Positions 1 to 64,000 of a DNA stretch of 64,000 bases are shown piece by piece. The translations under genes were made by a program, and so were the position numbers. The number at the start of each line of letters is the position of its first letter. Position 1 is the stretch's first letter. The notes under the pieces are model-generated. The model ran no database searches. It saw only the letters and a list, made by a program, of their open reading frames with translations, and was not told where the DNA came from. Origin of the DNA: an uncultured delta proteobacterium (GTDB taxonomy: Bacteria > Desulfobacterota > Binatia > UBA9968); NCBI GenBank assembly GCA_963727625.1, contig CAVSHR010000009.1:320001-384000 (forward strand), written 5' to 3'.

Positions 1-268
1 TAGCGATTGGAATGATGTCGAAGCTGTCGCGGATCAGAGCTTTGGAGGAAATGCCCGAGCCGATCATAGCCATGACTTCGGCATCCAGACCGTGCTTCTC
101 ATAGCGACCGGGCGCCTAACTGACGAAGATCATAATATTGCCGACGCGCACCGAGGGCACGCCGCCGCGAATTTTTTTGAGCGGCTTATTTTGCGCGCGG
201 CCCGCGCCAACGATCGCAAAAAGTAAAATTCCCGAAGCAAACGCGACAGTTAATTTAAAGCGCAACAT
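1..268 (-). CDS. ABC transporter substrate-binding protein, NMT1/THI5-like, 5' part; in-frame TAG at 118-116; runs off the window
   Basis: Manual translation MLRFKLTVAFASGILLFAIVGAGRAQNKPLKKIRGGVPSV...VS*APGRYEKHGLDAEVMAMIGSGISSKAL: signal peptide plus typical 'EKHGLDAEV' segment. Confidence 0.55.
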
Positions 269-282
269 GGCTTCATCCCGAA

Positions 283-325
283 TCGAACGACTGGAACGTT
301 TGGAACTCTTGGAACGGCTGGAACC
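283..325 (+). repeat. 9-bp tandem intergenic repeat (TGGAACGNN-like, ~5 units)
   Basis: tcgaacgac tggaacgtt tggaactct tggaacggc tggaacc. Confidence 0.75.
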
Positions 326-332
326 AATTTAA

Positions 333-2081
333 TCACACCATCTGCATATACACATCGACCAAGGCCGGTCGTTTTTCTTCTTTGATGACCTTGATCGCCC
401 GTTCCACCGCCGGGCGAATCTGCTCCGGTTCAGTGATCGGTCCCTCGCCGTGAAGACTGAAGGAGCGCGCCAAGTTGGCAAAGTCCACCGGGGGCTTGGC
501 CATTTCCATACCCACGAGTTTGTTCTCCACCGGACGGCTGCGGTGGATCGCGACCTTTTCCTGGTGCTCCACGTCGTTATAATAAACCCGATTATTGGTC
601 ATCACCGTCAACAAAGGCACGCCGGTGTTGGCCGCCGTCCACATAGCGCTAGGGGTGTAAAGCATCTCGCCGTCGCGCTGCAGGTTGACGCAGATCTTGT
701 CCGTGCCGCGGTAGGGCAGCGACGCGCCGACCGATGCCGCCGGACCGTAGCCTAGACCGCCGCCACCGTAGCCGCCGAGAAACAGACCCGGCTTGTCCCA
801 AGTCCACAAACGGCTCGGCCAGCCGCGGAATGCGCCGGCGACCAGCAGCCAATCTTCTTTTTTCAACGCTTCCCATATTTCCCAGGCCAGACGCGGCGGC
901 GCGATCGGCCGCTCGTCCCAGCGCTTCTTGAGATCTGCTTGCCAGCGCGCGTGGATTTCTTCGTGCTGCGCCGCCATCGCCTTGCGCCGGTCATCGACGA
1001 TGCTCTTGGAAAACTTTCCCTGTTTTTTGATCTCTTCAGCCAAAGCCGGGAGAAAAACTCTGGTGTTGGCGATTATAGGCAAATCCACCGGCGCCAATTC
1101 TTGAAAATCGCTGGTCCAGCTCCGCACCGAGAGATCGTTGAGCGTCACGTTGATGACCTTACAGCCGGGCTTGGTCGCCGGCAAGGTAGCGTGCGTTGCG
1201 GGGTCCTGCTTGACCAGCGCGCCGTAAAGATCGGTCATGTCCAGTCCCATGATGACGTCGGCGTTGGCGATCAGCTCGCGGTTTTTGCCGGTGAGATTGA
1301 GCGCGTGGGTGTTGGGGAAATTCAAGCGCGCGCCGCAATCGATGACCGGGATCGACAAGAGGTCGGCGAGCGCCACCAGGCTCAGCACCGCGTCGTTGTT
1401 ACGGCCGACGTAGTCGGCAAGGATCACCGGATTCTGCGCCGTCGACAATAATAGCGCCGCTTCTTTTATCGCATCGTAGTCCGCCTGCAATGGCGCCGGC
1501 GGGCGGAAGCGGCTCGGGTCGGGCAGCGGGATTTCTTTTTCGATCGCGGCCTCCTGATCGGTGACGTCGAAGCAGAGATAGACCGGCCCGCCCGGATCGC
1601 TCATGGCGATGCGATAGCCGCGCATGATCGCGGATGGAAACGCTTCGATACCCACCGGCTGGTTGTCCCACTTGACGAAGTCGCGCACCAGGTTGCCCTG
1701 CACCTGCGCGGTGTGAATCCAATCGATCCACGGCCGGCGCTTGCTCGAATTCATCGGCCCGGTGCCGCCCATGACCATCACCGGGGTGTGATCACACCAG
1801 GCGTTATAGATCGCCATCGAAGCATGCTGCAGGCCGACGACGTTGTGGACGATCGCCGGCATGATCTTGCCGGTCGCCTTGGCGTAGCCGTGCGCCACCG
1901 CTACGGCGATCTCCTCGTGACAGCAAAGAACCATTTCCGGGTTGGGCGTGCGGCCGCTTTCGTAGTTGACGAGGGAATCGTGGATGCCGCGGAAACTCGA
2001 ACCGGGATTGAGCGCGACATACTCGATGCCCAAGACCTTGAGGAGATCGACGACCAGATCGGAACCGTAACGTGCCGGCAT
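333..2081 (-). CDS. Thiamine pyrophosphate-binding protein (acetolactate synthase/benzoylformate decarboxylase-like)
   Basis: ALNPGSS, CCHEEIAVAVAHGYAKATG, RDGEMLY...NN TPP motif; ATG 2081 preceded by GGAGG. Confidence 0.9.
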   Translation of the reverse strand: MPARYGSDLVVDLLKVLGIEYVALNPGSSFRGIHDSLVNYESGRTPNPEMVLCCHEEIAVAVAHGYAKATGKIMPAIVHNVVGLQHASMAIYNAWCDHTPVMVMGGTGPMNSSKRRPWIDWIHTAQVQGNLVRDFVKWDNQPVGIEAFPSAIMRGYRIAMSDPGGPVYLCFDVTDQEAAIEKEIPLPDPSRFRPPAPLQADYDAIKEAALLLSTAQNPVILADYVGRNNDAVLSLVALADLLSIPVIDCGARLNFPNTHALNLTGKNRELIANADVIMGLDMTDLYGALVKQDPATHATLPATKPGCKVINVTLNDLSVRSWTSDFQELAPVDLPIIANTRVFLPALAEEIKKQGKFSKSIVDDRRKAMAAQHEEIHARWQADLKKRWDERPIAPPRLAWEIWEALKKEDWLLVAGAFRGWPSRLWTWDKPGLFLGGYGGGGLGYGPAASVGASLPYRGTDKICVNLQRDGEMLYTPSAMWTAANTGVPLLTVMTNNRVYYNDVEHQEKVAIHRSRPVENKLVGMEMAKPPVDFANLARSFSLHGEGPITEPEQIRPAVERAIKVIKEEKRPALVDVYMQMV

Positions 2082-2143
2082 AAAACCTCCATTGGTTAAG
2101 CGCGTCAATGAAAAGAGCTAGAGCGAAGACACCAAGAGTTTTT

Positions 2144-2219
2144 TCCCGTAAAGGCGCAAATCTCGCCAAGGTCGGAGAACCTAGAATTATTTTCTTTGCG
2201 CCTTGGCGCCTTTGCGGGA
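2144..2219. repeat. Imperfect intergenic inverted repeat (REP-like, built from CGC[A/C]AAG units)
   Basis: Left arm tcccgtaaaggcgcaaatctcgccaag; right arm ctttgcgccttggcgcctttgcggga. Confidence 0.65.
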
Positions 2220-2308
2220 GTCATCGGTTTTTGAGTTTCTTCACCAAAAAAATCGGCGCGCTGTCAGACTCTCCGTCTGCCAGCGCGCCGATAGATCACT
2301 AAATCAAA

Positions 2309-3370
2309 CTACTGCACCGGATGTGGAATGTCGATGTTGTAGAGACTTTTGACGTTGCTATAGACCAGCTTCTTGCGAATACCCGCCGGCAAGTGGCCGA
2401 GGTCGCGATCGATGAATTTTTTCGATTCCGGCCAGGTCGAGTTGCCATGCGGGTAGTCGTTGGACCACATGCAGTTGTCCTGTCCCCACCACTCGAAGTT
2501 GTGGCCCGCCACGGTGTCGCGGAAGAAGGTGCCAAAAATCTGCGTCTTGAAATACTCGCTCGGGTTTTTGGTGAACGGCGGCGGATTCACTTTCTTGAAG
2601 CGGTTATAGTAGTAGTCCCACTGCTGCATCATGAACGGCATCCAACCGATCTCGTTTTCCACGCTGACGAACTTAAGCTTCGGGTAGCGCTCCAGCACGC
2701 CGTAGAAAATCAGCTCGAAAAAGGCGTCAATGATCTCCTTGAGCTTCAGGTTGACGCTCCCGCGATAGGCTTCGACTCCCGTGCGCTTATTCCCGAATAC
2801 GGTTTCCTTGTGGTAGCCGTGGCCGGTGAGGATATGCAGATGAACCGGAATATTCAGATCCTGCGACGCCGCCCAGAACTTATTGTAGTGCTCGGAATGA
2901 AATGGCAGGTCTGGATGGGGCGCTTGCCAGATAATCGAGCCGTTCATGCCGGCCTTGGCGCAGCGCTCCAACTCTTTCACCGCCGAGTCGATATCGTAGA
3001 CCGAAATCGCCGCGATGCCTATCAGGCGCTTCGGCGAACTGTTGCAGTACTCGATCAGCCAATCGTTGTAGGCGCGAAAGCTGACTTCCTGGAGCTTGGC
3101 GTCGTCCATCGCGAAGTGCGGCAACAGGTAGGTCGGATAGAGCACCTCGGCGCTCAGACCGTCGGTTTCCATTTCTGTAATACGGTGCGTCGGGTCCGAC
3201 CCGCCCGGGTGGGTCTGAAAGCTGCTGCCGACCTCCAGCTTTGGAAAGCGTGGAACTTTGTCCTTGAAGGCCTGCGGCGCCCGCTCGGCGAGAATTTCCG
3301 AAGGCTCCATCACATGGGAGTCCGAGGAAATCAAAACTTCGAAGCCTGCATTACTGCCGTTACCAGCCAT
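2309..3370 (-). CDS. Amidohydrolase family protein (Amidohydro_2-like)
   Basis: ISSDSHVME, PVHLH, VENEIGW, WSNDYPH motifs. Confidence 0.9.
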   Translation of the reverse strand: MAGNGSNAGFEVLISSDSHVMEPSEILAERAPQAFKDKVPRFPKLEVGSSFQTHPGGSDPTHRITEMETDGLSAEVLYPTYLLPHFAMDDAKLQEVSFRAYNDWLIEYCNSSPKRLIGIAAISVYDIDSAVKELERCAKAGMNGSIIWQAPHPDLPFHSEHYNKFWAASQDLNIPVHLHILTGHGYHKETVFGNKRTGVEAYRGSVNLKLKEIIDAFFELIFYGVLERYPKLKFVSVENEIGWMPFMMQQWDYYYNRFKKVNPPPFTKNPSEYFKTQIFGTFFRDTVAGHNFEWWGQDNCMWSNDYPHGNSTWPESKKFIDRDLGHLPAGIRKKLVYSNVKSLYNIDIPHPVQ

Positions 3371-3462
3371 ACCCTTTTCCTCCTTTGCCCGATTGACTCA
3401 TGGCTCTAGACTTACTGGCAGCTCTACCACCAACTGCATCGGAGCGTCAAGGTTTTGGGAAA

Positions 3463-3532
3463 TGGGGTAATGGAATACTGGAGTGTTGGAGTATTGGGTT
3501 TAGACCCATCTCTCCACTACTCCACCACTCCA
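3463..3532. repeat. 8-bp tandem units (TGGAGTAT-like) arranged as an inverted repeat
   Basis: tggggtaa tggaatac tggagtgt tggagtat tgggt ... acccatctctcca ctactcca ccactcca. Confidence 0.7.
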
Positions 3533-3544
3533 TTCTTCAAACCT

Positions 3545-3680
3545 TTAGAACCCTCCTTCCTTCTCGAGCTTTTTAACCATCCGGTCGTCGATGATGTCTT
3601 CGACTCTGAGCTTGCGAATTGGCTCGCTGGTTCGGCCAAGTATGCGAAGCACATTGCGCCATCGCAGTCGTGCATCGGGG
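3545..3680 (-). pseudogene. C-terminal remnant of an NMT1/THI5-like substrate-binding protein
   Basis: ...RNVLRILGRTSEPIRKLRVEDIIDDRMVKKLEKEGGF* resembles the C-terminus of this family (compare ...WVKELDDEGFI of 19957..20892); no upstream body. Confidence 0.5.
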
Positions 3681-3701
3681 CGACCCGAAATAGCAGCAAA
3701 A

Positions 3702-4364
3702 TCAATCGGCGTGAATTGCGACAAAATGGTCCCACGCTCGCTCGACGGAAGTCGGCTTGAAGGTCCGCTTGGCGATTTTCTCCGCTTCGTCGCGCTCCAT
3801 GAACATCGGCGTACCGATTCGCATCGCTTCGGTTTGCAGACGCGCCGATTCTTCCAGAAATAGCGCCAATATGCAGACCTCGCGAATCGATTGCCCAACG
3901 ACAACCGCGCCGTGGCCGCGCAGCATCAGCGCCTTGGCATTGCCCAATAGCTTGGCCATTTCCCCGGCCCGCGCCGGCGTTTCGACCTGTCCCGTTCCGC
4001 TATAGAGCGGCACGCCCTCGTAGAAGATCGCGCTGTAGTTGTGCAGGGGGCGGATGGTTTGGCCGACGACGCTTAAAAGAATTACCGCCGGCGAGTGGAA
4101 ATGAAAGACCGCTTTGACACCGGGGCGGGCTTTGTAGATCGCCTGGTGCAAGGAAGACTGCGGCACGGGCTTGTCAAAGTCGACGAAGAACAATTCCTCT
4201 CTTTGGACCAGCGCCGGACTCTTGCGCGGCATGAACATCATCTCGTCGCCCCTATCGCTGCGCATACTGAGATGGGCGAAGGCGTCGCTCAATCCCTCCC
4301 GATAAATGATCCGAAGCGCCATGATGAAATCCTCTTTGACCGCGTCATAACTTTTGTCGATCAT
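3702..4364 (-). CDS. Class II aldolase/adducin family protein
   Basis: AHLSMR, LHQAIYKARP, VFHFHSP, MLRGHGAVVVG. Confidence 0.9.
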   Translation of the reverse strand: MIDKSYDAVKEDFIMALRIIYREGLSDAFAHLSMRSDRGDEMMFMPRKSPALVQREELFFVDFDKPVPQSSLHQAIYKARPGVKAVFHFHSPAVILLSVVGQTIRPLHNYSAIFYEGVPLYSGTGQVETPARAGEMAKLLGNAKALMLRGHGAVVVGQSIREVCILALFLEESARLQTEAMRIGTPMFMERDEAEKIAKRTFKPTSVERAWDHFVAIHAD

Positions 4365-4477
4365 ATTGATGTTCGCCTTTCCCCAGCGGCGTGGAATCAG
4401 TCAACACTCAGGTCCGACGCCCAAATCAGATTGATTGACAAATTAAGCAATCGTTTGGCCGGTGACAAACAACCGAA

Positions 4478-4693
4478 TCACTGCTGAGCCGCCTCGGCGT
4501 GCAATCGTATGCCCAGTGCACTGACCACTTTTAAGAATGGTGTCGAAGTCCGGACTCCGCCCACCGGCCGGACGTCTCCGGGGTTTCCTGCCGCAAGGCG
4601 TTCAATCCCGACTTGCACCCTCGCCCGCGCACGGATATCGCTCAGCTCGTCAAGCCAGCGAGCAAACGTTTCGGTCTTGCACACCTCAAGCAC
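4478..4693 (-). pseudogene. Deleted addiction-module (RelE-like killer + HTH antidote) toxin-antitoxin pair fused into one remnant
   Basis: 5' part LEVCKTETFARWLDELSDIRARARVQVGIERLAAGNPGDVRPVG matches killer-protein N-termini; 3' part (G)RSPDFDTILK/VVSALGIRLHAEAA matches antidote C-termini. Confidence 0.75.
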
Positions 4694-4698
4694 AAGCA

Positions 4699-4726
4699 AA
4701 TGTAGCCGCCAGGCTAGCACTGTCAA
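4699..4726 (-). promoter_or_regulatory. Putative sigma70 promoter with embedded palindromic operator for the TA remnant
   Basis: Minus strand TTGACA-N16-TACATT; palindrome TAGCC-N4-GGCTA at 4703-4716 lies between the boxes. Confidence 0.55.
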
Positions 4727-4964
4727 GGTCGAGGTGAACCGCCTAAAGTTATTGGGGCTTCTCGTCATAGGATCAGCGAGGACCTGCCACCCTTGTGAAA
4801 AACCGTATATGCGTCCCTGAGATTACTGAGCCCATCGCCTGAATTCAAAATCTTCGAGTGAAAAACAGTAAACTTATAGGCTCTAGATTCGATCGACTAG
4901 AAGACTATAACGATTGCTCTGCCTGGTTTCGGTATCGCCCCGATTTTTGTCTGGCGCATGGCAA

Positions 4965-5633
4965 TTAACCGTTGTTCTTGTCGGTCTGCTTGGGGTCCCA
5001 TCGCTTTCGCAGCGTTGGAAGGTCCTCGCTCACCGTGAGAATGATCACCTCATCACCCTCGCGCAGTGTGGTTTTTTCATCGGCGAAATGAAAATCGTCG
5101 TCGCGATAGTAACAGATCACTCTCGCTCCCTCCGGCAGTCCGAGCTCACCGACGGCGATGGCATCTTGCTTGCTCGTCGTGAATGTAAAGAGTCGCGCGT
5201 CGTCTTTGAGCACCGTGGAGAGCTCGATGTTATCCAGGCCGAGGGCCATGTCCATAAGATGACGGCTCACGGTCCGAGCGGGAATAATGGTATTTTCTAG
5301 GCCGAGTTCGCGGCAAACGGGCGCAAGCTGGGAATCCACGATGCTCGGCACGACCCGCTTGAAACCAAGCGATCGTCCGACCAAAGCGGCCAGTACGTTG
5401 ACCTGGTCATTGCCGGTGAGGCAAAAAAGGACGTCGGTTTTTTCCGGGTTCACTTCCTTCAGAATGGCCGGTTTAGCCCCATCGCCATGAAGGACTCCGC
5501 AATCCAATTCATCGGAGATTTGCTTCAGCTTCTCTTGATCGGCATCTACGATAACTACCTCATGACCCTGCTTGATCAGCATCCCGGCCGTGAGCACGGC
5601 CTCTTCGCTGGCGCCAACAAAGACGATTCTCAT
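4965..5633 (-). CDS. trkA: Trk potassium uptake NAD-binding subunit
   Basis: MRIVFVGA...HGDGAKPAILKE, TrkA-N + TrkA-C; ATGA overlap with trkH stop. Confidence 0.88.
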   Translation of the reverse strand: MRIVFVGASEEAVLTAGMLIKQGHEVVIVDADQEKLKQISDELDCGVLHGDGAKPAILKEVNPEKTDVLFCLTGNDQVNVLAALVGRSLGFKRVVPSIVDSQLAPVCRELGLENTIIPARTVSRHLMDMALGLDNIELSTVLKDDARLFTFTTSKQDAIAVGELGLPEGARVICYYRDDDFHFADEKTTLREGDEVIILTVSEDLPTLRKRWDPKQTDKNNG

Positions 5634-7090
5634 CTTTCCTCCAATCTCGGACCGAGCCAAGTACGCGGGTACAGCAGTACTATCCAGGCTATAAATTCGA
5701 GTCTCCCCATGAGCATGTCGACGCAGAGTATGCCCTTGAGCAGAGCGGGCAACTCGGCGCTGGTTATTCCCGTGGAAAGTCCAACCGTGCCGGTCGCGGA
5801 CACGACTTCGAAAAGAGAATCCAATGCATCGTACCCCATGAACAGGAATGCGAGCCATGACAATGTGACCACGGCGAAGAAGAGCAAAATAAGAACCAAG
5901 GCTTCACGGTGTTCGGCGGCGTCTATACGACGGCCTGCGAGGCGAGGTTCCACGAGGGCGTGGGGTGCCAGGCAAGTCCTCTGGACCACCATCTTCAACA
6001 GCTGAAAAAAGATTAGGAGGCGAAGGATCTTGAAGCCGCCGGCGGTGGAACCGGCGCCCCCACCGATGGCCATCGCCAGAATCACGATGCCTTTGGACCC
6101 CGCGGAAAGATCCGACAAAGGCATCGTCGAAAATCCCGCTGTGGTCTGAGCGGAAAAGGCCAACAGCGGACCATGGTATAAGGATTGGCTCCAAGGCAAT
6201 CGCGCCAAAACCGACATAGACAAGACCAAAAGAATCGAAATAAAAATTCCGCTCAGCACCACCGCCTTAAGTTGCAAAGAATTGACGTTCGACCGCCATT
6301 TTTGCTCGTACAGCGCATAATAAATCACCAGTGGCACGGCACCGAGGAGACATACAAGAATCACGGCAGCCTGCGTAATCCCATTCTCCAATCCCGCCAG
6401 ACTATTGCTATGCGGTGCGAAGCCCCCCGTTGACACCGCCGCAAGGCTGTAAACAACGGCGTTAAACGGTTTCATCCCCAGGGTCCACAGAAGAACGACG
6501 CTGCCCGCGGTCAAGGTGCCGTAAACGACTAGAATGCGGCGGGCGTGCGCTCTCAGGCCGCCCACCAGATCGTCATCCTGGGACTCCATCACCGCCAAAC
6601 CCTTGGCGATGCCACTTGGCTCCACGACCAAGGCAAGCGACAGCGCCATGATTCCCAAGCCGCCGTACCATTGCATCCATGCGCGCGCGTAGAGAACCGT
6701 GCTCGGCGCCCGCTCAATGGCGGCCACCGTGCTTAGCCCGGTGGTTGTGATGCCTGAGATCGTTTCGAATAGCGCGTCGACAAATTTCAATCCCGAAGCC
6801 ATGAAAGGATAAGCCATGGCCAGCGGCGCAAAAAGGAAGATCAGCGCGACCACCACCATCCCCTCGTTCGCCTGCACCCGTTTGGGTTCGCGGAGTCGGT
6901 TAAGCATGGCGCCTAGCGCGCCAAGCACAACGACGACCAGAGCATACCGCCAACCGATGTGGGTTTCTCGGAAATAGAGAGAGACACCGAATGGAATGAA
7001 GGTAAGAAAGCTCAGAACCAGGCAGAGTTCGCCAAAATACTTGAGGACAACGCGAATTCTAACCGAGTAGCTTAACGCTGTTACGTTCAC
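5630..7090 (-). CDS. trkH: Trk potassium uptake membrane protein
   Basis: SGITTTGLS, WYGGLG, STGGF, GSTAGGFK, SATGTVGLSTG, MGRLE selectivity motifs. Confidence 0.92.
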   Translation of the reverse strand: MNVTALSYSVRIRVVLKYFGELCLVLSFLTFIPFGVSLYFRETHIGWRYALVVVVLGALGAMLNRLREPKRVQANEGMVVVALIFLFAPLAMAYPFMASGLKFVDALFETISGITTTGLSTVAAIERAPSTVLYARAWMQWYGGLGIMALSLALVVEPSGIAKGLAVMESQDDDLVGGLRAHARRILVVYGTLTAGSVVLLWTLGMKPFNAVVYSLAAVSTGGFAPHSNSLAGLENGITQAAVILVCLLGAVPLVIYYALYEQKWRSNVNSLQLKAVVLSGIFISILLVLSMSVLARLPWSQSLYHGPLLAFSAQTTAGFSTMPLSDLSAGSKGIVILAMAIGGGAGSTAGGFKILRLLIFFQLLKMVVQRTCLAPHALVEPRLAGRRIDAAEHREALVLILLFFAVVTLSWLAFLFMGYDALDSLFEVVSATGTVGLSTGITSAELPALLKGILCVDMLMGRLEFIAWIVLLYPRTWLGPRLEER

Positions 7091-7202
7091 AGCATTCTCA
7101 TCTCAACACGCGGCGTTTATGCGCGTTTATGGGGCCGGATCTTTACTTTAGATGATTGCCTTCCCAATCAAGGGAAACAGTCGACTCAGACAAAAACATC
7201 TC

Positions 7203-8297
7203 TTAACTGCCCGCCATGGAATACAGCCGCCGAGGATTTGCCGACAGGATTTTCTCGATCAGCTCATCGCTCAAATCTCCCCGTTTCTTTAACCCTTGCG
7301 CGAGTTGATCCTGGCGGAACGCATCGCCATGGGGAAAATCGGTGGCGGTAACGATGAAATCGCTGCCCAGCTTGTTGATCACATGGGGCAGCTCGTCGTC
7401 GAGTGCGCAGGAGACAAAGACGCGCTCGGCGAGCCAACCGTTGATCTTCGCCCGGCGTTTTTCGCCCAATCCTTTAACCAGCCGCGGCGCCCAGTCCACG
7501 CCCGCTTCCAAAAAGGCTACGCGCAGTTTGGGAAAGTCGTCGAGCAGCGAAGATCCGAGGATCTGGTGAAAGGCGTAAAGGACGTATGGCCCGCTGATCA
7601 GTCCTTTGCCCAAGGGGTGGATTTGCGGGAACTCGTCATAGAATGGTCTTGGAACACCTTCAAACATGCGGCTGATGGTCGGGCTGGAGCCGTTGCCGAC
7701 GTGCACGGTGACGGGCAGGTCTTGCTGCGCGGCTTCTTCGAAAATCGGCCAGTGATCTCGGTGGGTCAGCGGCCGATCCAACTCGATGCCGCGCGCAAAG
7801 ATGCCTGCTACGCTGCCAAGTTTCTTGACCCGGCGAATTTCCTGAACCGCAAGTTCGGGGCGACGCCACGGAACGATGGCGACATACAGAAGGCGCCCGC
7901 CCGACTCGCCGCACTGGGCCGCCATGAATTGATTGTAGCTGCGCGCCAACGCAGCTTCCAGCTCGACATTCTCCGCAAGGCAACCGAGCCATAGAGATGG
8001 AAAAACCACCTGGATGTCGATACCCAGTTCATCCATATGGGCCAGTCGTTGTTTGACGTCCCGCATTTCCTGGACCGGGATGGACACGCCCTTGTCCTGG
8101 GCGCGTTTCATGAGCGTTGGGTTGGAAGCGAAAAAACGCAGCTTGTAGTCGATGACCCAGGCCGCATTGTGGGTGCCGAAACAGGTGTCCTCCGGGAATA
8201 CGACGGGAATCGGGCGCAGCAAGTAATATTCCGGATCGAGATGCTGCCAGCTCTCGACACTCTCTTCGACATGGGCGTCGCAATCAATGACACGCAT
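7203..8297 (-). CDS. Amidohydrolase family protein
   Basis: IDCDAHVEE, VHVG, FLEAGVDW, TDFPH. Confidence 0.88.
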   Translation of the reverse strand: MRVIDCDAHVEESVESWQHLDPEYYLLRPIPVVFPEDTCFGTHNAAWVIDYKLRFFASNPTLMKRAQDKGVSIPVQEMRDVKQRLAHMDELGIDIQVVFPSLWLGCLAENVELEAALARSYNQFMAAQCGESGGRLLYVAIVPWRRPELAVQEIRRVKKLGSVAGIFARGIELDRPLTHRDHWPIFEEAAQQDLPVTVHVGNGSSPTISRMFEGVPRPFYDEFPQIHPLGKGLISGPYVLYAFHQILGSSLLDDFPKLRVAFLEAGVDWAPRLVKGLGEKRRAKINGWLAERVFVSCALDDELPHVINKLGSDFIVTATDFPHGDAFRQDQLAQGLKKRGDLSDELIEKILSANPRRLYSMAGS

Positions 8298-8526
8298 TAC
8301 TTTTTTCTCCCGAAGCTATTTGCCGAGGCATTCGATCTAATCCGCTTTCCGCATTTCCGTCCGCTTGAACTCCTTCTGCATTTCAGACTGCGGCGCGTCC
8401 TTGCGGTAGGGTGCGGAGCTCGATCACGTGGTGCGGCTCACCCAGGTTTCTTTTCAGCAGGGAGAAGAAATAAATTATTTTTCGGCTTACGCTGCGCAAG
8501 GACAACCAAACTCATCAAAGAGCGAC

Positions 8527-11500
8527 TTACTTGGCACTCAGCTCGTAGATTCTTTGAAACATCGGAGCCTTGTCAAGGCTCGCGCGCAGTTCGGAATGCT
8601 GAACACTGGCCTTCATGTGCTCAATCACCGTTCGCCCGGCGGTAAACGCCCGGCGGGCTAACTCAGGCTTTTTCGTCTCGGCATAAAGCCCGCCCAATGC
8701 GGCATGAGTCTTCCAGAGCTGCGTAGGATTACCGATCGCCTGGGCGATCGCCAGAGCTTGGCGAAAGGCGTTTTCCGCCTCGTCCCAGTGTCGATGTCGT
8801 AAAGCGATCTCTCCCCGGAGCCGCCATGCCTTCACCAAGTATTTTTTAGATTGCGTGCGCGTGGCAATATCGAAAACGTGATCGCAAAATTCTTTGGCCT
8901 TCGTGTAATCCCCACGGACCAGCCAAAGATCGCCCAAGCTCGCGAACAGGTGAGTGGAGTAGCGCCAACGCATCCATTCGCTCGTTGCCGGGTTTTTCAC
9001 GAGGCGATGCACGCCGTCGAAAAATTCCTGTGCCAGCGTCAGATCGCCTCTTACGAGATAAATATCGCCCAAGTTGATCTCCGGATTGGCAATGGTCTCG
9101 GGGTCGCCGCGCTTGCGCGCACCCGCCGCGCCGGACCGGTTCAATTCGATGCTACGCTCTAGGTCGCCGCACTCCATGTAGAGCCATCCAAGACAATTGA
9201 ACAGCCGGTTGCGATTGACCTCGTCGCCCACTTTCGCGGCAATAGCCAGACCTTCCTCCATAGTCGCAAGAGCTTCGTCGTAGTGGCCGATGCCGGTGAG
9301 GGTCACGCCGCGAAAAAAAAGACCTTGGAGGAGCGGGAACAAGAAATTGTGTTGCTGCGCGATTTGCAAGGCTTCCTTCTGCAGGCGCAGCGCCTCGGCG
9401 TAATCCCCCGCCCAATTCTTGACAAAACCCCTGAAGTTCAGCGCAAACGATTGTCGAAAAATATCTCCGGCACGGCCGCTCACAGTCACGACGCTCTCGA
9501 ACTCGCGCGCTGCCTCTTCAAGTCTACCGGTGACCCCATAGACCATACCGAGTGTGAGTCGAGCACGACCCATGACGACTTCAGCATCCGTCTCTTCAGC
9601 GATCTTTATGGCCGCTTGCGACTCCGCCAGGGCCCGCTCGAAGTCGTGAGTCCAATGCGCGGCGAATCCCATCTCGGATAACGCAACTCCCTCGCCTACG
9701 CGATCGGCAGCGCGGCGCGCGAGAAGCAGCATGGACTCACTCTCAGCCCGTGAGCGCGCGAAATCACTAAGGATGAAATAGAGATTGGCCTTGGCCTGGT
9801 GAATGGCCATTATTATTTTCAGCTCCACTTGCGCGCCGAGATGGTCCACCGCCTCCAGGGCTTGATCGTACAAGTTGATCGCTTCGCGCGTGGCGAACGC
9901 CTTGGCCGCCTTGTCCGCCCCCTTTAGAAGATACTCCAGAGCCTTGGCCCACTCTTCGGCTCTCGAGAAGTGATGGGCGAGCATTTCATACTGCTCGGCG
10001 AGCCGGTCCGTATAGAGCTCCTCGATGGCGCGAGCGATGAGCAGATGGAGTTCCTTGCGCCGCTGGATCAGAAGCGAGTTGTAGGTCACCTCATGAGTCA
10101 ACGCGTGCTTGAACATGTAGGCCAGCTCGGGGAAGAGGCTCTTCTCGTAGATCAGCTCGATCGCCTTGAGCTCGCGCAAAAACTCCTCCGTTTGCTCGCG
10201 AATCTCCGCCAGACGGTCGACCAGACGCCGGGTAAATTCTCGGCCGATGACCGAGGCGAGTTGGAGGGTTTTCTTCGGCGCTTCCGCCAACCGATCGATC
10301 CGGGCCATGATGACGTCCTGGATCGTGTCGGGGACGAAGATCTCGTCAAGCCGCTTGGCAAGGACATAACGGTCGCCGCGCTTTCGAATGACGTGGATCT
10401 CCTGCAAAGATTTGATCACTTCTTCGACAAAGAAAGGGTTCCCTTCGGCTTTACGTGCCACCAGCGTGTTCAGTCCTTCCGGCACGGCCTCCGTAGACAG
10501 AATAGCTTTGCTCATTTGGTCACTGTCTGCGGCAGAGAGGCTGTCGAGTACAATCCGCGTATGATAGGTCCGTTCTCCGAAAGGATGCTGGTAGCCTGTC
10601 CGATAGGATAGGATCTGAAGAATACGGCTGGTCGGGATGCTGTCGGCCGAAAATAGCAGCGCCTCCTGCGTTGCCTGGTCTGCCCAATGGACATCTTCGT
10701 ATACGATTACCTGAGGGTGTACCTCAGCGGCTCGGACCACCAAGCGTTTAGAGCGCAGCGAAAATTTCTCCGCGCCGGAGCTGTGGATCCATACTCAGCA
10801 CCGCCGGGTCGCCAGGATCCACGGACAGAAGGGAGCGCAGATAAGGCAGAACCGGACGGAGATCTTCGCCGAGTCGGAGAACAGCCTTTTCGATCTTGGC
10901 CGCGATTATCTCTTCGGAGTCACCGTCCTCGATCCGGAAATTCGCGCAGCAGGTCGATCAAGGGATGAAATGCCATGGCGCGTCCAAAGGACATGGTCCG
11001 TCCCTCGCTCCAAGTCGCCTCATTGCCAAGCCTGCGACGAAACTCGAGCAGCAGCCGGGATTTGCCGATTCCGGCTTCGCCAACGACAAAGACCACCTGT
11101 CCATGTCCTCCCTTGGCTTTCTCAAAACAGTCGGCGAGGATTCGAAGCTCGGGTTCGCGTCCCACGAACGGGGTGAGCCCTCGCTCGGCTCCCACCTCGA
11201 GGCGGGTCCGAGCGACTCGGGCGGAGACCACATCCCAGGCCTGAACGGGTTCGGTCTTTCCCTTTAGAAACAGCCCGCCCAGGGGTCGGGTATGGAAGTA
11301 ACCCGACACCAAATGATGGGTAACATCAGAGATCACGACGTGCCCGCGGTCGGCGCTCTGCTGGAGGCGCGCTGCCACGTTGGTGGTGTCGCCGATCGCC
11401 GTGTAGTCCATTCGAAGATCGCTGCCAATGCTTCCGACCACAACCAAACCCGTGTTGATGCCCTGACGCACGTAAAAATCGATGCCGCGGCGGCGCTTGA

Positions 11501-12020
11501 GTTCGTCACCATAGGCTTCCAACGCCTGCCTGATGCCCAGCGCTGCATGGACGGCGCGCTGCGCATGATCCTCGTGCGCGATCGGCGCGCCGAAGAGAGC
11601 CATGATGCCGTCGCCGAGAAAATGGTTCACGGTGCCCTCGTAGCGATGCACCTCGCTCAACATAAGCTCGACCGCGTGGTTGATAAGACCGTGCATGTCC
11701 TCGGGGTCCAATCGTTCGGAAAGCGCGGTGGATCCAACGACATCGACAAAAAGCACACTGACCTGTTTGCGCTCTCCTTCCAGAGCGCTTTTGGAGCTTA
11801 AGATCTTTTCTGCGAGGTGTTTTGGAGTGTAGCTTTCGGGAGAACAGAATTGGGTCGCTGTCGGGCCGGCGCTGACGGATTGCCCGCAATGGAGACAGTA
11901 TTTTGCTTCCGGCGGTAGCTCAGTGCCACATGCGGAGCAGGCCAGACCAAGGCGGGCGCCGCATTCCAAGCAAAATTTCGCCTGTGGGGGATTCTCACGC
12001 TGACAGAGCGAACACCGCAC
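8527..12020 (-). pseudogene. Double zinc ribbon-adenylate/guanylate cyclase-AAA ATPase-TPR protein, interrupted by two frameshifts (~10943, ~10750)
   Basis: CSLC..FCLECG..CSACG; GDGIMALFGAP, GDTTNVAARLQ; GEAGIGKS; bridging frame NFRIEDGDSEEIIAAKIEK...GEIFAAL links the two ORFs; GTG 12020 with GGAGG. Confidence 0.85.
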
Positions 12021-12132
12021 GTCGGAACCTCCACCTGGTTGAAAACCGAACAAGAACAGGCGACTGAAATTAACTTACGGAAGCAGATGGGTCAAGCAAC
12101 CATGAGAACTTCGTACAAGAGGTTCTTTCCAT

Positions 12133-13794
12133 TTACTCTAAAACAGATTTTTTGTATTCGGTCCGCAGCTCCGACTGAAGCCGTCCCAAGCGATATTTTT
12201 TCCAATCGATAAACTTGCCGCAATCAGCCAGCGCCGGATGCACTTCCCGGATTTTGCGCCACATCTCCTGGCAGATAAACCGGTAGTCGGGATGGCCCTG
12301 CGGCATGGTGCGGAGCTCGCACATATGCAGCGCTTCGCGCAGGTTCATCTTCATGTACCAGCGAATTTTGTAGGCGAACGGCACCACGTACTGCGCCTCG
12401 CTCGGCAGATCGGCGTAAATGCGCTCGTACAGGGCCGCGGCGCGCTCCATGCAATCGTTGAATTCGTCTTTGAAGCCCGCCTCCTCAATCTCCGGCGGCC
12501 TGTCGTAGCCGTGCACGGCGGTGAAGTCCTGGCGCTCCTGGGTGAGAATCCGGTGGCGCTGCAAATCGCGGTAAAGGCCTAGATTGCCCAGGATGTCGAA
12601 GGTGTAATAGACGTTTTCGAATGGCCGGCGGAGTTTGTCGCGCCGGTGGCGCCGTTTGCCGAAATGCTCGGCGACAATCCTGTGCCGCTCATCCGCGCTC
12701 ATTTTCGCGGCAATTTGCCGGAGCTGTTCGAGCGGATGGCGGCCATGAGCGTAAAAAATCGCCGCGATGATTTTCTCTTCGGCGGCGCCGTCGTAATCGA
12801 TCAACGTCACCGGCTCGCTTGTGGCTAATGGGGCCACGGTTGCGAATTGAGCAGCCAGCGCCTTTGTCGCCGCGCCGGTGGCGACGAGATAGTCGTTGCG
12901 CTGCGCCCTTTTGATAAACGACGGAATCAGTTGATTGAGCTCGCCGTGCATGGCGTCACCCAATTCATTGATCTCGCCGAGATCGTGCGAATAAAACTTG
13001 CTGATCAGATACTCGAACGCCTGGCCGACGCCGAACATGCCGACATTGGTCAGCGTCGCCGCCGGCAGATAACTGCGCAGCACGTCGCACGCATGCGCGC
13101 GCACGGTGGCGCGGTACGCGGTCTCAGCCCAGCGCCGCAGCCGATCGTCTTTCTTGGCGTCGGCGTATGGCAGCGCTTTCCCCGTCGTCGGATCGCGCAC
13201 CTCCAATTGTTCGATGGGCAGCGCCCCGGCGATCGACGCCAACATCGGCTCCATCTGGCGCGAGTAAGTGTCGAAGAGCAGATTCATCACGGCGACATAG
13301 TCGTCGCGCCAGCGCGAAGCCATAATCTTGGGCTCGCGGTAGAAAAGATAATTTCCGCCAGAGTCTTTCTGGTCGAAGCGGACGTAGCGCGTCGATTTCT
13401 CCAGCGGCGCGATGCCGATGCGCGCGTCTTCGAGCAGCTTCGCCGCGACGTTGGAAACATTCTCACAGGCGAGATGAGCGCCGCCCAACTGGGCGACGGA
13501 ATCGTCGCCGTAACCGACGAGAACGCGTTCGAAAAACGCCCGCGCTTTTTTTAGCGCCGCGCTGTCATCACTCGCGCTCGACGACCCGCCCAGCAGTTCT
13601 TTCAAGCCGAGCTCCGGATCGCCGAGAAATTCGTCTAGAAAAGTCCGCCGCAAACTTTTTGTCGAGCGGCTGTAGCGCGAGAACAGCGCGCCGGCCACTT
13701 CCTGGGGCAATCTGAGGCCGAAAGTCGAGCGGTCAAGGTTGGTAAAGAAAGGGGCGAGACGGATTTTTTCTTCGGCAGTGAACTCCGCGGTCAT
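12133..13794 (-). CDS. thyX: FAD-dependent thymidylate synthase, long tandem-domain form
   Basis: GYGDDSVAQLG, EKSTRYVRF, YRDLQRHR, ELRTMPQGHPDYR. Confidence 0.85.
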   Translation of the reverse strand: MTAEFTAEEKIRLAPFFTNLDRSTFGLRLPQEVAGALFSRYSRSTKSLRRTFLDEFLGDPELGLKELLGGSSSASDDSAALKKARAFFERVLVGYGDDSVAQLGGAHLACENVSNVAAKLLEDARIGIAPLEKSTRYVRFDQKDSGGNYLFYREPKIMASRWRDDYVAVMNLLFDTYSRQMEPMLASIAGALPIEQLEVRDPTTGKALPYADAKKDDRLRRWAETAYRATVRAHACDVLRSYLPAATLTNVGMFGVGQAFEYLISKFYSHDLGEINELGDAMHGELNQLIPSFIKRAQRNDYLVATGAATKALAAQFATVAPLATSEPVTLIDYDGAAEEKIIAAIFYAHGRHPLEQLRQIAAKMSADERHRIVAEHFGKRRHRRDKLRRPFENVYYTFDILGNLGLYRDLQRHRILTQERQDFTAVHGYDRPPEIEEAGFKDEFNDCMERAAALYERIYADLPSEAQYVVPFAYKIRWYMKMNLREALHMCELRTMPQGHPDYRFICQEMWRKIREVHPALADCGKFIDWKKYRLGRLQSELRTEYKKSVLE

Positions 13795-13885
13795 GCGCAA
13801 AACTTCCTCACAGAGAGCTGTCCGGCCATTCTATTCAGTTCTCGGCCAATAACAAGGCGCGTTTGGCGCCGAAACATCGAATTGT

Positions 13886-15037
13886 TTAGCGCAGCGGCTC
13901 GGGTGCGCAGACGGCGCCGACTAAGGAATTGAGCCAGCGGCCGTCGCCGGCGCACAGGCGGATCAGCGGATCGAGCAGCGCCGGCCGATAGATGGCAAAA
14001 CGCATCAACGCGTTCAACGCCAGTCGGCGGCGGAAATGTTGATGGCACAGTCGCTCATAGCGTTTGAGGAAATCGGCTGACAAATCGCCGCGGGCGAATG
14101 CGGCATCGAGGGCCTCGGCGGCGAGCATGCCGCTGCGCATGGCGAAGTAAATTCCTTCGCCGGTGACCGGCTCGCTCACCCGCGCCGCGTCACCCACGAG
14201 CAAAGCGCGTTCGCTGAAGCAGCGCCGCTTGGGAAAATAAACCGGATAGGCCGAACGGGCTTGGGAAATGTCCCGGCTGCGAGCGAGTATAGCTTTGAGA
14301 TAGGGATTACGCGCCAGCCATTTCTCCAGCAAATATTGCCGCACGCCGCCGCGAGGCAGCCGGCGTCGCTCGATTGCCAAGCAGAGATTCATCTCGCCAT
14401 CGCCGAGAGCTATCAGTCCGGCATAGCCCCCTGGAAAAAGATGGATTTCGACTTTCCCTTGCGCCGCGCCGGGACACTGCAATCGCAGCTGAAAGCCGAC
14501 CGAGCGGCCGGTCATCGCCGTCGGCCGGTTCACACCGAGCTGCTCGGCCACCCAGGAGTTGCGCCCGTCGGCGCCGATTAGAACCTTCGCCTGCCAACTC
14601 TCGCCGGCGCCGGTTGTGAGTTGCCAGCCTTGAGCAATCTTCGCGAGATGCTCGATCCGGCTACCCAGGCGAATTTGCGCGCCCGAGCTCGCCGCGCGGT
14701 CGACCAGCGTTTGATCGAACTGCGCGCGGCGCATGCCGAGACCGAAGGTTGCGGCGCCATTTTCGTCGGGAAAGCGCGCCTCGGCTTGATTGCCCGAATC
14801 CGTAGTGACCCGGAAGCCGGCCACCTTCGCATGGGGCTGAGCGAGGATTTGTTCTTCGACCGCCAATTGGCGCAACACCGGCCGATTGATCGGATTGATG
14901 AAATCGCCGCAGAGTTTTTCCCGCGGAAAGTTTTGCTTGTCGATCAGCGCGACTGCGAAGCCTCTTCTCGCCAAGGAAATCGCCGCCGCCGAGCCGGCCG
15001 GGCCGGCGCCGATAATCGCGACATCGACGTCTCGCAT
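13886..15037 (-). CDS. NAD(P)/FAD-dependent oxidoreductase (geranylgeranyl reductase-like)
   Basis: GAGPAG, FPREKLCGD, GADGRNS, VGDAA...PVTGEGI. Confidence 0.88.
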   Translation of the reverse strand: MRDVDVAIIGAGPAGSAAAISLARRGFAVALIDKQNFPREKLCGDFINPINRPVLRQLAVEEQILAQPHAKVAGFRVTTDSGNQAEARFPDENGAATFGLGMRRAQFDQTLVDRAASSGAQIRLGSRIEHLAKIAQGWQLTTGAGESWQAKVLIGADGRNSWVAEQLGVNRPTAMTGRSVGFQLRLQCPGAAQGKVEIHLFPGGYAGLIALGDGEMNLCLAIERRRLPRGGVRQYLLEKWLARNPYLKAILARSRDISQARSAYPVYFPKRRCFSERALLVGDAARVSEPVTGEGIYFAMRSGMLAAEALDAAFARGDLSADFLKRYERLCHQHFRRRLALNALMRFAIYRPALLDPLIRLCAGDGRWLNSLVGAVCAPEPLR

Positions 15038-15039
15038 AG

Positions 15040-15738
15040 TCAGCTCCTCGGCCAAATCAGTCCGAGCACGCGAAACGGAAACGCCGGCACGACCTGAAAC
15101 TCTCCGACGTCGGCGCGGTGGAACAGCCCTCGCCATTCGTCGACGGTCAACGCCCGCCGCACCGAAAGCGGCGCGTCGGTCAGCGTCATGGCGTTGCCGG
15201 TAAAACTCTTGGCGAGCCAGCGAATGCCATGATAGGCGAGCGGGTGGCGCACCAGGTCGTTAACGATCACCGCGCGGCGGGCCAGCCGGGCCCAGCCCCG
15301 CAACAACGCGATGATTTGCTCGTTGGAAAAATGGTGCAGCAGCTGCGACGCCAGAACGTAATCAAACGAAGCCGCCCGGAACGGTAGATTCAGGGCGTCG
15401 CCGCGCAGTAGTGAAATTTCCCGGTAGCCGCCGGTCTGTGTCGCCGCCTGATCCAGCGTAATTGCTTCGCGATCGAGAGCGCTAATTTGCGCCGTGATTT
15501 GCCTGCGCCGCGCCCAGCGGGCGACCAGGGTTGGGATGTCGCCGCTGCCGGTGCCGATATCGAGCAAGCTGAAACGGTGCGTTGATTTCGGATCGATCAG
15601 CCGCGCCAGGGCGCGCTCGATGTTGCGGTAGCACCCGAGGTAGCGGTTGATGATGCGCAAATTGCGCAGATCGTCGACCAGCAGCTCGCGCGGCTGGTTC
15701 GGCATGTCCATCATCTCGAGTTCGGCGCTGCGTTTCAT
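15040..15738 (-). CDS. Class I SAM-dependent methyltransferase
   Basis: LLDIGTGSGDI, LHHFS, VNDLVRH, DAPLSVRRA; overlaps ketosynthase stop. Confidence 0.85.
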   Translation of the reverse strand: MKRSAELEMMDMPNQPRELLVDDLRNLRIINRYLGCYRNIERALARLIDPKSTHRFSLLDIGTGSGDIPTLVARWARRRQITAQISALDREAITLDQAATQTGGYREISLLRGDALNLPFRAASFDYVLASQLLHHFSNEQIIALLRGWARLARRAVIVNDLVRHPLAYHGIRWLAKSFTGNAMTLTDAPLSVRRALTVDEWRGLFHRADVGEFQVVPAFPFRVLGLIWPRS

Positions 15739-17015
15739 ATCGCATCACCGCGCGCCACCACCAGCGCCGAGTTCTTCGAGCCGAAGCCGATGCAATTGCA
15801 CAGCGCGAGCTCCGTCGAACGCTCGACACGGCGATTGGGAATATAATTCAAATCGCACTCCGGGTCCGCCTCGGTGTAGTTGATCGTCGGCGGGAGAAAA
15901 TCATGATTCATCGCCAGCAGCGCCGCCGCCACGCCGGCGGCGCCCGAGGCGCCTTGCGGATGGCCGATCATCGATTTCACCGAGCTCATGGGAATCTCGT
16001 AAGCGCGCCGGCCGAAGCAGAGCTTAACTGCGATGGTTTCGGTGCGATCGTTCAATTGCGTCGAGGTGCCGTGCAAGGCCGCGTAACCGATTTCATCCTT
16101 TGCCACGCCGGCGTCTTCGATGGCCAGCCGCATCGCTCGCGCCGGCTCCTCGCCGTCGGGATTGAGCCGCACCCGGTGATAGGCATCACAGGTCGACGCG
16201 TAGCCGAGGATTTCGCCGTAGATCTTGGCGCCGCGGGTGAGCGCTCTCTCACGCTCTTCGAGAATCAACACCCATGCGCCCTCCCCGAGAACGAAGCCGT
16301 CGCGGGTCCGATCGAAGGGCCGCGACGCGCGCTCGGGCTCGTCATTGCTCGACCCCGACACCACGCGCATGACGCAGAAGCCCTGCATGATTCCCGGCGT
16401 GATCGTGGCATCGGCGCCGCCGCTGACCAGATGGTCCGCCAGGCCGAAGCGAATCATATTAAAGGCGTACCCGAGCGCATCGGTCGAGCTGGTGCAGCCG
16501 GTGGAAATCAAATGGCTCGGCCCGCGAAAACCGAAACGCAGCGATAGCTCGCTCGACAGGCTGCCGGGCGTCGAGCTGGAAACATTGTAGGCGCTCACCC
16601 GGCGCAGCTGATCGGCGAAATAAAGCCGGTATTGTTCTTCGGTGAAATCGGGCGTGCCACCGCCGCTGCCGATGACCACTCCCCAGGATTGCCTTTCTTC
16701 GGTGCTCAAACCCTGCGCGCAGATGCCGGCCCGGCTCAACGCCTCGCCGGCGGCGGCGATAAGCAGCGGCACGGCGCGACCGACCCGGCGCATTTCCTGC
16801 TGCGTGATGAAGCCGTCAATAGAAAAGTTTTTGATCTCTGCCGCAACCCGGCAGTCGAGCTCGCCGGCATCGAACAGGGTTATCGAAGCCACGCCGCTCA
16901 CGCCGCCGCGCAGCGCCGCGCAGTAGGCATCGGCGCCGACGCCGTTGGGCGCCACCACGCCGATACCGGTCACCACGACGCGCCGCGGCGATGGATAGGA
17001 CTTTCGCGACTTCAT
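15735..17015 (-). CDS. Beta-ketoacyl synthase (FabF / type II PKS KS-alpha-like)
   Basis: RRVVVTGIG, STGCTSS (catalytic Cys), HGTST, KSMIGHPQG, GFGSKN. Confidence 0.9.
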   Translation of the reverse strand: MKSRKSYPSPRRVVVTGIGVVAPNGVGADAYCAALRGGVSGVASITLFDAGELDCRVAAEIKNFSIDGFITQQEMRRVGRAVPLLIAAAGEALSRAGICAQGLSTEERQSWGVVIGSGGGTPDFTEEQYRLYFADQLRRVSAYNVSSSTPGSLSSELSLRFGFRGPSHLISTGCTSSTDALGYAFNMIRFGLADHLVSGGADATITPGIMQGFCVMRVVSGSSNDEPERASRPFDRTRDGFVLGEGAWVLILEERERALTRGAKIYGEILGYASTCDAYHRVRLNPDGEEPARAMRLAIEDAGVAKDEIGYAALHGTSTQLNDRTETIAVKLCFGRRAYEIPMSSVKSMIGHPQGASGAAGVAAALLAMNHDFLPPTINYTEADPECDLNYIPNRRVERSTELALCNCIGFGSKNSALVVARGDAI

Positions 17016-17105
17016 CTTGACTCTGCACTAGGGAAATAGTTTCATTTGGGAGCATAGCATCCCGATTCGTCGCAAGTAAGCTGTTGGGAGAATGACATCG
17101 TGTCG

Positions 17106-18014
17106 ATGAGGTTAATAGTCACGGGAGGGAGCGGTTTCATCGGTGCTCCCCTGTGCGCCGCGCTCTTGGAACAGGGTCATGCGCTCACTTTATTTACCCG
17201 CACCTCGCCGCGCGATCCTAACACCGGCACCAAACGCTGGCTCCATTGGACGCCGGGAACCCTGCGCGACTGGGACGAAGCGTTGGACGGCGCCGATGGT
17301 ATCATCAACCTCGCCGGCGAGCCGATCGCGGCTAAGAGCTGGTCCAACCACCAGCGCCGCCGCATCGAGAGAAGCCGCATCGACGCGACCCGTAGCTTGA
17401 TCCAGGCCTGCGCCAAGGCCAAGGTAAAACCGAAGTTTCTCATCAACGCCTCCGCCGTCGGTTATTATGGCCCGCACGGCGATGAAGTGATCACCGAAGA
17501 AACGCCGCCGGGCAATGATTTTCTCAGCATGGTCTGCCACCAGTGGGAAGAAGAAGCGATGAAGGCCGAAGCACTGGGTCTTCGGGTCGTTCGCTTACGC
17601 ATCGGCATCGTTCTCGGTCCGGGCGGCGGTGCGTTGAAGAAGATGGCCGAGCCCTTCAAGTATTTCGTCGGTGGCGCACTCGGTTCGGGACAGCAATGGA
17701 TGTCGTGGATTCACCTCGAAGATTTGATCCGCTTGATCGCCGTTGTGATCGACAACCCCCAGGCCCACGGCCCGGTCAACGCCACCGCGCCCAATCCGGT
17801 GCGCAATAAGGAATTCAGCCAAGCGCTGGGAAAATTACTGGGCCGCCCGAGTTGGTTGCCGGTACCGGGATTCGCGCTCAAACTCGCCCTGGGCGAGATG
17901 GCGGATATGCTGCTCACCGGGCAGCGGGTCGTTCCCGCCGCCGCTGAAAAACTCGGTTTCCAATTTCGCTATCCCAACCTTCCCGAAGCGCTCGAAGCTT
18001 GCATGCCGCTGTGA
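17106..18014 (+). CDS. TIGR01777-family NAD-dependent epimerase/oxidoreductase
   Basis: TGGSGFIG, NLAGEPI, ASAVGYYG, GQQWMSWIH. Confidence 0.9.
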   Translation: MRLIVTGGSGFIGAPLCAALLEQGHALTLFTRTSPRDPNTGTKRWLHWTPGTLRDWDEALDGADGIINLAGEPIAAKSWSNHQRRRIERSRIDATRSLIQACAKAKVKPKFLINASAVGYYGPHGDEVITEETPPGNDFLSMVCHQWEEEAMKAEALGLRVVRLRIGIVLGPGGGALKKMAEPFKYFVGGALGSGQQWMSWIHLEDLIRLIAVVIDNPQAHGPVNATAPNPVRNKEFSQALGKLLGRPSWLPVPGFALKLALGEMADMLLTGQRVVPAAAEKLGFQFRYPNLPEALEACMPL

Positions 18015-18060
18015 CGCGGGACTAGCTGGCCCAACTTATTTAGCTGCGGCAATAACGACG

Positions 18061-18885
18061 ATGGACTATAAAGACAAAGTAATCTTGATCACCGGCGCTT
18101 CCAACGGCATCGGCAGGCAACTCGCGGTAGAATTCGCTGAGCGCGGCGCCATTGTCGCCGGCTGCGGCCGATCCATCGCCCGGCTCAAAGAGGCGTTGAA
18201 GGAAGTGCGCCGCGCTAGCCCGACTTCGGTGATGATCGGTTGCGACGTGAGCGAGGCCGAACAGGTCAAGGGCATGGTCGGCAAGGTGCTCGAGGATTAC
18301 GGCAAGATCGATATTTTGATCAACAACGCCGGCGTCGGCATGCGCCGCCCCTTCGTTGAAACGCCCTTAGAAACGATCGAGACGATCACACGGACGAATT
18401 ATTTGGGAGCCGTCTACTGCGCCTATGAAGTGCTGCCGTCGATGATCGCCCGCGGTCGCGGCCATATCGTTAATATATCGTCGGCCGCCGGCAAGATCGG
18501 CACGCTCAACATGGCGGCCTATTGCGGCTCGAAATTCGCGCTCAACGGCTGGTCGGAAAGCCTGTACCACGAGCTCAAGCCGCTCGGCATCGACGTCACG
18601 GTGATCTGCCCCGGACCGGTGCAAACCGATTTCAGCCGTGATTTCCGCGACACCGTTCCAAAAGCGCCGCCGGAGCGCATCGTCTCAGTTGCGACGGTAT
18701 GCCAGGAAGTCATCAAGGCTATCGAAAAAAATAAGTTCGAAGTGGTCATGCCGCGCTGGGTGGCACGAATCGAAGCGTTAAAGCGCCATCTGCCCAATTT
18801 GTTTCTCGCTTTGGCCCACCGCCATTTTCGCGTCTACGTGTCAAAATCGGAAACGCCGCGGCGGGAAGAAACGGATGGGAACTAA
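18061..18885 (+). CDS. SDR family oxidoreductase
   Basis: TGASNGIG, NNAG, YCGSK. Confidence 0.92.
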   Translation: MDYKDKVILITGASNGIGRQLAVEFAERGAIVAGCGRSIARLKEALKEVRRASPTSVMIGCDVSEAEQVKGMVGKVLEDYGKIDILINNAGVGMRRPFVETPLETIETITRTNYLGAVYCAYEVLPSMIARGRGHIVNISSAAGKIGTLNMAAYCGSKFALNGWSESLYHELKPLGIDVTVICPGPVQTDFSRDFRDTVPKAPPERIVSVATVCQEVIKAIEKNKFEVVMPRWVARIEALKRHLPNLFLALAHRHFRVYVSKSETPRREETDGN

Positions 18886-18924
18886 TCCGGCTGACAAACG
18901 GTTGGTTGGCTGGAGGAAATTTCC

Positions 18925-19512
18925 ATGATCCGACGTCTGTTCTGTTTACTTGTCTTGGCGACCCTGAGCGCAGCTCCGGCATTAGCCCAGCTCGGCCCGA
19001 CGGGCAGCAGCAAGCTAAGCCCAACCGACCTCGACCGGGTAAAAGTCGGCCAGCCCGCGCCGGATTTCACTTTGGAAGACCTCGAGCGGAAAACGATCAC
19101 GCTGTCGGATTTTCGCGGCAAGAAAAGCGTCGTCATGGTATTCTATCGCGGATACTGGTGACCTTTTTGTGTAGGTCAGCTCGGGAAGCTGAAAAGTTTA
19201 TTGGCCAAACAGCAGAAAGAAAAAGTTCAGATTCTGGCGGTCAGCGTCGACAGCCATGAAGATTCGAAAAAATTCGGCGAGATGCTGCGCAGGCGATTCG
19301 ACGGCGACTTCGACTTTCCGTTACTCGAGGACAAAGACCACAAAGTGATCGACCGCTACGGCATCTTCAACCCCGACGGCCGCGGCTGGCCGCATCCGTC
19401 GACGTTCGTAATCGACCCGAAGGGCGTCGTTCGCTGGAAATTCATCGAGACCGACTACACCAAGCGACCAACCAACCAGCAGATTCACCGGGAGCTGGCG
19501 AAGATAAAATAA
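18925..19512 (+). CDS. Exported peroxiredoxin-like (AhpC/TSA-type) protein; TGA 19159-19161 probably selenocysteine (UxxC)
   Basis: ORFs 18925..19161 and 19201..19512 share a frame; read-through gives FYRGYW-U-PFC-VGQLGKL at the CxxC position; signal peptide. Confidence 0.8.
19176..19192 (+). promoter_or_regulatory. Candidate bacterial SECIS hairpin
   Basis: TCAGCT-CGGGA-AGCTGA stem-loop beginning 14 nt after the TGA. Confidence 0.55.
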
Positions 19513-19661
19513 TTCGGCGGAATTCAGAGAGGCGGCGAGCGAGTGTAGTTGCACGCCGATAGCAGTCGGATTTCTAAGGCCAGCCGACGGAAATTAGTAG
19601 ACGTATCCGCACTGGCTCGCCACGTTCTCTGACAAAACTGCAGCTGGAGGGTGCTGCAAAG

Positions 19662-19763
19662 ATCGCCGGCACAGACTGCGGCCTAGGCGGCCGCCTCTAT
19701 CCGCAAATCGCCTGCGCCAAGCTGCGCACCCTGCGCAACCGCGCGGCGATCGCGAGCAATTGA
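19662..19763 (+). pseudogene. C-terminal remnant of a cobalamin-independent methionine synthase II-family gene
   Basis: IAGTDCGLGGRLYPQIACAKLRTLRNRAAIASN*; GTDCG..IAWAKL-like motif. Confidence 0.6.
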
Positions 19764-19956
19764 ACGCAAAAGTTCCTGTGCAGGATGAGCGGTCGGCGGC
19801 TAGTCGGTGCTCGTTTCCACGTTTTCGGAATTCCGAAAGCGTGGTAGGTTCACCGGTGTCAAGTTGACGCAGCATCGAAAACAATTTTGTCGAGCCCCAG
19901 GCCGAAGGAAGCTTCCGGTCGCTGTAAGCATTTCGCTCGAGCAGCAGGAAGGTTTG

Positions 19957-20892
19957 ATGTCTATGGACACTGTGAGAGTCGCGTATCGCGACGATGACCG
20001 AACTCCGGTCATCTACTGCATCAAGGAAATGGGTGCGAAACATTATGGAATCGACGTTGAGGTATTGAAGATCAAACCTTATGGCGAGTTCGAAGCTTCG
20101 CTGTTCAACGATTCCGCCGATGTGTTGATCGACCACGTGGAATTTCTTTACGCCGAAGCAGCGAAAGGGAAGAAAATTACCTTCTTTTGCGCCCCCCGAA
20201 TCGTCCGCGGTTTGGATCTGATGGTGCCCAAGCATGTCGAAAACGTCAGCGAATTCACTGGAAAGAATATGGCGGTCAGGGATTCGGGCCGGCCTTATAC
20301 GGTTACGCTCTGGCTGAGGATGATGGGGTTGGAGGGCAAGGTGGGGGTTCCCATCTTCAAGGATGCGGACGTGGGCAGGTGGGGGCAGTGGAAGAAAGTC
20401 GTCAGTGGAGAATGCATCGCTTGCTTTATGGATCCGCTGTACCAGGCAGAGCCCTTGAAAGCTGGTTTAAAATTTCTCCCGGTTCCCGAACTTGCGGTGG
20501 TGAGCCATTACGCCCAGGCGTGCAGCGCCGAGTTCGCGCGCAAGAAATCCGCCGTGTTAAGAAATTACGTCAAGGCGGTCATTCATGGGATTTGCTGGAT
20601 GAAGCATCGGAAGCAGGAAGCCATGAAAGTTGTCGCGGGAAAGCCGATGCAGCGGATGAAAATCAGCGATGTGCATGAGCTGGAGAGACATTTTGACGCC
20701 ATAGTCGGGAAGCTGCAGATCAAACCGTACCCGACGCCGCAGGCTTTGGCCGCCACCTACGAGATCGCGTGCGAGGAATATGGCGCCCAGGGCCTAAATC
20801 CGCTGGCTCTCTGGGATATGCATTGGGTCAAGGAGCTTGACGACGAAGGCTTCATCGACACGCTGATCAGAGATATGTCGACAGGCTGTTGA
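19957..20892 (+). CDS. NMT1/THI5-like substrate-binding-fold protein lacking a signal peptide
   Basis: MSMDTVRVAY..., KPYPTPQAL, WVKELDDEGFID; ATG 19957 after AGGAAGG. Confidence 0.65.
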   Translation: MSMDTVRVAYRDDDRTPVIYCIKEMGAKHYGIDVEVLKIKPYGEFEASLFNDSADVLIDHVEFLYAEAAKGKKITFFCAPRIVRGLDLMVPKHVENVSEFTGKNMAVRDSGRPYTVTLWLRMMGLEGKVGVPIFKDADVGRWGQWKKVVSGECIACFMDPLYQAEPLKAGLKFLPVPELAVVSHYAQACSAEFARKKSAVLRNYVKAVIHGICWMKHRKQEAMKVVAGKPMQRMKISDVHELERHFDAIVGKLQIKPYPTPQALAATYEIACEEYGAQGLNPLALWDMHWVKELDDEGFIDTLIRDMSTGC

Positions 20893-21006
20893 AAAAGGCC
20901 CACCTGCTTCGTTGCGCTTCGATCGCCTCGCTCCAACGTATCATTAAATACGCCTCCGCTCGTCGATTTCTCGCGCGCCTCGCATCCGGACCTTTTTGAA
21001 CAGCCT
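20883..21006. mobile_element. 124-bp MITE/REP-like element with 16-bp terminal inverted repeats
   Basis: AGGCTGTTGAAAAAGG ... CCTTTTTGAACAGCCT (15/16 match); no transposase. Confidence 0.7.
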
Positions 21007-21194
21007 CTGGGATCAGGGTTTTTCAAAAGTCTGTCGAACAGTGAACTTTCGAGCTACCGAACGCTTGATGGTCTGCTAAGAGTTCCACTTCGCTCAGCGC
21101 GCCCTACTCTATATTTTAAACCAAGACGTGCCAGCAGCGGCGAAATTTGTCGACCCGGAGATACCGTTCACTGGTTAGCACACACAATCGACGT

Positions 21195-22613
21195 TCAAGG
21201 CTGGGGCAAACCGGTTTCGCCTTCAGCCAAGTCGTTCATCAGCTCGGCCACGGCAGGGAGTTTTTCCAACTGGCGCGCTTTGCCGATGACTTTGTCCTGG
21301 CGTGCCGACGGCAGTCTCCCCCGCGCGCAGGCGCGGAATTTGGCCTCGACTTCAGCCGGCGACATGGGATTGTTGGGATGGCCTTTGGGGAAAATGACCT
21401 CGACTTCTCGGTTTTCGCCGCTTTGCAAAATCAGTTTCACCACGGCCGGGTAGCTGCCGGGCGTGTGCTTGTTCAAACTCGCGTCGGTGCGGACCGTGAC
21501 TCGCGCCATCGCTTCTCTCATTTCGGGCTGCAGCCAGCGCCCGGGGGCAAATTGCGCTTCGGAAATTTCGCCGTCCGAAAGAGCCGCCGCGGCAAGATAA
21601 TAGAAGCTATGATCCGCGCTTTCGCGGCTTTCCGGGTAGCGCCGTTGTTGGTCCGCCGCTTGAGCCCTGACGATCGGGATATCGGCCATGACCACTTCGA
21701 TGCGCTCGACTTCGCGCGCCGGATCGGCGATGCCGGCGCGCCCTTGAAGCACGCCGGCGACCATGGTCTGGGCCGTGCCGATACAGGGATAGGCTTTGAT
21801 CACCGAGGTCATGATTCGATAGCGATCGCCGATCGGTTGCGTGAGAAGATCCAACTCTGCCCCGGCGAGCATGCCGGTGCTCAGCCCGCGCGGGTGTTCG
21901 ATCACCCCCAGCGGACCGGTCATGCCCTCGGCGGCAAACAGCGCACACAGTACCGCTTGGGATGCCACCATGGCGTTGGCGCTCGCTTTGGAATTGGCCA
22001 GCTGCCCGGTGCGCACAACGGCGAGCGTGTTACCGTGGGTGGCTGACAGGGCGGCTGCATGGGCAAGCTGCTCCGCGGTAAGTCCCATCAACCTGCCGGC
22101 GATCAAAGGCGCGGCCAATGCCGATGCGGTGGTGTGATCCCAGGTGGCGCGGGCTGGAATGATGTCCTGCATGCGGCAGTAAATCTCGTAACCGAGCGCT
22201 ACGCTGGCGATCACGCTCAGCCCCGAGGCGCGAAACTTTTCGCCGACGGAAAGCGCCACCGCGATATTGTCGCTCGGATGTCCCATCTGTCCGGGACCGA
22301 TGTAGGCATCGTTCAAGTCCAGTGAGCGAATCAAAATTCCATTGAGCAACACGGCCTGCGGTAGATTAACTCGCCGCGATGAACCGATCACGGTACAGTC
22401 CGGGTTTCCGCCGAGTTGTGCAAGAACGCGCGTCGCGCGTGCAAATGCGGGCTCCTCGGCCGCGGCCAAAGCGCAACCGATGGAGTCAAGGATCAGCGCC
22501 TTGGTATGCTCAACGACCTCCAATGGAATTGCCGCAGCCGGAACGCCGAGCACGTTGCGGGCGATTTGTTGGACGAGGGTAGCTGGGGTAGCCGGTAAAT
22601 CAGTGCTGGCCAC
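21195..22613 (-). CDS. MmgE/PrpD family protein
   Basis: LDSIGCA, RSLDLND, GHPSD, IKAYPC, PKGHP..P. Confidence 0.9.
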   Translation of the reverse strand: MASTDLPATPATLVQQIARNVLGVPAAAIPLEVVEHTKALILDSIGCALAAAEEPAFARATRVLAQLGGNPDCTVIGSSRRVNLPQAVLLNGILIRSLDLNDAYIGPGQMGHPSDNIAVALSVGEKFRASGLSVIASVALGYEIYCRMQDIIPARATWDHTTASALAAPLIAGRLMGLTAEQLAHAAALSATHGNTLAVVRTGQLANSKASANAMVASQAVLCALFAAEGMTGPLGVIEHPRGLSTGMLAGAELDLLTQPIGDRYRIMTSVIKAYPCIGTAQTMVAGVLQGRAGIADPAREVERIEVVMADIPIVRAQAADQQRRYPESRESADHSFYYLAAAALSDGEISEAQFAPGRWLQPEMREAMARVTVRTDASLNKHTPGSYPAVVKLILQSGENREVEVIFPKGHPNNPMSPAEVEAKFRACARGRLPSARQDKVIGKARQLEKLPAVAELMNDLAEGETGLPQP

Positions 22614-22662
22614 AGATCACCGCAAATGGCCTGGTCCAAACTGCGCGCCAGGTTTCATCACC

Positions 22663-23565
22663 CTACCGTTCCATTTGGAATCGCCTATCGGGAGGAGCCC
22701 CAGCCATGTACTCCACAAGGTTCGTGCGCGGGACCGAGACGTCGCTGCAAACCCTGCGAATTTCTATCAACTGCGTGGGCTCGTCCGCGTCCCTCATCGT
22801 CTCGCAGCTCACCTTTGTGCAGGAAGTCTGCTTGAGCCAGGAGCAAACTTTTACCGGCCGGCTGGCTGCATCAACCAGTTCGGTCCTATACCAGGTGCCG
22901 AGTTTGTCCGTGCCGTCCTCCAGATGCACGGCTGGCAACACTGTGTAGAAGGCACCGCCGATCTCCAGCAAGCTCAGCACCTTCTCCACGAATTGGGATA
23001 AATTTTGGGTATATGTGAAGCCGCCGTACACGTCGGTGATGATCTGGAATTTTCCAAGCTCCTCGCGCGAATAGTCCCGCAGGCGCTTGCCGGAGAGATA
23101 CCGTAGGCGGTGATCGCCGAGGCTCGCGGCCCGCTGTTTCCATCTGTCCGTCCGGCGATCCTCTATGGAGATCGCGACCGCGCGCGCCTTGGCCCCGGAC
23201 CCGCCGCACTTTTCAGCCGGCGCCGCATCCTCTTGCGGTGCGTAGTAGTCGAGTACGGCCTGCCCCTCGCCCGCGCCGATATCCAGCCATCGGTCCGACC
23301 TGCCGAGCCTGCCGAGCGCGTCGCAGAACCCGGTGGGAAGAACCTCCGCGTAGCTCGACAGGCCTCGGTTCGCCGTGTAGCTCCCGGCACCCCGCCTGCG
23401 GTAGATTTTTTCCTGCTTGGCGAATTCCTTGTCGATCCGCGGCTGCACGGGCTCCTGTGTCCAGCCAACTCCCAGCCAAAGCGACTGCACGACGATAACC
23501 ATTACAAAGGCCAGGCGCGCTCCCGCAGTATTCCATCCGCTCGCCGACGCTTTAACTAAACGCAT
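22663..23565 (-). CDS. Putative exported class I SAM-methyltransferase-fold protein (intact copy A)
   Basis: WLDIGAGEG motif I, ITDVYGGF; hydrophobic N-terminus ending GWT-QE; six Cys. Confidence 0.7.
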   Translation of the reverse strand: MRLVKASASGWNTAGARLAFVMVIVVQSLWLGVGWTQEPVQPRIDKEFAKQEKIYRRRGAGSYTANRGLSSYAEVLPTGFCDALGRLGRSDRWLDIGAGEGQAVLDYYAPQEDAAPAEKCGGSGAKARAVAISIEDRRTDRWKQRAASLGDHRLRYLSGKRLRDYSREELGKFQIITDVYGGFTYTQNLSQFVEKVLSLLEIGGAFYTVLPAVHLEDGTDKLGTWYRTELVDAASRPVKVCSWLKQTSCTKVSCETMRDADEPTQLIEIRRVCSDVSVPRTNLVEYMAGAPPDRRFQMER

Positions 23566-23570
23566 GACGA

Positions 23571-23745
23571 TTACATTCTCCTCACGTTAATAAAAATTCC
23601 ATTCTTAAAAGCGATTCCAAAGCTGTTGCAGGCATAATCTATGTTGTCGTTTGCCGCAAGGCCGAAGACTGAGGAGGCAGTCAGGCCGCTAACGAAAGTG
23701 ATCTGCGCTTGCTCCTTCAGGGTCGTTCCGGAATGCGCGTGAAGC
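23571..23745 (-). pseudogene. C-terminal remnant of the alpha/beta hydrolase paralogous to 25835..26830
   Basis: EQAQITFVSGLTASSVFGLAANDNIDYACNSFGIAFKNGIFINVRRM* aligns to EEAQITFVSALTASAFGLAATGGLDYAWNSFENGLKKGIFFNARRK*. Confidence 0.85.
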
Positions 23746-23805
23746 GGCTGCAGTGCTCAGCTTCCGAGTCCGCGAAACCTGAAAACGATCACGGGCGAGA
23801 GAAGA

Positions 23806-24343
23806 TTGGCAGGGAGGCGCCGGATTTTTTTTTGGCTGGTATATGGTCGTGGCGAACACGATCTTCTCCGCGGCCTTTTTCCAGGGCTTCGGGGTTCTCA
23901 TTATTCCGATAGAACGCACCTTCGGCTGGGATCGATGGGTGATTTCAGCCGCTATGTCGTTGCGTCAGTTGCAGTCCGGCATCGTCAGTCCCACTGTCGG
24001 GTTTCTGCTGGACCGCTTCAGCGCGCGAAAATTGATTTTCTGGAGCGCCGTTATCTCGGGTGCCGGCTTCATCGGCCTTGGCTTGACCACCGGCCTACTT
24101 ACTTTTTTTCTTTTCTTCGTCCTCATTTGTCTCGGCGCCTCCGGCGTGAGTCACGCGGTCACCTGGCCCGTGATCATCTCGCGATGGTTTCGCCGTAACC
24201 GCGGCCTGGCCATCGGACTCGCCGTCATGGGTCCTATCTTCGGGACACCGCTGGTCATCCTCAACACTCAGATCGAGCAGGCGCACGGCTGGCGCGTAGT
24301 TTACCTTGGAAGCCGCTTTTCGGGCTCAAAAACGCATCTCTAA
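23806..24343 (+). pseudogene. MFS transporter, truncated after ~170 codons, with a T9 frameshift at 23825-23833
   Basis: RRIFF/GWYMVV, GFLLDRFSARK, SRWFRRNRGLAIG, then HGWR followed by unrelated sequence. Confidence 0.75.
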
Positions 24344-24438
24344 GCTCTTCAGCGACGCTTTTGTGCTATCTTCAGTCGTGAAGTCGAGAAGTTGGACTCG
24401 TGACCTGCATGCTAATGGGCGACCCTGCGATTAGGAGT

Positions 24439-24501
24439 ATGAAACTATTGGAGTACAACGCTGGGGTTCCTCCCGGGCGGCGATTCCAATTGAACCAGTA
24501 G
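24439..24501 (+). pseudogene. Third copy (last 20 codons) of the methyltransferase-fold family
   Basis: MKLLEYNAGVPPGRRFQLNQ* vs copy B MKLLKYEAGNPPGRRFQLEP* and copy A NLVEYMAGAPPDRRFQMER*. Confidence 0.75.
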
Positions 24502-24559
24502 GGTGATAAATCTTGGTTTAAATTCGCGAACCGGAAAGATCAATGACGCGCCCGGTTGG

Positions 24560-24680
24560 ATGGTTTTCAGACCTCCCAACGTCGAGGCGCATATCAAGTC
24601 CATGCAGAAGCGTCCGAGTTTTAATAAGCTGCTTTCCTACGGAAAGAAGTAAATGACGGGTTTACCGAGTCGGCCAAAGC
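24560..24680 (+). pseudogene. Possible C-terminal remnant of a glutathione S-transferase
   Basis: PNVEAHIKSMQKRPSFNKLLSY, then KEVNDGFTESA after a frameshift; RPS motif typical of GST C-termini. Confidence 0.4.
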
Positions 24681-24837
24681 AACTATTAGACTCTTACCGA
24701 TTCGCGCTGTTGCGGGACGCATAAAGAGCAAGCTCGAAAATTAAAAATTTTACGGCTCAAGACCTCTCAATTCGACAGTCAACAGCGGATTCGTCATGCT
24801 CAGCCAACCCACAGTCGGCAACGGCATGGGAATCGCC

Positions 24838-25662
24838 ATGAAAACCAACCTGCTTTTGCTCGCCATTCTTTATTTACTCGGTACCATTAGTATTGCCGCA
24901 GCAAACCCTTTTGATGACGCAAGCGCTGCGTACGCGCGCGGCGACTATGGTCAAGCGATGAAACTCTTTCGCCAGCTTGCCGCGCAGGGACACCAATGGG
25001 CGCAGAGGAGACTGGGGTTGATCTATGCAGAAGGGAAAGGCGTGCCGCAGGATTACCAGGAGGCTGTAAAGTGGTATCGCCTCGCGGCAGCGCAGGGAAA
25101 TGTCCAGTCGCAATATAGTCTGGGGCTGGCGTATGAGAAAGGGAAAGGCGTGCCGCAGGATTATCAGGAAGCCGTGAAGTGGTATCGCCTCGCGGCGGCG
25201 CAGGAAGACGAATGGGCGCAGACGAGGCTGGGTTCTATTTACGCGGAGGGGCAAGGCGTGCCGCAGGATTATCAGGAGGCCGTGAAGTGGTATCGCATCG
25301 CGGCTTCACAGGGATACGCACCGGCAGAGTCCAGTCTGGGGCTGGCGTATGAGAAAGGGCAAGGCGTGCCGCAGGACTACCAGGAAGCCGTGAAGTGGTA
25401 TCGTCTCGCAGCAGCGCAGGGAAACCAATCTGCGCAAACTAATCTGGGTGTGATGTATACAAATGGCACAGGCGTGCGGCAGGACTTTGTGCGTGCGCAC
25501 ATGTGGTTTACCCTCGCTGCCGCAGCATTGAACGGCGATTCTGGAGATTCGGTGACAAAGAATCGAGATAGAATTGCAGCAAAAATGACAGCCGAGCAGA
25601 TTGCCACCGCACAGGAGATGGCACGGCGCTGTCAAGAGTCTAAGCTTAAGAACTGCGACTGA
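24838..25662 (+). CDS. Secreted Sel1-repeat protein
   Basis: Signal peptide; GVPQDYQEAVKWYRLAAAQG x4 in 108-bp units; AHMWFTLAA...MTAEQIATAQ tail. Confidence 0.92.
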   Translation: MKTNLLLLAILYLLGTISIAAANPFDDASAAYARGDYGQAMKLFRQLAAQGHQWAQRRLGLIYAEGKGVPQDYQEAVKWYRLAAAQGNVQSQYSLGLAYEKGKGVPQDYQEAVKWYRLAAAQEDEWAQTRLGSIYAEGQGVPQDYQEAVKWYRIAASQGYAPAESSLGLAYEKGQGVPQDYQEAVKWYRLAAAQGNQSAQTNLGVMYTNGTGVRQDFVRAHMWFTLAAAALNGDSGDSVTKNRDRIAAKMTAEQIATAQEMARRCQESKLKNCD

Positions 25663-25834
25663 AGTACATGCACTCAAGGGAGGCTGGCAACTTATGGACA
25701 GCCCCTAACCGGGATAAAGTTTGGTACACGACAGGTTGTCAGGCGTTGGTCATTTGCCTATTGACTCGGTGCGGGATTAAAAAACCAAAAAGCTTGAAAG
25801 TCTGGAAGTAAAAGTCCGAACCTTTATTTTCTCT

Positions 25835-26830
25835 ATGAATCGTTCTCGGGAGTCAACGTTGCCAGTAACCCCAGCCGCTATCGGCCAATCAGTTTTTCGC
25901 ATTGCCGTGCTTCTGCTGATTGCGGTGACGGCGCATTCGGTCGGCTGCGCACGCCGGTTTCCGGCGCCGGAAGTCACGCCGATAAAGGCCACAAACCCCG
26001 CCGCGCTCCAGCGCTATCTGCTGTCTAGCAAGCCCGACGCGGCGCAATTCAGGAGGCGCGGGCCCTTTGCAGTCACCGAGCGCAGTGACCTGGAAATCCC
26101 GCTGGATTCGAGTCTCACGGTGGAGGCGGACTTGTACCTGTGCGCGGCGGCCCGCAAGGCACCCCTGGTCATCGTGTTGCACGGTTACGCCAATTCCAAG
26201 CACGACCATGCCTTCCAAGCGATGCACTTGGCCTCCTGGGGCATGCATGGCATGGCCCTCAACTTGCCCAACCGCGGCCCATGGATCACCAACGGCAAGA
26301 CCCTGGCCAAGCTCGTCGACACGATTCGTCGGACGCCGCAGCTCGTCGACGGCCGCATTGACGCGGACAAGATCATCCTCGTGGGCCACTCCTTCGGCGC
26401 GACTGCCGTCGCCGCCGCGTTGGGGGAACGCGCCCCCGCGCTGGGCGGCGTCCTGCTCGATCCCGCCGGGATCAGCCGGCAGTTAACGCAGTTGCTGAAG
26501 CGGATCACCGTTCCGGTAATGGTGATCGGCGCCGACGAGGACATCTGGCCGACTCGCAACCGCGGGCAATTTTACCGGTTCATTCCTGCCATGGTCGGCG
26601 AGATCTCGATACGGGACACGGTCCACGAAGATGCACAGTATCCGAACGAGAACACTCTGCGCGCCTTCGAGGACAGCCCCGATGACACGGAGGAAGCGCA
26701 GATTACGTTCGTCAGCGCGCTGACCGCCTCCGCCTTCGGCCTTGCGGCCACCGGCGGCCTAGACTATGCGTGGAACAGCTTTGAAAACGGTCTTAAGAAA
26801 GGTATTTTCTTCAACGCGCGGAGGAAGTGA
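25835..26830 (+). CDS. Alpha/beta hydrolase, probable lipoprotein
   Basis: LHGY, GHSFG nucleophile elbow, LLDPA; lipobox-like HSVGC. Confidence 0.8.
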   Translation: MNRSRESTLPVTPAAIGQSVFRIAVLLLIAVTAHSVGCARRFPAPEVTPIKATNPAALQRYLLSSKPDAAQFRRRGPFAVTERSDLEIPLDSSLTVEADLYLCAAARKAPLVIVLHGYANSKHDHAFQAMHLASWGMHGMALNLPNRGPWITNGKTLAKLVDTIRRTPQLVDGRIDADKIILVGHSFGATAVAAALGERAPALGGVLLDPAGISRQLTQLLKRITVPVMVIGADEDIWPTRNRGQFYRFIPAMVGEISIRDTVHEDAQYPNENTLRAFEDSPDDTEEAQITFVSALTASAFGLAATGGLDYAWNSFENGLKKGIFFNARRK

Positions 26831-26835
26831 CTGTC

Positions 26836-27388
26836 ATGCGTTCAGCCAAATCGTTGGGGAGAGGATGGAAGATCGCGGCAGCGCGCATGGCCGTTATGTT
26901 GGTCATCGTCCTGCAGGCGCAGGATCCGGAAGCCGGCTGGCCGCAGGAACCCGCTCCACCGCGGCTCGACGAGGAAATCGCCAAGCGGGTAAAAATTTAC
27001 AGCAGCCGGGGCGCCGACGTGTACGGCGGCTTCTCCTACACCGAAGATTTATCCGGGTTCTTGGAAAGGGTCCTGAGCCTACTGGAGACCGGCGGCGTCT
27101 TCTACACGATGGTGCAAGACGTGCATTTGGAGGATGGCAAGTACAAACTCGACAGCGGATACCTGACCGAGCTGGTGGATGCAGCCGGCCGCGACGTAAA
27201 AGCATGCTCCTGGCTGAAAAAAAACTGCCTACGTGAAAGTCGCCTGCGAGTCGAAGAGCGACTGGGACGAGCCCACCGAGCTGATCAACATCCGCAAGGT
27301 TTGCAGCGACGTCTCCGTTCCGCCCATGAAACTATTGAAGTACGAGGCCGGGAATCCTCCCGGGCGGCGATTCCAGTTGGAGCCGTAG
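26836..27388 (+). pseudogene. Methyltransferase-fold copy B, with an in-frame internal deletion and an A8 frameshift (27217-27224)
   Basis: YSSRGA joined directly to DVYGGF (about residues 61-177 of copy A missing); after the A8 run, reads TAYVKVACESKSDWDEPTELINIRKVCSDVSVPP...FQLEP*. Confidence 0.85.
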
Positions 27389-27516
27389 GCGCGATTGAGT
27401 CGAATTCAAAAGCCCCTGTGCGGGCTGAACGAAACAAAAAGCAAGAAAGTCTGGAAGCAAAAGTCAGACCCTGGCTTCCATGCGGGCGCGCGTAAATCCA
27501 AGAATATGGAGAACCA

Positions 27517-28647
27517 ATGGCGATTTATTTGAGCAACCAAGATGTCGATCGGCTTCTGACGATGAAGGGATGCATGAAATCGATCGAGGGCATTTATAAA
27601 GAACTGGCGATCGGCGATGCGGTTTACCGCCATCGCATCGACGTTTTTGTGCCGCCCGGAAAAAAGAACTCTTACTTCCGCTGGGGCACCATGGAGGGCG
27701 GCAGCCGCAAGTGCGGCTTCGCGATCCGGCTGAAATCGGACATGGTCTACTGGACTCGATGGGAGGGCGGCAAGACCGAAGAGAAATACTGCATTAAGCC
27801 GGGGCTGTTTTGTGGCTTCATTCTGCTCTTCAGTGTAAAGAACGGCGAGCCGTTGGCGATGATCAACGACGGCGTGCTGCAGCATATGCGCGTCGGCGCC
27901 TGCGCCGGTCTCGGCGTGAAATACTTGGCCCGCGCCGATGCCAGAACGGTCGGCATGATTGGCTCGGGCGGTATGGCGCGCACCTATCTAGCCGCGTTCT
28001 GCGAGGTGCGCAAAATCAAAAAGGTCAAGGTCTACAGCCCAACCAAGGCGAACCGGCAGAAATATGCCAAAGAGATGGCCAAAGCTCTGTCGCTGGATGT
28101 CGAACCGGTGGACAGCGCTGAAAAAGCGGTGCGCGGCACCGACATCATCGCCACCTGCACCGATGCGATCAGCCCGGTGATCAAGAAAGAGTGGATCGAA
28201 CCGGGGATGCATCTGACCGACGTCAACGGCTCCGATATCTCCGACGACGTCATTGCCCGCTCCAACGTGGTGGTCCGGCTCGGCGAGCAGACCCTGTACG
28301 CCGAGATCGATAAAAAACGCAACCGCCACAGCTCGCAGATCGACTACATGACGCATGGCATCTTCGCCTACGTGGCGGGCCAACCCGATGAAATCAAGAG
28401 CATCCCAAAGACCAAGCTGCGCAAGATTTACAGTCAGGAGGCGCCAAGCGTGTACCTGGTCGACATCATCAGCGGCAAGAACAAAGGCCGCCGCAAGGCG
28501 AGCGACATTACGTTCTTCGACAACCGCGGCACCCAGGGGCTTCAGTTCGCGGCCGTCGGCAAGCATGTCTACGACATAGCCCGCGCGCGCGGCGTCAACA
28601 AAAAGCAGATCCCGACAGAGTGGTTCATTCAAGATATAAGAGATTGA
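27517..28647 (+). CDS. Ornithine cyclodeaminase/mu-crystallin family protein
   Basis: MRVGA, GMIGSGGMA, GMHLT, GLQFAAVG. Confidence 0.9.
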   Translation: MAIYLSNQDVDRLLTMKGCMKSIEGIYKELAIGDAVYRHRIDVFVPPGKKNSYFRWGTMEGGSRKCGFAIRLKSDMVYWTRWEGGKTEEKYCIKPGLFCGFILLFSVKNGEPLAMINDGVLQHMRVGACAGLGVKYLARADARTVGMIGSGGMARTYLAAFCEVRKIKKVKVYSPTKANRQKYAKEMAKALSLDVEPVDSAEKAVRGTDIIATCTDAISPVIKKEWIEPGMHLTDVNGSDISDDVIARSNVVVRLGEQTLYAEIDKKRNRHSSQIDYMTHGIFAYVAGQPDEIKSIPKTKLRKIYSQEAPSVYLVDIISGKNKGRRKASDITFFDNRGTQGLQFAAVGKHVYDIARARGVNKKQIPTEWFIQDIRD

Positions 28648-28689
28648 TTTATCGCTTCAAGATGAAATTTTCAGGGTAAAATCTTTTAC

Positions 28690-28866
28690 TTTTGATGTTC
28701 GTCGTAAACGTACGCGAGCTAACTAACTCGCCTTTCGCATCTAGCTGGCCAAGATTTCTCGACTAGCAATTGGCACGATTACCCTTTTGCCGTCGTCGGT
28801 CTTGGGTATCACGCCAGCACGCTCCTGTTGTCTTCGATACTCTTTCTCACCCTCGCCGGCAGTGCC
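28690..28866. repeat. ~175-bp diverged direct repeat, copy 1 (higA 3' end plus downstream DNA)
   Basis: ttttgatgttcgtc...ccagcacgctcctgttgtcttcgatactctttctcaccctcgccggcagtgcc recurs at 31588-31756. Confidence 0.85.
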
Positions 28867-29117
28867 TTCTCGGCGTTCCGCAGGTCGTAGGTCATTTGCA
28901 GGTTCATCCGGAATTCCGCCGATGTTTTGAAAAACGTTCCCAGGCGGATCGCCGTGTCCCCTGTGATGCCTCTTTCATCCTTCAGAATCGCCGTGATCCG
29001 GTTGGGCGGTACCCCGATCGCCTTTGCGAGCGTGTTTGCCGTCAGGCACAGCGGTTTCAAAAACTCCTCGTTAAGAATTTCACCCGGCGGAACCGGTCGC
29101 ATTCCATTCTTTTTCAT
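28809..29117 (-). CDS. higA: HigA family antitoxin
   Basis: MRPVPPGEIL..EFL, LAKAIGVPPNRI, ITGDTAIRL, MNLQ..YDL. Confidence 0.88.
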   Translation of the reverse strand: MKKNGMRPVPPGEILNEEFLKPLCLTANTLAKAIGVPPNRITAILKDERGITGDTAIRLGTFFKTSAEFRMNLQMTYDLRNAEKALPARVRKSIEDNRSVLA

Positions 29118-29180
29118 TTTGTTATTCGTTAGTGACAGGCCCATACGCTCACCAAACTATCTTAGCCGGCGGGCCTAAAA

Positions 29181-29513
29181 TCACGCTGAACGTAATCGCC
29201 GTTCTGCCGGCACAAATCGAATCTCGACCCGCTGGTTCAAGGCCGCGGCGATTCGATTGAGCATTGCCAGCGAATGGCCCTCGTAATTGGCGTCTTCGAG
29301 ACGGCAAATGACCGATGCTGTGGTGCCGATCAGTCGTGCGAGTTGACGCTGGCTTAGCCCGTTTGCAATCCTCAGTGCCGTGAGCTTGCGAGCCACTTGG
29401 TCGTTCGCTCGTGCTTGTTCCAAAGCCGTGAGTCGTTGCGGCTTGCCTGCATAATAGCGACGGTGGAGAATTTCAACCGCATCCGCTGTCGCTTTCTTCT
29501 TTGCTCTTGCCAT
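29181..29513 (-). CDS. XRE-family HTH antitoxin
   Basis: GLSQRQLARLIGTTASVICRLEDANYEGHSLAML. Confidence 0.85.
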   Translation of the reverse strand: MARAKKKATADAVEILHRRYYAGKPQRLTALEQARANDQVARKLTALRIANGLSQRQLARLIGTTASVICRLEDANYEGHSLAMLNRIAAALNQRVEIRFVPAERRLRSA

Positions 29514-29518
29514 ATACT

Positions 29519-29883
29519 TCACTCCTTGTACGTGTGTCGATCCGGGTCCCTTTGAAAATTCACCTTTCGTTGGATCGCCAACTCGATATCGCGCTGCGGC
29601 ACTTCACTTTCCTTTACGAGTCCGTGCGCCAGAACGGCAGCAATCTGACCGTGAAAGAAATAAAGCATTCGATAGTTCGTCTTGCCGAGTCGCACCCGTA
29701 TCTCATAAATTCCATCCCGCAAATAGTCGGCCTCTGGACGCCGCAGTTCATGTCCCAAATCGCGTAACCGTTCGATTCGAACTCGACATTTGTCCAGGGC
29801 TTTCGCAGGTAATGAATCCAGCCATTCGGGCACCGGAACCGTATTCGCGTCATCCTGTAAAAGACAACCGTCGTTTTCGGCAT
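29519..29883 (-). pseudogene. RelE/ParE-superfamily (Gp49-like) toxin, frameshifted near codon 10 (~29855)
   Basis: MPKTTVVFY in one frame, DDANTVPVPEWL...LRDGIYEIRV..YRMLYFF..LAHGLVK in another. Confidence 0.75.
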
Positions 29884-30152
29884 AGGTCCTAGCTTTGATG
29901 TTTTTATTATTGCGAACACCGATCAAGAGTGAAATACGGCCGCGGTACCAGATTGCCTAACTCTACTCACTCTCCTGCAGCCCTCGCGTAACGTTGGACG
30001 GCCACGGCAAAATGCCGGGAATGCGACCGGCCGGGCGTCTTGACCATGGCCGCTCTTGTTGCAGTCACAGCGCCTGCTCAGTTATGTTCGTAAGCGTTTC
30101 GGATTCAACGGTGCAGTTGAATTCCTCTTTACATTCTTCAAAGGAGAATCCC

Positions 30153-31445
30153 ATGGCAGATTTATTCCGGTTATCGGCGAGTGAAGCCGCGGCGCGCATT
30201 CGCGAAGGCAAACTCACGTCCGAGGCTCTGGTGCGCTCGTGCCTCGAGCGGATCGATGCGCGGGAGTCGCAAGTAAAAGCGTGGGTTCATCTGGACCGCG
30301 ACTTTGCCCTGACGCAGGCTCGGGAATGCGACAAGAGCGCGAGCCGCGGTCCGCTTCACGGAATTCCCTTCGCCGCCAAGGACATTATGGACACGGCCGA
30401 TCTGCCCACGGAGTACGGATCTCCCATCTACAAAGGCAACCGTCCCATGGCCGACGCCGCGTGTGTGGCGCTGAGCCGCGCGGCCGGCGGGGTGCTGTTG
30501 GGCAAGACGGTGACCACCGAGTTCGCCAGCCGAATTCCACTGGGAAACACGACGAACCCTCACAACCCGGAGCATACGCCCGGCGGTTCATCCAGCGGCT
30601 CGGCCGCCGCTGTCGGTGATTCGATGGTGCCGCTCGCCTTCGGCACCCAGACGGTGGGATCGGTGATTCGTCCGGCGGCGTTTTGCGGCTGCGTCGGCTA
30701 CAAGCCGAGCTACGGCGAAGTGAGCACGCAGGGCGTGAAGCAGAATACCGCGTCCTTCGACACCGTGGGGCTATTCGGCCGCGCCGTCGAGGATCTCGCA
30801 CTGTTTCGAGCCGCGCTTACAGGATTCGCCGCAAAACCTCTGGCCGCCATTCCCGTGAACGAGCTCAAGATCGGCTTTTGCCGCACCATGTTCTGGGACC
30901 GTGCGGAAGCGTACACGAAAACTTTACTCGAAGATGCGGCAGGCGCGCTCGCGGGAGCCGGAGCGAAGGTCGCCGATTTCGATCTCGGAGAGCCGTATAA
31001 AAACTTCGAGGCCATCGGCCGGCGCATCAACGACTACGAGTTCTGCCGCGCGCTTACCTGGGAACGTCATCATCATTGGAACCTTTTGAGCGAGTTCCAG
31101 CGCGACAAACTTGGCGCATGGCTCAATGTCTCCTACGAGCAATACCGAGAGGCCGAAGCCGTGCTGGGTCGGTGCCGCGGACATCTCGCCGACGCCATGA
31201 AAGATATCGACCTACTGCTAACGCCCAGCGCTCTCGGAGAGGCTCCGGCAGGACTGGCCAGTACGGGCGATACCTCGTTCAATATCCTGTCGACGTGGAC
31301 CTATACTCCTTGCGTCACCCTGCCCGTGTTTACCGGACCCTCCGGTCTGCCGGTCGGCATTCAGCTCATCGGCCACCGAAACCAGGATCACCGTCTACTG
31401 GAAGGCGCCCAGGCGGTTTACCGCGTGTTCTCCAAATCAACATGA
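30153..31445 (+). CDS. Amidase signature family protein
   Basis: GPLHGIPFAAKD, GKTVTTEFA, PGGSSSGSAAAV, GTQTVGSVIRPA; GGAG RBS. Confidence 0.92.
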   Translation: MADLFRLSASEAAARIREGKLTSEALVRSCLERIDARESQVKAWVHLDRDFALTQARECDKSASRGPLHGIPFAAKDIMDTADLPTEYGSPIYKGNRPMADAACVALSRAAGGVLLGKTVTTEFASRIPLGNTTNPHNPEHTPGGSSSGSAAAVGDSMVPLAFGTQTVGSVIRPAAFCGCVGYKPSYGEVSTQGVKQNTASFDTVGLFGRAVEDLALFRAALTGFAAKPLAAIPVNELKIGFCRTMFWDRAEAYTKTLLEDAAGALAGAGAKVADFDLGEPYKNFEAIGRRINDYEFCRALTWERHHHWNLLSEFQRDKLGAWLNVSYEQYREAEAVLGRCRGHLADAMKDIDLLLTPSALGEAPAGLASTGDTSFNILSTWTYTPCVTLPVFTGPSGLPVGIQLIGHRNQDHRLLEGAQAVYRVFSKST

Positions 31446-31587
31446 CCTCCGCGCCGGTGCTGTCTGAAAACTTAGGGATAAGAACTGTTTGACTCGATAA
31501 GGGATACGCTGCCACACGGCGACGGACATGCGGCGGTTCAAAGCTCAAGGTTATTCAAAAAAGCAGGCTTGAGGCTCAAGTCGTTAA

Positions 31588-31756
31588 TTTTGATGTTCGT
31601 CAAAAGCGTTGCGGCTAACTCGCTTTTTTATCTCGCCGGCCATCATTTCCCGACTAGCGATTGGCGCGATTAAACCTTGCCGTCGTCGGGCTTGTGTATC
31701 ATTCCAGCACGCTCCGGTTGTCTTCGATACTCTTTCTCACCCTCGCCGGCAGCGCC
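31588..31756. repeat. Direct repeat copy 2, containing a higA 3' remnant (ALPARVRKSIEDNRSVLE*)
   Basis: Near-identical to 28690-28866 over the higA tail. Confidence 0.85.
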
Positions 31757-31766
31757 CTCCGCCGCC

Positions 31767-32660
<894 letters not shown>

Positions 32661-32661
32661 T

Positions 32662-32678
32662 TATGAATGGAGCTCATA
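32662..32678. promoter_or_regulatory. LysR-type binding site (T-N11-A palindrome)
   Basis: TATGA-ATGGAGC-TCATA next to the lysR start in the divergent intergenic region. Confidence 0.6.
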
Positions 32679-32783
32679 GGTCCATGCGAAATCTACCCTC
32701 TAATCACACGCCTCCGCAACTGTTACATTTCCTTCATCAGACAAATGAACTTGGATTGAATGCGCCAAGAAAGGAATCAGAAA

Positions 32784-33194
32784 ATGGATATTAAAAGAAG
32801 CGGCTCACAGCCTTCCGGCAAAGGACCGGCAGAGTATTTTACCGGCACTGTGCGTATCGATCCGCTGTTCGAGGCGCCCGGTCCGGCACGCGCGCGCGGC
32901 ACGAGGGTCACATTCGAGCCCGGCGCCCGCTCTGCATGGCAAACCCATCCGCTGGGTCAGACCCTGATCGTCACTTCGGGGTCTGGCTGGGTGCAAAGCG
33001 AAGGTGGTCCAAAAGTGGAAATACGACCGGGCGACGTGGTCTCGTGCCCGCCGAATGAGAAGCATTGGCATGGCGCCACGCCGACTACGGCCATGACCCA
33101 CATCGCCATTCAAGAGCAGCTCGACGGCAAAGTCGTCGAGTGGATGGAGAAGGTCAGCGACGAGGAATACCAGGCCTCCAGTTCCACTCTTTGA
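32784..33194 (+). CDS. Cupin domain protein
   Basis: [30 protein letters not shown]; the usual first His appears replaced by Q. Confidence 0.88.
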
Positions 33195-34203
<1,009 letters not shown>

Positions 34204-34276
34204 TCGGCGCAATGCCATGACAAGGCGCCCGAATCCTGTGACCCCAACAACCTTCACCGGAAAGAGGTAAATCATT

Positions 34277-35311
34277 ATGCGCGCAACTATCATGTTCGGC
34301 GCCGGCGACGTTCGTATCGAGAACGTTCCCGACGCCCGTATTATCGAGCCCACCGATGCGCTCGTCGCCGTCAGCCGCGCCTGCATCTGCGGCAGCGATC
34401 TCTGGCCGTACAAAACAATGGAACACAGCGATACCGGACGGCGCATGGGACACGAGGCCATCGGTGTCGTCGAAGCCGCCGGTGCCGACCTGCGCACCAT
34501 CAAAGCCGGCGACGTCGTCGTCATGCCGTTCGCGTACTCCGACGGCACCTGTGCTTTCTGCCGTGAAGGGCTGCACACGTCGTGCGTCCACGGCGGGTTC
34601 TTCGGCATCGACGGCATGGACGGAGCACAGGCCGAAGCGCTGCGCGTCCCCCATGCGGACGGAACACTCTTCGTCCTGCCCGTCGGCAAAGACGCCGCGC
34701 TGATGCCTTCCCTCCTCACACTCTCAGACGTGATGGGCACCGGCCATCATGCCGCGGTCGCCGCCAAGGTCGGCGCTGGGAAATCAGTCGCCGTCGTCGG
34801 AGACGGCGCCGTTGGTTTGTGCGGCGTCATCGCCGCGCGGCGCCTCGGCGCCGAGCAGATCATCATCCTCGGCCGCCATGCCGACCGGATCGCGCTCGCC
34901 CGAGAGTTCGGCGCAACCGACGTTGTGAGCGAGCGGGGTGACGCGGCGGTTGAGCGCGTACGCGAGCTCACCGGCGGCTTGGGCGTTCACTCCGTCCTCG
35001 AGTGCGTCGGCCTCCAAGAGTCGATGCGCACCGCGATCGGTATCGCGCGTCCGGGCGGCGCAGTCGGCCGCGTCGGCGTTCCCCAGGACGAGACCATGCC
35101 GGCGTCGCAGCCGGCGTTCTACAACAACGTGACCGTGAGCGGCGGACCCGCCCCGGTCCGCGCCTACATCGAGGAGCTTCTGCCGGACATCATCGAGGGC
35201 AGGATCGAGCCCGGCCGGGTCTTCGACCGGGTCGTGCCCCTCGACGAGGTGCCTGACGGCTACCGCGCGATGGATGAACGCGAGGCGATCAAGGTCATGG
35301 TCAAGCCCTGA
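34277..35311 (+). CDS. Zinc-dependent alcohol dehydrogenase family protein
   Basis: CGSDL, GHE, GDGAVG. Confidence 0.92.
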   Translation: MRATIMFGAGDVRIENVPDARIIEPTDALVAVSRACICGSDLWPYKTMEHSDTGRRMGHEAIGVVEAAGADLRTIKAGDVVVMPFAYSDGTCAFCREGLHTSCVHGGFFGIDGMDGAQAEALRVPHADGTLFVLPVGKDAALMPSLLTLSDVMGTGHHAAVAAKVGAGKSVAVVGDGAVGLCGVIAARRLGAEQIIILGRHADRIALAREFGATDVVSERGDAAVERVRELTGGLGVHSVLECVGLQESMRTAIGIARPGGAVGRVGVPQDETMPASQPAFYNNVTVSGGPAPVRAYIEELLPDIIEGRIEPGRVFDRVVPLDEVPDGYRAMDEREAIKVMVKP

Positions 35312-35350
35312 GGCGGCCAACCACACGGCAGCACAGAAGGAGGAACGCAG

Positions 35351-35755
35351 ATGACCGCATGGACAAGCGACGATCTCGATAAGATCGGAACAGCGGAAGA
35401 ACTAAAGATCGCATCACTGCGACGCGACGGCAGGCTGCGCAACCCGGTGACGATCTGGGTCGTCCGCCGCGGCGACGACCTCTACGTCCGTTCTGCCTAC
35501 GGGCGTACCTCCGGCTGGTTCCGCGGCACCCAGGAGCGCCACGAAGGTCACATCCGTGCCGGCGACATCGACAAGGACGTTCGCTTCGTCGAAGCCGACG
35601 AGGAAGTCAATGACGAGATCGACGCCGCCAACCGCACCAAGTACCGCCGCTACTCCGCCCGATACGTCGACCCCATCGTAGCCTCTGAGGCGCGCTCCGC
35701 GACGATCAAGCTCGTGCCGCGCTCAACCAGTCGCGCGACAGGCAACGCGAGGTGA
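35351..35755 (+). CDS. DUF2255-like protein
   Basis: EELKIASLRRDG, VTIWVV, LYVRSAYG, WFRG; GGAGG RBS. Confidence 0.75.
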   Translation: MTAWTSDDLDKIGTAEELKIASLRRDGRLRNPVTIWVVRRGDDLYVRSAYGRTSGWFRGTQERHEGHIRAGDIDKDVRFVEADEEVNDEIDAANRTKYRRYSARYVDPIVASEARSATIKLVPRSTSRATGNAR

Positions 35756-36507
35756 GATCTAGGAATCGGGAGTATTTTCCCGGCGGCATCTTTCGTGATG
35801 AACCAGGTGAGTTGTCCGTTCGATGGCTGGACTCGGCCCGCTGGATAATCAAACGACTTCGAATCCGCGCCGAATAAATGTCCCGCAATCGCCGACTTGC
35901 TAGCGCCGGCGACCAGAAAACTCACCTGCGCGGCATTGTTGATGACCGGAAGGGTCAGCGTCAAGCGGTGGGTCTTGAACTTTTCGACGTAGGGCGCTGC
36001 AACCAGATGGTCCAGCTCGTTCAACGCCGTCGTGCCGGGAAACAGCGACGCGGTATGACCGTCCTCGCCGAAGCCGAGCAGGATTAAATCGAAGCGCGGC
36101 AGTTGATCTGGGGCCAATTTGAAGAAATCGCGCAGCTCGCCTTCATAATCCGCGGCCGCCTCGTTTGGTTCTTTCTCGCCGGCCATACGGTGGATATTTT
36201 GCCCAGGAATCTGAATCTTACTCAGCAGGGCTTCCTTGACCATGCGAAAATTACTTTCGGCATGATCCGCTGGAACGCAGCGTTCATCGCCCCAGAAAAG
36301 ATGGACGCAAGCCCAATCAATACGCTCACGGTAGTCGGGCGACGCCAACAACGAATAGAGTGCTTTCGGCGTCGAGCCGCCGGAGAGCGCGACTGCGAAG
36401 CGTCCCGAACGCGCTATCGATTCGTTCGCCGATGCGATGAATTGCGCCGCGGCCTTGCGGTTCAATTCGTCGACGTCCCGGCAGATGATGAGTTCAGGTT
36501 TAGTCAC
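35650..36507 (-). CDS. pgl: 6-phosphogluconolactonase (3' end overlaps the convergent gene)
   Basis: ALSGGSTP, WGDERCVP, DGHTASLFP. Confidence 0.92.
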   Translation of the reverse strand: MTKPELIICRDVDELNRKAAAQFIASANESIARSGRFAVALSGGSTPKALYSLLASPDYRERIDWACVHLFWGDERCVPADHAESNFRMVKEALLSKIQIPGQNIHRMAGEKEPNEAAADYEGELRDFFKLAPDQLPRFDLILLGFGEDGHTASLFPGTTALNELDHLVAAPYVEKFKTHRLTLTLPVINNAAQVSFLVAGASKSAIAGHLFGADSKSFDYPAGRVQPSNGQLTWFITKDAAGKILPIPRSHLALPVARLVERGTSLIVAERASEATMGSTYRAE

Positions 36508-37501
36508 CGGAAATAAATGCCGCGTAATAGGCGGCGCCGCGCAGCGCCGCTCGCTCGTTCAAGACGACTTGAACCGGCATCGCCGCCAGTAAATCGGTGT
36601 AGCGCCCCTTGTCGAGGAAGGCGCGCATGAACGTGCCGTCCTTGAGCTTGTCGAGGATCTTCGGCGCGATGCCGCCGCCGATGTAGAGCCCGCGCACTGA
36701 TTTCGCGCGCAGCGCGAGATTGCCAGCTTCGGCGCCGTAAACCGAGACGAAAAGATTCAGCGCTTCGACGCAGATCGCCGCCTCTCCGGCGAGCGCTGCC
36801 TTGGAAATCTCCGCGCTCGGATCTTCCGCCGCGGCCAGCCGCGCGCTCAGCCACTCCGGCTCCTCGAGGCGGCGAACCTCTTTTAAAAATTGATAAATAT
36901 TGAACAGCCCGGGTCCGGATGCCACCCGTTCGTAGCTCACATGGCCGAAGCGGCCGATCAAGTAGCGCAGGAGCTCGATTTCCAACTCATTGCGCGGCGC
37001 GAAGTCGCCGTGGCCGCCCTCGGAAGCCGACGGCTGGAATCGCCGACCGTCGTCGAACAGGATCGCTTGTCCCAAGCCGGTGCCCGCGGCGATCAAAGCT
37101 TTGTTCCCGGCGTGGCGCATGGTGCCTTCGTTGAGCGTGAAGAACTCATCGTTCTCGAGCGTGAACAGACCGTAGGCGGTGGCTTCCAGATCGTTGAGCA
37201 AGCTCACGCCGTCGAGCTTCAGAACCCGGCGCAAGTCTTCGATATCGACCATCCAGGGAAGATTCGGAGTCTTAACCTTGCCGTCGACCACCGCGCCGGC
37301 GATGCCGAAACAGGCGGCCTCGATAGCCGGATGGGACTCGGCAAGAAAATCTTCCAACACCGGGACCAAACCGGAATAGCGCTTGCTGGAAAAAGTTTTC
37401 AGCCCCTCCGAATGGAGCGCCTCGCCATGCACCGAGAACAGCGCCAAATTGGTCTTGGTGCCGCCGATGTCGCCAGCGAGGACGAGTTTTTTGCCAGCCA
37501 T
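36500..37501 (-). CDS. glk: Glucokinase
   Basis: GDIGGTKT, NDLEA, GTGLG, SEGGH, GGGIAPK. Confidence 0.94.
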   Translation of the reverse strand: MAGKKLVLAGDIGGTKTNLALFSVHGEALHSEGLKTFSSKRYSGLVPVLEDFLAESHPAIEAACFGIAGAVVDGKVKTPNLPWMVDIEDLRRVLKLDGVSLLNDLEATAYGLFTLENDEFFTLNEGTMRHAGNKALIAAGTGLGQAILFDDGRRFQPSASEGGHGDFAPRNELEIELLRYLIGRFGHVSYERVASGPGLFNIYQFLKEVRRLEEPEWLSARLAAAEDPSAEISKAALAGEAAICVEALNLFVSVYGAEAGNLALRAKSVRGLYIGGGIAPKILDKLKDGTFMRAFLDKGRYTDLLAAMPVQVVLNERAALRGAAYYAAFISGD

Positions 37502-37545
37502 AGTCTAATTTTACCACTCCCCGGAGAGTTCGATTTTTCTTATTC

Positions 37546-39090
37546 TCACGGCTTGCGCCAACGGCGCCCGTCTTTCTGCATGAATTCGTCGGCCTCTCTC
37601 GGTCCCCAGGAGCCACCCTCGTAATTGGGAAAATTTTTCGGCTTGCTCAGACTCCAGACCTGGACGATCGGATCCATCAGCGCCCAAGCCAGTTCGACCC
37701 AGTCGTGGCGTGTGAACAGCGTCGAATTGCCTTCTATGCAATCTTCCAAAAGCGTTTCGTAGGAGTCCGGCGGGCTGTTGCCGAAGGACTCCTCATAGTT
37801 GAAATTCAAACTCAGCGGGCTCATGCAGATATCCGGTCCGGGCGGCTTGACCTCGAAGGTGAGCGAGATGCCTTCGTCTGGCTGAATACGAATGACCAAT
37901 ACGTTGGGGGTCACGTCATCGACCGCGCAAGCCTTGAACAGCAACATGGGCGGACGCTTGAATTGGATGGCGATTTCCGTGACCCGCTTGGCCATGCGCT
38001 TGCCCGAGCGCAGGTAAAACGGCACTCCTTCCCAGCGCCAGCTGTCGATCCACAGCTTCATCCCCGCGTAGGTAACAGTATTCGATTGTTTCGCCACCCC
38101 GGATTCCGCGCGATAGCCCGGCACCGATTTGTTGCCTATTTTTCCGACGCCGTATTGGCCGCGCACCGCCGCCGTTGAAACCTCCTCGGGCGCGATCGGC
38201 CGCACCGCGCGCAGCAGCTTGCCCTTTTCATCGCGCACTTCTTCGGCGTTGAAGCTCACCGCCGGTTCCATCGCCGTCAGGCAAAGCAACTGCAGCAGAT
38301 GGTTCTGAAACATATCGCGTACGACGCCGGCCTCTTCGTAATAACCGCCGCGATTTTCCACGCCGACGCTTTCCGCCGCGGTGATCTGCACATGGTCGAC
38401 GTAGCGGCGGTTCCAGATCGGCTCGAAAACCGCGTTGGCGAAGCGGAACACCATGATATTTTGCACGGTCTCTTTGCCGAGATAGTGATCGATGCGATAG
38501 ATCTGCTTTTCATCGAGCACGTCATGCACGCGGCGGTTGAGCTCCCGCGCGGTTTCCAGATCGGTGCCGAAGGGTTTTTCGATCACCACCCGGGCGCGCG
38601 ATTCGTCGTCGCCTTCCTTGACCGCCAACCCCGCCGCGGAGATTCTCTCGACCACCGAGCCGTAAAGATCCGGCGGTGTCGCCAGATAAAAAACTCGCGC
38701 CGGCAGAACCCGCCCGCCGCGATCGAAGCCCTCGACGAATTCCTTGAGGTTTTGATAACCTTGCGGATCTTCGTAGCCGCCGCGGACGTAATACAGCGTG
38801 GCCGCGAACTGCTGCCAAATACTGTCGTCACTTAACCCGGTGCGGGAAAACTCTTTGACCGCGTCGCGCATCTTGTCGCGAAACGCCTCATGGGTCATCT
38901 CGCTGCGCGCGTAGCCGACTACGGTAAAACGCTCGGGTAAACGTTTTTCCAGAGCCAGGTTGTAGAGCGCCGGCATCAGTTTGCGCTTGGTGAGATCGCC
39001 GGAAGCGCCGAAAATCACCAGCACACAGGAGTGCGGTTTTTTCGCTGCGTTGAGCCCTTCGAGAACGTAATCATGCGGATCGCTCGCCAT
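37546..39090 (-). CDS. zwf: Glucose-6-phosphate 1-dehydrogenase
   Basis: GASGDL, EKPFG, RIDHYLGKE, RDMFQNH. Confidence 0.96.
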   Translation of the reverse strand: MASDPHDYVLEGLNAAKKPHSCVLVIFGASGDLTKRKLMPALYNLALEKRLPERFTVVGYARSEMTHEAFRDKMRDAVKEFSRTGLSDDSIWQQFAATLYYVRGGYEDPQGYQNLKEFVEGFDRGGRVLPARVFYLATPPDLYGSVVERISAAGLAVKEGDDESRARVVIEKPFGTDLETARELNRRVHDVLDEKQIYRIDHYLGKETVQNIMVFRFANAVFEPIWNRRYVDHVQITAAESVGVENRGGYYEEAGVVRDMFQNHLLQLLCLTAMEPAVSFNAEEVRDEKGKLLRAVRPIAPEEVSTAAVRGQYGVGKIGNKSVPGYRAESGVAKQSNTVTYAGMKLWIDSWRWEGVPFYLRSGKRMAKRVTEIAIQFKRPPMLLFKACAVDDVTPNVLVIRIQPDEGISLTFEVKPPGPDICMSPLSLNFNYEESFGNSPPDSYETLLEDCIEGNSTLFTRHDWVELAWALMDPIVQVWSLSKPKNFPNYEGGSWGPREADEFMQKDGRRWRKP

Positions 39091-39092
39091 CG

Positions 39093-39989
39093 TTAGCCTT
39101 TCTTCACGGCGTGGCCGCCGAATTCATTGCGCAGCGCGGCGATCACTTTGGCCGAGAACGAATCCTCCTGGCGCGAGGCAAAGCGCGCGAACAACGAAAG
39201 CATCAGCACCGGCGCCGGCACGCTCCGCTCAATCGCTTCCTGCACGGTCCAGCGCCCTTCGCCGGAATCGTCCACGTAGCCTTTGATCGCTGCCAGCTGC
39301 GGATCTTTTTGAAAGGCACTTTCGGCCAATTCCAACAACCAGGAGCGCACCACGCTGCCCTGGTTCCAGAGGTGGGAGATCTTGGCGAGATCGAGCTCGT
39401 ACTGCGAGGCCTTGAGCAATTCGAATCCTTCGCCGTAGGCTTGCAGCATGCCGTACTCGATGCCGTTGTGAATCATTTTGACGTAATGGCCGGCGCCATT
39501 GGGACCGACGTGGAGATAACCGTCCGGCGGCGCCAGGGTTTTGAAGATCGGCTCGAGCCGTTCGACGATTTCCTTTTCGCCGCCGATCATCAGGCAGTAG
39601 CCGACCTGCAGTCCCCAAACCCCGCCGCTCGTGCCGGCATCGACGAAATGCATGCCCTGCGCCGTCAATTTCTCGGCGCGGCGAATGGAGTCTTTGTAGT
39701 TCGAATTGCCGCCGTCGATGAGCACATCGCCCTTGGTAAGATTGGGCAGCAGTTGGTCGATGGTCTGGTCCACCGGATCGCCCGACGGCACCATCAGCCA
39801 AATGGCCCGCGGCGCCGTCAATTGTTTGACGAAATCGGCCAGCGAGTGGGCACCCAGCGCGCCTTTGTCGACAACTCTCTGAATCGCCTCGGCGCTCCGA
39901 TCGTAGCTTACGATGCGATGACCGCCGAGCACCAACCGTTCGGTCATGTTGGCACCCATGCGGCCAAGCCCGATCATCCCCAGTTCCAT
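39093..39989 (-). CDS. gnd: Decarboxylating 6-phosphogluconate dehydrogenase (short type)
   Basis: GLGRMG, DGGNS, KMIHNGIEYG, DSGEGRW, RNEFGGH. Confidence 0.95.
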   Translation of the reverse strand: MELGMIGLGRMGANMTERLVLGGHRIVSYDRSAEAIQRVVDKGALGAHSLADFVKQLTAPRAIWLMVPSGDPVDQTIDQLLPNLTKGDVLIDGGNSNYKDSIRRAEKLTAQGMHFVDAGTSGGVWGLQVGYCLMIGGEKEIVERLEPIFKTLAPPDGYLHVGPNGAGHYVKMIHNGIEYGMLQAYGEGFELLKASQYELDLAKISHLWNQGSVVRSWLLELAESAFQKDPQLAAIKGYVDDSGEGRWTVQEAIERSVPAPVLMLSLFARFASRQEDSFSAKVIAALRNEFGGHAVKKG

Positions 39990-40014
39990 GTTCGTTTCCC
40001 CTTTCGTGGAGACT

Positions 40015-42768
40015 CTACGAAAGCAAGTTTTTAGCCAACTGTTTCAAGCCGCCCGCACGATCACCGCCCAAGTTCACTCGGAGGACGCGCCGGCGCCGCT
40101 GTTTGAGCGCGGTAAAGTCGCCCAAGCCCTGGGCTCGAATCAAGGCGTCGAAAGTATAATCATTTTCCGGCACCGCCAAGTTTTCACTCGGCTGGTCGAC
40201 GATCTGCAGAACCAGCACCGAGTTAGGACCGCCCTTGTGCAGCTGGCCGGTGGAGTGCAGGAAGCGCGGACCGAATCCGAGAGTCGTCGCCACACCCAAC
40301 CGGCTCTGCAGCGCTGCACAAATTTCCGCCAGCAATGCGCGATGCTCCGCCGACGGATCGATGTAGGCCTGCACGGAAATGTAGTCGCGATTTTTTTTCC
40401 TCTCGAGCCATGACGCGACGGCTTGCGGCAAGCCATCGGCACCGGCCGCGATTTCATTTTTACCGGCACCGGCGCTTTTGCCGCCGCGCGCAGCCATGGC
40501 CTTTTTTGCCAGGTCCTTGGCCAGCTGCACATCGGGCTGGTTAAACGGATTGATCTCGAGCACCGCGCCGGCCGCCGCCACCGCGAACTCCCAGCGGAAA
40601 AACTCCTGGCCGATATCGTACTTGTCTTTCAAATCGACGCGCGCCACCGGGTGGCCGTTGGCGGCCAGGGCCGCGAGCCGGCGATCGAGGGCGAGGTTAT
40701 CGTCGGATTCGAGGCGAAGGTAGACAAAGAAACGGTCCGCACCGTATTTTTCCGGCGCAGCGAAATATTCTCCGGCCACGGGCACGATGCCTTTGCGCTC
40801 TTTGCCGGTGCTCTCGGCGATCAATTGCTCGACCCAGCAAGGAAACGCGCCGAGCGACGGCGAGCAGAGAAAAGTCACCTTATCGCGCTTGGCCAAAGTC
40901 AATTCGCCTAGCACCGCGCCGAGTAACAGCCCCGGATTGCGCCCGTCCGCAACAGACGGGCCACAGGCCTCGCTCATGCGCCGCGCGCGGGCGAGCACGG
41001 CGCCGACATCGACGCCGATCAGCGCCGCCGGCACGAGGCCGAACACGGTGAGCGCCGAATAACGCCCGCCGACTTCCACCGGCGCGCTGAAGGTCGCCCG
41101 GAAGTGGCGCTCCTTGGCGAGGACTTCCAAAGGCGTGCCGGGATCGGTGATAGCGACAAAGTGGCCGCCCGGCGCATCTTCGATTTGTCTGAGCTTGTCC
41201 CAGAAATAGCAGAAGAACGAATGGGTCTCTGTGGTCGTACCGGACTTGCTCGACACGACAAACAGCGTGCGCGCCAGGTCGACGCGCGCTTCGATCGCTT
41301 TGACCGCCGACGGGTGGGTGCTGTCGAGCACCTGCAAGGCTGGATAGCCCGCCGCGTTGCCAAAGGTCTGTTGAAATACTTCCGGCGCCAAGCTCGATCC
41401 GCCCATGCCGAGGAGCACGACATGGCGGATGCCGTCCGCCTTGACCTGATCGGCCAGGGCGCGCAGCTGCGCAACTTGCTGCGCCATCGACTCGGGTAAT
41501 TCGAGCCAGCCCAGGCGGTCGGCCAGTTCCGGCTGCGGCTGCGCGGACCAAAGCGTATAGTCTTTTTCCCACAGGCGGCCGGCGAATCGACCGTCTTGCC
41601 ATTGGCGCAAGCGCCGGTCGACACGCCGTTTGTAGCCCCCGAGCTGGAGCTCGAGCCGGGCCAATTCGGCGCCGAGCATGGCGCCGCGCTTTTTTTCCAG
41701 CGCCGCCATCAATTGATCGAAGGACGCCGCAAACGCCGCCACGCCGTCTTCCTGCAGCTTTTCGGTAACCGCGTCGAGGTCGATGCCGAGGCTCGCCAGC
41801 CGCGCCAGCGCGCCGTCGGCTTCAGCCAACCCTTCTTTCACGGTGGCGCCGGGAATCTTGCCGTGCTCGCGAAACGCGTTGATGGTATCTGGCGGCAGCG
41901 TGTTGACGGTTTCCGACCCGATCAGATTTTCGACGTAGAGAACATCCGAATAGGCCGGATTTTTCGTGCCCGTGCTCGCCCACAACGGGCGCTGCACACG
42001 CGCGCCGCGCTGGCGCAGGGCCGCAAAGCCCTCGCCGTGAAAAATCTCCAGGAAGCGGCGATAAACCACTTTAGAATTGGCGATGGCAATTTTTCCCGCC
42101 AGCGACTTCGCATCGTCCGTGCCGATCGCCTCCAGAGCCTTATCGACCATCGTGTCGACGCGGCTGACAAAGAAAGAAGCCACCGACGCAACCTTTGATG
42201 GATCGGCGCAGCGCTCCAGGCCTTTGATATAAGCCCGCGCCACCGCTTCGTAGTGGCTCATGGAGAACATCAAGGTCACGTTAATGTTCACTCCCTCAGC
42301 GATCAGCCGCTCGATGGCGGGAATGCCCGCGGCCGTGGCCGGCACTTTGACCATCAAGTTGGGCCGGTTCACCGCAGCTTTGAGTCGTTTCGCCTCGCTG
42401 ATGGTTTTTTCGGTGTCGCCGGCCAGATGAGGTGAGACTTCCAGGCTGACGTAGCCGTCGTCGCCTTGGGTGGCGTCGTAAACCGCGCGCAGCACGTCGG
42501 CCGCCGCTTGAATATCTTCGATGGCGAGCGGCTCGTAAAGCTTGCCGACTTCGGCGTCCTGACTTTCTGCAAGCATGGCGCGCAGCGCCGCGTCGTAGTC
42601 GGTGCTGCCGGCGATCGCCTTCTCGAAGATTGTCGGGTTGCTGGTGACGCCGCGAATGCCGTCTTCTTCGACGAGCCGCTTGAGCTCGCCGCTGCGAATC
42701 AGATTGCGCCGAATGTAATCCAACCAGATCGACTGTCCTTGTTCCGCCAGTGCTTTCAAAGGATTCAT
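40015..42768 (-). CDS. Bifunctional transaldolase/phosphoglucose isomerase
   Basis: GQSIWLD, TSNPTIF, VSLEVSP, WASTGTK followed by [28 protein letters not shown]. Confidence 0.92.
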
Positions 42769-42779
42769 CTTGTTCTCCC

Positions 42780-43238
42780 CTAAGATGATTTTCCGTAGCG
42801 CCGTTCCAGCGCCCGGATCTTCTCTATCCGGCGGCAATGGCGCTCTTCGCCGTTGAATTTTGCCGTCAGGAAATTATCCACAAGTTCGCGCGCCAGTGCG
42901 ACACCGATGACGCGCGCGCCGAGAACTAGTACGTTCATGTCGTCATGCTCCACGCCCTGGCGCGCCGCATAAGTATTGTGGCAAAGACCGGCGCGAATGC
43001 CGGGCATCTTGTTGGCCGCAACCGAAGCACCGACCCCGCTACCGCAAATCAACACGCCGCGCTCGGCTTCGCCGCCGATTAGCGCCTTGCCCACCGCCTC
43101 GGCAAAATCCGGATAATCCACCGGCTGATCGCTATCGGTGCCTTTGTCGATGACCTCGTGGCCGAGATGGCGCAAATAGGCGGCAATGATCTGCTTGAGG
43201 TCATAGCCGGCATGGTCCGCGCCGATAACGATGCGCAT
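42780..43238 (-). CDS. rpiB: Ribose 5-phosphate isomerase B
   Basis: [24 protein letters not shown]. Confidence 0.94.
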
Positions 43239-43240
43239 GC

Positions 43241-45298
43241 TTACCTCGCTTGGCTGAGCTGCTCCTTAGCGGCGGCGACGACATTATCCACCGTAAAGCC
43301 GAATTTTTTCTGCAACTGCTGGTACGGCGCCGAAGCGCCGAACCGCTCCATGCCGATCACTGCGCCGTTGACGCCAACGTACTTCGCCCAGCCGAGCGTC
43401 GAACCCTGCTCCACCGCGACGCGCGCGCTTACGGACATAGGCAATACCTGCTCGCGATACTCCTTGGGCTGGCGCTCGAACAGCTCCCACGACGGCATGC
43501 TGACCACGCGCGCCCGGACGCCGTCTTTATTCAGCCGCTCGTGAGCTTCGACGCAAAGCGACACTTCGCTGCCGGTGGCGAGCAAAATGACCTGAGGCTT
43601 GCCGCCGTCGGCATCGGCCAGAATGTAGGCGCCCTTCGCCAAACCCGCTGCCGGCGCGTACTTCGCGCGATCGAGCGTCGGCAACGCTTGGCGCGTCAGC
43701 GCCAGCGCCACCGGCTCATGTTTCAATTCCATAATCACTCGCCAAGCTTCGGCGACTTCATTGGCGTCCGCCGGGCGCATCACCACCATCCCTGGCATGG
43801 CGCGTAGCGACGCCAGGTGCTCCACCGGCTGGTGCGTCGGGCCGTCTTCGCCGACACCGATAGAATCATGGGTGAAGACATGAAGCTGGGGAATTTCCAT
43901 CAGTGCCGCCAGGCGCAGCGCTGGCCGCGCATAGTCGCTGAAAATTAAAAAGCCGGCGCCAAAGGCGCGCAAGCCGCACAGCACCATGCCGTTGACGATG
44001 GCGGCCATGGCGTGCTCGCGCACGCCGAAGTGAAAATTGCGCGCGCCGTAGCGGCCGGCCTCGAAGTCGGCCGCGCCGTCGAAAGTCAAGCGCGTCTTGG
44101 TCGACGGCGCCAAGTCCGCCGAGCCGCCGATCAGCCATGGAACATTTTTGGCAAGGGCGTTTAACACTTTGCCGGACGAATCGCGTGTCGCCAGCCCCTT
44201 CGGATCGGCGGGAAAACTCGGAATGTCTTTGTCCCAGCCCGCCGGCAGCTCGCGCCGCTGCATGGTCTCGAGCTGATCTGCGAGCTCGGGATACTTACTC
44301 TTATACTCTTGATACTTCGCCATCCAGGCGTCGCGCTCAGCCTGGCCGCGTTTGCCGAGCACTCGGGCGAAGCGTTCCTGCACCCCTTCGGGGACGAAAA
44401 ATTTTTGCTCTTCCGGCCAGCCGTAATTTTTCTTTGCCAGCTTGATTTCTTCTTCGCCGAGCGGTTCGCCATGCGCTGCGGCGGTGTCTTGCTTGTTGGG
44501 CGCGCCGAAGGCGATATGGCTGTCGACGATAACAAATGTCGGCCGATCGTTGGCCTGGCGGAAGCTTTCGAGCGCGCGGCTCAGCGCTTCGCAATCGTTG
44601 GCATCGCTCACGCGCCCCACGTTCCAGCCGTAGGCTTGGAAGCGCTTGCCGACATCTTCGGACAGCGCCAGTTTGGTGCTGCCTTCGATGGAAATCCGGT
44701 TGCTGTCGTAGATCCAGCAAAGATTGGAAAGTTTTAAGTGGCCGGCCAACGACGCCGCTTCGCCGCTGATGCCTTCCATCATATCGCCGTCGCCGCAAAG
44801 CGCGTAAACGGCAAAATCGAACAGTTCGAAGCCCGGCCGATTGAAGTATGACCCAAGCCACTTCGAAGCGATCGCCATGCCGACGCTGTTGGCGACACCT
44901 TGCCCCAGAGGTCCGGTGGTGGTCTCCACGCCTGAGGTTAATCCGTACTCCGGATGGCCGGGCGTCTTGCTGTCGAGCTGGCGGAATTTCTTGATGTCGT
45001 CCAGCGTTAGCGCCGGTTGATTCAGCGGCTGATGTTTTTCATCCACCGCGCGCACGCCGGCGAGCAAAAGCGTCGAATAGAGCAGCATTGAGGCATGTCC
45101 GATGGAAAGCACGAAGCGATCGCGGTTGGGCCAGAGCGGATCGGCCGGGTCGTATTTCAAATGGTGTTGCCAGAGCTCGTACATCACCGGCGCCATCGCC
45201 ATCGGCGTGCCCGGATGGCCCGAGTTGGCCTGCTGCACCGCGTCCATCGCCAAGGTGCGGATGGTGTTGATGCACAACTGATCGATCGATTCACTCAT
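43241..45298 (-). CDS. tkt: Transketolase
   Basis: [44 protein letters not shown]. Confidence 0.96.
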
Positions 45299-45366
45299 AT
45301 TAAAGATCTCCCCGGTCATGGTAACGCTCGGATGCAGCGATGCTCCCCCTTTAGGGGACGCTGGAC

Positions 45367-47187
45367 TCAATACTTCTCACTACTAAGCGCACGGTCAAGG
45401 TTAAAGGCGGCGCTGATCAGGCCGAGGTGGGTAAAGGCCTGCGGAAAATTGCCCAACGCTTCGCCGCGATGACTGATTTCTTCGGCGTAAAGTCCGACAT
45501 GATTAGCATAACCGAGCATTTTTTCGAACAGTAAGCGCGCCTCTTCGATTTGCCCGGCGCGGGTCAACGCCTCGACCAACCAGAAACTGCAAATACTAAA
45601 GGCCCCCTCGCGCCCGCTCAGACCGTCCAGAGAATCCGCGTCGCCGAGCCGGTAACGATGCACCAAGCCGTCCAGCGCCAGGCTTTGCCGAGTACGCTCG
45701 ATGGTCCGGAGCATGCGCGGATCCGTCGGCGAAACGAAAAACACCAACGGCATCAAAAGATTACTCGCGTCCAAATCGTCGCTATCGTAAGCCAGCACGA
45801 ACGAATTCGCGCCTTGACGCCAACCTCGCTCCATAATTTCCAGATAAATTTCGTCGCGGTTTTTTAGCCAGCGTTCATAGGGCGCCGGGAAGCTTCTCTT
45901 GCCGGCCAGTCTCAGGCCGCGGTCCATAGCTACCCAGCACATGAGCTTGGAATAGACGTAGTGGCGCGGCTCGCTGCGCATCTCCCAGATGCCGGCGTCG
46001 GGATCCCGCCAGTGCTTGCATACATGCTCCAGTTGGCGCAGCAGCTCGCGCCACAGATCGTAGGAAATCGGCGTGCCGTACTTATTGTAGAGATAAACCG
46101 AATCGAGCAGCTCGCCGTAGATATCGATCTGCGACTGGCAGTAGGCCGCGTTGCCGATGCGCACCGGCTTGGAGCCCCGGTAGCCGTCCAGGTGTTCGAG
46201 CTCCGACTCCGGCAGCTGATGGCGGCCATCGATGCCATAGAACGGTTGCAGCGAGCCGTCGGGTTTGAGCTCGTGGCAGCGCTGTTCGAGCCAACCCATG
46301 AAGCGTTCGGCCTCCTGGCTGAAACCCAAGCGCATCAGACCGTAAATCGTGAAGCTGGCGTCGCGAATCCAGCAGTAGCGGTAATCCCAGTTGCGCACCC
46401 CGCCGGTCTCCTCCGGCAAACTGGTGGTCGGAGCGGCGACAATGGCGCCCGTCGGCTCATAGGTCAGCAGTTTCAAAACCAGCGCCGAACGCTGTACCAT
46501 CTCGCGCCAGCGACCGGTGTAGGCGCATTGCGCAAGCCAGCGCTTCCAAAAGTCCACCGTGCGGCGAAAAGCGTCTTGGCCGCTCTCTTCGGGAATTAGC
46601 AGGTTCGCCTCGCTGCCCTGATCGACTTGGCGCAAATAAAACGTCATCGATTGGCCATGATCGAGTGAAAAGTCGGCTTCCACGCCGCGGCCCGTGACCG
46701 CCAGCGGCACCCGCGACACCAAGCCCACCGACATGAAAGGACTAACGAAGGCCGCGCCTTGCGGAAACAAGTGGACCTCGTGCGCTGCCCGCGCGTAATC
46801 GAATGCCGGGAAACACTCGAGGCAAAAGTGCATGTTGCCTGCCACACTGCTGACGCGCCGGATAATCTGATGGTAGTTGGCTCGCTTGCCTTGCACCGTG
46901 CGCGGTTCGATGGGCATAAAATCGGTAATCTCGGCGATGCCTTCGTCGCCGAAGAAGCGCGTGATCAAGACGTTGGTTTCGGGAATGTAGAGTTGCTTGC
47001 GACGTGGTTCTCCGACCGGGCTAATCTTGAAATAGCCGCCCTTGTGATCATCGAGCAACGCGCCGAAGACGCTCGGCGAATCGAAGTTCGGCAGGCAACA
47101 CCAATCGATGGAGCCGTCGATGCCAACCAACGCGACGGAATGCAAGTCGCCGATGATGCCGTAATTTTCAATCGGTTTGTAGGCCAT
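45367..47187 (-). CDS. Glycoside hydrolase family 15 (glucoamylase/trehalase-like)
   Basis: [35 protein letters not shown]. Confidence 0.93.
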
Positions 47188-47373
47188 CCCTGTCTCTGGA
47201 TCGAACCGGCTGGAGCGCAGGCCCGTTGACTGTTTATGTTCAGCCGAGCTGCGCCCTTTTTTAATCCTAGCACATCGACAATTGTCCGCTAGGCAGTTCG
47301 GCGAACAAATTTACCGAGCGTCAGGATCAAGGCTGGTTTAGAGCTTTGCCCCATGGGCACGGCGCGCTGGCCC

Positions 47374-48051
47374 TTAGAGATCGTCCCAGCGTTGCAGCAA
47401 ACCTAGCGTGGATTTAACCCGCGCCGCCGCCGCGGTGCCTAAATGGCGCAGCCGCTCGAGATCGGCAGGCGTATCGACGTCGAACCAGACCGGCAGTTGG
47501 CGCGTCGGTATGTTAAACGCGGCAAGCTTGGCGAGGGTCCGGGCCATCACTTGGTCATGACTCCAGGTCATATTGCGAAAAATTTCCAGCACCGGATCGT
47601 TCATGCCGACGAGATAGTAACCGCCGTCTTGGCTCGGTCCCAAAACCACTCGAGCCGACGGCGCAGCCAGGAACCCGAAGGCCTGGTCTAAATAGTCCAA
47701 GGGAAAAGCTGGCAAGTCGCTGCCGATGAGAACAATGCTCCGATGGCCGCGTGTCCACAGATCGGTAAACACGGCCGCCATACGGACGCCGAGATCTAGT
47801 CCGCGCTGCGCGATCAAGTGAAACTTGGCCCCGGCGATGGCGCTCATCAAAGACCCGGCATTGTCAGGGGCGTAGCAAACATAGCGCTCCACGCCGCTCA
47901 GCTCCTGCAACTGATCGAGCAGATCCAAAAGCAAGGCGCGGCTGAGTTCCGCCGCCTGTGCGCTGGTTAACGGCGGCACCAGGCGAGTCTTAACCGTACC
48001 GGCGATCGGCGCCTTGGCCATCACCGCCAGTGCGTTAGTGTGTGTCGGCAT
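47374..48051 (-). CDS. TIGR04282-like (DUF2064) arsenosugar-cluster transferase
   Basis: MAKAPIAGTVKTRL, QRGLDLG.RM, IGSDLP, LGPSQDGGYYLVG, DVDTPADL. Confidence 0.88.
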   Translation of the reverse strand: MPTHTNALAVMAKAPIAGTVKTRLVPPLTSAQAAELSRALLLDLLDQLQELSGVERYVCYAPDNAGSLMSAIAGAKFHLIAQRGLDLGVRMAAVFTDLWTRGHRSIVLIGSDLPAFPLDYLDQAFGFLAAPSARVVLGPSQDGGYYLVGMNDPVLEIFRNMTWSHDQVMARTLAKLAAFNIPTRQLPVWFDVDTPADLERLRHLGTAAAARVKSTLGLLQRWDDL

Positions 48052-48712
48052 AGAATTGCTTTAAGCGCGCCGGCGACACGCCGGCCAGGTAGAGAAGCTT
48101 GAGCGTCCACATTCGGAGCATCGTGCGCCATACTCCGTCGCTCTCCCAGCGCCGCGCCGAGGTCACCGCCCGGCTGCGCAGACAAGCCACGGCGCCGAGG
48201 CGCTTCAGCGTCCGGCAAAAAGCGATGTCCTCCATCAAAGGGATGTCGGGATAGCCGCCCATGCGCTCGAAGACTTCGCGGCGCACGAAAATGGCCTGAT
48301 CACCAGTGCAGACTTTGGTGGCCCGCGAGCGGTAATTGATCATGGCGCCGACGAGCTTGAGCATCCAGTGGGCGCCCTCCAGCTCGACGTCGAAACGGCC
48401 GCCAAGGCAGCGCGGATCGTTCAGCGCCGCTTGGATGTCATGAAACGCCGAAGGCGGCAAGCGTGTGTCGGCATGCAAGAACAGCAGGACCTGGCCGACT
48501 GCCCGTGCCGCGCCGCAATTCATTTGCCGGGCGCGGCCGCGCTCGGAGGTAACGATTTCGACGGCGAATTGCCGGCAAATTTCCACCGTTCGATCCCTGC
48601 TGCCGCCGTCAACGACGATGGTTTCCTGAGGACCGAGCGCGCTCAAGGCACGCAGCGACGATGCAATTGACTTTTCTTCGTTGAGGGCGGGAATAATGAC
48701 GGAGATCTTCAT
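48035..48712 (-). CDS. TIGR04283-like GT2 glycosyltransferase
   Basis: SVIIPALNE, VDGGSRD, GRARQMN.GA, FLHADT, GDQAIF, LMED, TSARRW. Confidence 0.9.
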   Translation of the reverse strand: MKISVIIPALNEEKSIASSLRALSALGPQETIVVDGGSRDRTVEICRQFAVEIVTSERGRARQMNCGAARAVGQVLLFLHADTRLPPSAFHDIQAALNDPRCLGGRFDVELEGAHWMLKLVGAMINYRSRATKVCTGDQAIFVRREVFERMGGYPDIPLMEDIAFCRTLKRLGAVACLRSRAVTSARRWESDGVWRTMLRMWTLKLLYLAGVSPARLKQFYADTH

Positions 48713-48800
48713 CGCCAAAGTCGTGGTCGAGAGTATCGCTGATGCTGTGTCCCGCCAAGGCCGTGGAAAACATCCACTCCGTCAGCGGAACTAAGCTTGC

Positions 48801-49640
48801 TTATGGTTTACCGTCCGCGCCGTTCAGTCGCCAGTCGTAATCATGGGTTAGACCGCCGTTGTATTTCTCCAACGCGTCGGCCAATTTCGGATTGGCGTAC
48901 TTTTGCCAGTGCTCCATCAAACCCTCGGCGTCGCGACCAAAATCCTCCTGAAACCAGACGTAGATGCTCGACACCTTAAGGTGATTATTTTGGATATCCA
49001 CACCGCGCGGATGATTGATGAATTCGCTCGCGCCTTTTTCCAATAACGCTTCTGTGTTCTCGCCGGTAAAAGCCAGCGGTTGAAGATTGGGACAACCGAG
49101 GCTGGCGCAGTTCACCGCGTAATGCACCCGGTTGTCTTTCCAGATCGGCCTGAGAATGCGATGCTCGATATCGTCGAGCGACAGTTTTTCCTCTTCGACG
49201 CTGAAAAGCTTCGCGCCCCAAGGTCCGCGCGTTAAAAATCCCGGCGAGATATTGATGTCGCGAATCGATGCCACCGGGTAGCGCGACAGGACCACGTCCA
49301 CGGTCACAGCGTTGTACACGTTGATCCAGTAGGCTTTTTGCTCGGCGCGGTTGTAATTCGAGATCGCCACGCCGCGCATGGCGTCGAGGTAGCCTTTCAA
49401 TAAATTTACACCCTCCGCGGCCGCGGCTTGATAGCGCACGCGATTGACGCCGGACGGATGCGGCGCGACGACGAATTGCTTGAGAAATTTATCCCAGGCG
49501 CCATGATCGATTTTGGCCGTGCTCGCCGGATCGTGCTTTTGCCAGCGCGGCCACAGATCGGCCTTCGGCGCCGCCTGTGCCATAGCGAAGCCAAGCCCCA
49601 GCGCAACAATCGTCAAAACTCCAATCAAAATTCTTTTCAT
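48801..49640 (-). CDS. Secreted DUF547 protein
   Basis: Signal peptide; AYWINVYNA, LDDIEHRILR, RVHYAVNCASLGCP, YDWRLN. Confidence 0.88.
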   Translation of the reverse strand: MKRILIGVLTIVALGLGFAMAQAAPKADLWPRWQKHDPASTAKIDHGAWDKFLKQFVVAPHPSGVNRVRYQAAAAEGVNLLKGYLDAMRGVAISNYNRAEQKAYWINVYNAVTVDVVLSRYPVASIRDINISPGFLTRGPWGAKLFSVEEEKLSLDDIEHRILRPIWKDNRVHYAVNCASLGCPNLQPLAFTGENTEALLEKGASEFINHPRGVDIQNNHLKVSSIYVWFQEDFGRDAEGLMEHWQKYANPKLADALEKYNGGLTHDYDWRLNGADGKP

Positions 49641-49679
49641 GAATACGCCTGACTCCTTGCCCTTGGCGCCTCACCGTTC

Positions 49680-51923
49680 CTACCGCCGCCACGCTAGCCA
49701 TTGCAAGAAAAGCTTCTTCACCGTTGGCGTCAGCTTCGTGCGCATATACGCGTCGCCGATCTTGCGCAGCGCTTCGACTTGCGTCGGATAAGAATGAATC
49801 GTCGAGGAAAGCACGCCGACGCTCTGCTTGGCGACCATCGCCAGCGTCACCTCCCCGAGCATCTCGCCGGCGTGGCGCGCCACGATCGTGCCGCCGAGAA
49901 TCTTACCAGTTTTTCTGTCGTAGTGAACGCGGGCGAAGCCGTCGTCCTCACCGTCGAGCACCGCCCGGTCGACGTCATGCAGCGGCTGGGTGATCGTCGC
50001 GATATCGAAGCCGGCGGCGCGGCCGTCTTTCTCGTAATAACCCACGTGGGCGATTTCCGGGTCGGTATAGGTGCACCAGGGGATCACCAGATCCGTAACT
50101 TTACGCCGCGCCAGGAAGAGCGCATTGGCGATCACGATGCGCGCCATCGCGTCGGCAGCATGGGTGAATTTATAACGCGAGCAAATGTCGCCGGCGGCAA
50201 AAACTCGCGGGTTGGAGGTACGCAGCCGCTCATCCACGTGAACGCCGCGCGTCCAGAAATCGATCCCCGCCGCATCCAAGCCGAGATTTTCGAGATTTGG
50301 CGCGCGCCCGACGGCGACCAAGATTGCGTCGCAATCGATCGTCGCATCGCGCCCGCCTGCCGTGATCGACAAACTTTTAGCGCCGTTGTGCGCTTGCGCC
50401 TGGCGAATCTCGGCGCCGGTGATAATCCGCACGCCGTCCTTTTCTAGAGAGTTACACACGATCGCCGCAGCGTCGCTATCTTCTTTGGGCAAAATCGCGC
50501 TGCCATGAGTCATTAAGACAACTTCACTGCCAAAGCGTTGAAAAGCCTGGGCGAGCTCACAGCCGACCGGCCCCGCACCGATTACCGCCAGGCGGCGCGG
50601 CAACTCGGTCAGCGCAAAGATCGTTTCGTTGGTGTAGAAACCGGCTTCGCTCAAGCCGGCGATCGGCGGCATGGCAGCGCGCGCGCCGGTGGCGATTACG
50701 GCGCGGTGGAAACTAAGGCGCTTGCCGTCGACTTCCACCGCGTCTGGGCCGGTGAAGCGGCCATTGCCGATATAGACGTCGATGCCGAGACTGCGAAAAC
50801 GTTCGGCGGAATCATGGCCGCTGAGATCCGCGCGCAGTTTGCGCATCCGTTCCATGGCAGCGCTGAACGCCACCTGCGGCTCGCTCGCGAGACGAACGCC
50901 GAACTCTTGGCCGTTGCGCGCCTCATAGACCGCGCGCGCCGCGCGAATGATTCCCTTTGACGGGACGCAGCCGCTGTTGAGACAGTCGCCGCCCATAAGA
51001 TTGCGCTCGATGAGCGCCACCTTGGCGCCGAGACCGGCGGCACCGGCAGCGCTGACGAGCCCTGCTGTGCCGGCGCCGATAACGAGCAAATTATATTTTC
51101 CTATGGGCTTAGGGTTGTTCCACTTGGGCGGGTGGCAATTTTCGATCAGCCGGCGATCGTGCACATCATCGACCAGCAGCATGTCGCTGAACGGCGTCGG
51201 TTTGTGATCGGCGTCCAAGCGCGGCTTTGCCATTACCACACCGCCTTCGTTGGATTGCTCGGCTTCACGCAAAGCTTTGCGCGCGACGCGCGTCACCAGC
51301 ACGACCACCGCAAACGTCGCGGCCAGGCCGACGTACTTTAAAAGTTGCTGATAGAAATCGGTTGAAGCCGGCTGGCCGGCCAGCGCGTCGCGCGCCGCCG
51401 CGCCGATATAAACGAAGAGAAACGTCCCGGGCAGCATGCCGAGAAGATTTGCCAGGACATAAGCGCCGGTTCGCACGGCGGTTAGGCCGAGTAGATAATT
51501 GAGCAGCACGAAGGGAAACACCGGACTCAAGCGGGTGAGAAAAACCATTTTGAAGCCCTGCTGGCCGATCGCTTGATCGAGGGAACGAAACTTCGGTTTG
51601 GCTTGGGCCCATTGGGTGACTCTTTCCCGAAGAAATGTGCGGGCTAGCAGGAACGCGCAAAGCGCGCCGAGATTGGCGCCTAGGAAGACGACTAGAAACC
51701 CGATGGACAGTCCAAATAAACCACCGGCGGCAATGGTCAATGCGCTCCCTGGAACGAAGAGTACGGTGGTCACTACGTAAACAATCGCAAAAATCACCGG
51801 ACCGAGCGCGCCCAGACTTTGGATGTAAATTTCCAGGGCTTCTAGCCACTGTCGAACCGGAAGAAATAAAAAACCGACAGCGACAATCACGACCGCTAAA
51901 GCGATGAAAACAGACTTCAACAT
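49680..51923 (-). CDS. DedA/VTT (TVP38) membrane domain fused to a mercuric-reductase-like flavin disulfide oxidoreductase
   Basis: N-terminal LTRLSPVFPF..LNY; C-terminal GAGTAG, GGDCLNSGCVPSK, HSYPT; no MerA C-terminal Cys-Cys. Confidence 0.87.
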   Translation of the reverse strand: MLKSVFIALAVVIVAVGFLFLPVRQWLEALEIYIQSLGALGPVIFAIVYVVTTVLFVPGSALTIAAGGLFGLSIGFLVVFLGANLGALCAFLLARTFLRERVTQWAQAKPKFRSLDQAIGQQGFKMVFLTRLSPVFPFVLLNYLLGLTAVRTGAYVLANLLGMLPGTFLFVYIGAAARDALAGQPASTDFYQQLLKYVGLAATFAVVVLVTRVARKALREAEQSNEGGVVMAKPRLDADHKPTPFSDMLLVDDVHDRRLIENCHPPKWNNPKPIGKYNLLVIGAGTAGLVSAAGAAGLGAKVALIERNLMGGDCLNSGCVPSKGIIRAARAVYEARNGQEFGVRLASEPQVAFSAAMERMRKLRADLSGHDSAERFRSLGIDVYIGNGRFTGPDAVEVDGKRLSFHRAVIATGARAAMPPIAGLSEAGFYTNETIFALTELPRRLAVIGAGPVGCELAQAFQRFGSEVVLMTHGSAILPKEDSDAAAIVCNSLEKDGVRIITGAEIRQAQAHNGAKSLSITAGGRDATIDCDAILVAVGRAPNLENLGLDAAGIDFWTRGVHVDERLRTSNPRVFAAGDICSRYKFTHAADAMARIVIANALFLARRKVTDLVIPWCTYTDPEIAHVGYYEKDGRAAGFDIATITQPLHDVDRAVLDGEDDGFARVHYDRKTGKILGGTIVARHAGEMLGEVTLAMVAKQSVGVLSSTIHSYPTQVEALRKIGDAYMRTKLTPTVKKLFLQWLAWRR

Positions 51924-52082
51924 TCGATGACATCGACGCTGTAGAGTAAATGTGGGCACCTTGCGGTTTCAAATAATCGACCCTGGTGGAGCGATGCCTT
52001 TGCGGCTAACTCACAGGGTAGATCCAGTGTGTAAACCCTCCAGTTTGTTATTACGGACAAATCCAGGTTCCGCCTTATCGTC

Positions 52083-52107
52083 AACGGCCAAGAAGCCAAT
52101 TAGTTCC
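52083..52107 (-). promoter_or_regulatory. Putative ECF-sigma promoter upstream of the DedA-reductase block
   Basis: Minus strand GGAAC-taattggcttcttggc(16)-CGTT. Confidence 0.55.
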
Positions 52108-52197
52108 GTGTTGTGACGGCTCCTAGTTTGATTCAGTGATTTTGCCGCTCGCGAAAACGCTCGTCCTTCGGGTCTCGCGGTGCCTCGGACTGTTTGT

Positions 52198-53910
52198 CTA
52201 CGGAAGAAGTCGCCCTTGCCAGGAAAGCCGAGCGTCGTGGCGCCGTTGCCACTTTAGGGCTGGGACGCAATAGCGCGCTTGCTCGCCGACAGCCTTTAGG
52301 ATCAGCGAATTGATCGACTTATTGCCTTGAAAGAAATGCTCGCGGTAACTGCCGTCGCCGAGAAATCCGTCGGCCCGGTTAAATAGATTCACCCGGAGTT
52401 TGTTGCTTGGCAGATGGTTCTTGCCATACAGGAGATCGCGGAAAGCGGACGGCATCCAGGGGAAAGAAGCATAGAGGGCGCGGATTTCCGCGGCAGCGCG
52501 GTCGATTTCGCACTCATCATCGGGGTTAACCTGCTCGATCAGCGTGTCGATTTTTTCCTGAAGCTGGAAGAAGGGGACAAAACCGCCACCGGCCAACTTG
52601 AGACCGCGCAATTGAGCCAGATAATCGGCGCGGGTTCTCGAGTACAGGCGAGCCATGTTGAGTTTAAGATATTCGAGATAGGCGCCTAATAGCCATAAAA
52701 TGGAGTACACCGACCAGAGTTTGTAATTCGCCCAAGACTTATACGAGTTCGCCGCCAGGCGATCATTCATTTCAACGTAGCGCAGAGTCATTTCCTCAAG
52801 AGGGGCGAATGCCTCCCTGCTGTAATCACCGGTCTGGTGCGCCTTTAGAATCAAATCGGCGGCCAGAATCACACCCATGTGGGTCAGGTACAAACCTTTC
52901 GAATAAAGCGGATCGATAAAACCGGCGGCGTGCGCTAACAAACAAAAGCGATCGCCCACGACGTGCCGCGCCGAATATTGCAGGCGATCGGAGCGTATCC
53001 AAGGACGGACGGCGCGGGCGCGCTTGAACTGCCCGCGAAGATCGGGAAATTGACCGATGAACGCAAAAAATTCTTGCTCAGGAGTAAGATCGGCGCGCAG
53101 CGGGTAAATGCGCGGATCGAGTTGCAAACCCACGCTACATAGAGGATTCGTAGCTTGGGCGTGATTATTGAACGGGATCACCCAGAGCCAGCCGCCTTTG
53201 AAGAGGTGATGCAGCGTCCCTTCACAAAGCCGAAACGGATGACCAAATTGCTCGCGCGAAGCGCCGACTTCGTTAAAACAGGGGACATCGACCATGTGGG
53301 TGTAAATGGTCCGGCTATGGGTCTTTAAGTCGCGGTGCCGCCAAGCGAGTTTTTCGGCTAGCATCGACTTCATGCCTCCCGCGTCGACAAGATACTCGGC
53401 TCGATAGCTCTGCTTATCGGTGGTCAGCTCGACTCCATCGGGCGCCAGGGCGACATCCCGCACCGGAGTACCCTGCAAGATGTCCACTCCGTACGAAATC
53501 GCGATGGCGGTGAGCAGGTAATCTGAATCCTGACGGTAAAGGTGCATCTCATGCCCGTACGGCAATCTGGGGATAACCGCCTGCAAGCTTTTTCGCCAGT
53601 CCTGGCGTTCGCCCGGCTTGTGATACAAGAAGCCGAAGTGCCGCTTTACGCCGTGCGAGGTGCCGACGAGGGAGTAGTAATTTTCCGAGCTGAAGTAGGC
53701 CAGCTCGGGGACGTCATAAAATTCCGCCAGGGCGCGCATCGTTTCGGACGTCTCCAGGATCATTGATTCACCGATTGTAAAACGTGGATGCACGCCTGCT
53801 TCGAACGCGATCACGGACAATCCCTGTCGCGCCAAAACGGCGGCCAGCGTCGAGCCGCCAATCCCGGTACCGATAATTGCCACGTCGTATTTTGAAGTCG
53901 AATTATTCAT
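52198..53910 (-). CDS. Flavin-dependent halogenase (PrnC-like)
   Basis: [23 protein letters not shown] (catalytic Lys region), WLWVIP (WxWxIP), FIDPLYSKG. Confidence 0.8.
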
Positions 53911-54139
53911 CGCGCCCGTTTTGCGTGACCATTGTTTTTGCGAACGGGGAATTTTTATCCTCTACGATGCCTTGTCCGTCACCGAAGCCGGCAGCAAGAG
54001 TGAAATCGATCCGAAACCAAACACCGCTGTCGGAGCGCGTCGCACATTTGTAGGCGCGTGAGCGTCAATCTGCTCAGATAGAACACCTTCTGTCCCGCTC
54101 GCAATCAGCATCGGCTTTTACGGTCGCGATCAGTAAGAC

Positions 54140-55261
54140 CTAAGCGAAGCTTCGCAACAGGATAAAACTTGCTGCTGAAAGTAGCGCGGCGGCGGGGAGA
54201 GTCAACACCCACGCTAATAGAATCGTCCGGATCGTCTGCCATTGCGCCCGTCCATTGGCGATCCCGATGCCGAAGAGCGCACCGCAGGACACATGGGTCG
54301 TCGATACCGGCATGCCCCATTTGGAGGCGAAAATTACCAGAAAACTAGTGACCAGATTAGCCCAGAGTCCGTGATCGGGTTCCATGCCGGTAATTTTCTT
54401 GCTGACCGTCTGCGCCACCGCTCTGGCGTTGAGTAAGCCGCCCAGCGCCATCGTCGCGGCGACCAGTTGGATGGAAAAGCGCAAATTCAACGTCCCGGCG
54501 ACCAGCCCGAGTGCGACGATCTTCGGCGTATCGTTGAGCCCGCGCGCGAAGCTGACGGCGCCCGCGCTAAAAAAATGACCGGCGTCGAGCAGCTTCCGGC
54601 CATTGATACCGAGTATCTTCCCTGACTGCGGCTGGGCACAAACCGCTTCGCGATCCACGATCACGCGTAAACCGGGCGTTGTCTCGACGAAGGAGAGGCC
54701 TTCGGCAGAGACCATGGCCGGAGTCCCGGCTTCGACGCATAAGCAATTTTCCCGGTTGAGACCGGCTCGCTTGAGGACGAAGCTCAGTAATGGAAAGCCC
54801 AAACTGGCGATCGCCACGGCACATAACGGACTGATCAATAGCGGCATCATAAATTTTACCGCCAGCGCCTTGAAGCCGAGGTCGAGGCCGACTGCGACCA
54901 GGCCGGTGCCGAAAAGCGCGCCGGTCAGACTATGGGTGGTCGAGATCGGCATGCCGAACTTGGTGGCGAGCATGACGGTCAACGCCGCGCCCAACACCAC
55001 GGCAGCGATAAACGGCTCGGACTCGGCGAGTTGCGCCGGCACCAATCCCTTGCCCTGAAAGACTGAAATCAGCTTGGTGGCGAGAAACAATGCGGCCAAG
55101 GATCCCGCGAAAGTCGTGATCGTCGCCCAGCCAAGCGCCCTGCGGTAATCCGTCGCGCCGCTGCCGAAGAGCGTCGCCACGCCTTTGAAATTATCGTTGG
55201 CGCCGTTGGCATAAGCGACAAAAAGTGTCGCGCCGATTACCATGACCGTCAAATCAAACAT
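54140..55261 (-). CDS. PiT-family inorganic phosphate/anion transporter with a Cys-containing insert
   Basis: NGANDNF, MPISTTH, GLNDTPK, MPVSTTH; loop ENCLCVE...VCAQ. Confidence 0.88.
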   Translation of the reverse strand: MFDLTVMVIGATLFVAYANGANDNFKGVATLFGSGATDYRRALGWATITTFAGSLAALFLATKLISVFQGKGLVPAQLAESEPFIAAVVLGAALTVMLATKFGMPISTTHSLTGALFGTGLVAVGLDLGFKALAVKFMMPLLISPLCAVAIASLGFPLLSFVLKRAGLNRENCLCVEAGTPAMVSAEGLSFVETTPGLRVIVDREAVCAQPQSGKILGINGRKLLDAGHFFSAGAVSFARGLNDTPKIVALGLVAGTLNLRFSIQLVAATMALGGLLNARAVAQTVSKKITGMEPDHGLWANLVTSFLVIFASKWGMPVSTTHVSCGALFGIGIANGRAQWQTIRTILLAWVLTLPAAALLSAASFILLRSFA

Positions 55262-55277
55262 CTCACGTGCACCTCAA

Positions 55278-56237
55278 TCAGACCAACGAGCCACCGCAGC
55301 TGCTGCCTGCGCCCGCCGTGCAGGCGTAGCAGTGATCGCCGGTGATAATTTCTCGCTGAGCGACTTGCTCCGGAGTCAAAGAAGAGATCGTCAAACGCGC
55401 GCCGCTGCCGTCGCTGAGCGGCAGATCAAGCATCTGGTTAAAGTCGCAGTCGTACACCGAGCCCTCCCAGCCGACGCTGATCAAATTGCGACACATCACC
55501 TGCTCCAGCGTCGCGGCGTTGAAGCTGCTTTCCAGTAATTCCAAATAGCGGTCGTACTCGCCACGCAACTTGAGATGAATCGCGTAGCGGGTGATCGGCA
55601 TGTTGGTTAGGCAGTAAAGATGATTGAACATAATGCCGAACTTTTCAGCGAGCATTCGTGCATAGTCCTGCTCCAACTTCGCTTGCGGCGGCGGCAAGTG
55701 CGGGCCGACCGGATTGTAGACCAGATTCAAGACCAGGCCGGCGTCGGCTTGGCCGTAACCGATTTCGTTTAACCGCTGCAGGGCACGGATGCTGGCATCG
55801 AAAGTCCCCTTGCCGCGCTGTTTGTCGACGTTTTCTTCGGAATAACAGGGCAAGGAACAAATCAGCTCGACCCCATGCTCTTTAAAAAACGCCGGTAGAT
55901 ATTCCTTACCGGGCTCGAAAATGACGGTTAGATTGCAGCGGTCCATCACGTGGCGGCCGAGGCGCCGCGCTGCTGTGACTAAATAATCGAAATCGGCATG
56001 CAGCTCCGGCGCGCCGCCGGTGAGATCCAAGGTTGGAATCTCGCTGCGCGCAAGAAAACCCAAGACTGCCTCGACGTTCTCCCGGCTCATCATCTCCTTG
56101 CGCGCCGGCCCCGACTCGACGTGGCAGTGAATGCAGGCGAGATTGCAGTAACGTCCCAGGTTGACTTGAAGAACGTCGACCGCGCGGCGCTTAAGGCTCC
56201 CGCCGCACTCAGAAAGTTTTTCGACGAAACTTTGCAT
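55278..56237 (-). CDS. arsS: Arsenosugar biosynthesis radical SAM protein (TIGR04167-like), Cys form
   Basis: CNLACIHCHV, DLTGGAPE, YDCDFNQML, C-terminal HCYACTAGAGSSCGG. Confidence 0.88.
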   Translation of the reverse strand: MQSFVEKLSECGGSLKRRAVDVLQVNLGRYCNLACIHCHVESGPARKEMMSRENVEAVLGFLARSEIPTLDLTGGAPELHADFDYLVTAARRLGRHVMDRCNLTVIFEPGKEYLPAFFKEHGVELICSLPCYSEENVDKQRGKGTFDASIRALQRLNEIGYGQADAGLVLNLVYNPVGPHLPPPQAKLEQDYARMLAEKFGIMFNHLYCLTNMPITRYAIHLKLRGEYDRYLELLESSFNAATLEQVMCRNLISVGWEGSVYDCDFNQMLDLPLSDGSGARLTISSLTPEQVAQREIITGDHCYACTAGAGSSCGGSLV

Positions 56238-56272
56238 AGTGACGCGAGAGGAGTTGATTTTTATCGGTACCG

Positions 56273-56305
56273 TTTTTAATTTTCAAATTTTCAATTCTTA
56301 ATTTC
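56273..56305. repeat. AT-rich 7-bp tandem repeat (TTTCAAT-like)
   Basis: ttttaattttcaaattttcaattcttaattt between the methyltransferase and arsS. Confidence 0.5.
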
Positions 56306-57508
56306 CTACGGGCAGCAATTCGAGCCCGGTCCGCAAACACTGCCGGATAATCGAGTGACGTTGAACTCAACGCCTTTGGTCTCGCGGGGGTGGCGTTTGT
56401 GATCGCGTGCGCAGTCGAACCGGCCGGCGTTTTCCGGTGCGATTTCCTCGCGCGGCGGCACCAGGATGAACTGGCCGGCATAGGGTGGCTGCGCATAGAG
56501 TTTGAACGTTTTGTCGCACACCGCCATACGCGCGCCACGTTCCAGCGTATGGCCGTCGTCATCGACCACTTGCTTCCAGGGGCCTCGGTAAATGACCGCC
56601 TGGTCACGCTCGATGCACGGCCCTTCCTTGCCCTTGTAGGCGGTCACGGTGACGGCGCGAAACTCGATGCCTTCGACGGTCTGATAAGGTTCCGAACTGA
56701 AGTCCTCGATCTGGATGCCGTGGAACTTGGCTTTTTCGAAAGCGCGGAGAAATTCCTCCTCTTGGAAGGCGCCGGAGACGCAGGCGCTCCAGAGACTCGG
56801 GTCCTTGGCTAGATGATCCGGCACCGGTTCGTCGCTGACGATGTCGGAAATCGCGACTCGGCCGCCGCGCTTGAGCACGCGGTACATCTCGGCGAACAGC
56901 GGCTTTTTATCCTCCGGCCGCACCAGGTTGAGCACGCAGTTGGAAACGATCACGTCGATGGAGTCATCGGCGATCAGCGGCTGCTCGCGCCGAATTTTGT
57001 TTTGGAATTCTTCCAAGCGCGCCAGATCGGCGACCGAGCCGATTGGATTGCGCCGCAAATAACGGTCGATTAATTCTAGATTGGTTTGCAGGTCTTGAAT
57101 CTTGCCCCGACGAAACTCGACGTTGTGGTAGCCGAGTCGGTCGCCGATGGACTTGCGGTATTTGCGCGCCAACTCCAGCATCGGCGGATTGAAGTCGATG
57201 CCGATGACTTTGCCCTGGGCGCCGACGATCTGGCCGATGATGTAGCATGCTTTGCCGCTGCCGGAGCCCAGGTCCAAAACCGTTTCGCCTCGATGAATAT
57301 AGCGCGACGGATCGCCGCAACCGTAGTCTTTTTCGATAATCTCGTCAGGGATAACGGTCAGCAAAGATTTGTCATAACTCACCGGCAGGCAGAGACAAGC
57401 CTCGACTTCTTCTGCAGCGTTGCCGTAGCGCTGTAATACTGCCGTTTCGGGGTTAAATCTCTTGCTTGAAATTGTGTCGTTGTTTGAGCCGTTCAAATCC
57501 ATATCCAT
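56306..57508 (-). CDS. Arsenite methyltransferase-like SAM methyltransferase with an extended C-terminus
   Basis: CLCLPVSY, YGCGDP, LDLGSGSG, SNCVLNL, WSACVSGA, C-terminal CGPGSNCC. Confidence 0.8.
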   Translation of the reverse strand: MDMDLNGSNNDTISSKRFNPETAVLQRYGNAAEEVEACLCLPVSYDKSLLTVIPDEIIEKDYGCGDPSRYIHRGETVLDLGSGSGKACYIIGQIVGAQGKVIGIDFNPPMLELARKYRKSIGDRLGYHNVEFRRGKIQDLQTNLELIDRYLRRNPIGSVADLARLEEFQNKIRREQPLIADDSIDVIVSNCVLNLVRPEDKKPLFAEMYRVLKRGGRVAISDIVSDEPVPDHLAKDPSLWSACVSGAFQEEEFLRAFEKAKFHGIQIEDFSSEPYQTVEGIEFRAVTVTAYKGKEGPCIERDQAVIYRGPWKQVVDDDGHTLERGARMAVCDKTFKLYAQPPYAGQFILVPPREEIAPENAGRFDCARDHKRHPRETKGVEFNVTRLSGSVCGPGSNCCP

Positions 57509-57615
57509 CTGCCTTCCTCGTAACGCGATTGGCTTTAATTGCACCAGCTTGGCTCAATCCAAGCCGGCGGACAAGTAAGCCCAACATCGCCTGCGTCCGC
57601 TTTGGCTGTTGATTA

Positions 57616-57640
57616 AACGAAAAAAGGTGCAAAAAGTTCC
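57616..57640 (-). promoter_or_regulatory. Putative ECF-sigma promoter upstream of the methyltransferase-arsS-pit block
   Basis: Minus strand GGAAC-tttttgcacctttttt(16)-CGTT. Confidence 0.55.
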
Positions 57641-57690
57641 GGGTTTGCGGATAGCTTGAAACTTTATGTACCGAGCCGGCTTGGGCCGAC

Positions 57691-58801
57691 TTAGGAATTC
57701 ACCGGCTCATCGGCCTGCATCAGGTACGCTTCTATGAATTGATCGATATCGCCGTCGAGCACCGCATCCGCGTTGCCGACTTCGACGTTAGTTCGGTGAT
57801 CTTTAACCATGCGGTAGGGATGAAGCACATAGGAACGGATCTGGCTGCCAAAGCCGATGTCCTTCTTGGTTTTGTGGTAGGTCTCCATTTTCTCTTTCTG
57901 CTTTTCGATTTCGAGCTCGTAGAGACGTGATTTTAAAATTTTCATCGCCATGGCGCGATTTTTATGTTGCGAGCGCTCGTTTTGACAGGCTACGACGATG
58001 CCGGTGGGAAGATGGGTCAGGCGCACGGCAGAGTCGGTCTTGTTCACATGCTGGCCGCCGGCGCCGCTCGAACGATAGGTATCGACGCGCAGGTCGGCTT
58101 CGTCGATCTCGACTTTGATATCGTCGTCCACTTCCGGATAGACAAAGACTGAAGCAAACGAAGTATGGCGCCGCGAGTTGGCGTCGAAAGGCGAGATCCG
58201 CACCAGGCGGTGAATACCGGCTTCGGCCTTTAAATAGCCGTAGGCGTAGTCGCCCTCCACCAGAAAGGTCACGCTTTTTACCCCCGCCTCTTCACCAGGC
58301 TGATATTCGAGAATTTCTTTCCGGTAGCCGCGCCGGTCGCACCAGCGCAGATACAGACGCAAGAGGATTTCGGCCCAATCCTGCGCCTCCGTGCCGCCGG
58401 CGCCCGGATGGAGCGTGACGATGGCATTGCGCCGGTCGTCCGGCCCGCCGAGCAACTGGGTAAGCTCGGTCTGCGCCATCTCCTTGCCGACGGCAGCGAC
58501 TTTGGCGACGGCCTCGGTCAATGCCTCGTCGCTCTTTTCCGCTTCGGCCACGTCGAGAAAAAAACGCGCCTCTTCGAGGTCGGCGTGATGTTTCGTCCAT
58601 GCGTCGATGACGCCTTTGAGAGCGGACTGTTCCTTGAAAATCGCCTGAGCTTTTTCCGCGTCGGTCCAGAAATCGGGTTGAGAGGTGATCTTGTTTAGTT
58701 CTGCGATCCGCTTTTGCTTGGTCTCGACGTCAAAGACGCCTCCGCAAAAGCTCGAGCCGCTCTTCCAAGTGGGTCAATTCCTCGCCGGTTTCTTCTAACA
58801 T
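57691..58801 (-). CDS. prfB: Peptide chain release factor 2 with programmed +1 frameshift
   Basis: ATG 58801; codon 23 in CGGAGG-CGT-CTT-TGA-C (CTTTGAC at 58735-58729); SPF and GGQ motifs. Confidence 0.96.
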
Positions 58802-58870
58802 TTAGGCTCTTTCTCGCACTGTAACTCGTGCATCGGACTCCTGAATTTGGGGATTTGAGGATCGCTGTGA

Positions 58871-59320
58871 TTATAGCCCGATTAAGCCCCGCTCACAAAG
58901 CTGCCGATAAATTTTCCGCTCCAGCCGCTTCATGACCAGGGCGTCTTTTGCCGAACGCTCGTGATCGTAGCCGAGCAAATGGACCACGCCGTGAATCAAC
59001 AGCGTGACCATCTCATGGTCCAAAGTATGCCGTCGCTCCTTGGCCTGTTGCGCGGCTTTCTCCACCGAAATGATCACGTCGCCGAGCAGCGGCGTCCCAA
59101 GCTGCAGATCCGTGCCGGCGGGAAAGGACAACACATCGGTCGGATAGTTCTTGTGCCGGTATCGGGAGTTGAGCTTTTGCATTTCGTCGTTGCCGATCAA
59201 CGCAAGGCTCAGCTCTGCGGTCTTCTGGCCGGTCAACTCGAGCACGGCCAAGGCAATTTTTTTGAACGTCCGGCTTGGATATTTCGTCCCGGCGCCGCGC
59301 CGGGCGATTTCAGCGGGCAT
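58871..59320 (-). CDS. ybeY: rRNA maturation endoribonuclease
   Basis: PTDVLSF, LGDVIIS, HGVVHLLGYDH. Confidence 0.93.
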   Translation of the reverse strand: MPAEIARRGAGTKYPSRTFKKIALAVLELTGQKTAELSLALIGNDEMQKLNSRYRHKNYPTDVLSFPAGTDLQLGTPLLGDVIISVEKAAQQAKERRHTLDHEMVTLLIHGVVHLLGYDHERSAKDALVMKRLERKIYRQLCERGLIGL

Positions 59321-59362
59321 GTTCGGATACTAACGTTTCGACGGAAGACTTACGAGGCGGCG

Positions 59363-60436
59363 CTAGCGAACATTGAAGATCTGATTGTAAGAAGCGATCA
59401 GTTCATTCAAGTTCGGACCGATGGTCGCCGGATTCACGAACACGAACTCTTTTTTGTAGAGTTCTTGATGGCGCGGAATCTGTTTGATCCCCTTGCGCAG
59501 TGTCATGCGCGGGATTTGCTGGGCCAAAACCGTTTGGCCTTCCTCGGAAAGCATCCAGTCGATGAAGAGTATGGAGGCGTACGGATGGGCGGAACGACGC
59601 ATGAGCGCAAGCCCGCTGGGTTCGGCCGGATAAGGATCGAGCAAGCGGTAATCGATCGGCGCGCCTTTTTCTTTGTACTCGGTGGCACGCCGGCCCCGCG
59701 CGGCGATAGCGAGCGCCGACTCGCCGGCAAGCATGAGCTGCAAACGCATGACGCTGCTGCTGCCGGGAATATGGAGCTCTTGGCGCGCCAGCGCGCGCAT
59801 GAAATCCAACCCTTTGGCCTTGCCCATGCCGTCGAGCATGACCGAGTACCAGGCGTACTCGTCGCTACCGAAATTCATCTTGCCTTTCCATTTTGGCTGC
59901 AGCAGCTCTTGATAGCTGCGCGGCGCTTGGTCCGGTGGCGCCAGCTTGGTGTTAAAGGCCAGCACGAGCGGCGTCACCTCTGTCGACGACCAAAAGCCCT
60001 GCGGATCGTAGGAACCGGTCGGGAAGGCTTTCAGCTCCGGCGAAAGGTAGGGTGCCGAATAGCCCTGTAGTTTAAGCTCCCACATCTCCACCGGCGCTGA
60101 GCCGACCACATCGACCGCAAAGCGACCGGCCCGGGCCTCGGTTTCGACCTTGGGCATGATCGATGACTGGGACAATCTGTTTACCGTCACCTTGACGTAG
60201 GGCACGGCTTTTTCGAAGGCGCCGACGATCTTGGGAAAATCGGTCAAGCTCATCGAAGTGTACCAGACGACTTCCCCTTCTTTACGCGCACCTTCCTCAA
60301 GCGCCGCTTTTCGTTGTCCAGGCGCAAGATTTCTCAGGTTTTTAACGACGTCTGCGACCGTCGCTGCCTGGCCGTGGGCGATCGGAGAGAACAGCGGCCA
60401 TAGCGCCGCTAGCAATATAGCTCGGACAAACCGCAT
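59363..60436 (-). CDS. ABC transporter extracellular solute-binding protein (iron/thiamine-type)
   Basis: Signal peptide; GARKEGEVVWYTS, LLQPKWKGK, FIDWMLSEEGQ. Confidence 0.85.
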   Translation of the reverse strand: MRFVRAILLAALWPLFSPIAHGQAATVADVVKNLRNLAPGQRKAALEEGARKEGEVVWYTSMSLTDFPKIVGAFEKAVPYVKVTVNRLSQSSIMPKVETEARAGRFAVDVVGSAPVEMWELKLQGYSAPYLSPELKAFPTGSYDPQGFWSSTEVTPLVLAFNTKLAPPDQAPRSYQELLQPKWKGKMNFGSDEYAWYSVMLDGMGKAKGLDFMRALARQELHIPGSSSVMRLQLMLAGESALAIAARGRRATEYKEKGAPIDYRLLDPYPAEPSGLALMRRSAHPYASILFIDWMLSEEGQTVLAQQIPRMTLRKGIKQIPRHQELYKKEFVFVNPATIGPNLNELIASYNQIFNVR

Positions 60437-60592
60437 ATCTAGTCGCAATGAATTGCGCCTGATTTAACACCAAGTCGTTAAGCGGTCAAGCCGCTGTGAG
60501 CGAGCGCCGCAATCTTGCCCGCATGCTGACTTAATTGACTTGCGAAAGTCGATTTGCTAAAAAAAGTGAAGTTCGATTCTCAGGAGGATAAG

Positions 60593-60865
60593 ATGACGTA
60601 CATCATTGCTGAGCCCTGCATCGATATCAAAGACACTGCTTGTGTCGATGTCTGCCCGGTCGATTGCATTCACCCAACCAAAAACGAAACCGAAGAATTT
60701 GAGAAGGAAAATAAGCTCTATATCGATCCGGAGGAGTGCATTGATTGCGGTGCCTGCGAACCGGTCTGCCCTGTGGAAGCGATCTTCGAAGAAGCCGCGA
60801 CGCCGGACAAATGGAAGAAATTCATCCAAATCGACGCCGACTGGTATAAAGCGAAAAAGGGCTGA
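60593..60865 (+). CDS. Ferredoxin (7Fe-type)
   Basis: EPCIDIKDTACVDVCPVDC and CIDCGACEPVCP; AGGAGG RBS; TTGACT-N17-TAAAAA upstream. Confidence 0.93.
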   Translation: MTYIIAEPCIDIKDTACVDVCPVDCIHPTKNETEEFEKENKLYIDPEECIDCGACEPVCPVEAIFEEAATPDKWKKFIQIDADWYKAKKG

Positions 60866-60901
60866 TCAACAGCTCCTTTCCCGCGCGCTAAAGTTGCCCA
60901 C

Positions 60902-60929
60902 GGGCTGAGTTAAAACTCAGCCCTTTTTT
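60902..60929 (+). terminator. Rho-independent terminator
   Basis: GGGCTGAGT-TAAA-ACTCAGCCC-TTTTTT. Confidence 0.85.
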
Positions 60930-60954
60930 GTTGCGCACCCGGTTTTCACCCGCT

Positions 60955-62184
60955 CTAGTTTACCCTGACCCGGATCACACCGTTGCTGCTTCCTCCCTTG
61001 CCGTCGGCGACGCGATAAACAAAACCATCGATGATGTTCGACTGGCGAGCCGGTGGCCAATACCGCACAAACGAGCCGCGCAGTTGTACGGCGCCACCGC
61101 GACTGGATCGGTCATGGGGCAGTGAAAATCGTAGCGGATCGCCGTTGGCATCGAAGGTTAGATAATCCAGATTGATCGTGACCGGAGTATTTGCAGGCGT
61201 CGCAACCGCGGTGTTGAACGCTTTGGGCTTTAGGTTGCCGGGAAAAATCAACTTGAGTTTTTGCAGGATTTCGATCATCCGCCTGGCTATGCTTTTCACC
61301 GCGCCTCGTTCAATGCCGAGGTAACCATGATACGTCAGCGCGTTACAGGGGGCCGGATCCAACTCGAACCCGCCGACCACACCGTTTAAGGCCGAAGATA
61401 CGCCCGCGGCGAGAAAGTCGTTGTGCAAAGCCACCGCATCGACCGGCTTGGTTACCGCACAACCATCCTGTTTATGGGCAAGAACATGAACCGGGACGCT
61501 GACAAAGTCAGGTTTCAAGCGCGGGTGCGTCGAAGTGGCACCAATCCATAGATTCTGCGGATTTCCGCTCGGCGAGGTAACAGGGCTTGAAAGCATGCTC
61601 CCTATGCCCAGCATATTCTGAGCGGTTACGGAAATCGTCCCTCGACTGGTGCCCGCGAGAAAAACATTCAGATGCTGCGTGCCGTATTGTTTGGTGACCG
61701 CCGCCAATACCGTGGCGATGTCCTGCGCGTGAGCGGGGCTGACCCGATATTGATCGAACTCCGCATTTGAAAAACCTTGAGTGGTGGACGGCCGATCGAT
61801 GGTCACCGCAAGAAAACCAAATTCGGCAAAAAGCTGCGCGCTACGAACCAGAAAATTGTTGCCCACCGCGGCCACCCCACCCGTACCGTCCGGGGTAATG
61901 CCGGTCCCACCCGCACCGCCGGAAAAAAGCATGACGACCGCCTTCGGAGCGCCCATAGGCAGGTGCACCATGTACTGCACGGTGACATCCAGATCGTTTC
62001 CGACGCCGTTCTCCTGACGCGTGCTGATAATGCCGTAAAGACCGCAAGGCGCCGAGTCGATAATGTTGTTGGCGTCTTGGCTGTTCACCACGCATTCCGG
62101 CAGGGATGCGGCGCGACCGTCGCTAACTGCGTTTGCACCGATCAAGAAGCAGACAAACAAAAACAGCGCTGCTCGTTTGACCAT
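60955..62184 (-). CDS. Secreted alpha/beta-hydrolase-like protein with a C-terminal Ig-like domain
   Basis: Signal peptide; NFLVRS, GTSRG, H..DGC, HGYLG; C-terminal DANGDPL...DGFVYRVADGKGG. Confidence 0.7.
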   Translation of the reverse strand: MVKRAALFLFVCFLIGANAVSDGRAASLPECVVNSQDANNIIDSAPCGLYGIISTRQENGVGNDLDVTVQYMVHLPMGAPKAVVMLFSGGAGGTGITPDGTGGVAAVGNNFLVRSAQLFAEFGFLAVTIDRPSTTQGFSNAEFDQYRVSPAHAQDIATVLAAVTKQYGTQHLNVFLAGTSRGTISVTAQNMLGIGSMLSSPVTSPSGNPQNLWIGATSTHPRLKPDFVSVPVHVLAHKQDGCAVTKPVDAVALHNDFLAAGVSSALNGVVGGFELDPAPCNALTYHGYLGIERGAVKSIARRMIEILQKLKLIFPGNLKPKAFNTAVATPANTPVTINLDYLTFDANGDPLRFSLPHDRSSRGGAVQLRGSFVRYWPPARQSNIIDGFVYRVADGKGGSSNGVIRVRVN

Positions 62185-62401
62185 AAGTTACCTCCTGCTT
62201 GCCGCCCATTTTACTGAAACTGCGCCGCAAACCTCAATGGATATCGCGATTTTTCACTCGGCCGGCAGCCTGTCAGGTTGAACCATTGAGAGAAATAATG
62301 CGACACTCGCGTCATCATGAAGAAAATTCTTTTGGAAAATTTGACTTGATCCCTCCGCGTTCTCTGTTGTACGCATGCAATTGACGAGAAGGGAGCATCC
62401 T

Positions 62402-63471
62402 ATGGTTTTAGTTTTAAAAAACGATCAGATGGAAAATCTGCTGCCGATGTCCGAGGAGATCGACGCCATCGAGCAAGCCTACCGCGAACTGGGCCAGGGT
62501 AAGGCAATGAATGCGCCGCGGTCGCGCTTGAGAACCCCGTGGAAAGAAGAAGGCGGCCAGTATTATTTCAATAACATCATGGGGCTGGTGCCCGGCATGA
62601 AGTCGATGGCGCTGCGCATCGACTCGAGCTTTTCTAAAGAAGTTCAGGTCGGAGGGAGCAAGCGACGCGTTTACCCCGGCGACTTCATCGGCCTGGTCAT
62701 GCTTTTCGACATGGATACTTGCGAAATCCTCGCGCTGATGGACGATCATTTCATATCGACCATGAGGGTCGGCGCCACCAGCGCGGTCGCCAGTAAGTAC
62801 CTTGCGCGCAAAGATGCCCAGGTGATGGGGCTGCTCGGCGCCGGTGAGCAGGCCAAGACCCAGCTGACGGCTCACGCCGTCGTGCGGAAGCTGAGCAAGG
62901 TCAAAGTGTACAGCCCGACCAAAGCGAACCGTGAACGCTTTGCCAACGAGATGAGCCGGAAGAGTCCGGCATCGAGGTCGTGCCGGTCGACTCCGCCGAA
63001 GCGGCGATCCGCGGCAGCGACATCGTCACCGCGGCGACCAACACCGTCGATCCGGTGATTCAAGGAAAATGGGTCGAAGACGGCATGCACCTGAACAGCA
63101 TCGTCGGCGGCGACGGATTTTTACCGCGCAGAGAGCTCGACGACGAGGCCGTGATGAAGGCCGGGCTTATCGTCGTCGGCTTCAAGCAACAAATTTTTCT
63201 CGACAAGCAGGCCGAGTTTCATGATCGACTCGCGCGCGGATTGGTTAAAGCCGAGGATCTCCACGAGCTCGGCGACTTGGTCAACGGCAACTGCCGCGGC
63301 CGGCGCGATGATCAAGAGATTACATTTTTTAAAAACAACACCGGCATGGGCATTCAATTCGCCGCCACCGCGCGGAAAATGTACGAGAAGGCCAGGGAGA
63401 AGGGCCTCGGCACCGAATTGCCGCTGGACTTGTTCATGACCAAGCGCGGCGATAAATTGTATTCGCCGTGA
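62402..63471 (+). pseudogene. Ornithine cyclodeaminase family protein, frameshift at ~62960
   Basis: MRVGATS, GAGEQA..., then ESGIEVVPVDSAE...GMHLNSI...GMGIQFAA in a shifted frame. Confidence 0.82.
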
Positions 63472-63527
63472 GGAAGAAACGTCAACGGTCAGGCGCTAGG
63501 GATGAGGCGTCCCCTATCCACCGGCAT

Positions 63528-63590
63528 TTCAACGGTTTGAACGGAGCGCACCGATTGAACAGAGCGAAGCGGTTGAACGGCTTGGACGAA
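63528..63590 (+). repeat. 9-bp-period repeat (TTGAACGGN alternating with GCG[A/C]A[G/C]CGN)
   Basis: ttcaacggt ttgaacgga gcgcaccga ttgaacaga gcgaagcgg ttgaacggc ttggacgaa. Confidence 0.7.
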
Positions 63591-63667
63591 TATCCTGCTC
63601 AGAGACACGCCAGTTTCAGCCACAGGCAAGAAGCACTTGACAGGCTAAATAGATGGGAGATGTGAGT

Positions 63668-64000
63668 ATGCGCGATTGGGAAGCTTTTGTTCCGGAAGAA
63701 GAACGAAAAATCTACGAAAAGGCCGGCTATAAAGGCAAAGAAAAGTTCGGCGTCAACCCGGCGCTGATCATCATCGATGTCATCACCGGTTTCACCGGCA
63801 CCAAGCCGATGCCGGTGATGGACGCCATCGATGAATTCCCCACCAGCTGCGGCCAGGTGGCTTGGGACGCGCTGCCAAAAATTCAGCAATTGCTCCAAGC
63901 CTGCCGCGCCGCCGACGTTCCGGTGATTTACTCCACCAGCGATCCGGAATTCAAAGCCGCCTTCGGAAACGCAACCAAGCGCGGCGTCGACAAGACCGAC
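63668..64000 (+). CDS. Isochorismatase (cysteine hydrolase) family protein, 5' part
   Basis: Manual translation MRDWEAFVPEEERKIYEKAGY...PALIIIDVITGF...LLQACRAADVPVIYST; open to the window end. Confidence 0.8.
   Translation, partial: MRDWEAFVPEEERKIYEKAGYKGKEKFGVNPALIIIDVITGFTGTKPMPVMDAIDEFPTSCGQVAWDALPKIQQLLQACRAADVPVIYSTSDPEFKAAFGNATKRGVDKTD

Follow-up and report, generated by a model that had tools for sequence, protein, structure and literature searches.

The arsenic gene cluster at positions 47374-57508 of the window (the whole 64,000-nucleotide stretch analysed) contains a flavin-dependent halogenase, Hal, which was acquired laterally in one single entry and which may well be functionally coupled to a reductase that it would share with the arsenic cassette. 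Hal is a lineage-specific insert and no regular component of the cassette. Its gene contexts suggest that it may work with the neighbouring membrane-bound reductase rather than with the arsenic enzymes.

The cluster consists of eight co-oriented genes on the minus strand. They encode an ArsM-like SAM methyltransferase (56306..57508), the radical SAM enzyme ArsS (55278..56237), a PiT/PHO4-family anion transporter (54140..55261; PHO4, PF01384, 207 bits), Hal (P0001, 570 aa; 52198..53910), a fusion of DedA (VTT/TVP38) with a disulfide reductase (PNDR; 49680..51959 from a GTG or 49680..51923 from an ATG), a DUF547 protein (48801..49640; PF04784, 86 bits), a TIGR04283-family glycosyltransferase (GT2; 48035..48718; 273 bits, cut-off 182) and a TIGR04282-family (DUF2064, CofC-like) transferase (47374..48051; 191 bits, cut-off 134). 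A preliminary description had given the same genes as co-oriented within this span, and HMM searches bear out its identifications, with the qualification that the ArsM-like gene stays under all NCBIfam cut-offs. The TIGR04282 gene overlaps the TIGR04283 gene by 17 nt, and at the remaining junctions neighbouring genes either overlap or lie 16-82 nt apart, whereas Hal is flanked by 229 bp on the PiT side (53911..54139) and by 274 bp (51924..52197, to ATG 51923) or 238 bp (to GTG 51959) on the DedA side, in line with the approximately 230 and 275 bp noted earlier. The 229-bp gap shows no likeness to the PiT-DedA gaps of Hal-less relatives, and no methyltransferase remnant was found in it, the place where loci L131 and L134 carry a methyltransferase. 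Over 244 bp, the gap between Hal and DedA shows 68% identity to its counterpart in the Hal-bearing locus L129.

Flavin-dependent halogenases are marked by an N-terminal GxGxxG motif that binds FAD, and a WxWxIP motif distinguishes them from flavin monooxygenases. Judged from its sequence, Hal is a genuine CtcP/PltM/PrnC-type flavin-dependent halogenase with all motifs intact (Pfam Trp_halogenase, PF04820, 40 bits, cut-off 21). Its closest solved structures are CtcP (7xgb, E 3.6e-106) and PltM (6bza, E 4.4e-86), with residues 5-416 (~410 residues) as the aligned span. The FAD-binding motif reads GTGIGGS (residues 14-20), with G14, G16 and G19 invariant among 26 family members. The second motif, GGWLWVIPF, aligns to GWMWIIPF of CtcP, and W241, W243, I245 and P246 are invariant in the same 26 sequences. 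Both this motif and GVKRHFGF, as quoted in the preliminary description, are present in the translation. K89 of Hal aligns to the lysine of SHGQKSNFGF in CtcP and is likewise invariant across the 26 members. The catalytic lysine of such enzymes carries or directs the hypohalite. The PrnC paper gives K97, E129 and E60 for PrnC, and Hal K89 was matched through the CtcP alignment. The same paper describes CtcP and PltM as close relatives of PrnC, so that the earlier label 'PrnC-like' was fair. Conservation extends to the C-terminal region of the family, up to approximately residue 527, and the mean column identity of the 26 members, drawn from at least four phyla, is 73%. The Hal clade is present in Chloroflexota, Pseudomonadota, Cyanobacteriota and Deinococcota in addition to the window lineage, with 58-87% identity across phyla.

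The surrounding genes form an arsenic cassette. ArsS exceeds the TIGR04167 cut-off (447 bits versus 300) and combines a Radical_SAM domain containing CNLACIHC, i.e. CxxxCxxC (C31, C35, C38), with DUF3641 (PF12345, 184 bits) and a Cys-rich C-terminal tail. The methyltransferase remains below every curated ArsM cut-off (best NCBIfam match NF040538, 360 versus 500 bits; NF008823, 188 versus 263; the arsenosugar-type NF038099, 125 versus 400), yet it aligns to the solved ArsM 4kw7 (E 8e-32). The cysteines of its YGCG, SNCV and ACVSG motifs match three 4kw7 cysteines, which we take, from CmArsM, to be the three As(III)-binding positions of ArsM; an insert of ~30 residues lies between two aligned stretches. 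Its open reading frame extends up to a GTG at 57544, and the ATG at 57508 is preceded by a GAGGAAGG Shine-Dalgarno sequence. According to the available part of PMC13598754, ArsS adenosylates DMAs(III) to yield DDMAA.

The DedA-reductase fusion contains VTT_dom (96 bits), Pyr_redox_2 (207 bits) and Pyr_redox_dim domains. The reductase belongs to the FAD-containing disulfide oxidoreductases of NF004991, a class-I pyridine-nucleotide type (765 bits, cut-off 620). As read by eye, it carries a GGDCLNSGC redox disulfide (CxxxxC) and HSYPTQVE (His...Glu) near the C-terminus. Its scores on the MerA (379 bits, cut-off 454), RclA (231 versus 740) and HOSCN-reductase (230 versus 650) models stay below the cut-offs. 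The fusion gene is the sole NF004991-type gene in the 6.6-Mb genome of the window, G000.

Among relatives of the same genus, all 14 ArsS loci fetched contain ArsM, ArsS and DedA-PNDR without Hal (13/13 when L121, from genome G005, is excluded). The TIGR04283 and TIGR04282 genes accompany ArsS in this order in 13 of these 14 loci, DUF547 occupies the same place in 13/14, and PiT is a variable accessory gene (5/14). A Hal orthologue is found in two of the 25 genus genomes searched. In the phylum draw of 301 genomes, ArsS exceeds its cut-off in 110, and Hal at E<=1e-60 occurs in G000 alone. Outside the genus, ArsS, ArsM and PiT are each absent (0/135) from the distinct Hal loci, of which only 62 extend 3 kb or more to either side of Hal and whose genomes are mostly incomplete MAGs. 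The suspicion in the preliminary description that a halogenase is not a usual component of this cassette was right, and the neighbourhood survey that it had proposed for arsS-halogenase co-occurrence returned no such pair among these loci.

The six ArsS-embedded Hal sequences form one clade (100/99). Its sister (99/98) is a proteobacterial group with operons in the order SDR, AhpC-like, methyltransferase, Hal. Loci L131 and L134 retain the methyltransferase of these sister operons. The six known loci of this clade are related to one another and all carry Hal at an identical slot, each inside an ArsS cluster. The Hal-bearing loci are dispersed on the ArsS tree (at least three changes) and on the PiT tree. 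In the DedA-PNDR tree, the window, L129 and L134 fall into a 100/99 clade, which also includes the Hal-less L119. Among the window, L013, L128 and L129, dS is 0.44-1.0 for Hal versus 0.84-1.6 for ArsS; relative to L134, the two genes give similar values. A dN/dS of 0.08-0.13 shows that Hal is under purifying selection; the gene is being kept, not decaying.

Adjacency to a reductase recurs in the wider Hal family. Outside the genus, a PNDR lies within 3 kb of Hal in 31 of the 135 loci and DedA in 22, and a PNDR with at least 45% identity to that of the window is present in only 10. On NF004991 (cut-off 620), the Hal-adjacent PNDRs of L015, L049, L071 and L092 reach 735-769 bits. In all five Chloroflexota genomes checked (5.4-6.9 Mb), the sole NF004991 match at E<=1e-100 adjoins Hal, and searches of the same five genomes gave no ArsS. 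A CDP-alcohol phosphatidyltransferase is a much commoner neighbour of Hal (63/135) and is absent from the window. A SelL-related/AhpC-TSA_2 protein accompanies Hal in 34 of the 135 loci, and a YdjM-like protein, a methyltransferase and an SDR are further recurrent neighbours. The closest outgroup operons (L018, L130 and L154) contain no PNDR or DedA in their available flanks. We know of no case in which class-I disulfide reductases serve as partners of flavin-dependent halogenases.

The proposed explanation starts from the ordinary cassette of the genus, i.e. ArsM-like, ArsS, an optional PiT, the DedA-NF004991 fusion, DUF547, TIGR04283 and TIGR04282. One sub-lineage would have gained Hal laterally, initially together with a small methyltransferase, and the insert lies directly upstream of the DedA-reductase gene. 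With O2, halide and FADH2 that probably comes in trans, Hal would halogenate a free, electron-rich, non-arsenical small molecule, and it would depend functionally on the membrane-tethered disulfide reductase, used by Hal and the arsenic cassette alike. ArsM and ArsS would make DDMAA-type arsenicals independently of Hal.

Alternatively, Hal could be a pure passenger in a recombination-permissive slot, served by housekeeping flavin reductases, with an unrelated substrate and no functional tie to its neighbours. We regard this as possible, if rather unlikely. Within the genus, what lies between ArsS and DedA-PNDR varies from locus to locus, some having PiT there and L116 a phosphoesterase/ABC transporter insert of 5 kb, so that the adjacency of Hal and reductase could reflect such a permissive site. 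The wide gaps on both sides of Hal, its GC3 of 0.651, the lowest of the cluster (0.68-0.76 for the other genes), and the sister operons devoid of PNDR and DedA point in the same direction. No Flavin_Reduct gene was found near Hal, as the preliminary description had noted, and the genome contains five, all on other contigs. However, a chance landing beside the sole NF004991-type gene of a 6.6-Mb genome is unlikely, because the adjacency recurs in every Chloroflexota genome checked and in further loci. The earlier suggestion of a passenger is nearer to the truth than that of a halogenated arsenical, but it is too simple for a gene that is kept at one slot in six loci with a dN/dS of ~0.1, upstream of a reductase type that adjoins the Hal family also in ArsS-less Chloroflexota.

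The recruitment of Hal to the arsenic pathway, yielding a halogenated organoarsenical or arsenosugar aglycone as the preliminary description had proposed, is very improbable. Hal has the same orientation as its neighbours and separates ArsS/PiT from the rest of the cassette, and since all six clade members lie within ArsS clusters, under purifying selection, a link to arsenic chemistry is possible in this lineage. Two of the three findings that had been named in advance as speaking against the proposal were nevertheless obtained, namely the lack of linkage of Hal to ArsS or ArsM in the 135 other loci and the Hal-free cassettes of the 14 relatives. In addition, Hal is missing from the other 109 genomes of the phylum draw that have ArsS, and the five Chloroflexota genomes pair Hal with the same reductase type where ArsS was not found. 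CtcP, PltM and PrnC act on phenolic or pyrrolic carbons, which the known intermediates of the ArsS pathway presumably do not offer, and a literature search found no publication combining 'halogenase' and 'arsenosugar'. The bolder version, in which Hal and the DedA-tethered NF004991 reductase constitute a previously undescribed halogenation module at the membrane, which this lineage has connected to the ArsM-ArsS pathway to make a halogen-bearing or halogen-dependent organoarsenical (e.g. a halogenated arsenolipid or arsenosugar aglycone), is just as doubtful; if true, it would be the first enzymatic halogen-arsenic link in natural-product chemistry. It is also improbable that Hal, instead of halogenating C-H bonds of a natural product, generates hypohalite or haloamine in a controlled way within a thiol-redox module of Hal, a peroxiredoxin-like protein and a disulfide reductase, whose oxidant or redox relay may act on thiol-bound arsenicals in this lineage. 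Thiol-redox neighbours do recur, as SelL-related/AhpC-TSA_2 proteins, as AhpC/TSA in the proteobacterial operons and as class-I disulfide reductases, and the reductase of the window has the CxxxxC disulfide and the C-terminal His...Glu. Tailoring halogenases are substrate-diversified, in contrast to the highly conserved Hal family. The WxWxIP and lysine motifs of Hal, however, are those of ordinary C-halogenating enzymes, the reductase is far under the RclA and HOSCN-reductase cut-offs, and to our knowledge a halogenase with this role is without precedent.

Hal shares its fold family with the tetracycline 7-halogenase CtcP (7xgb/7v0b), the phloroglucinol halogenase PltM (6bza) and PrnC, and, as in these enzymes, no carrier protein adjoins it, so that it is free-standing. 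It differs from them in its gene context, which is redox- and lipid-flavoured and lacks genes for making polyketides, pyrrolnitrin or phloroglucinol near Hal, and in forming a separate, unusually conserved clade with its own C-terminal region. This clade is large, orphan and strikingly conserved, and its context of CDP-alcohol phosphatidyltransferase, peroxiredoxin-like, YdjM-like, methyltransferase and SDR genes is stable. No published description of it was found, and it offers substrate discovery and biocatalysis a defined target. The idea of a halogenated arsenical is probably wrong, and a costly chase can be spared.

Compared with the cyanobacterial model of the ArsM-ArsS arsenosugar pathway, ArsS, TIGR04283 and TIGR04282 of the window exceed the curated cut-offs and an ArsM-like gene is adjacent, but this methyltransferase is not an arsenosugar-type ArsM. 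The window copy adds PiT and Hal between ArsS and the reductase, and the biochemical support in the available part of the literature covers the ArsS step. The available part of PMC10127716 names disulfide oxidoreductases as the commonest fusion domain among COG0398 DedA (TVP38/TMEM64) proteins, and the window protein has the same architecture of VTT, Pyr_redox_2 and Pyr_redox_dim. It is part of an ArsS cassette, and the same reductase subfamily also lies beside Hal in ArsS-less Chloroflexota. Context-based annotation has made the DedA-reductase an arsenic-pathway helper; its recurrence with an unrelated halogenase family where ArsS was not found indicates that it is probably a general membrane redox module into which different chemistries can plug. 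By our own reading of the phylum draw, 12 of the 110 genomes with ArsS have an NF004991 gene no more than 10 kb away from it.

The eight minus-strand genes at 47374-57508, which the preliminary description placed in one direction, are present, and their identities were confirmed by Pfam and NCBIfam profiles. ArsS contains the Radical_SAM and DUF3641 domains, carries a CNLACIHC motif and reaches 447 bits with TIGR04167 (cut-off 300). The window's gene encodes the Cys form without an in-frame stop. When 301 genomes were drawn evenly from the phylum, roughly one in three of their ArsS matches had a single in-frame TGA, in keeping with the family name 'radical SAM (seleno)protein ArsS', which implies selenocysteine forms. 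The TIGR04283 and TIGR04282 genes score 273 bits (cut-off 182) and 191 bits (cut-off 134) with their NCBIfam profiles, the fusion of a DedA (VTT) domain to a class-I pyridine-nucleotide disulfide reductase (DedA-PNDR) scores 765 bits with NF004991 (cut-off 620), and the DUF547 protein and the PiT/PHO4 transporter were likewise recovered by profile search. The ArsM-like methyltransferase reaches no curated NCBIfam cut-off (best NF040538, 360 versus 500 bits). Aligned to solved ArsM, it has Cys at all three positions that we take to be arsenic-binding, and its proposed start at 57508 is indeed an ATG preceded by a good Shine-Dalgarno sequence.

The halogenase gene (53910-52198, minus strand) lies between PiT and DedA-PNDR. 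The gaps beside it, estimated earlier at ~230 and ~275 bp, measure 229 bp and 238 or 274 bp; from the gene coordinates, the other junctions of the cluster span 16-82 nt or overlap. A scan of 47000-58000 yielded 7 promoter-like sites (shuffles, 4.6±1.9) and 18 terminator-like sites (shuffles, 13.5±3.2). Among sequencing runs, no RNA data set was listed as containing this sequence, and the best-matching DNA runs share 0.05-0.16 of its words. Upstream of the cluster lies prfB; downstream of it come a GH15 trehalase-like gene and transketolase. The prfB gene (RF2; 57691-58800, minus strand) resembles a classical programmed +1 frameshift gene; the RF2 model matches its long ORF (58551-57691) from position 77 onwards only, and a CTTTGAC motif is located upstream of this ORF on the same strand (58735-58729).

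Judged by its sequence, the 570-aa flavoprotein is a real flavin-dependent halogenase. It scores 40 bits with the Pfam profile Trp_halogenase (cut-off 21), its ESM Atlas match is annotated 'halogenase family', and the solved structures closest to it are those of CtcP (E 3.6e-106) and PltM (E 4.4e-86), each over ~410 residues, with the catalytic lysine aligned. The GxGxxG motif, K89 and the WxWxIP motif are invariant across 26 aligned family members with a mean column identity of 73%; L197 and L154 were left out of this alignment (stop codon in one locus translation). Binding within halogenase-reductase pairs is reportedly weak, going by the title of PMC12400496. A flavin reductase gene is absent from the vicinity, as originally observed, and five Flavin_Reduct genes are found on other contigs of the same genome. 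The earlier label 'PrnC-like' is fair, because PltM and CtcP are used as close structural relatives in the work on PrnC (PMC10770391).

The halogenase is very probably not a component of the arsenic cassette, since surveys of the genus, of the phylum and from the side of the halogenase all speak against it. ArsS is found above cut-off in 21 of 31 genus genomes, and ArsS loci of 14 relatives were taken for comparison of gene order. All 14 contain ArsM, ArsS, an optional PiT (5/14) and DedA-PNDR, and in 13 of them DUF547, TIGR04283 and TIGR04282 come next and then transketolase, which a GH15 gene precedes in some; prfB is upstream in nine of the 14. The absence of a halogenase at this site in close relatives, which the preliminary description had named as evidence against its own proposal, was seen in all 14 loci (13/13 when L121, from the unpublished genome G005, is left out). 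A genome-wide search of 25 genus genomes recovered an orthologue only in the window's genome and in G022, with a next best match of 58 bits. Among the 301 phylum genomes, ArsS is above cut-off in 110, and the halogenase was detected at E<=1e-60 in the window's genome alone. Most genomes used in this work are MAGs, and 'not found' refers to the genomes searched. For the halogenase-side survey, the best 80 genome loci and the best 80 metagenome loci were combined and near-identical copies collapsed, leaving 135 distinct loci from outside the genus. None of them contains ArsS, ArsM or PiT, so the suggested linkage of arsS and halogenase did not recur in this set. Flanks of 3 kb or more on either side are available for only 62 of the 135 loci, and neighbour counts are therefore lower bounds; the absence of ArsS is clear despite the short flanks (0 versus 63 for the commonest neighbour).

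In six relatives (L115, L118 and L123-L126, from G014, G043, G018, G045, G019 and G003), at least one of ArsM, ArsS and DedA-PNDR is matched in several frame-shifted pieces, and some of these loci show the same for further genes. As these assemblies consist of few, long contigs, true pseudogenes and indel errors of long-read assembly are equally likely.

The ArsS cassette with DedA-PNDR is already known, and the halogenase insert is new. Neither the halogenase clade nor its conserved context seems to have been described: a literature search, mostly of titles and abstract openings, found no account of either and no paper joining 'halogenase' and 'arsenosugar'. At the same level, literature on TIGR04283, TIGR04282, TIGR04167 and DUF547 contained nothing on the composition of the cassette.

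A halogenase between PiT and DedA-PNDR was found in six loci, namely the window, G022 (L013) and the metagenome contigs L128, L129, L131 and L134. These six halogenases form one clade (100/99), whose sister is a proteobacterial group (99/98) with the operon order LysR | DUF1330, SDR, AhpC-like, (methyltransferase), halogenase, and in L131 and L134 a small methyltransferase immediately precedes the halogenase. The clade and the sister operons point to a single entry of a methyltransferase-halogenase unit and a later loss of the methyltransferase, of which tblastn with the L134 protein (E up to 10) detected no remnant in the PiT-halogenase gap of the window. On the ArsS tree (at least three changes) and on the PiT tree, the loci with a halogenase are spread among those without one, and in the DedA-PNDR tree the window, L129 and L134 fall into one 100/99 clade that includes one halogenase-less locus. 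Among the window, L013, L128 and L129, dS is lower for the halogenase (0.44-1.0) than for ArsS (0.84-1.6), halogenase dN/dS is 0.08-0.13, and its GC3 is lower than that of any other cluster gene. Taken together, these data are read as the spread of an accessory gene among relatives, through recombination into this one slot, with selection maintaining it. By blastn, the gaps flanking the halogenase match only the halogenase-bearing L129 and L013 and none of the PiT-DedA or ArsS-DedA gaps of seven halogenase-less relatives, and this comparison defined no insertion boundaries or repeats. In G008, another insert of 5 kb (L116, 7811-12724) occupies the place between ArsS and DedA-PNDR; it encodes a metallophosphoesterase, an ABC ATPase with a TOBE domain, an ABC permease and a 419-aa ORF without assignment. 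Accessory and transport genes thus seem to gather in this slot. The L134 locus (5566-10803) carries two DedA-PNDR fusion genes with a DUF3047 gene between them.

The reductase domain, whose soluble part spans residues ~262-759, has a CxxxxC disulfide and a C-terminal His...Glu motif and thus looks like a disulfide reductase rather than MerA; it shows no Cys pair at the C-terminus of the MerA kind, and the scores for MerA, RclA and HOSCN reductase all stay below cut-off. The NF004991 subfamily occurs in 42 of the 301 phylum genomes, 31 of which have ArsS, and by their coordinates the two genes lie within 10 kb in 12 genomes. It is a recurrent, not universal, neighbour of ArsS. PNDR fusions are described as the commonest fusions of COG0398 DedA proteins (PMC10127716).

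Among the 135 extra-genus loci (best 80 plus best 80), the commonest neighbour is a CDP-alcohol phosphatidyltransferase (at least 68; at least 63 within 3 kb), followed, with the same lower bounds, by class-I PNDR (45; 31), a SelL-related/AhpC-TSA_2 protein (34; 33), a YdjM-like membrane protein (33; 25), DedA (32; 22), the methyltransferase (24; 18) and SDR (20; 14). In at least 10 of the 135, the PNDR shares at least 45% identity with that of the window, and all four of these that were scanned reach 735-769 bits with NF004991. In all five Chloroflexota genomes checked (5.4-6.9 Mb), comparison of coordinates places the sole NF004991 match at E<=1e-100 next to the halogenase, and these assemblies as they stand contain neither ArsS nor TIGR04283 above cut-off. 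The window's genome has one NF004991-type gene, directly downstream of the halogenase.

The established part of the pathway is the adenosylation of DMAs(III) to DDMAA by ArsS after ArsM-like methylation, as outlined in PMC13598754; the putative roles of the transferases, DUF547 and DedA-PNDR are assigned from gene context only. The halogenase would use FADH2 supplied in trans and may act on a free, electron-rich, non-arsenical substrate. The rival proposal of the preliminary description, a halogenated organoarsenical or arsenosugar aglycone, draws on the position of the gene inside the cassette and has to face the ArsS-free loci in which the family otherwise occurs. The DedA-tethered reductase could be the component common to the halogenase module and the arsenic cassette, and the chance that the halogenase is functionally coupled to it appears about even. 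The gene could instead be a pure passenger in a variable slot, an alternative raised from the outset; the wide gaps beside it and its low GC3 sit well with this, its low dN/dS less so. A third rival makes it part of a hypohalite/thiol-redox module, for which the SelL-related neighbours and the disulfide motif might be cited, set against reductase scores that fall short of RclA and HOSCN reductase. Coupling to the tethered reductase is the reading pursued here.

The Chloroflexota module, of which no published description was found, is conserved (e.g., L032, L033, L042, L079 and L090, around 10001-14000) in the order halogenase, CDP-alcohol phosphatidyltransferase (inositol-phosphate-transferase-like), SelL-related peroxiredoxin-like protein and YdjM-like membrane protein. 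A divergent ECF sigma gene with a small ORF lies on its upstream side, often together with pentose-phosphate genes (G6PD, 6PGL, 6PGD). On the metagenome contig L135 (1417-8837), the halogenase is divergent from a row encoding DUF547, a GT2, a 462-aa radical SAM protein, a GNAT, an unknown ORF and a lycopene-cyclase-domain protein. Here the halogenase is found for a second time with DUF547 and a TIGR04283-like glycosyltransferase (37% identity), in a setting free of ArsS.
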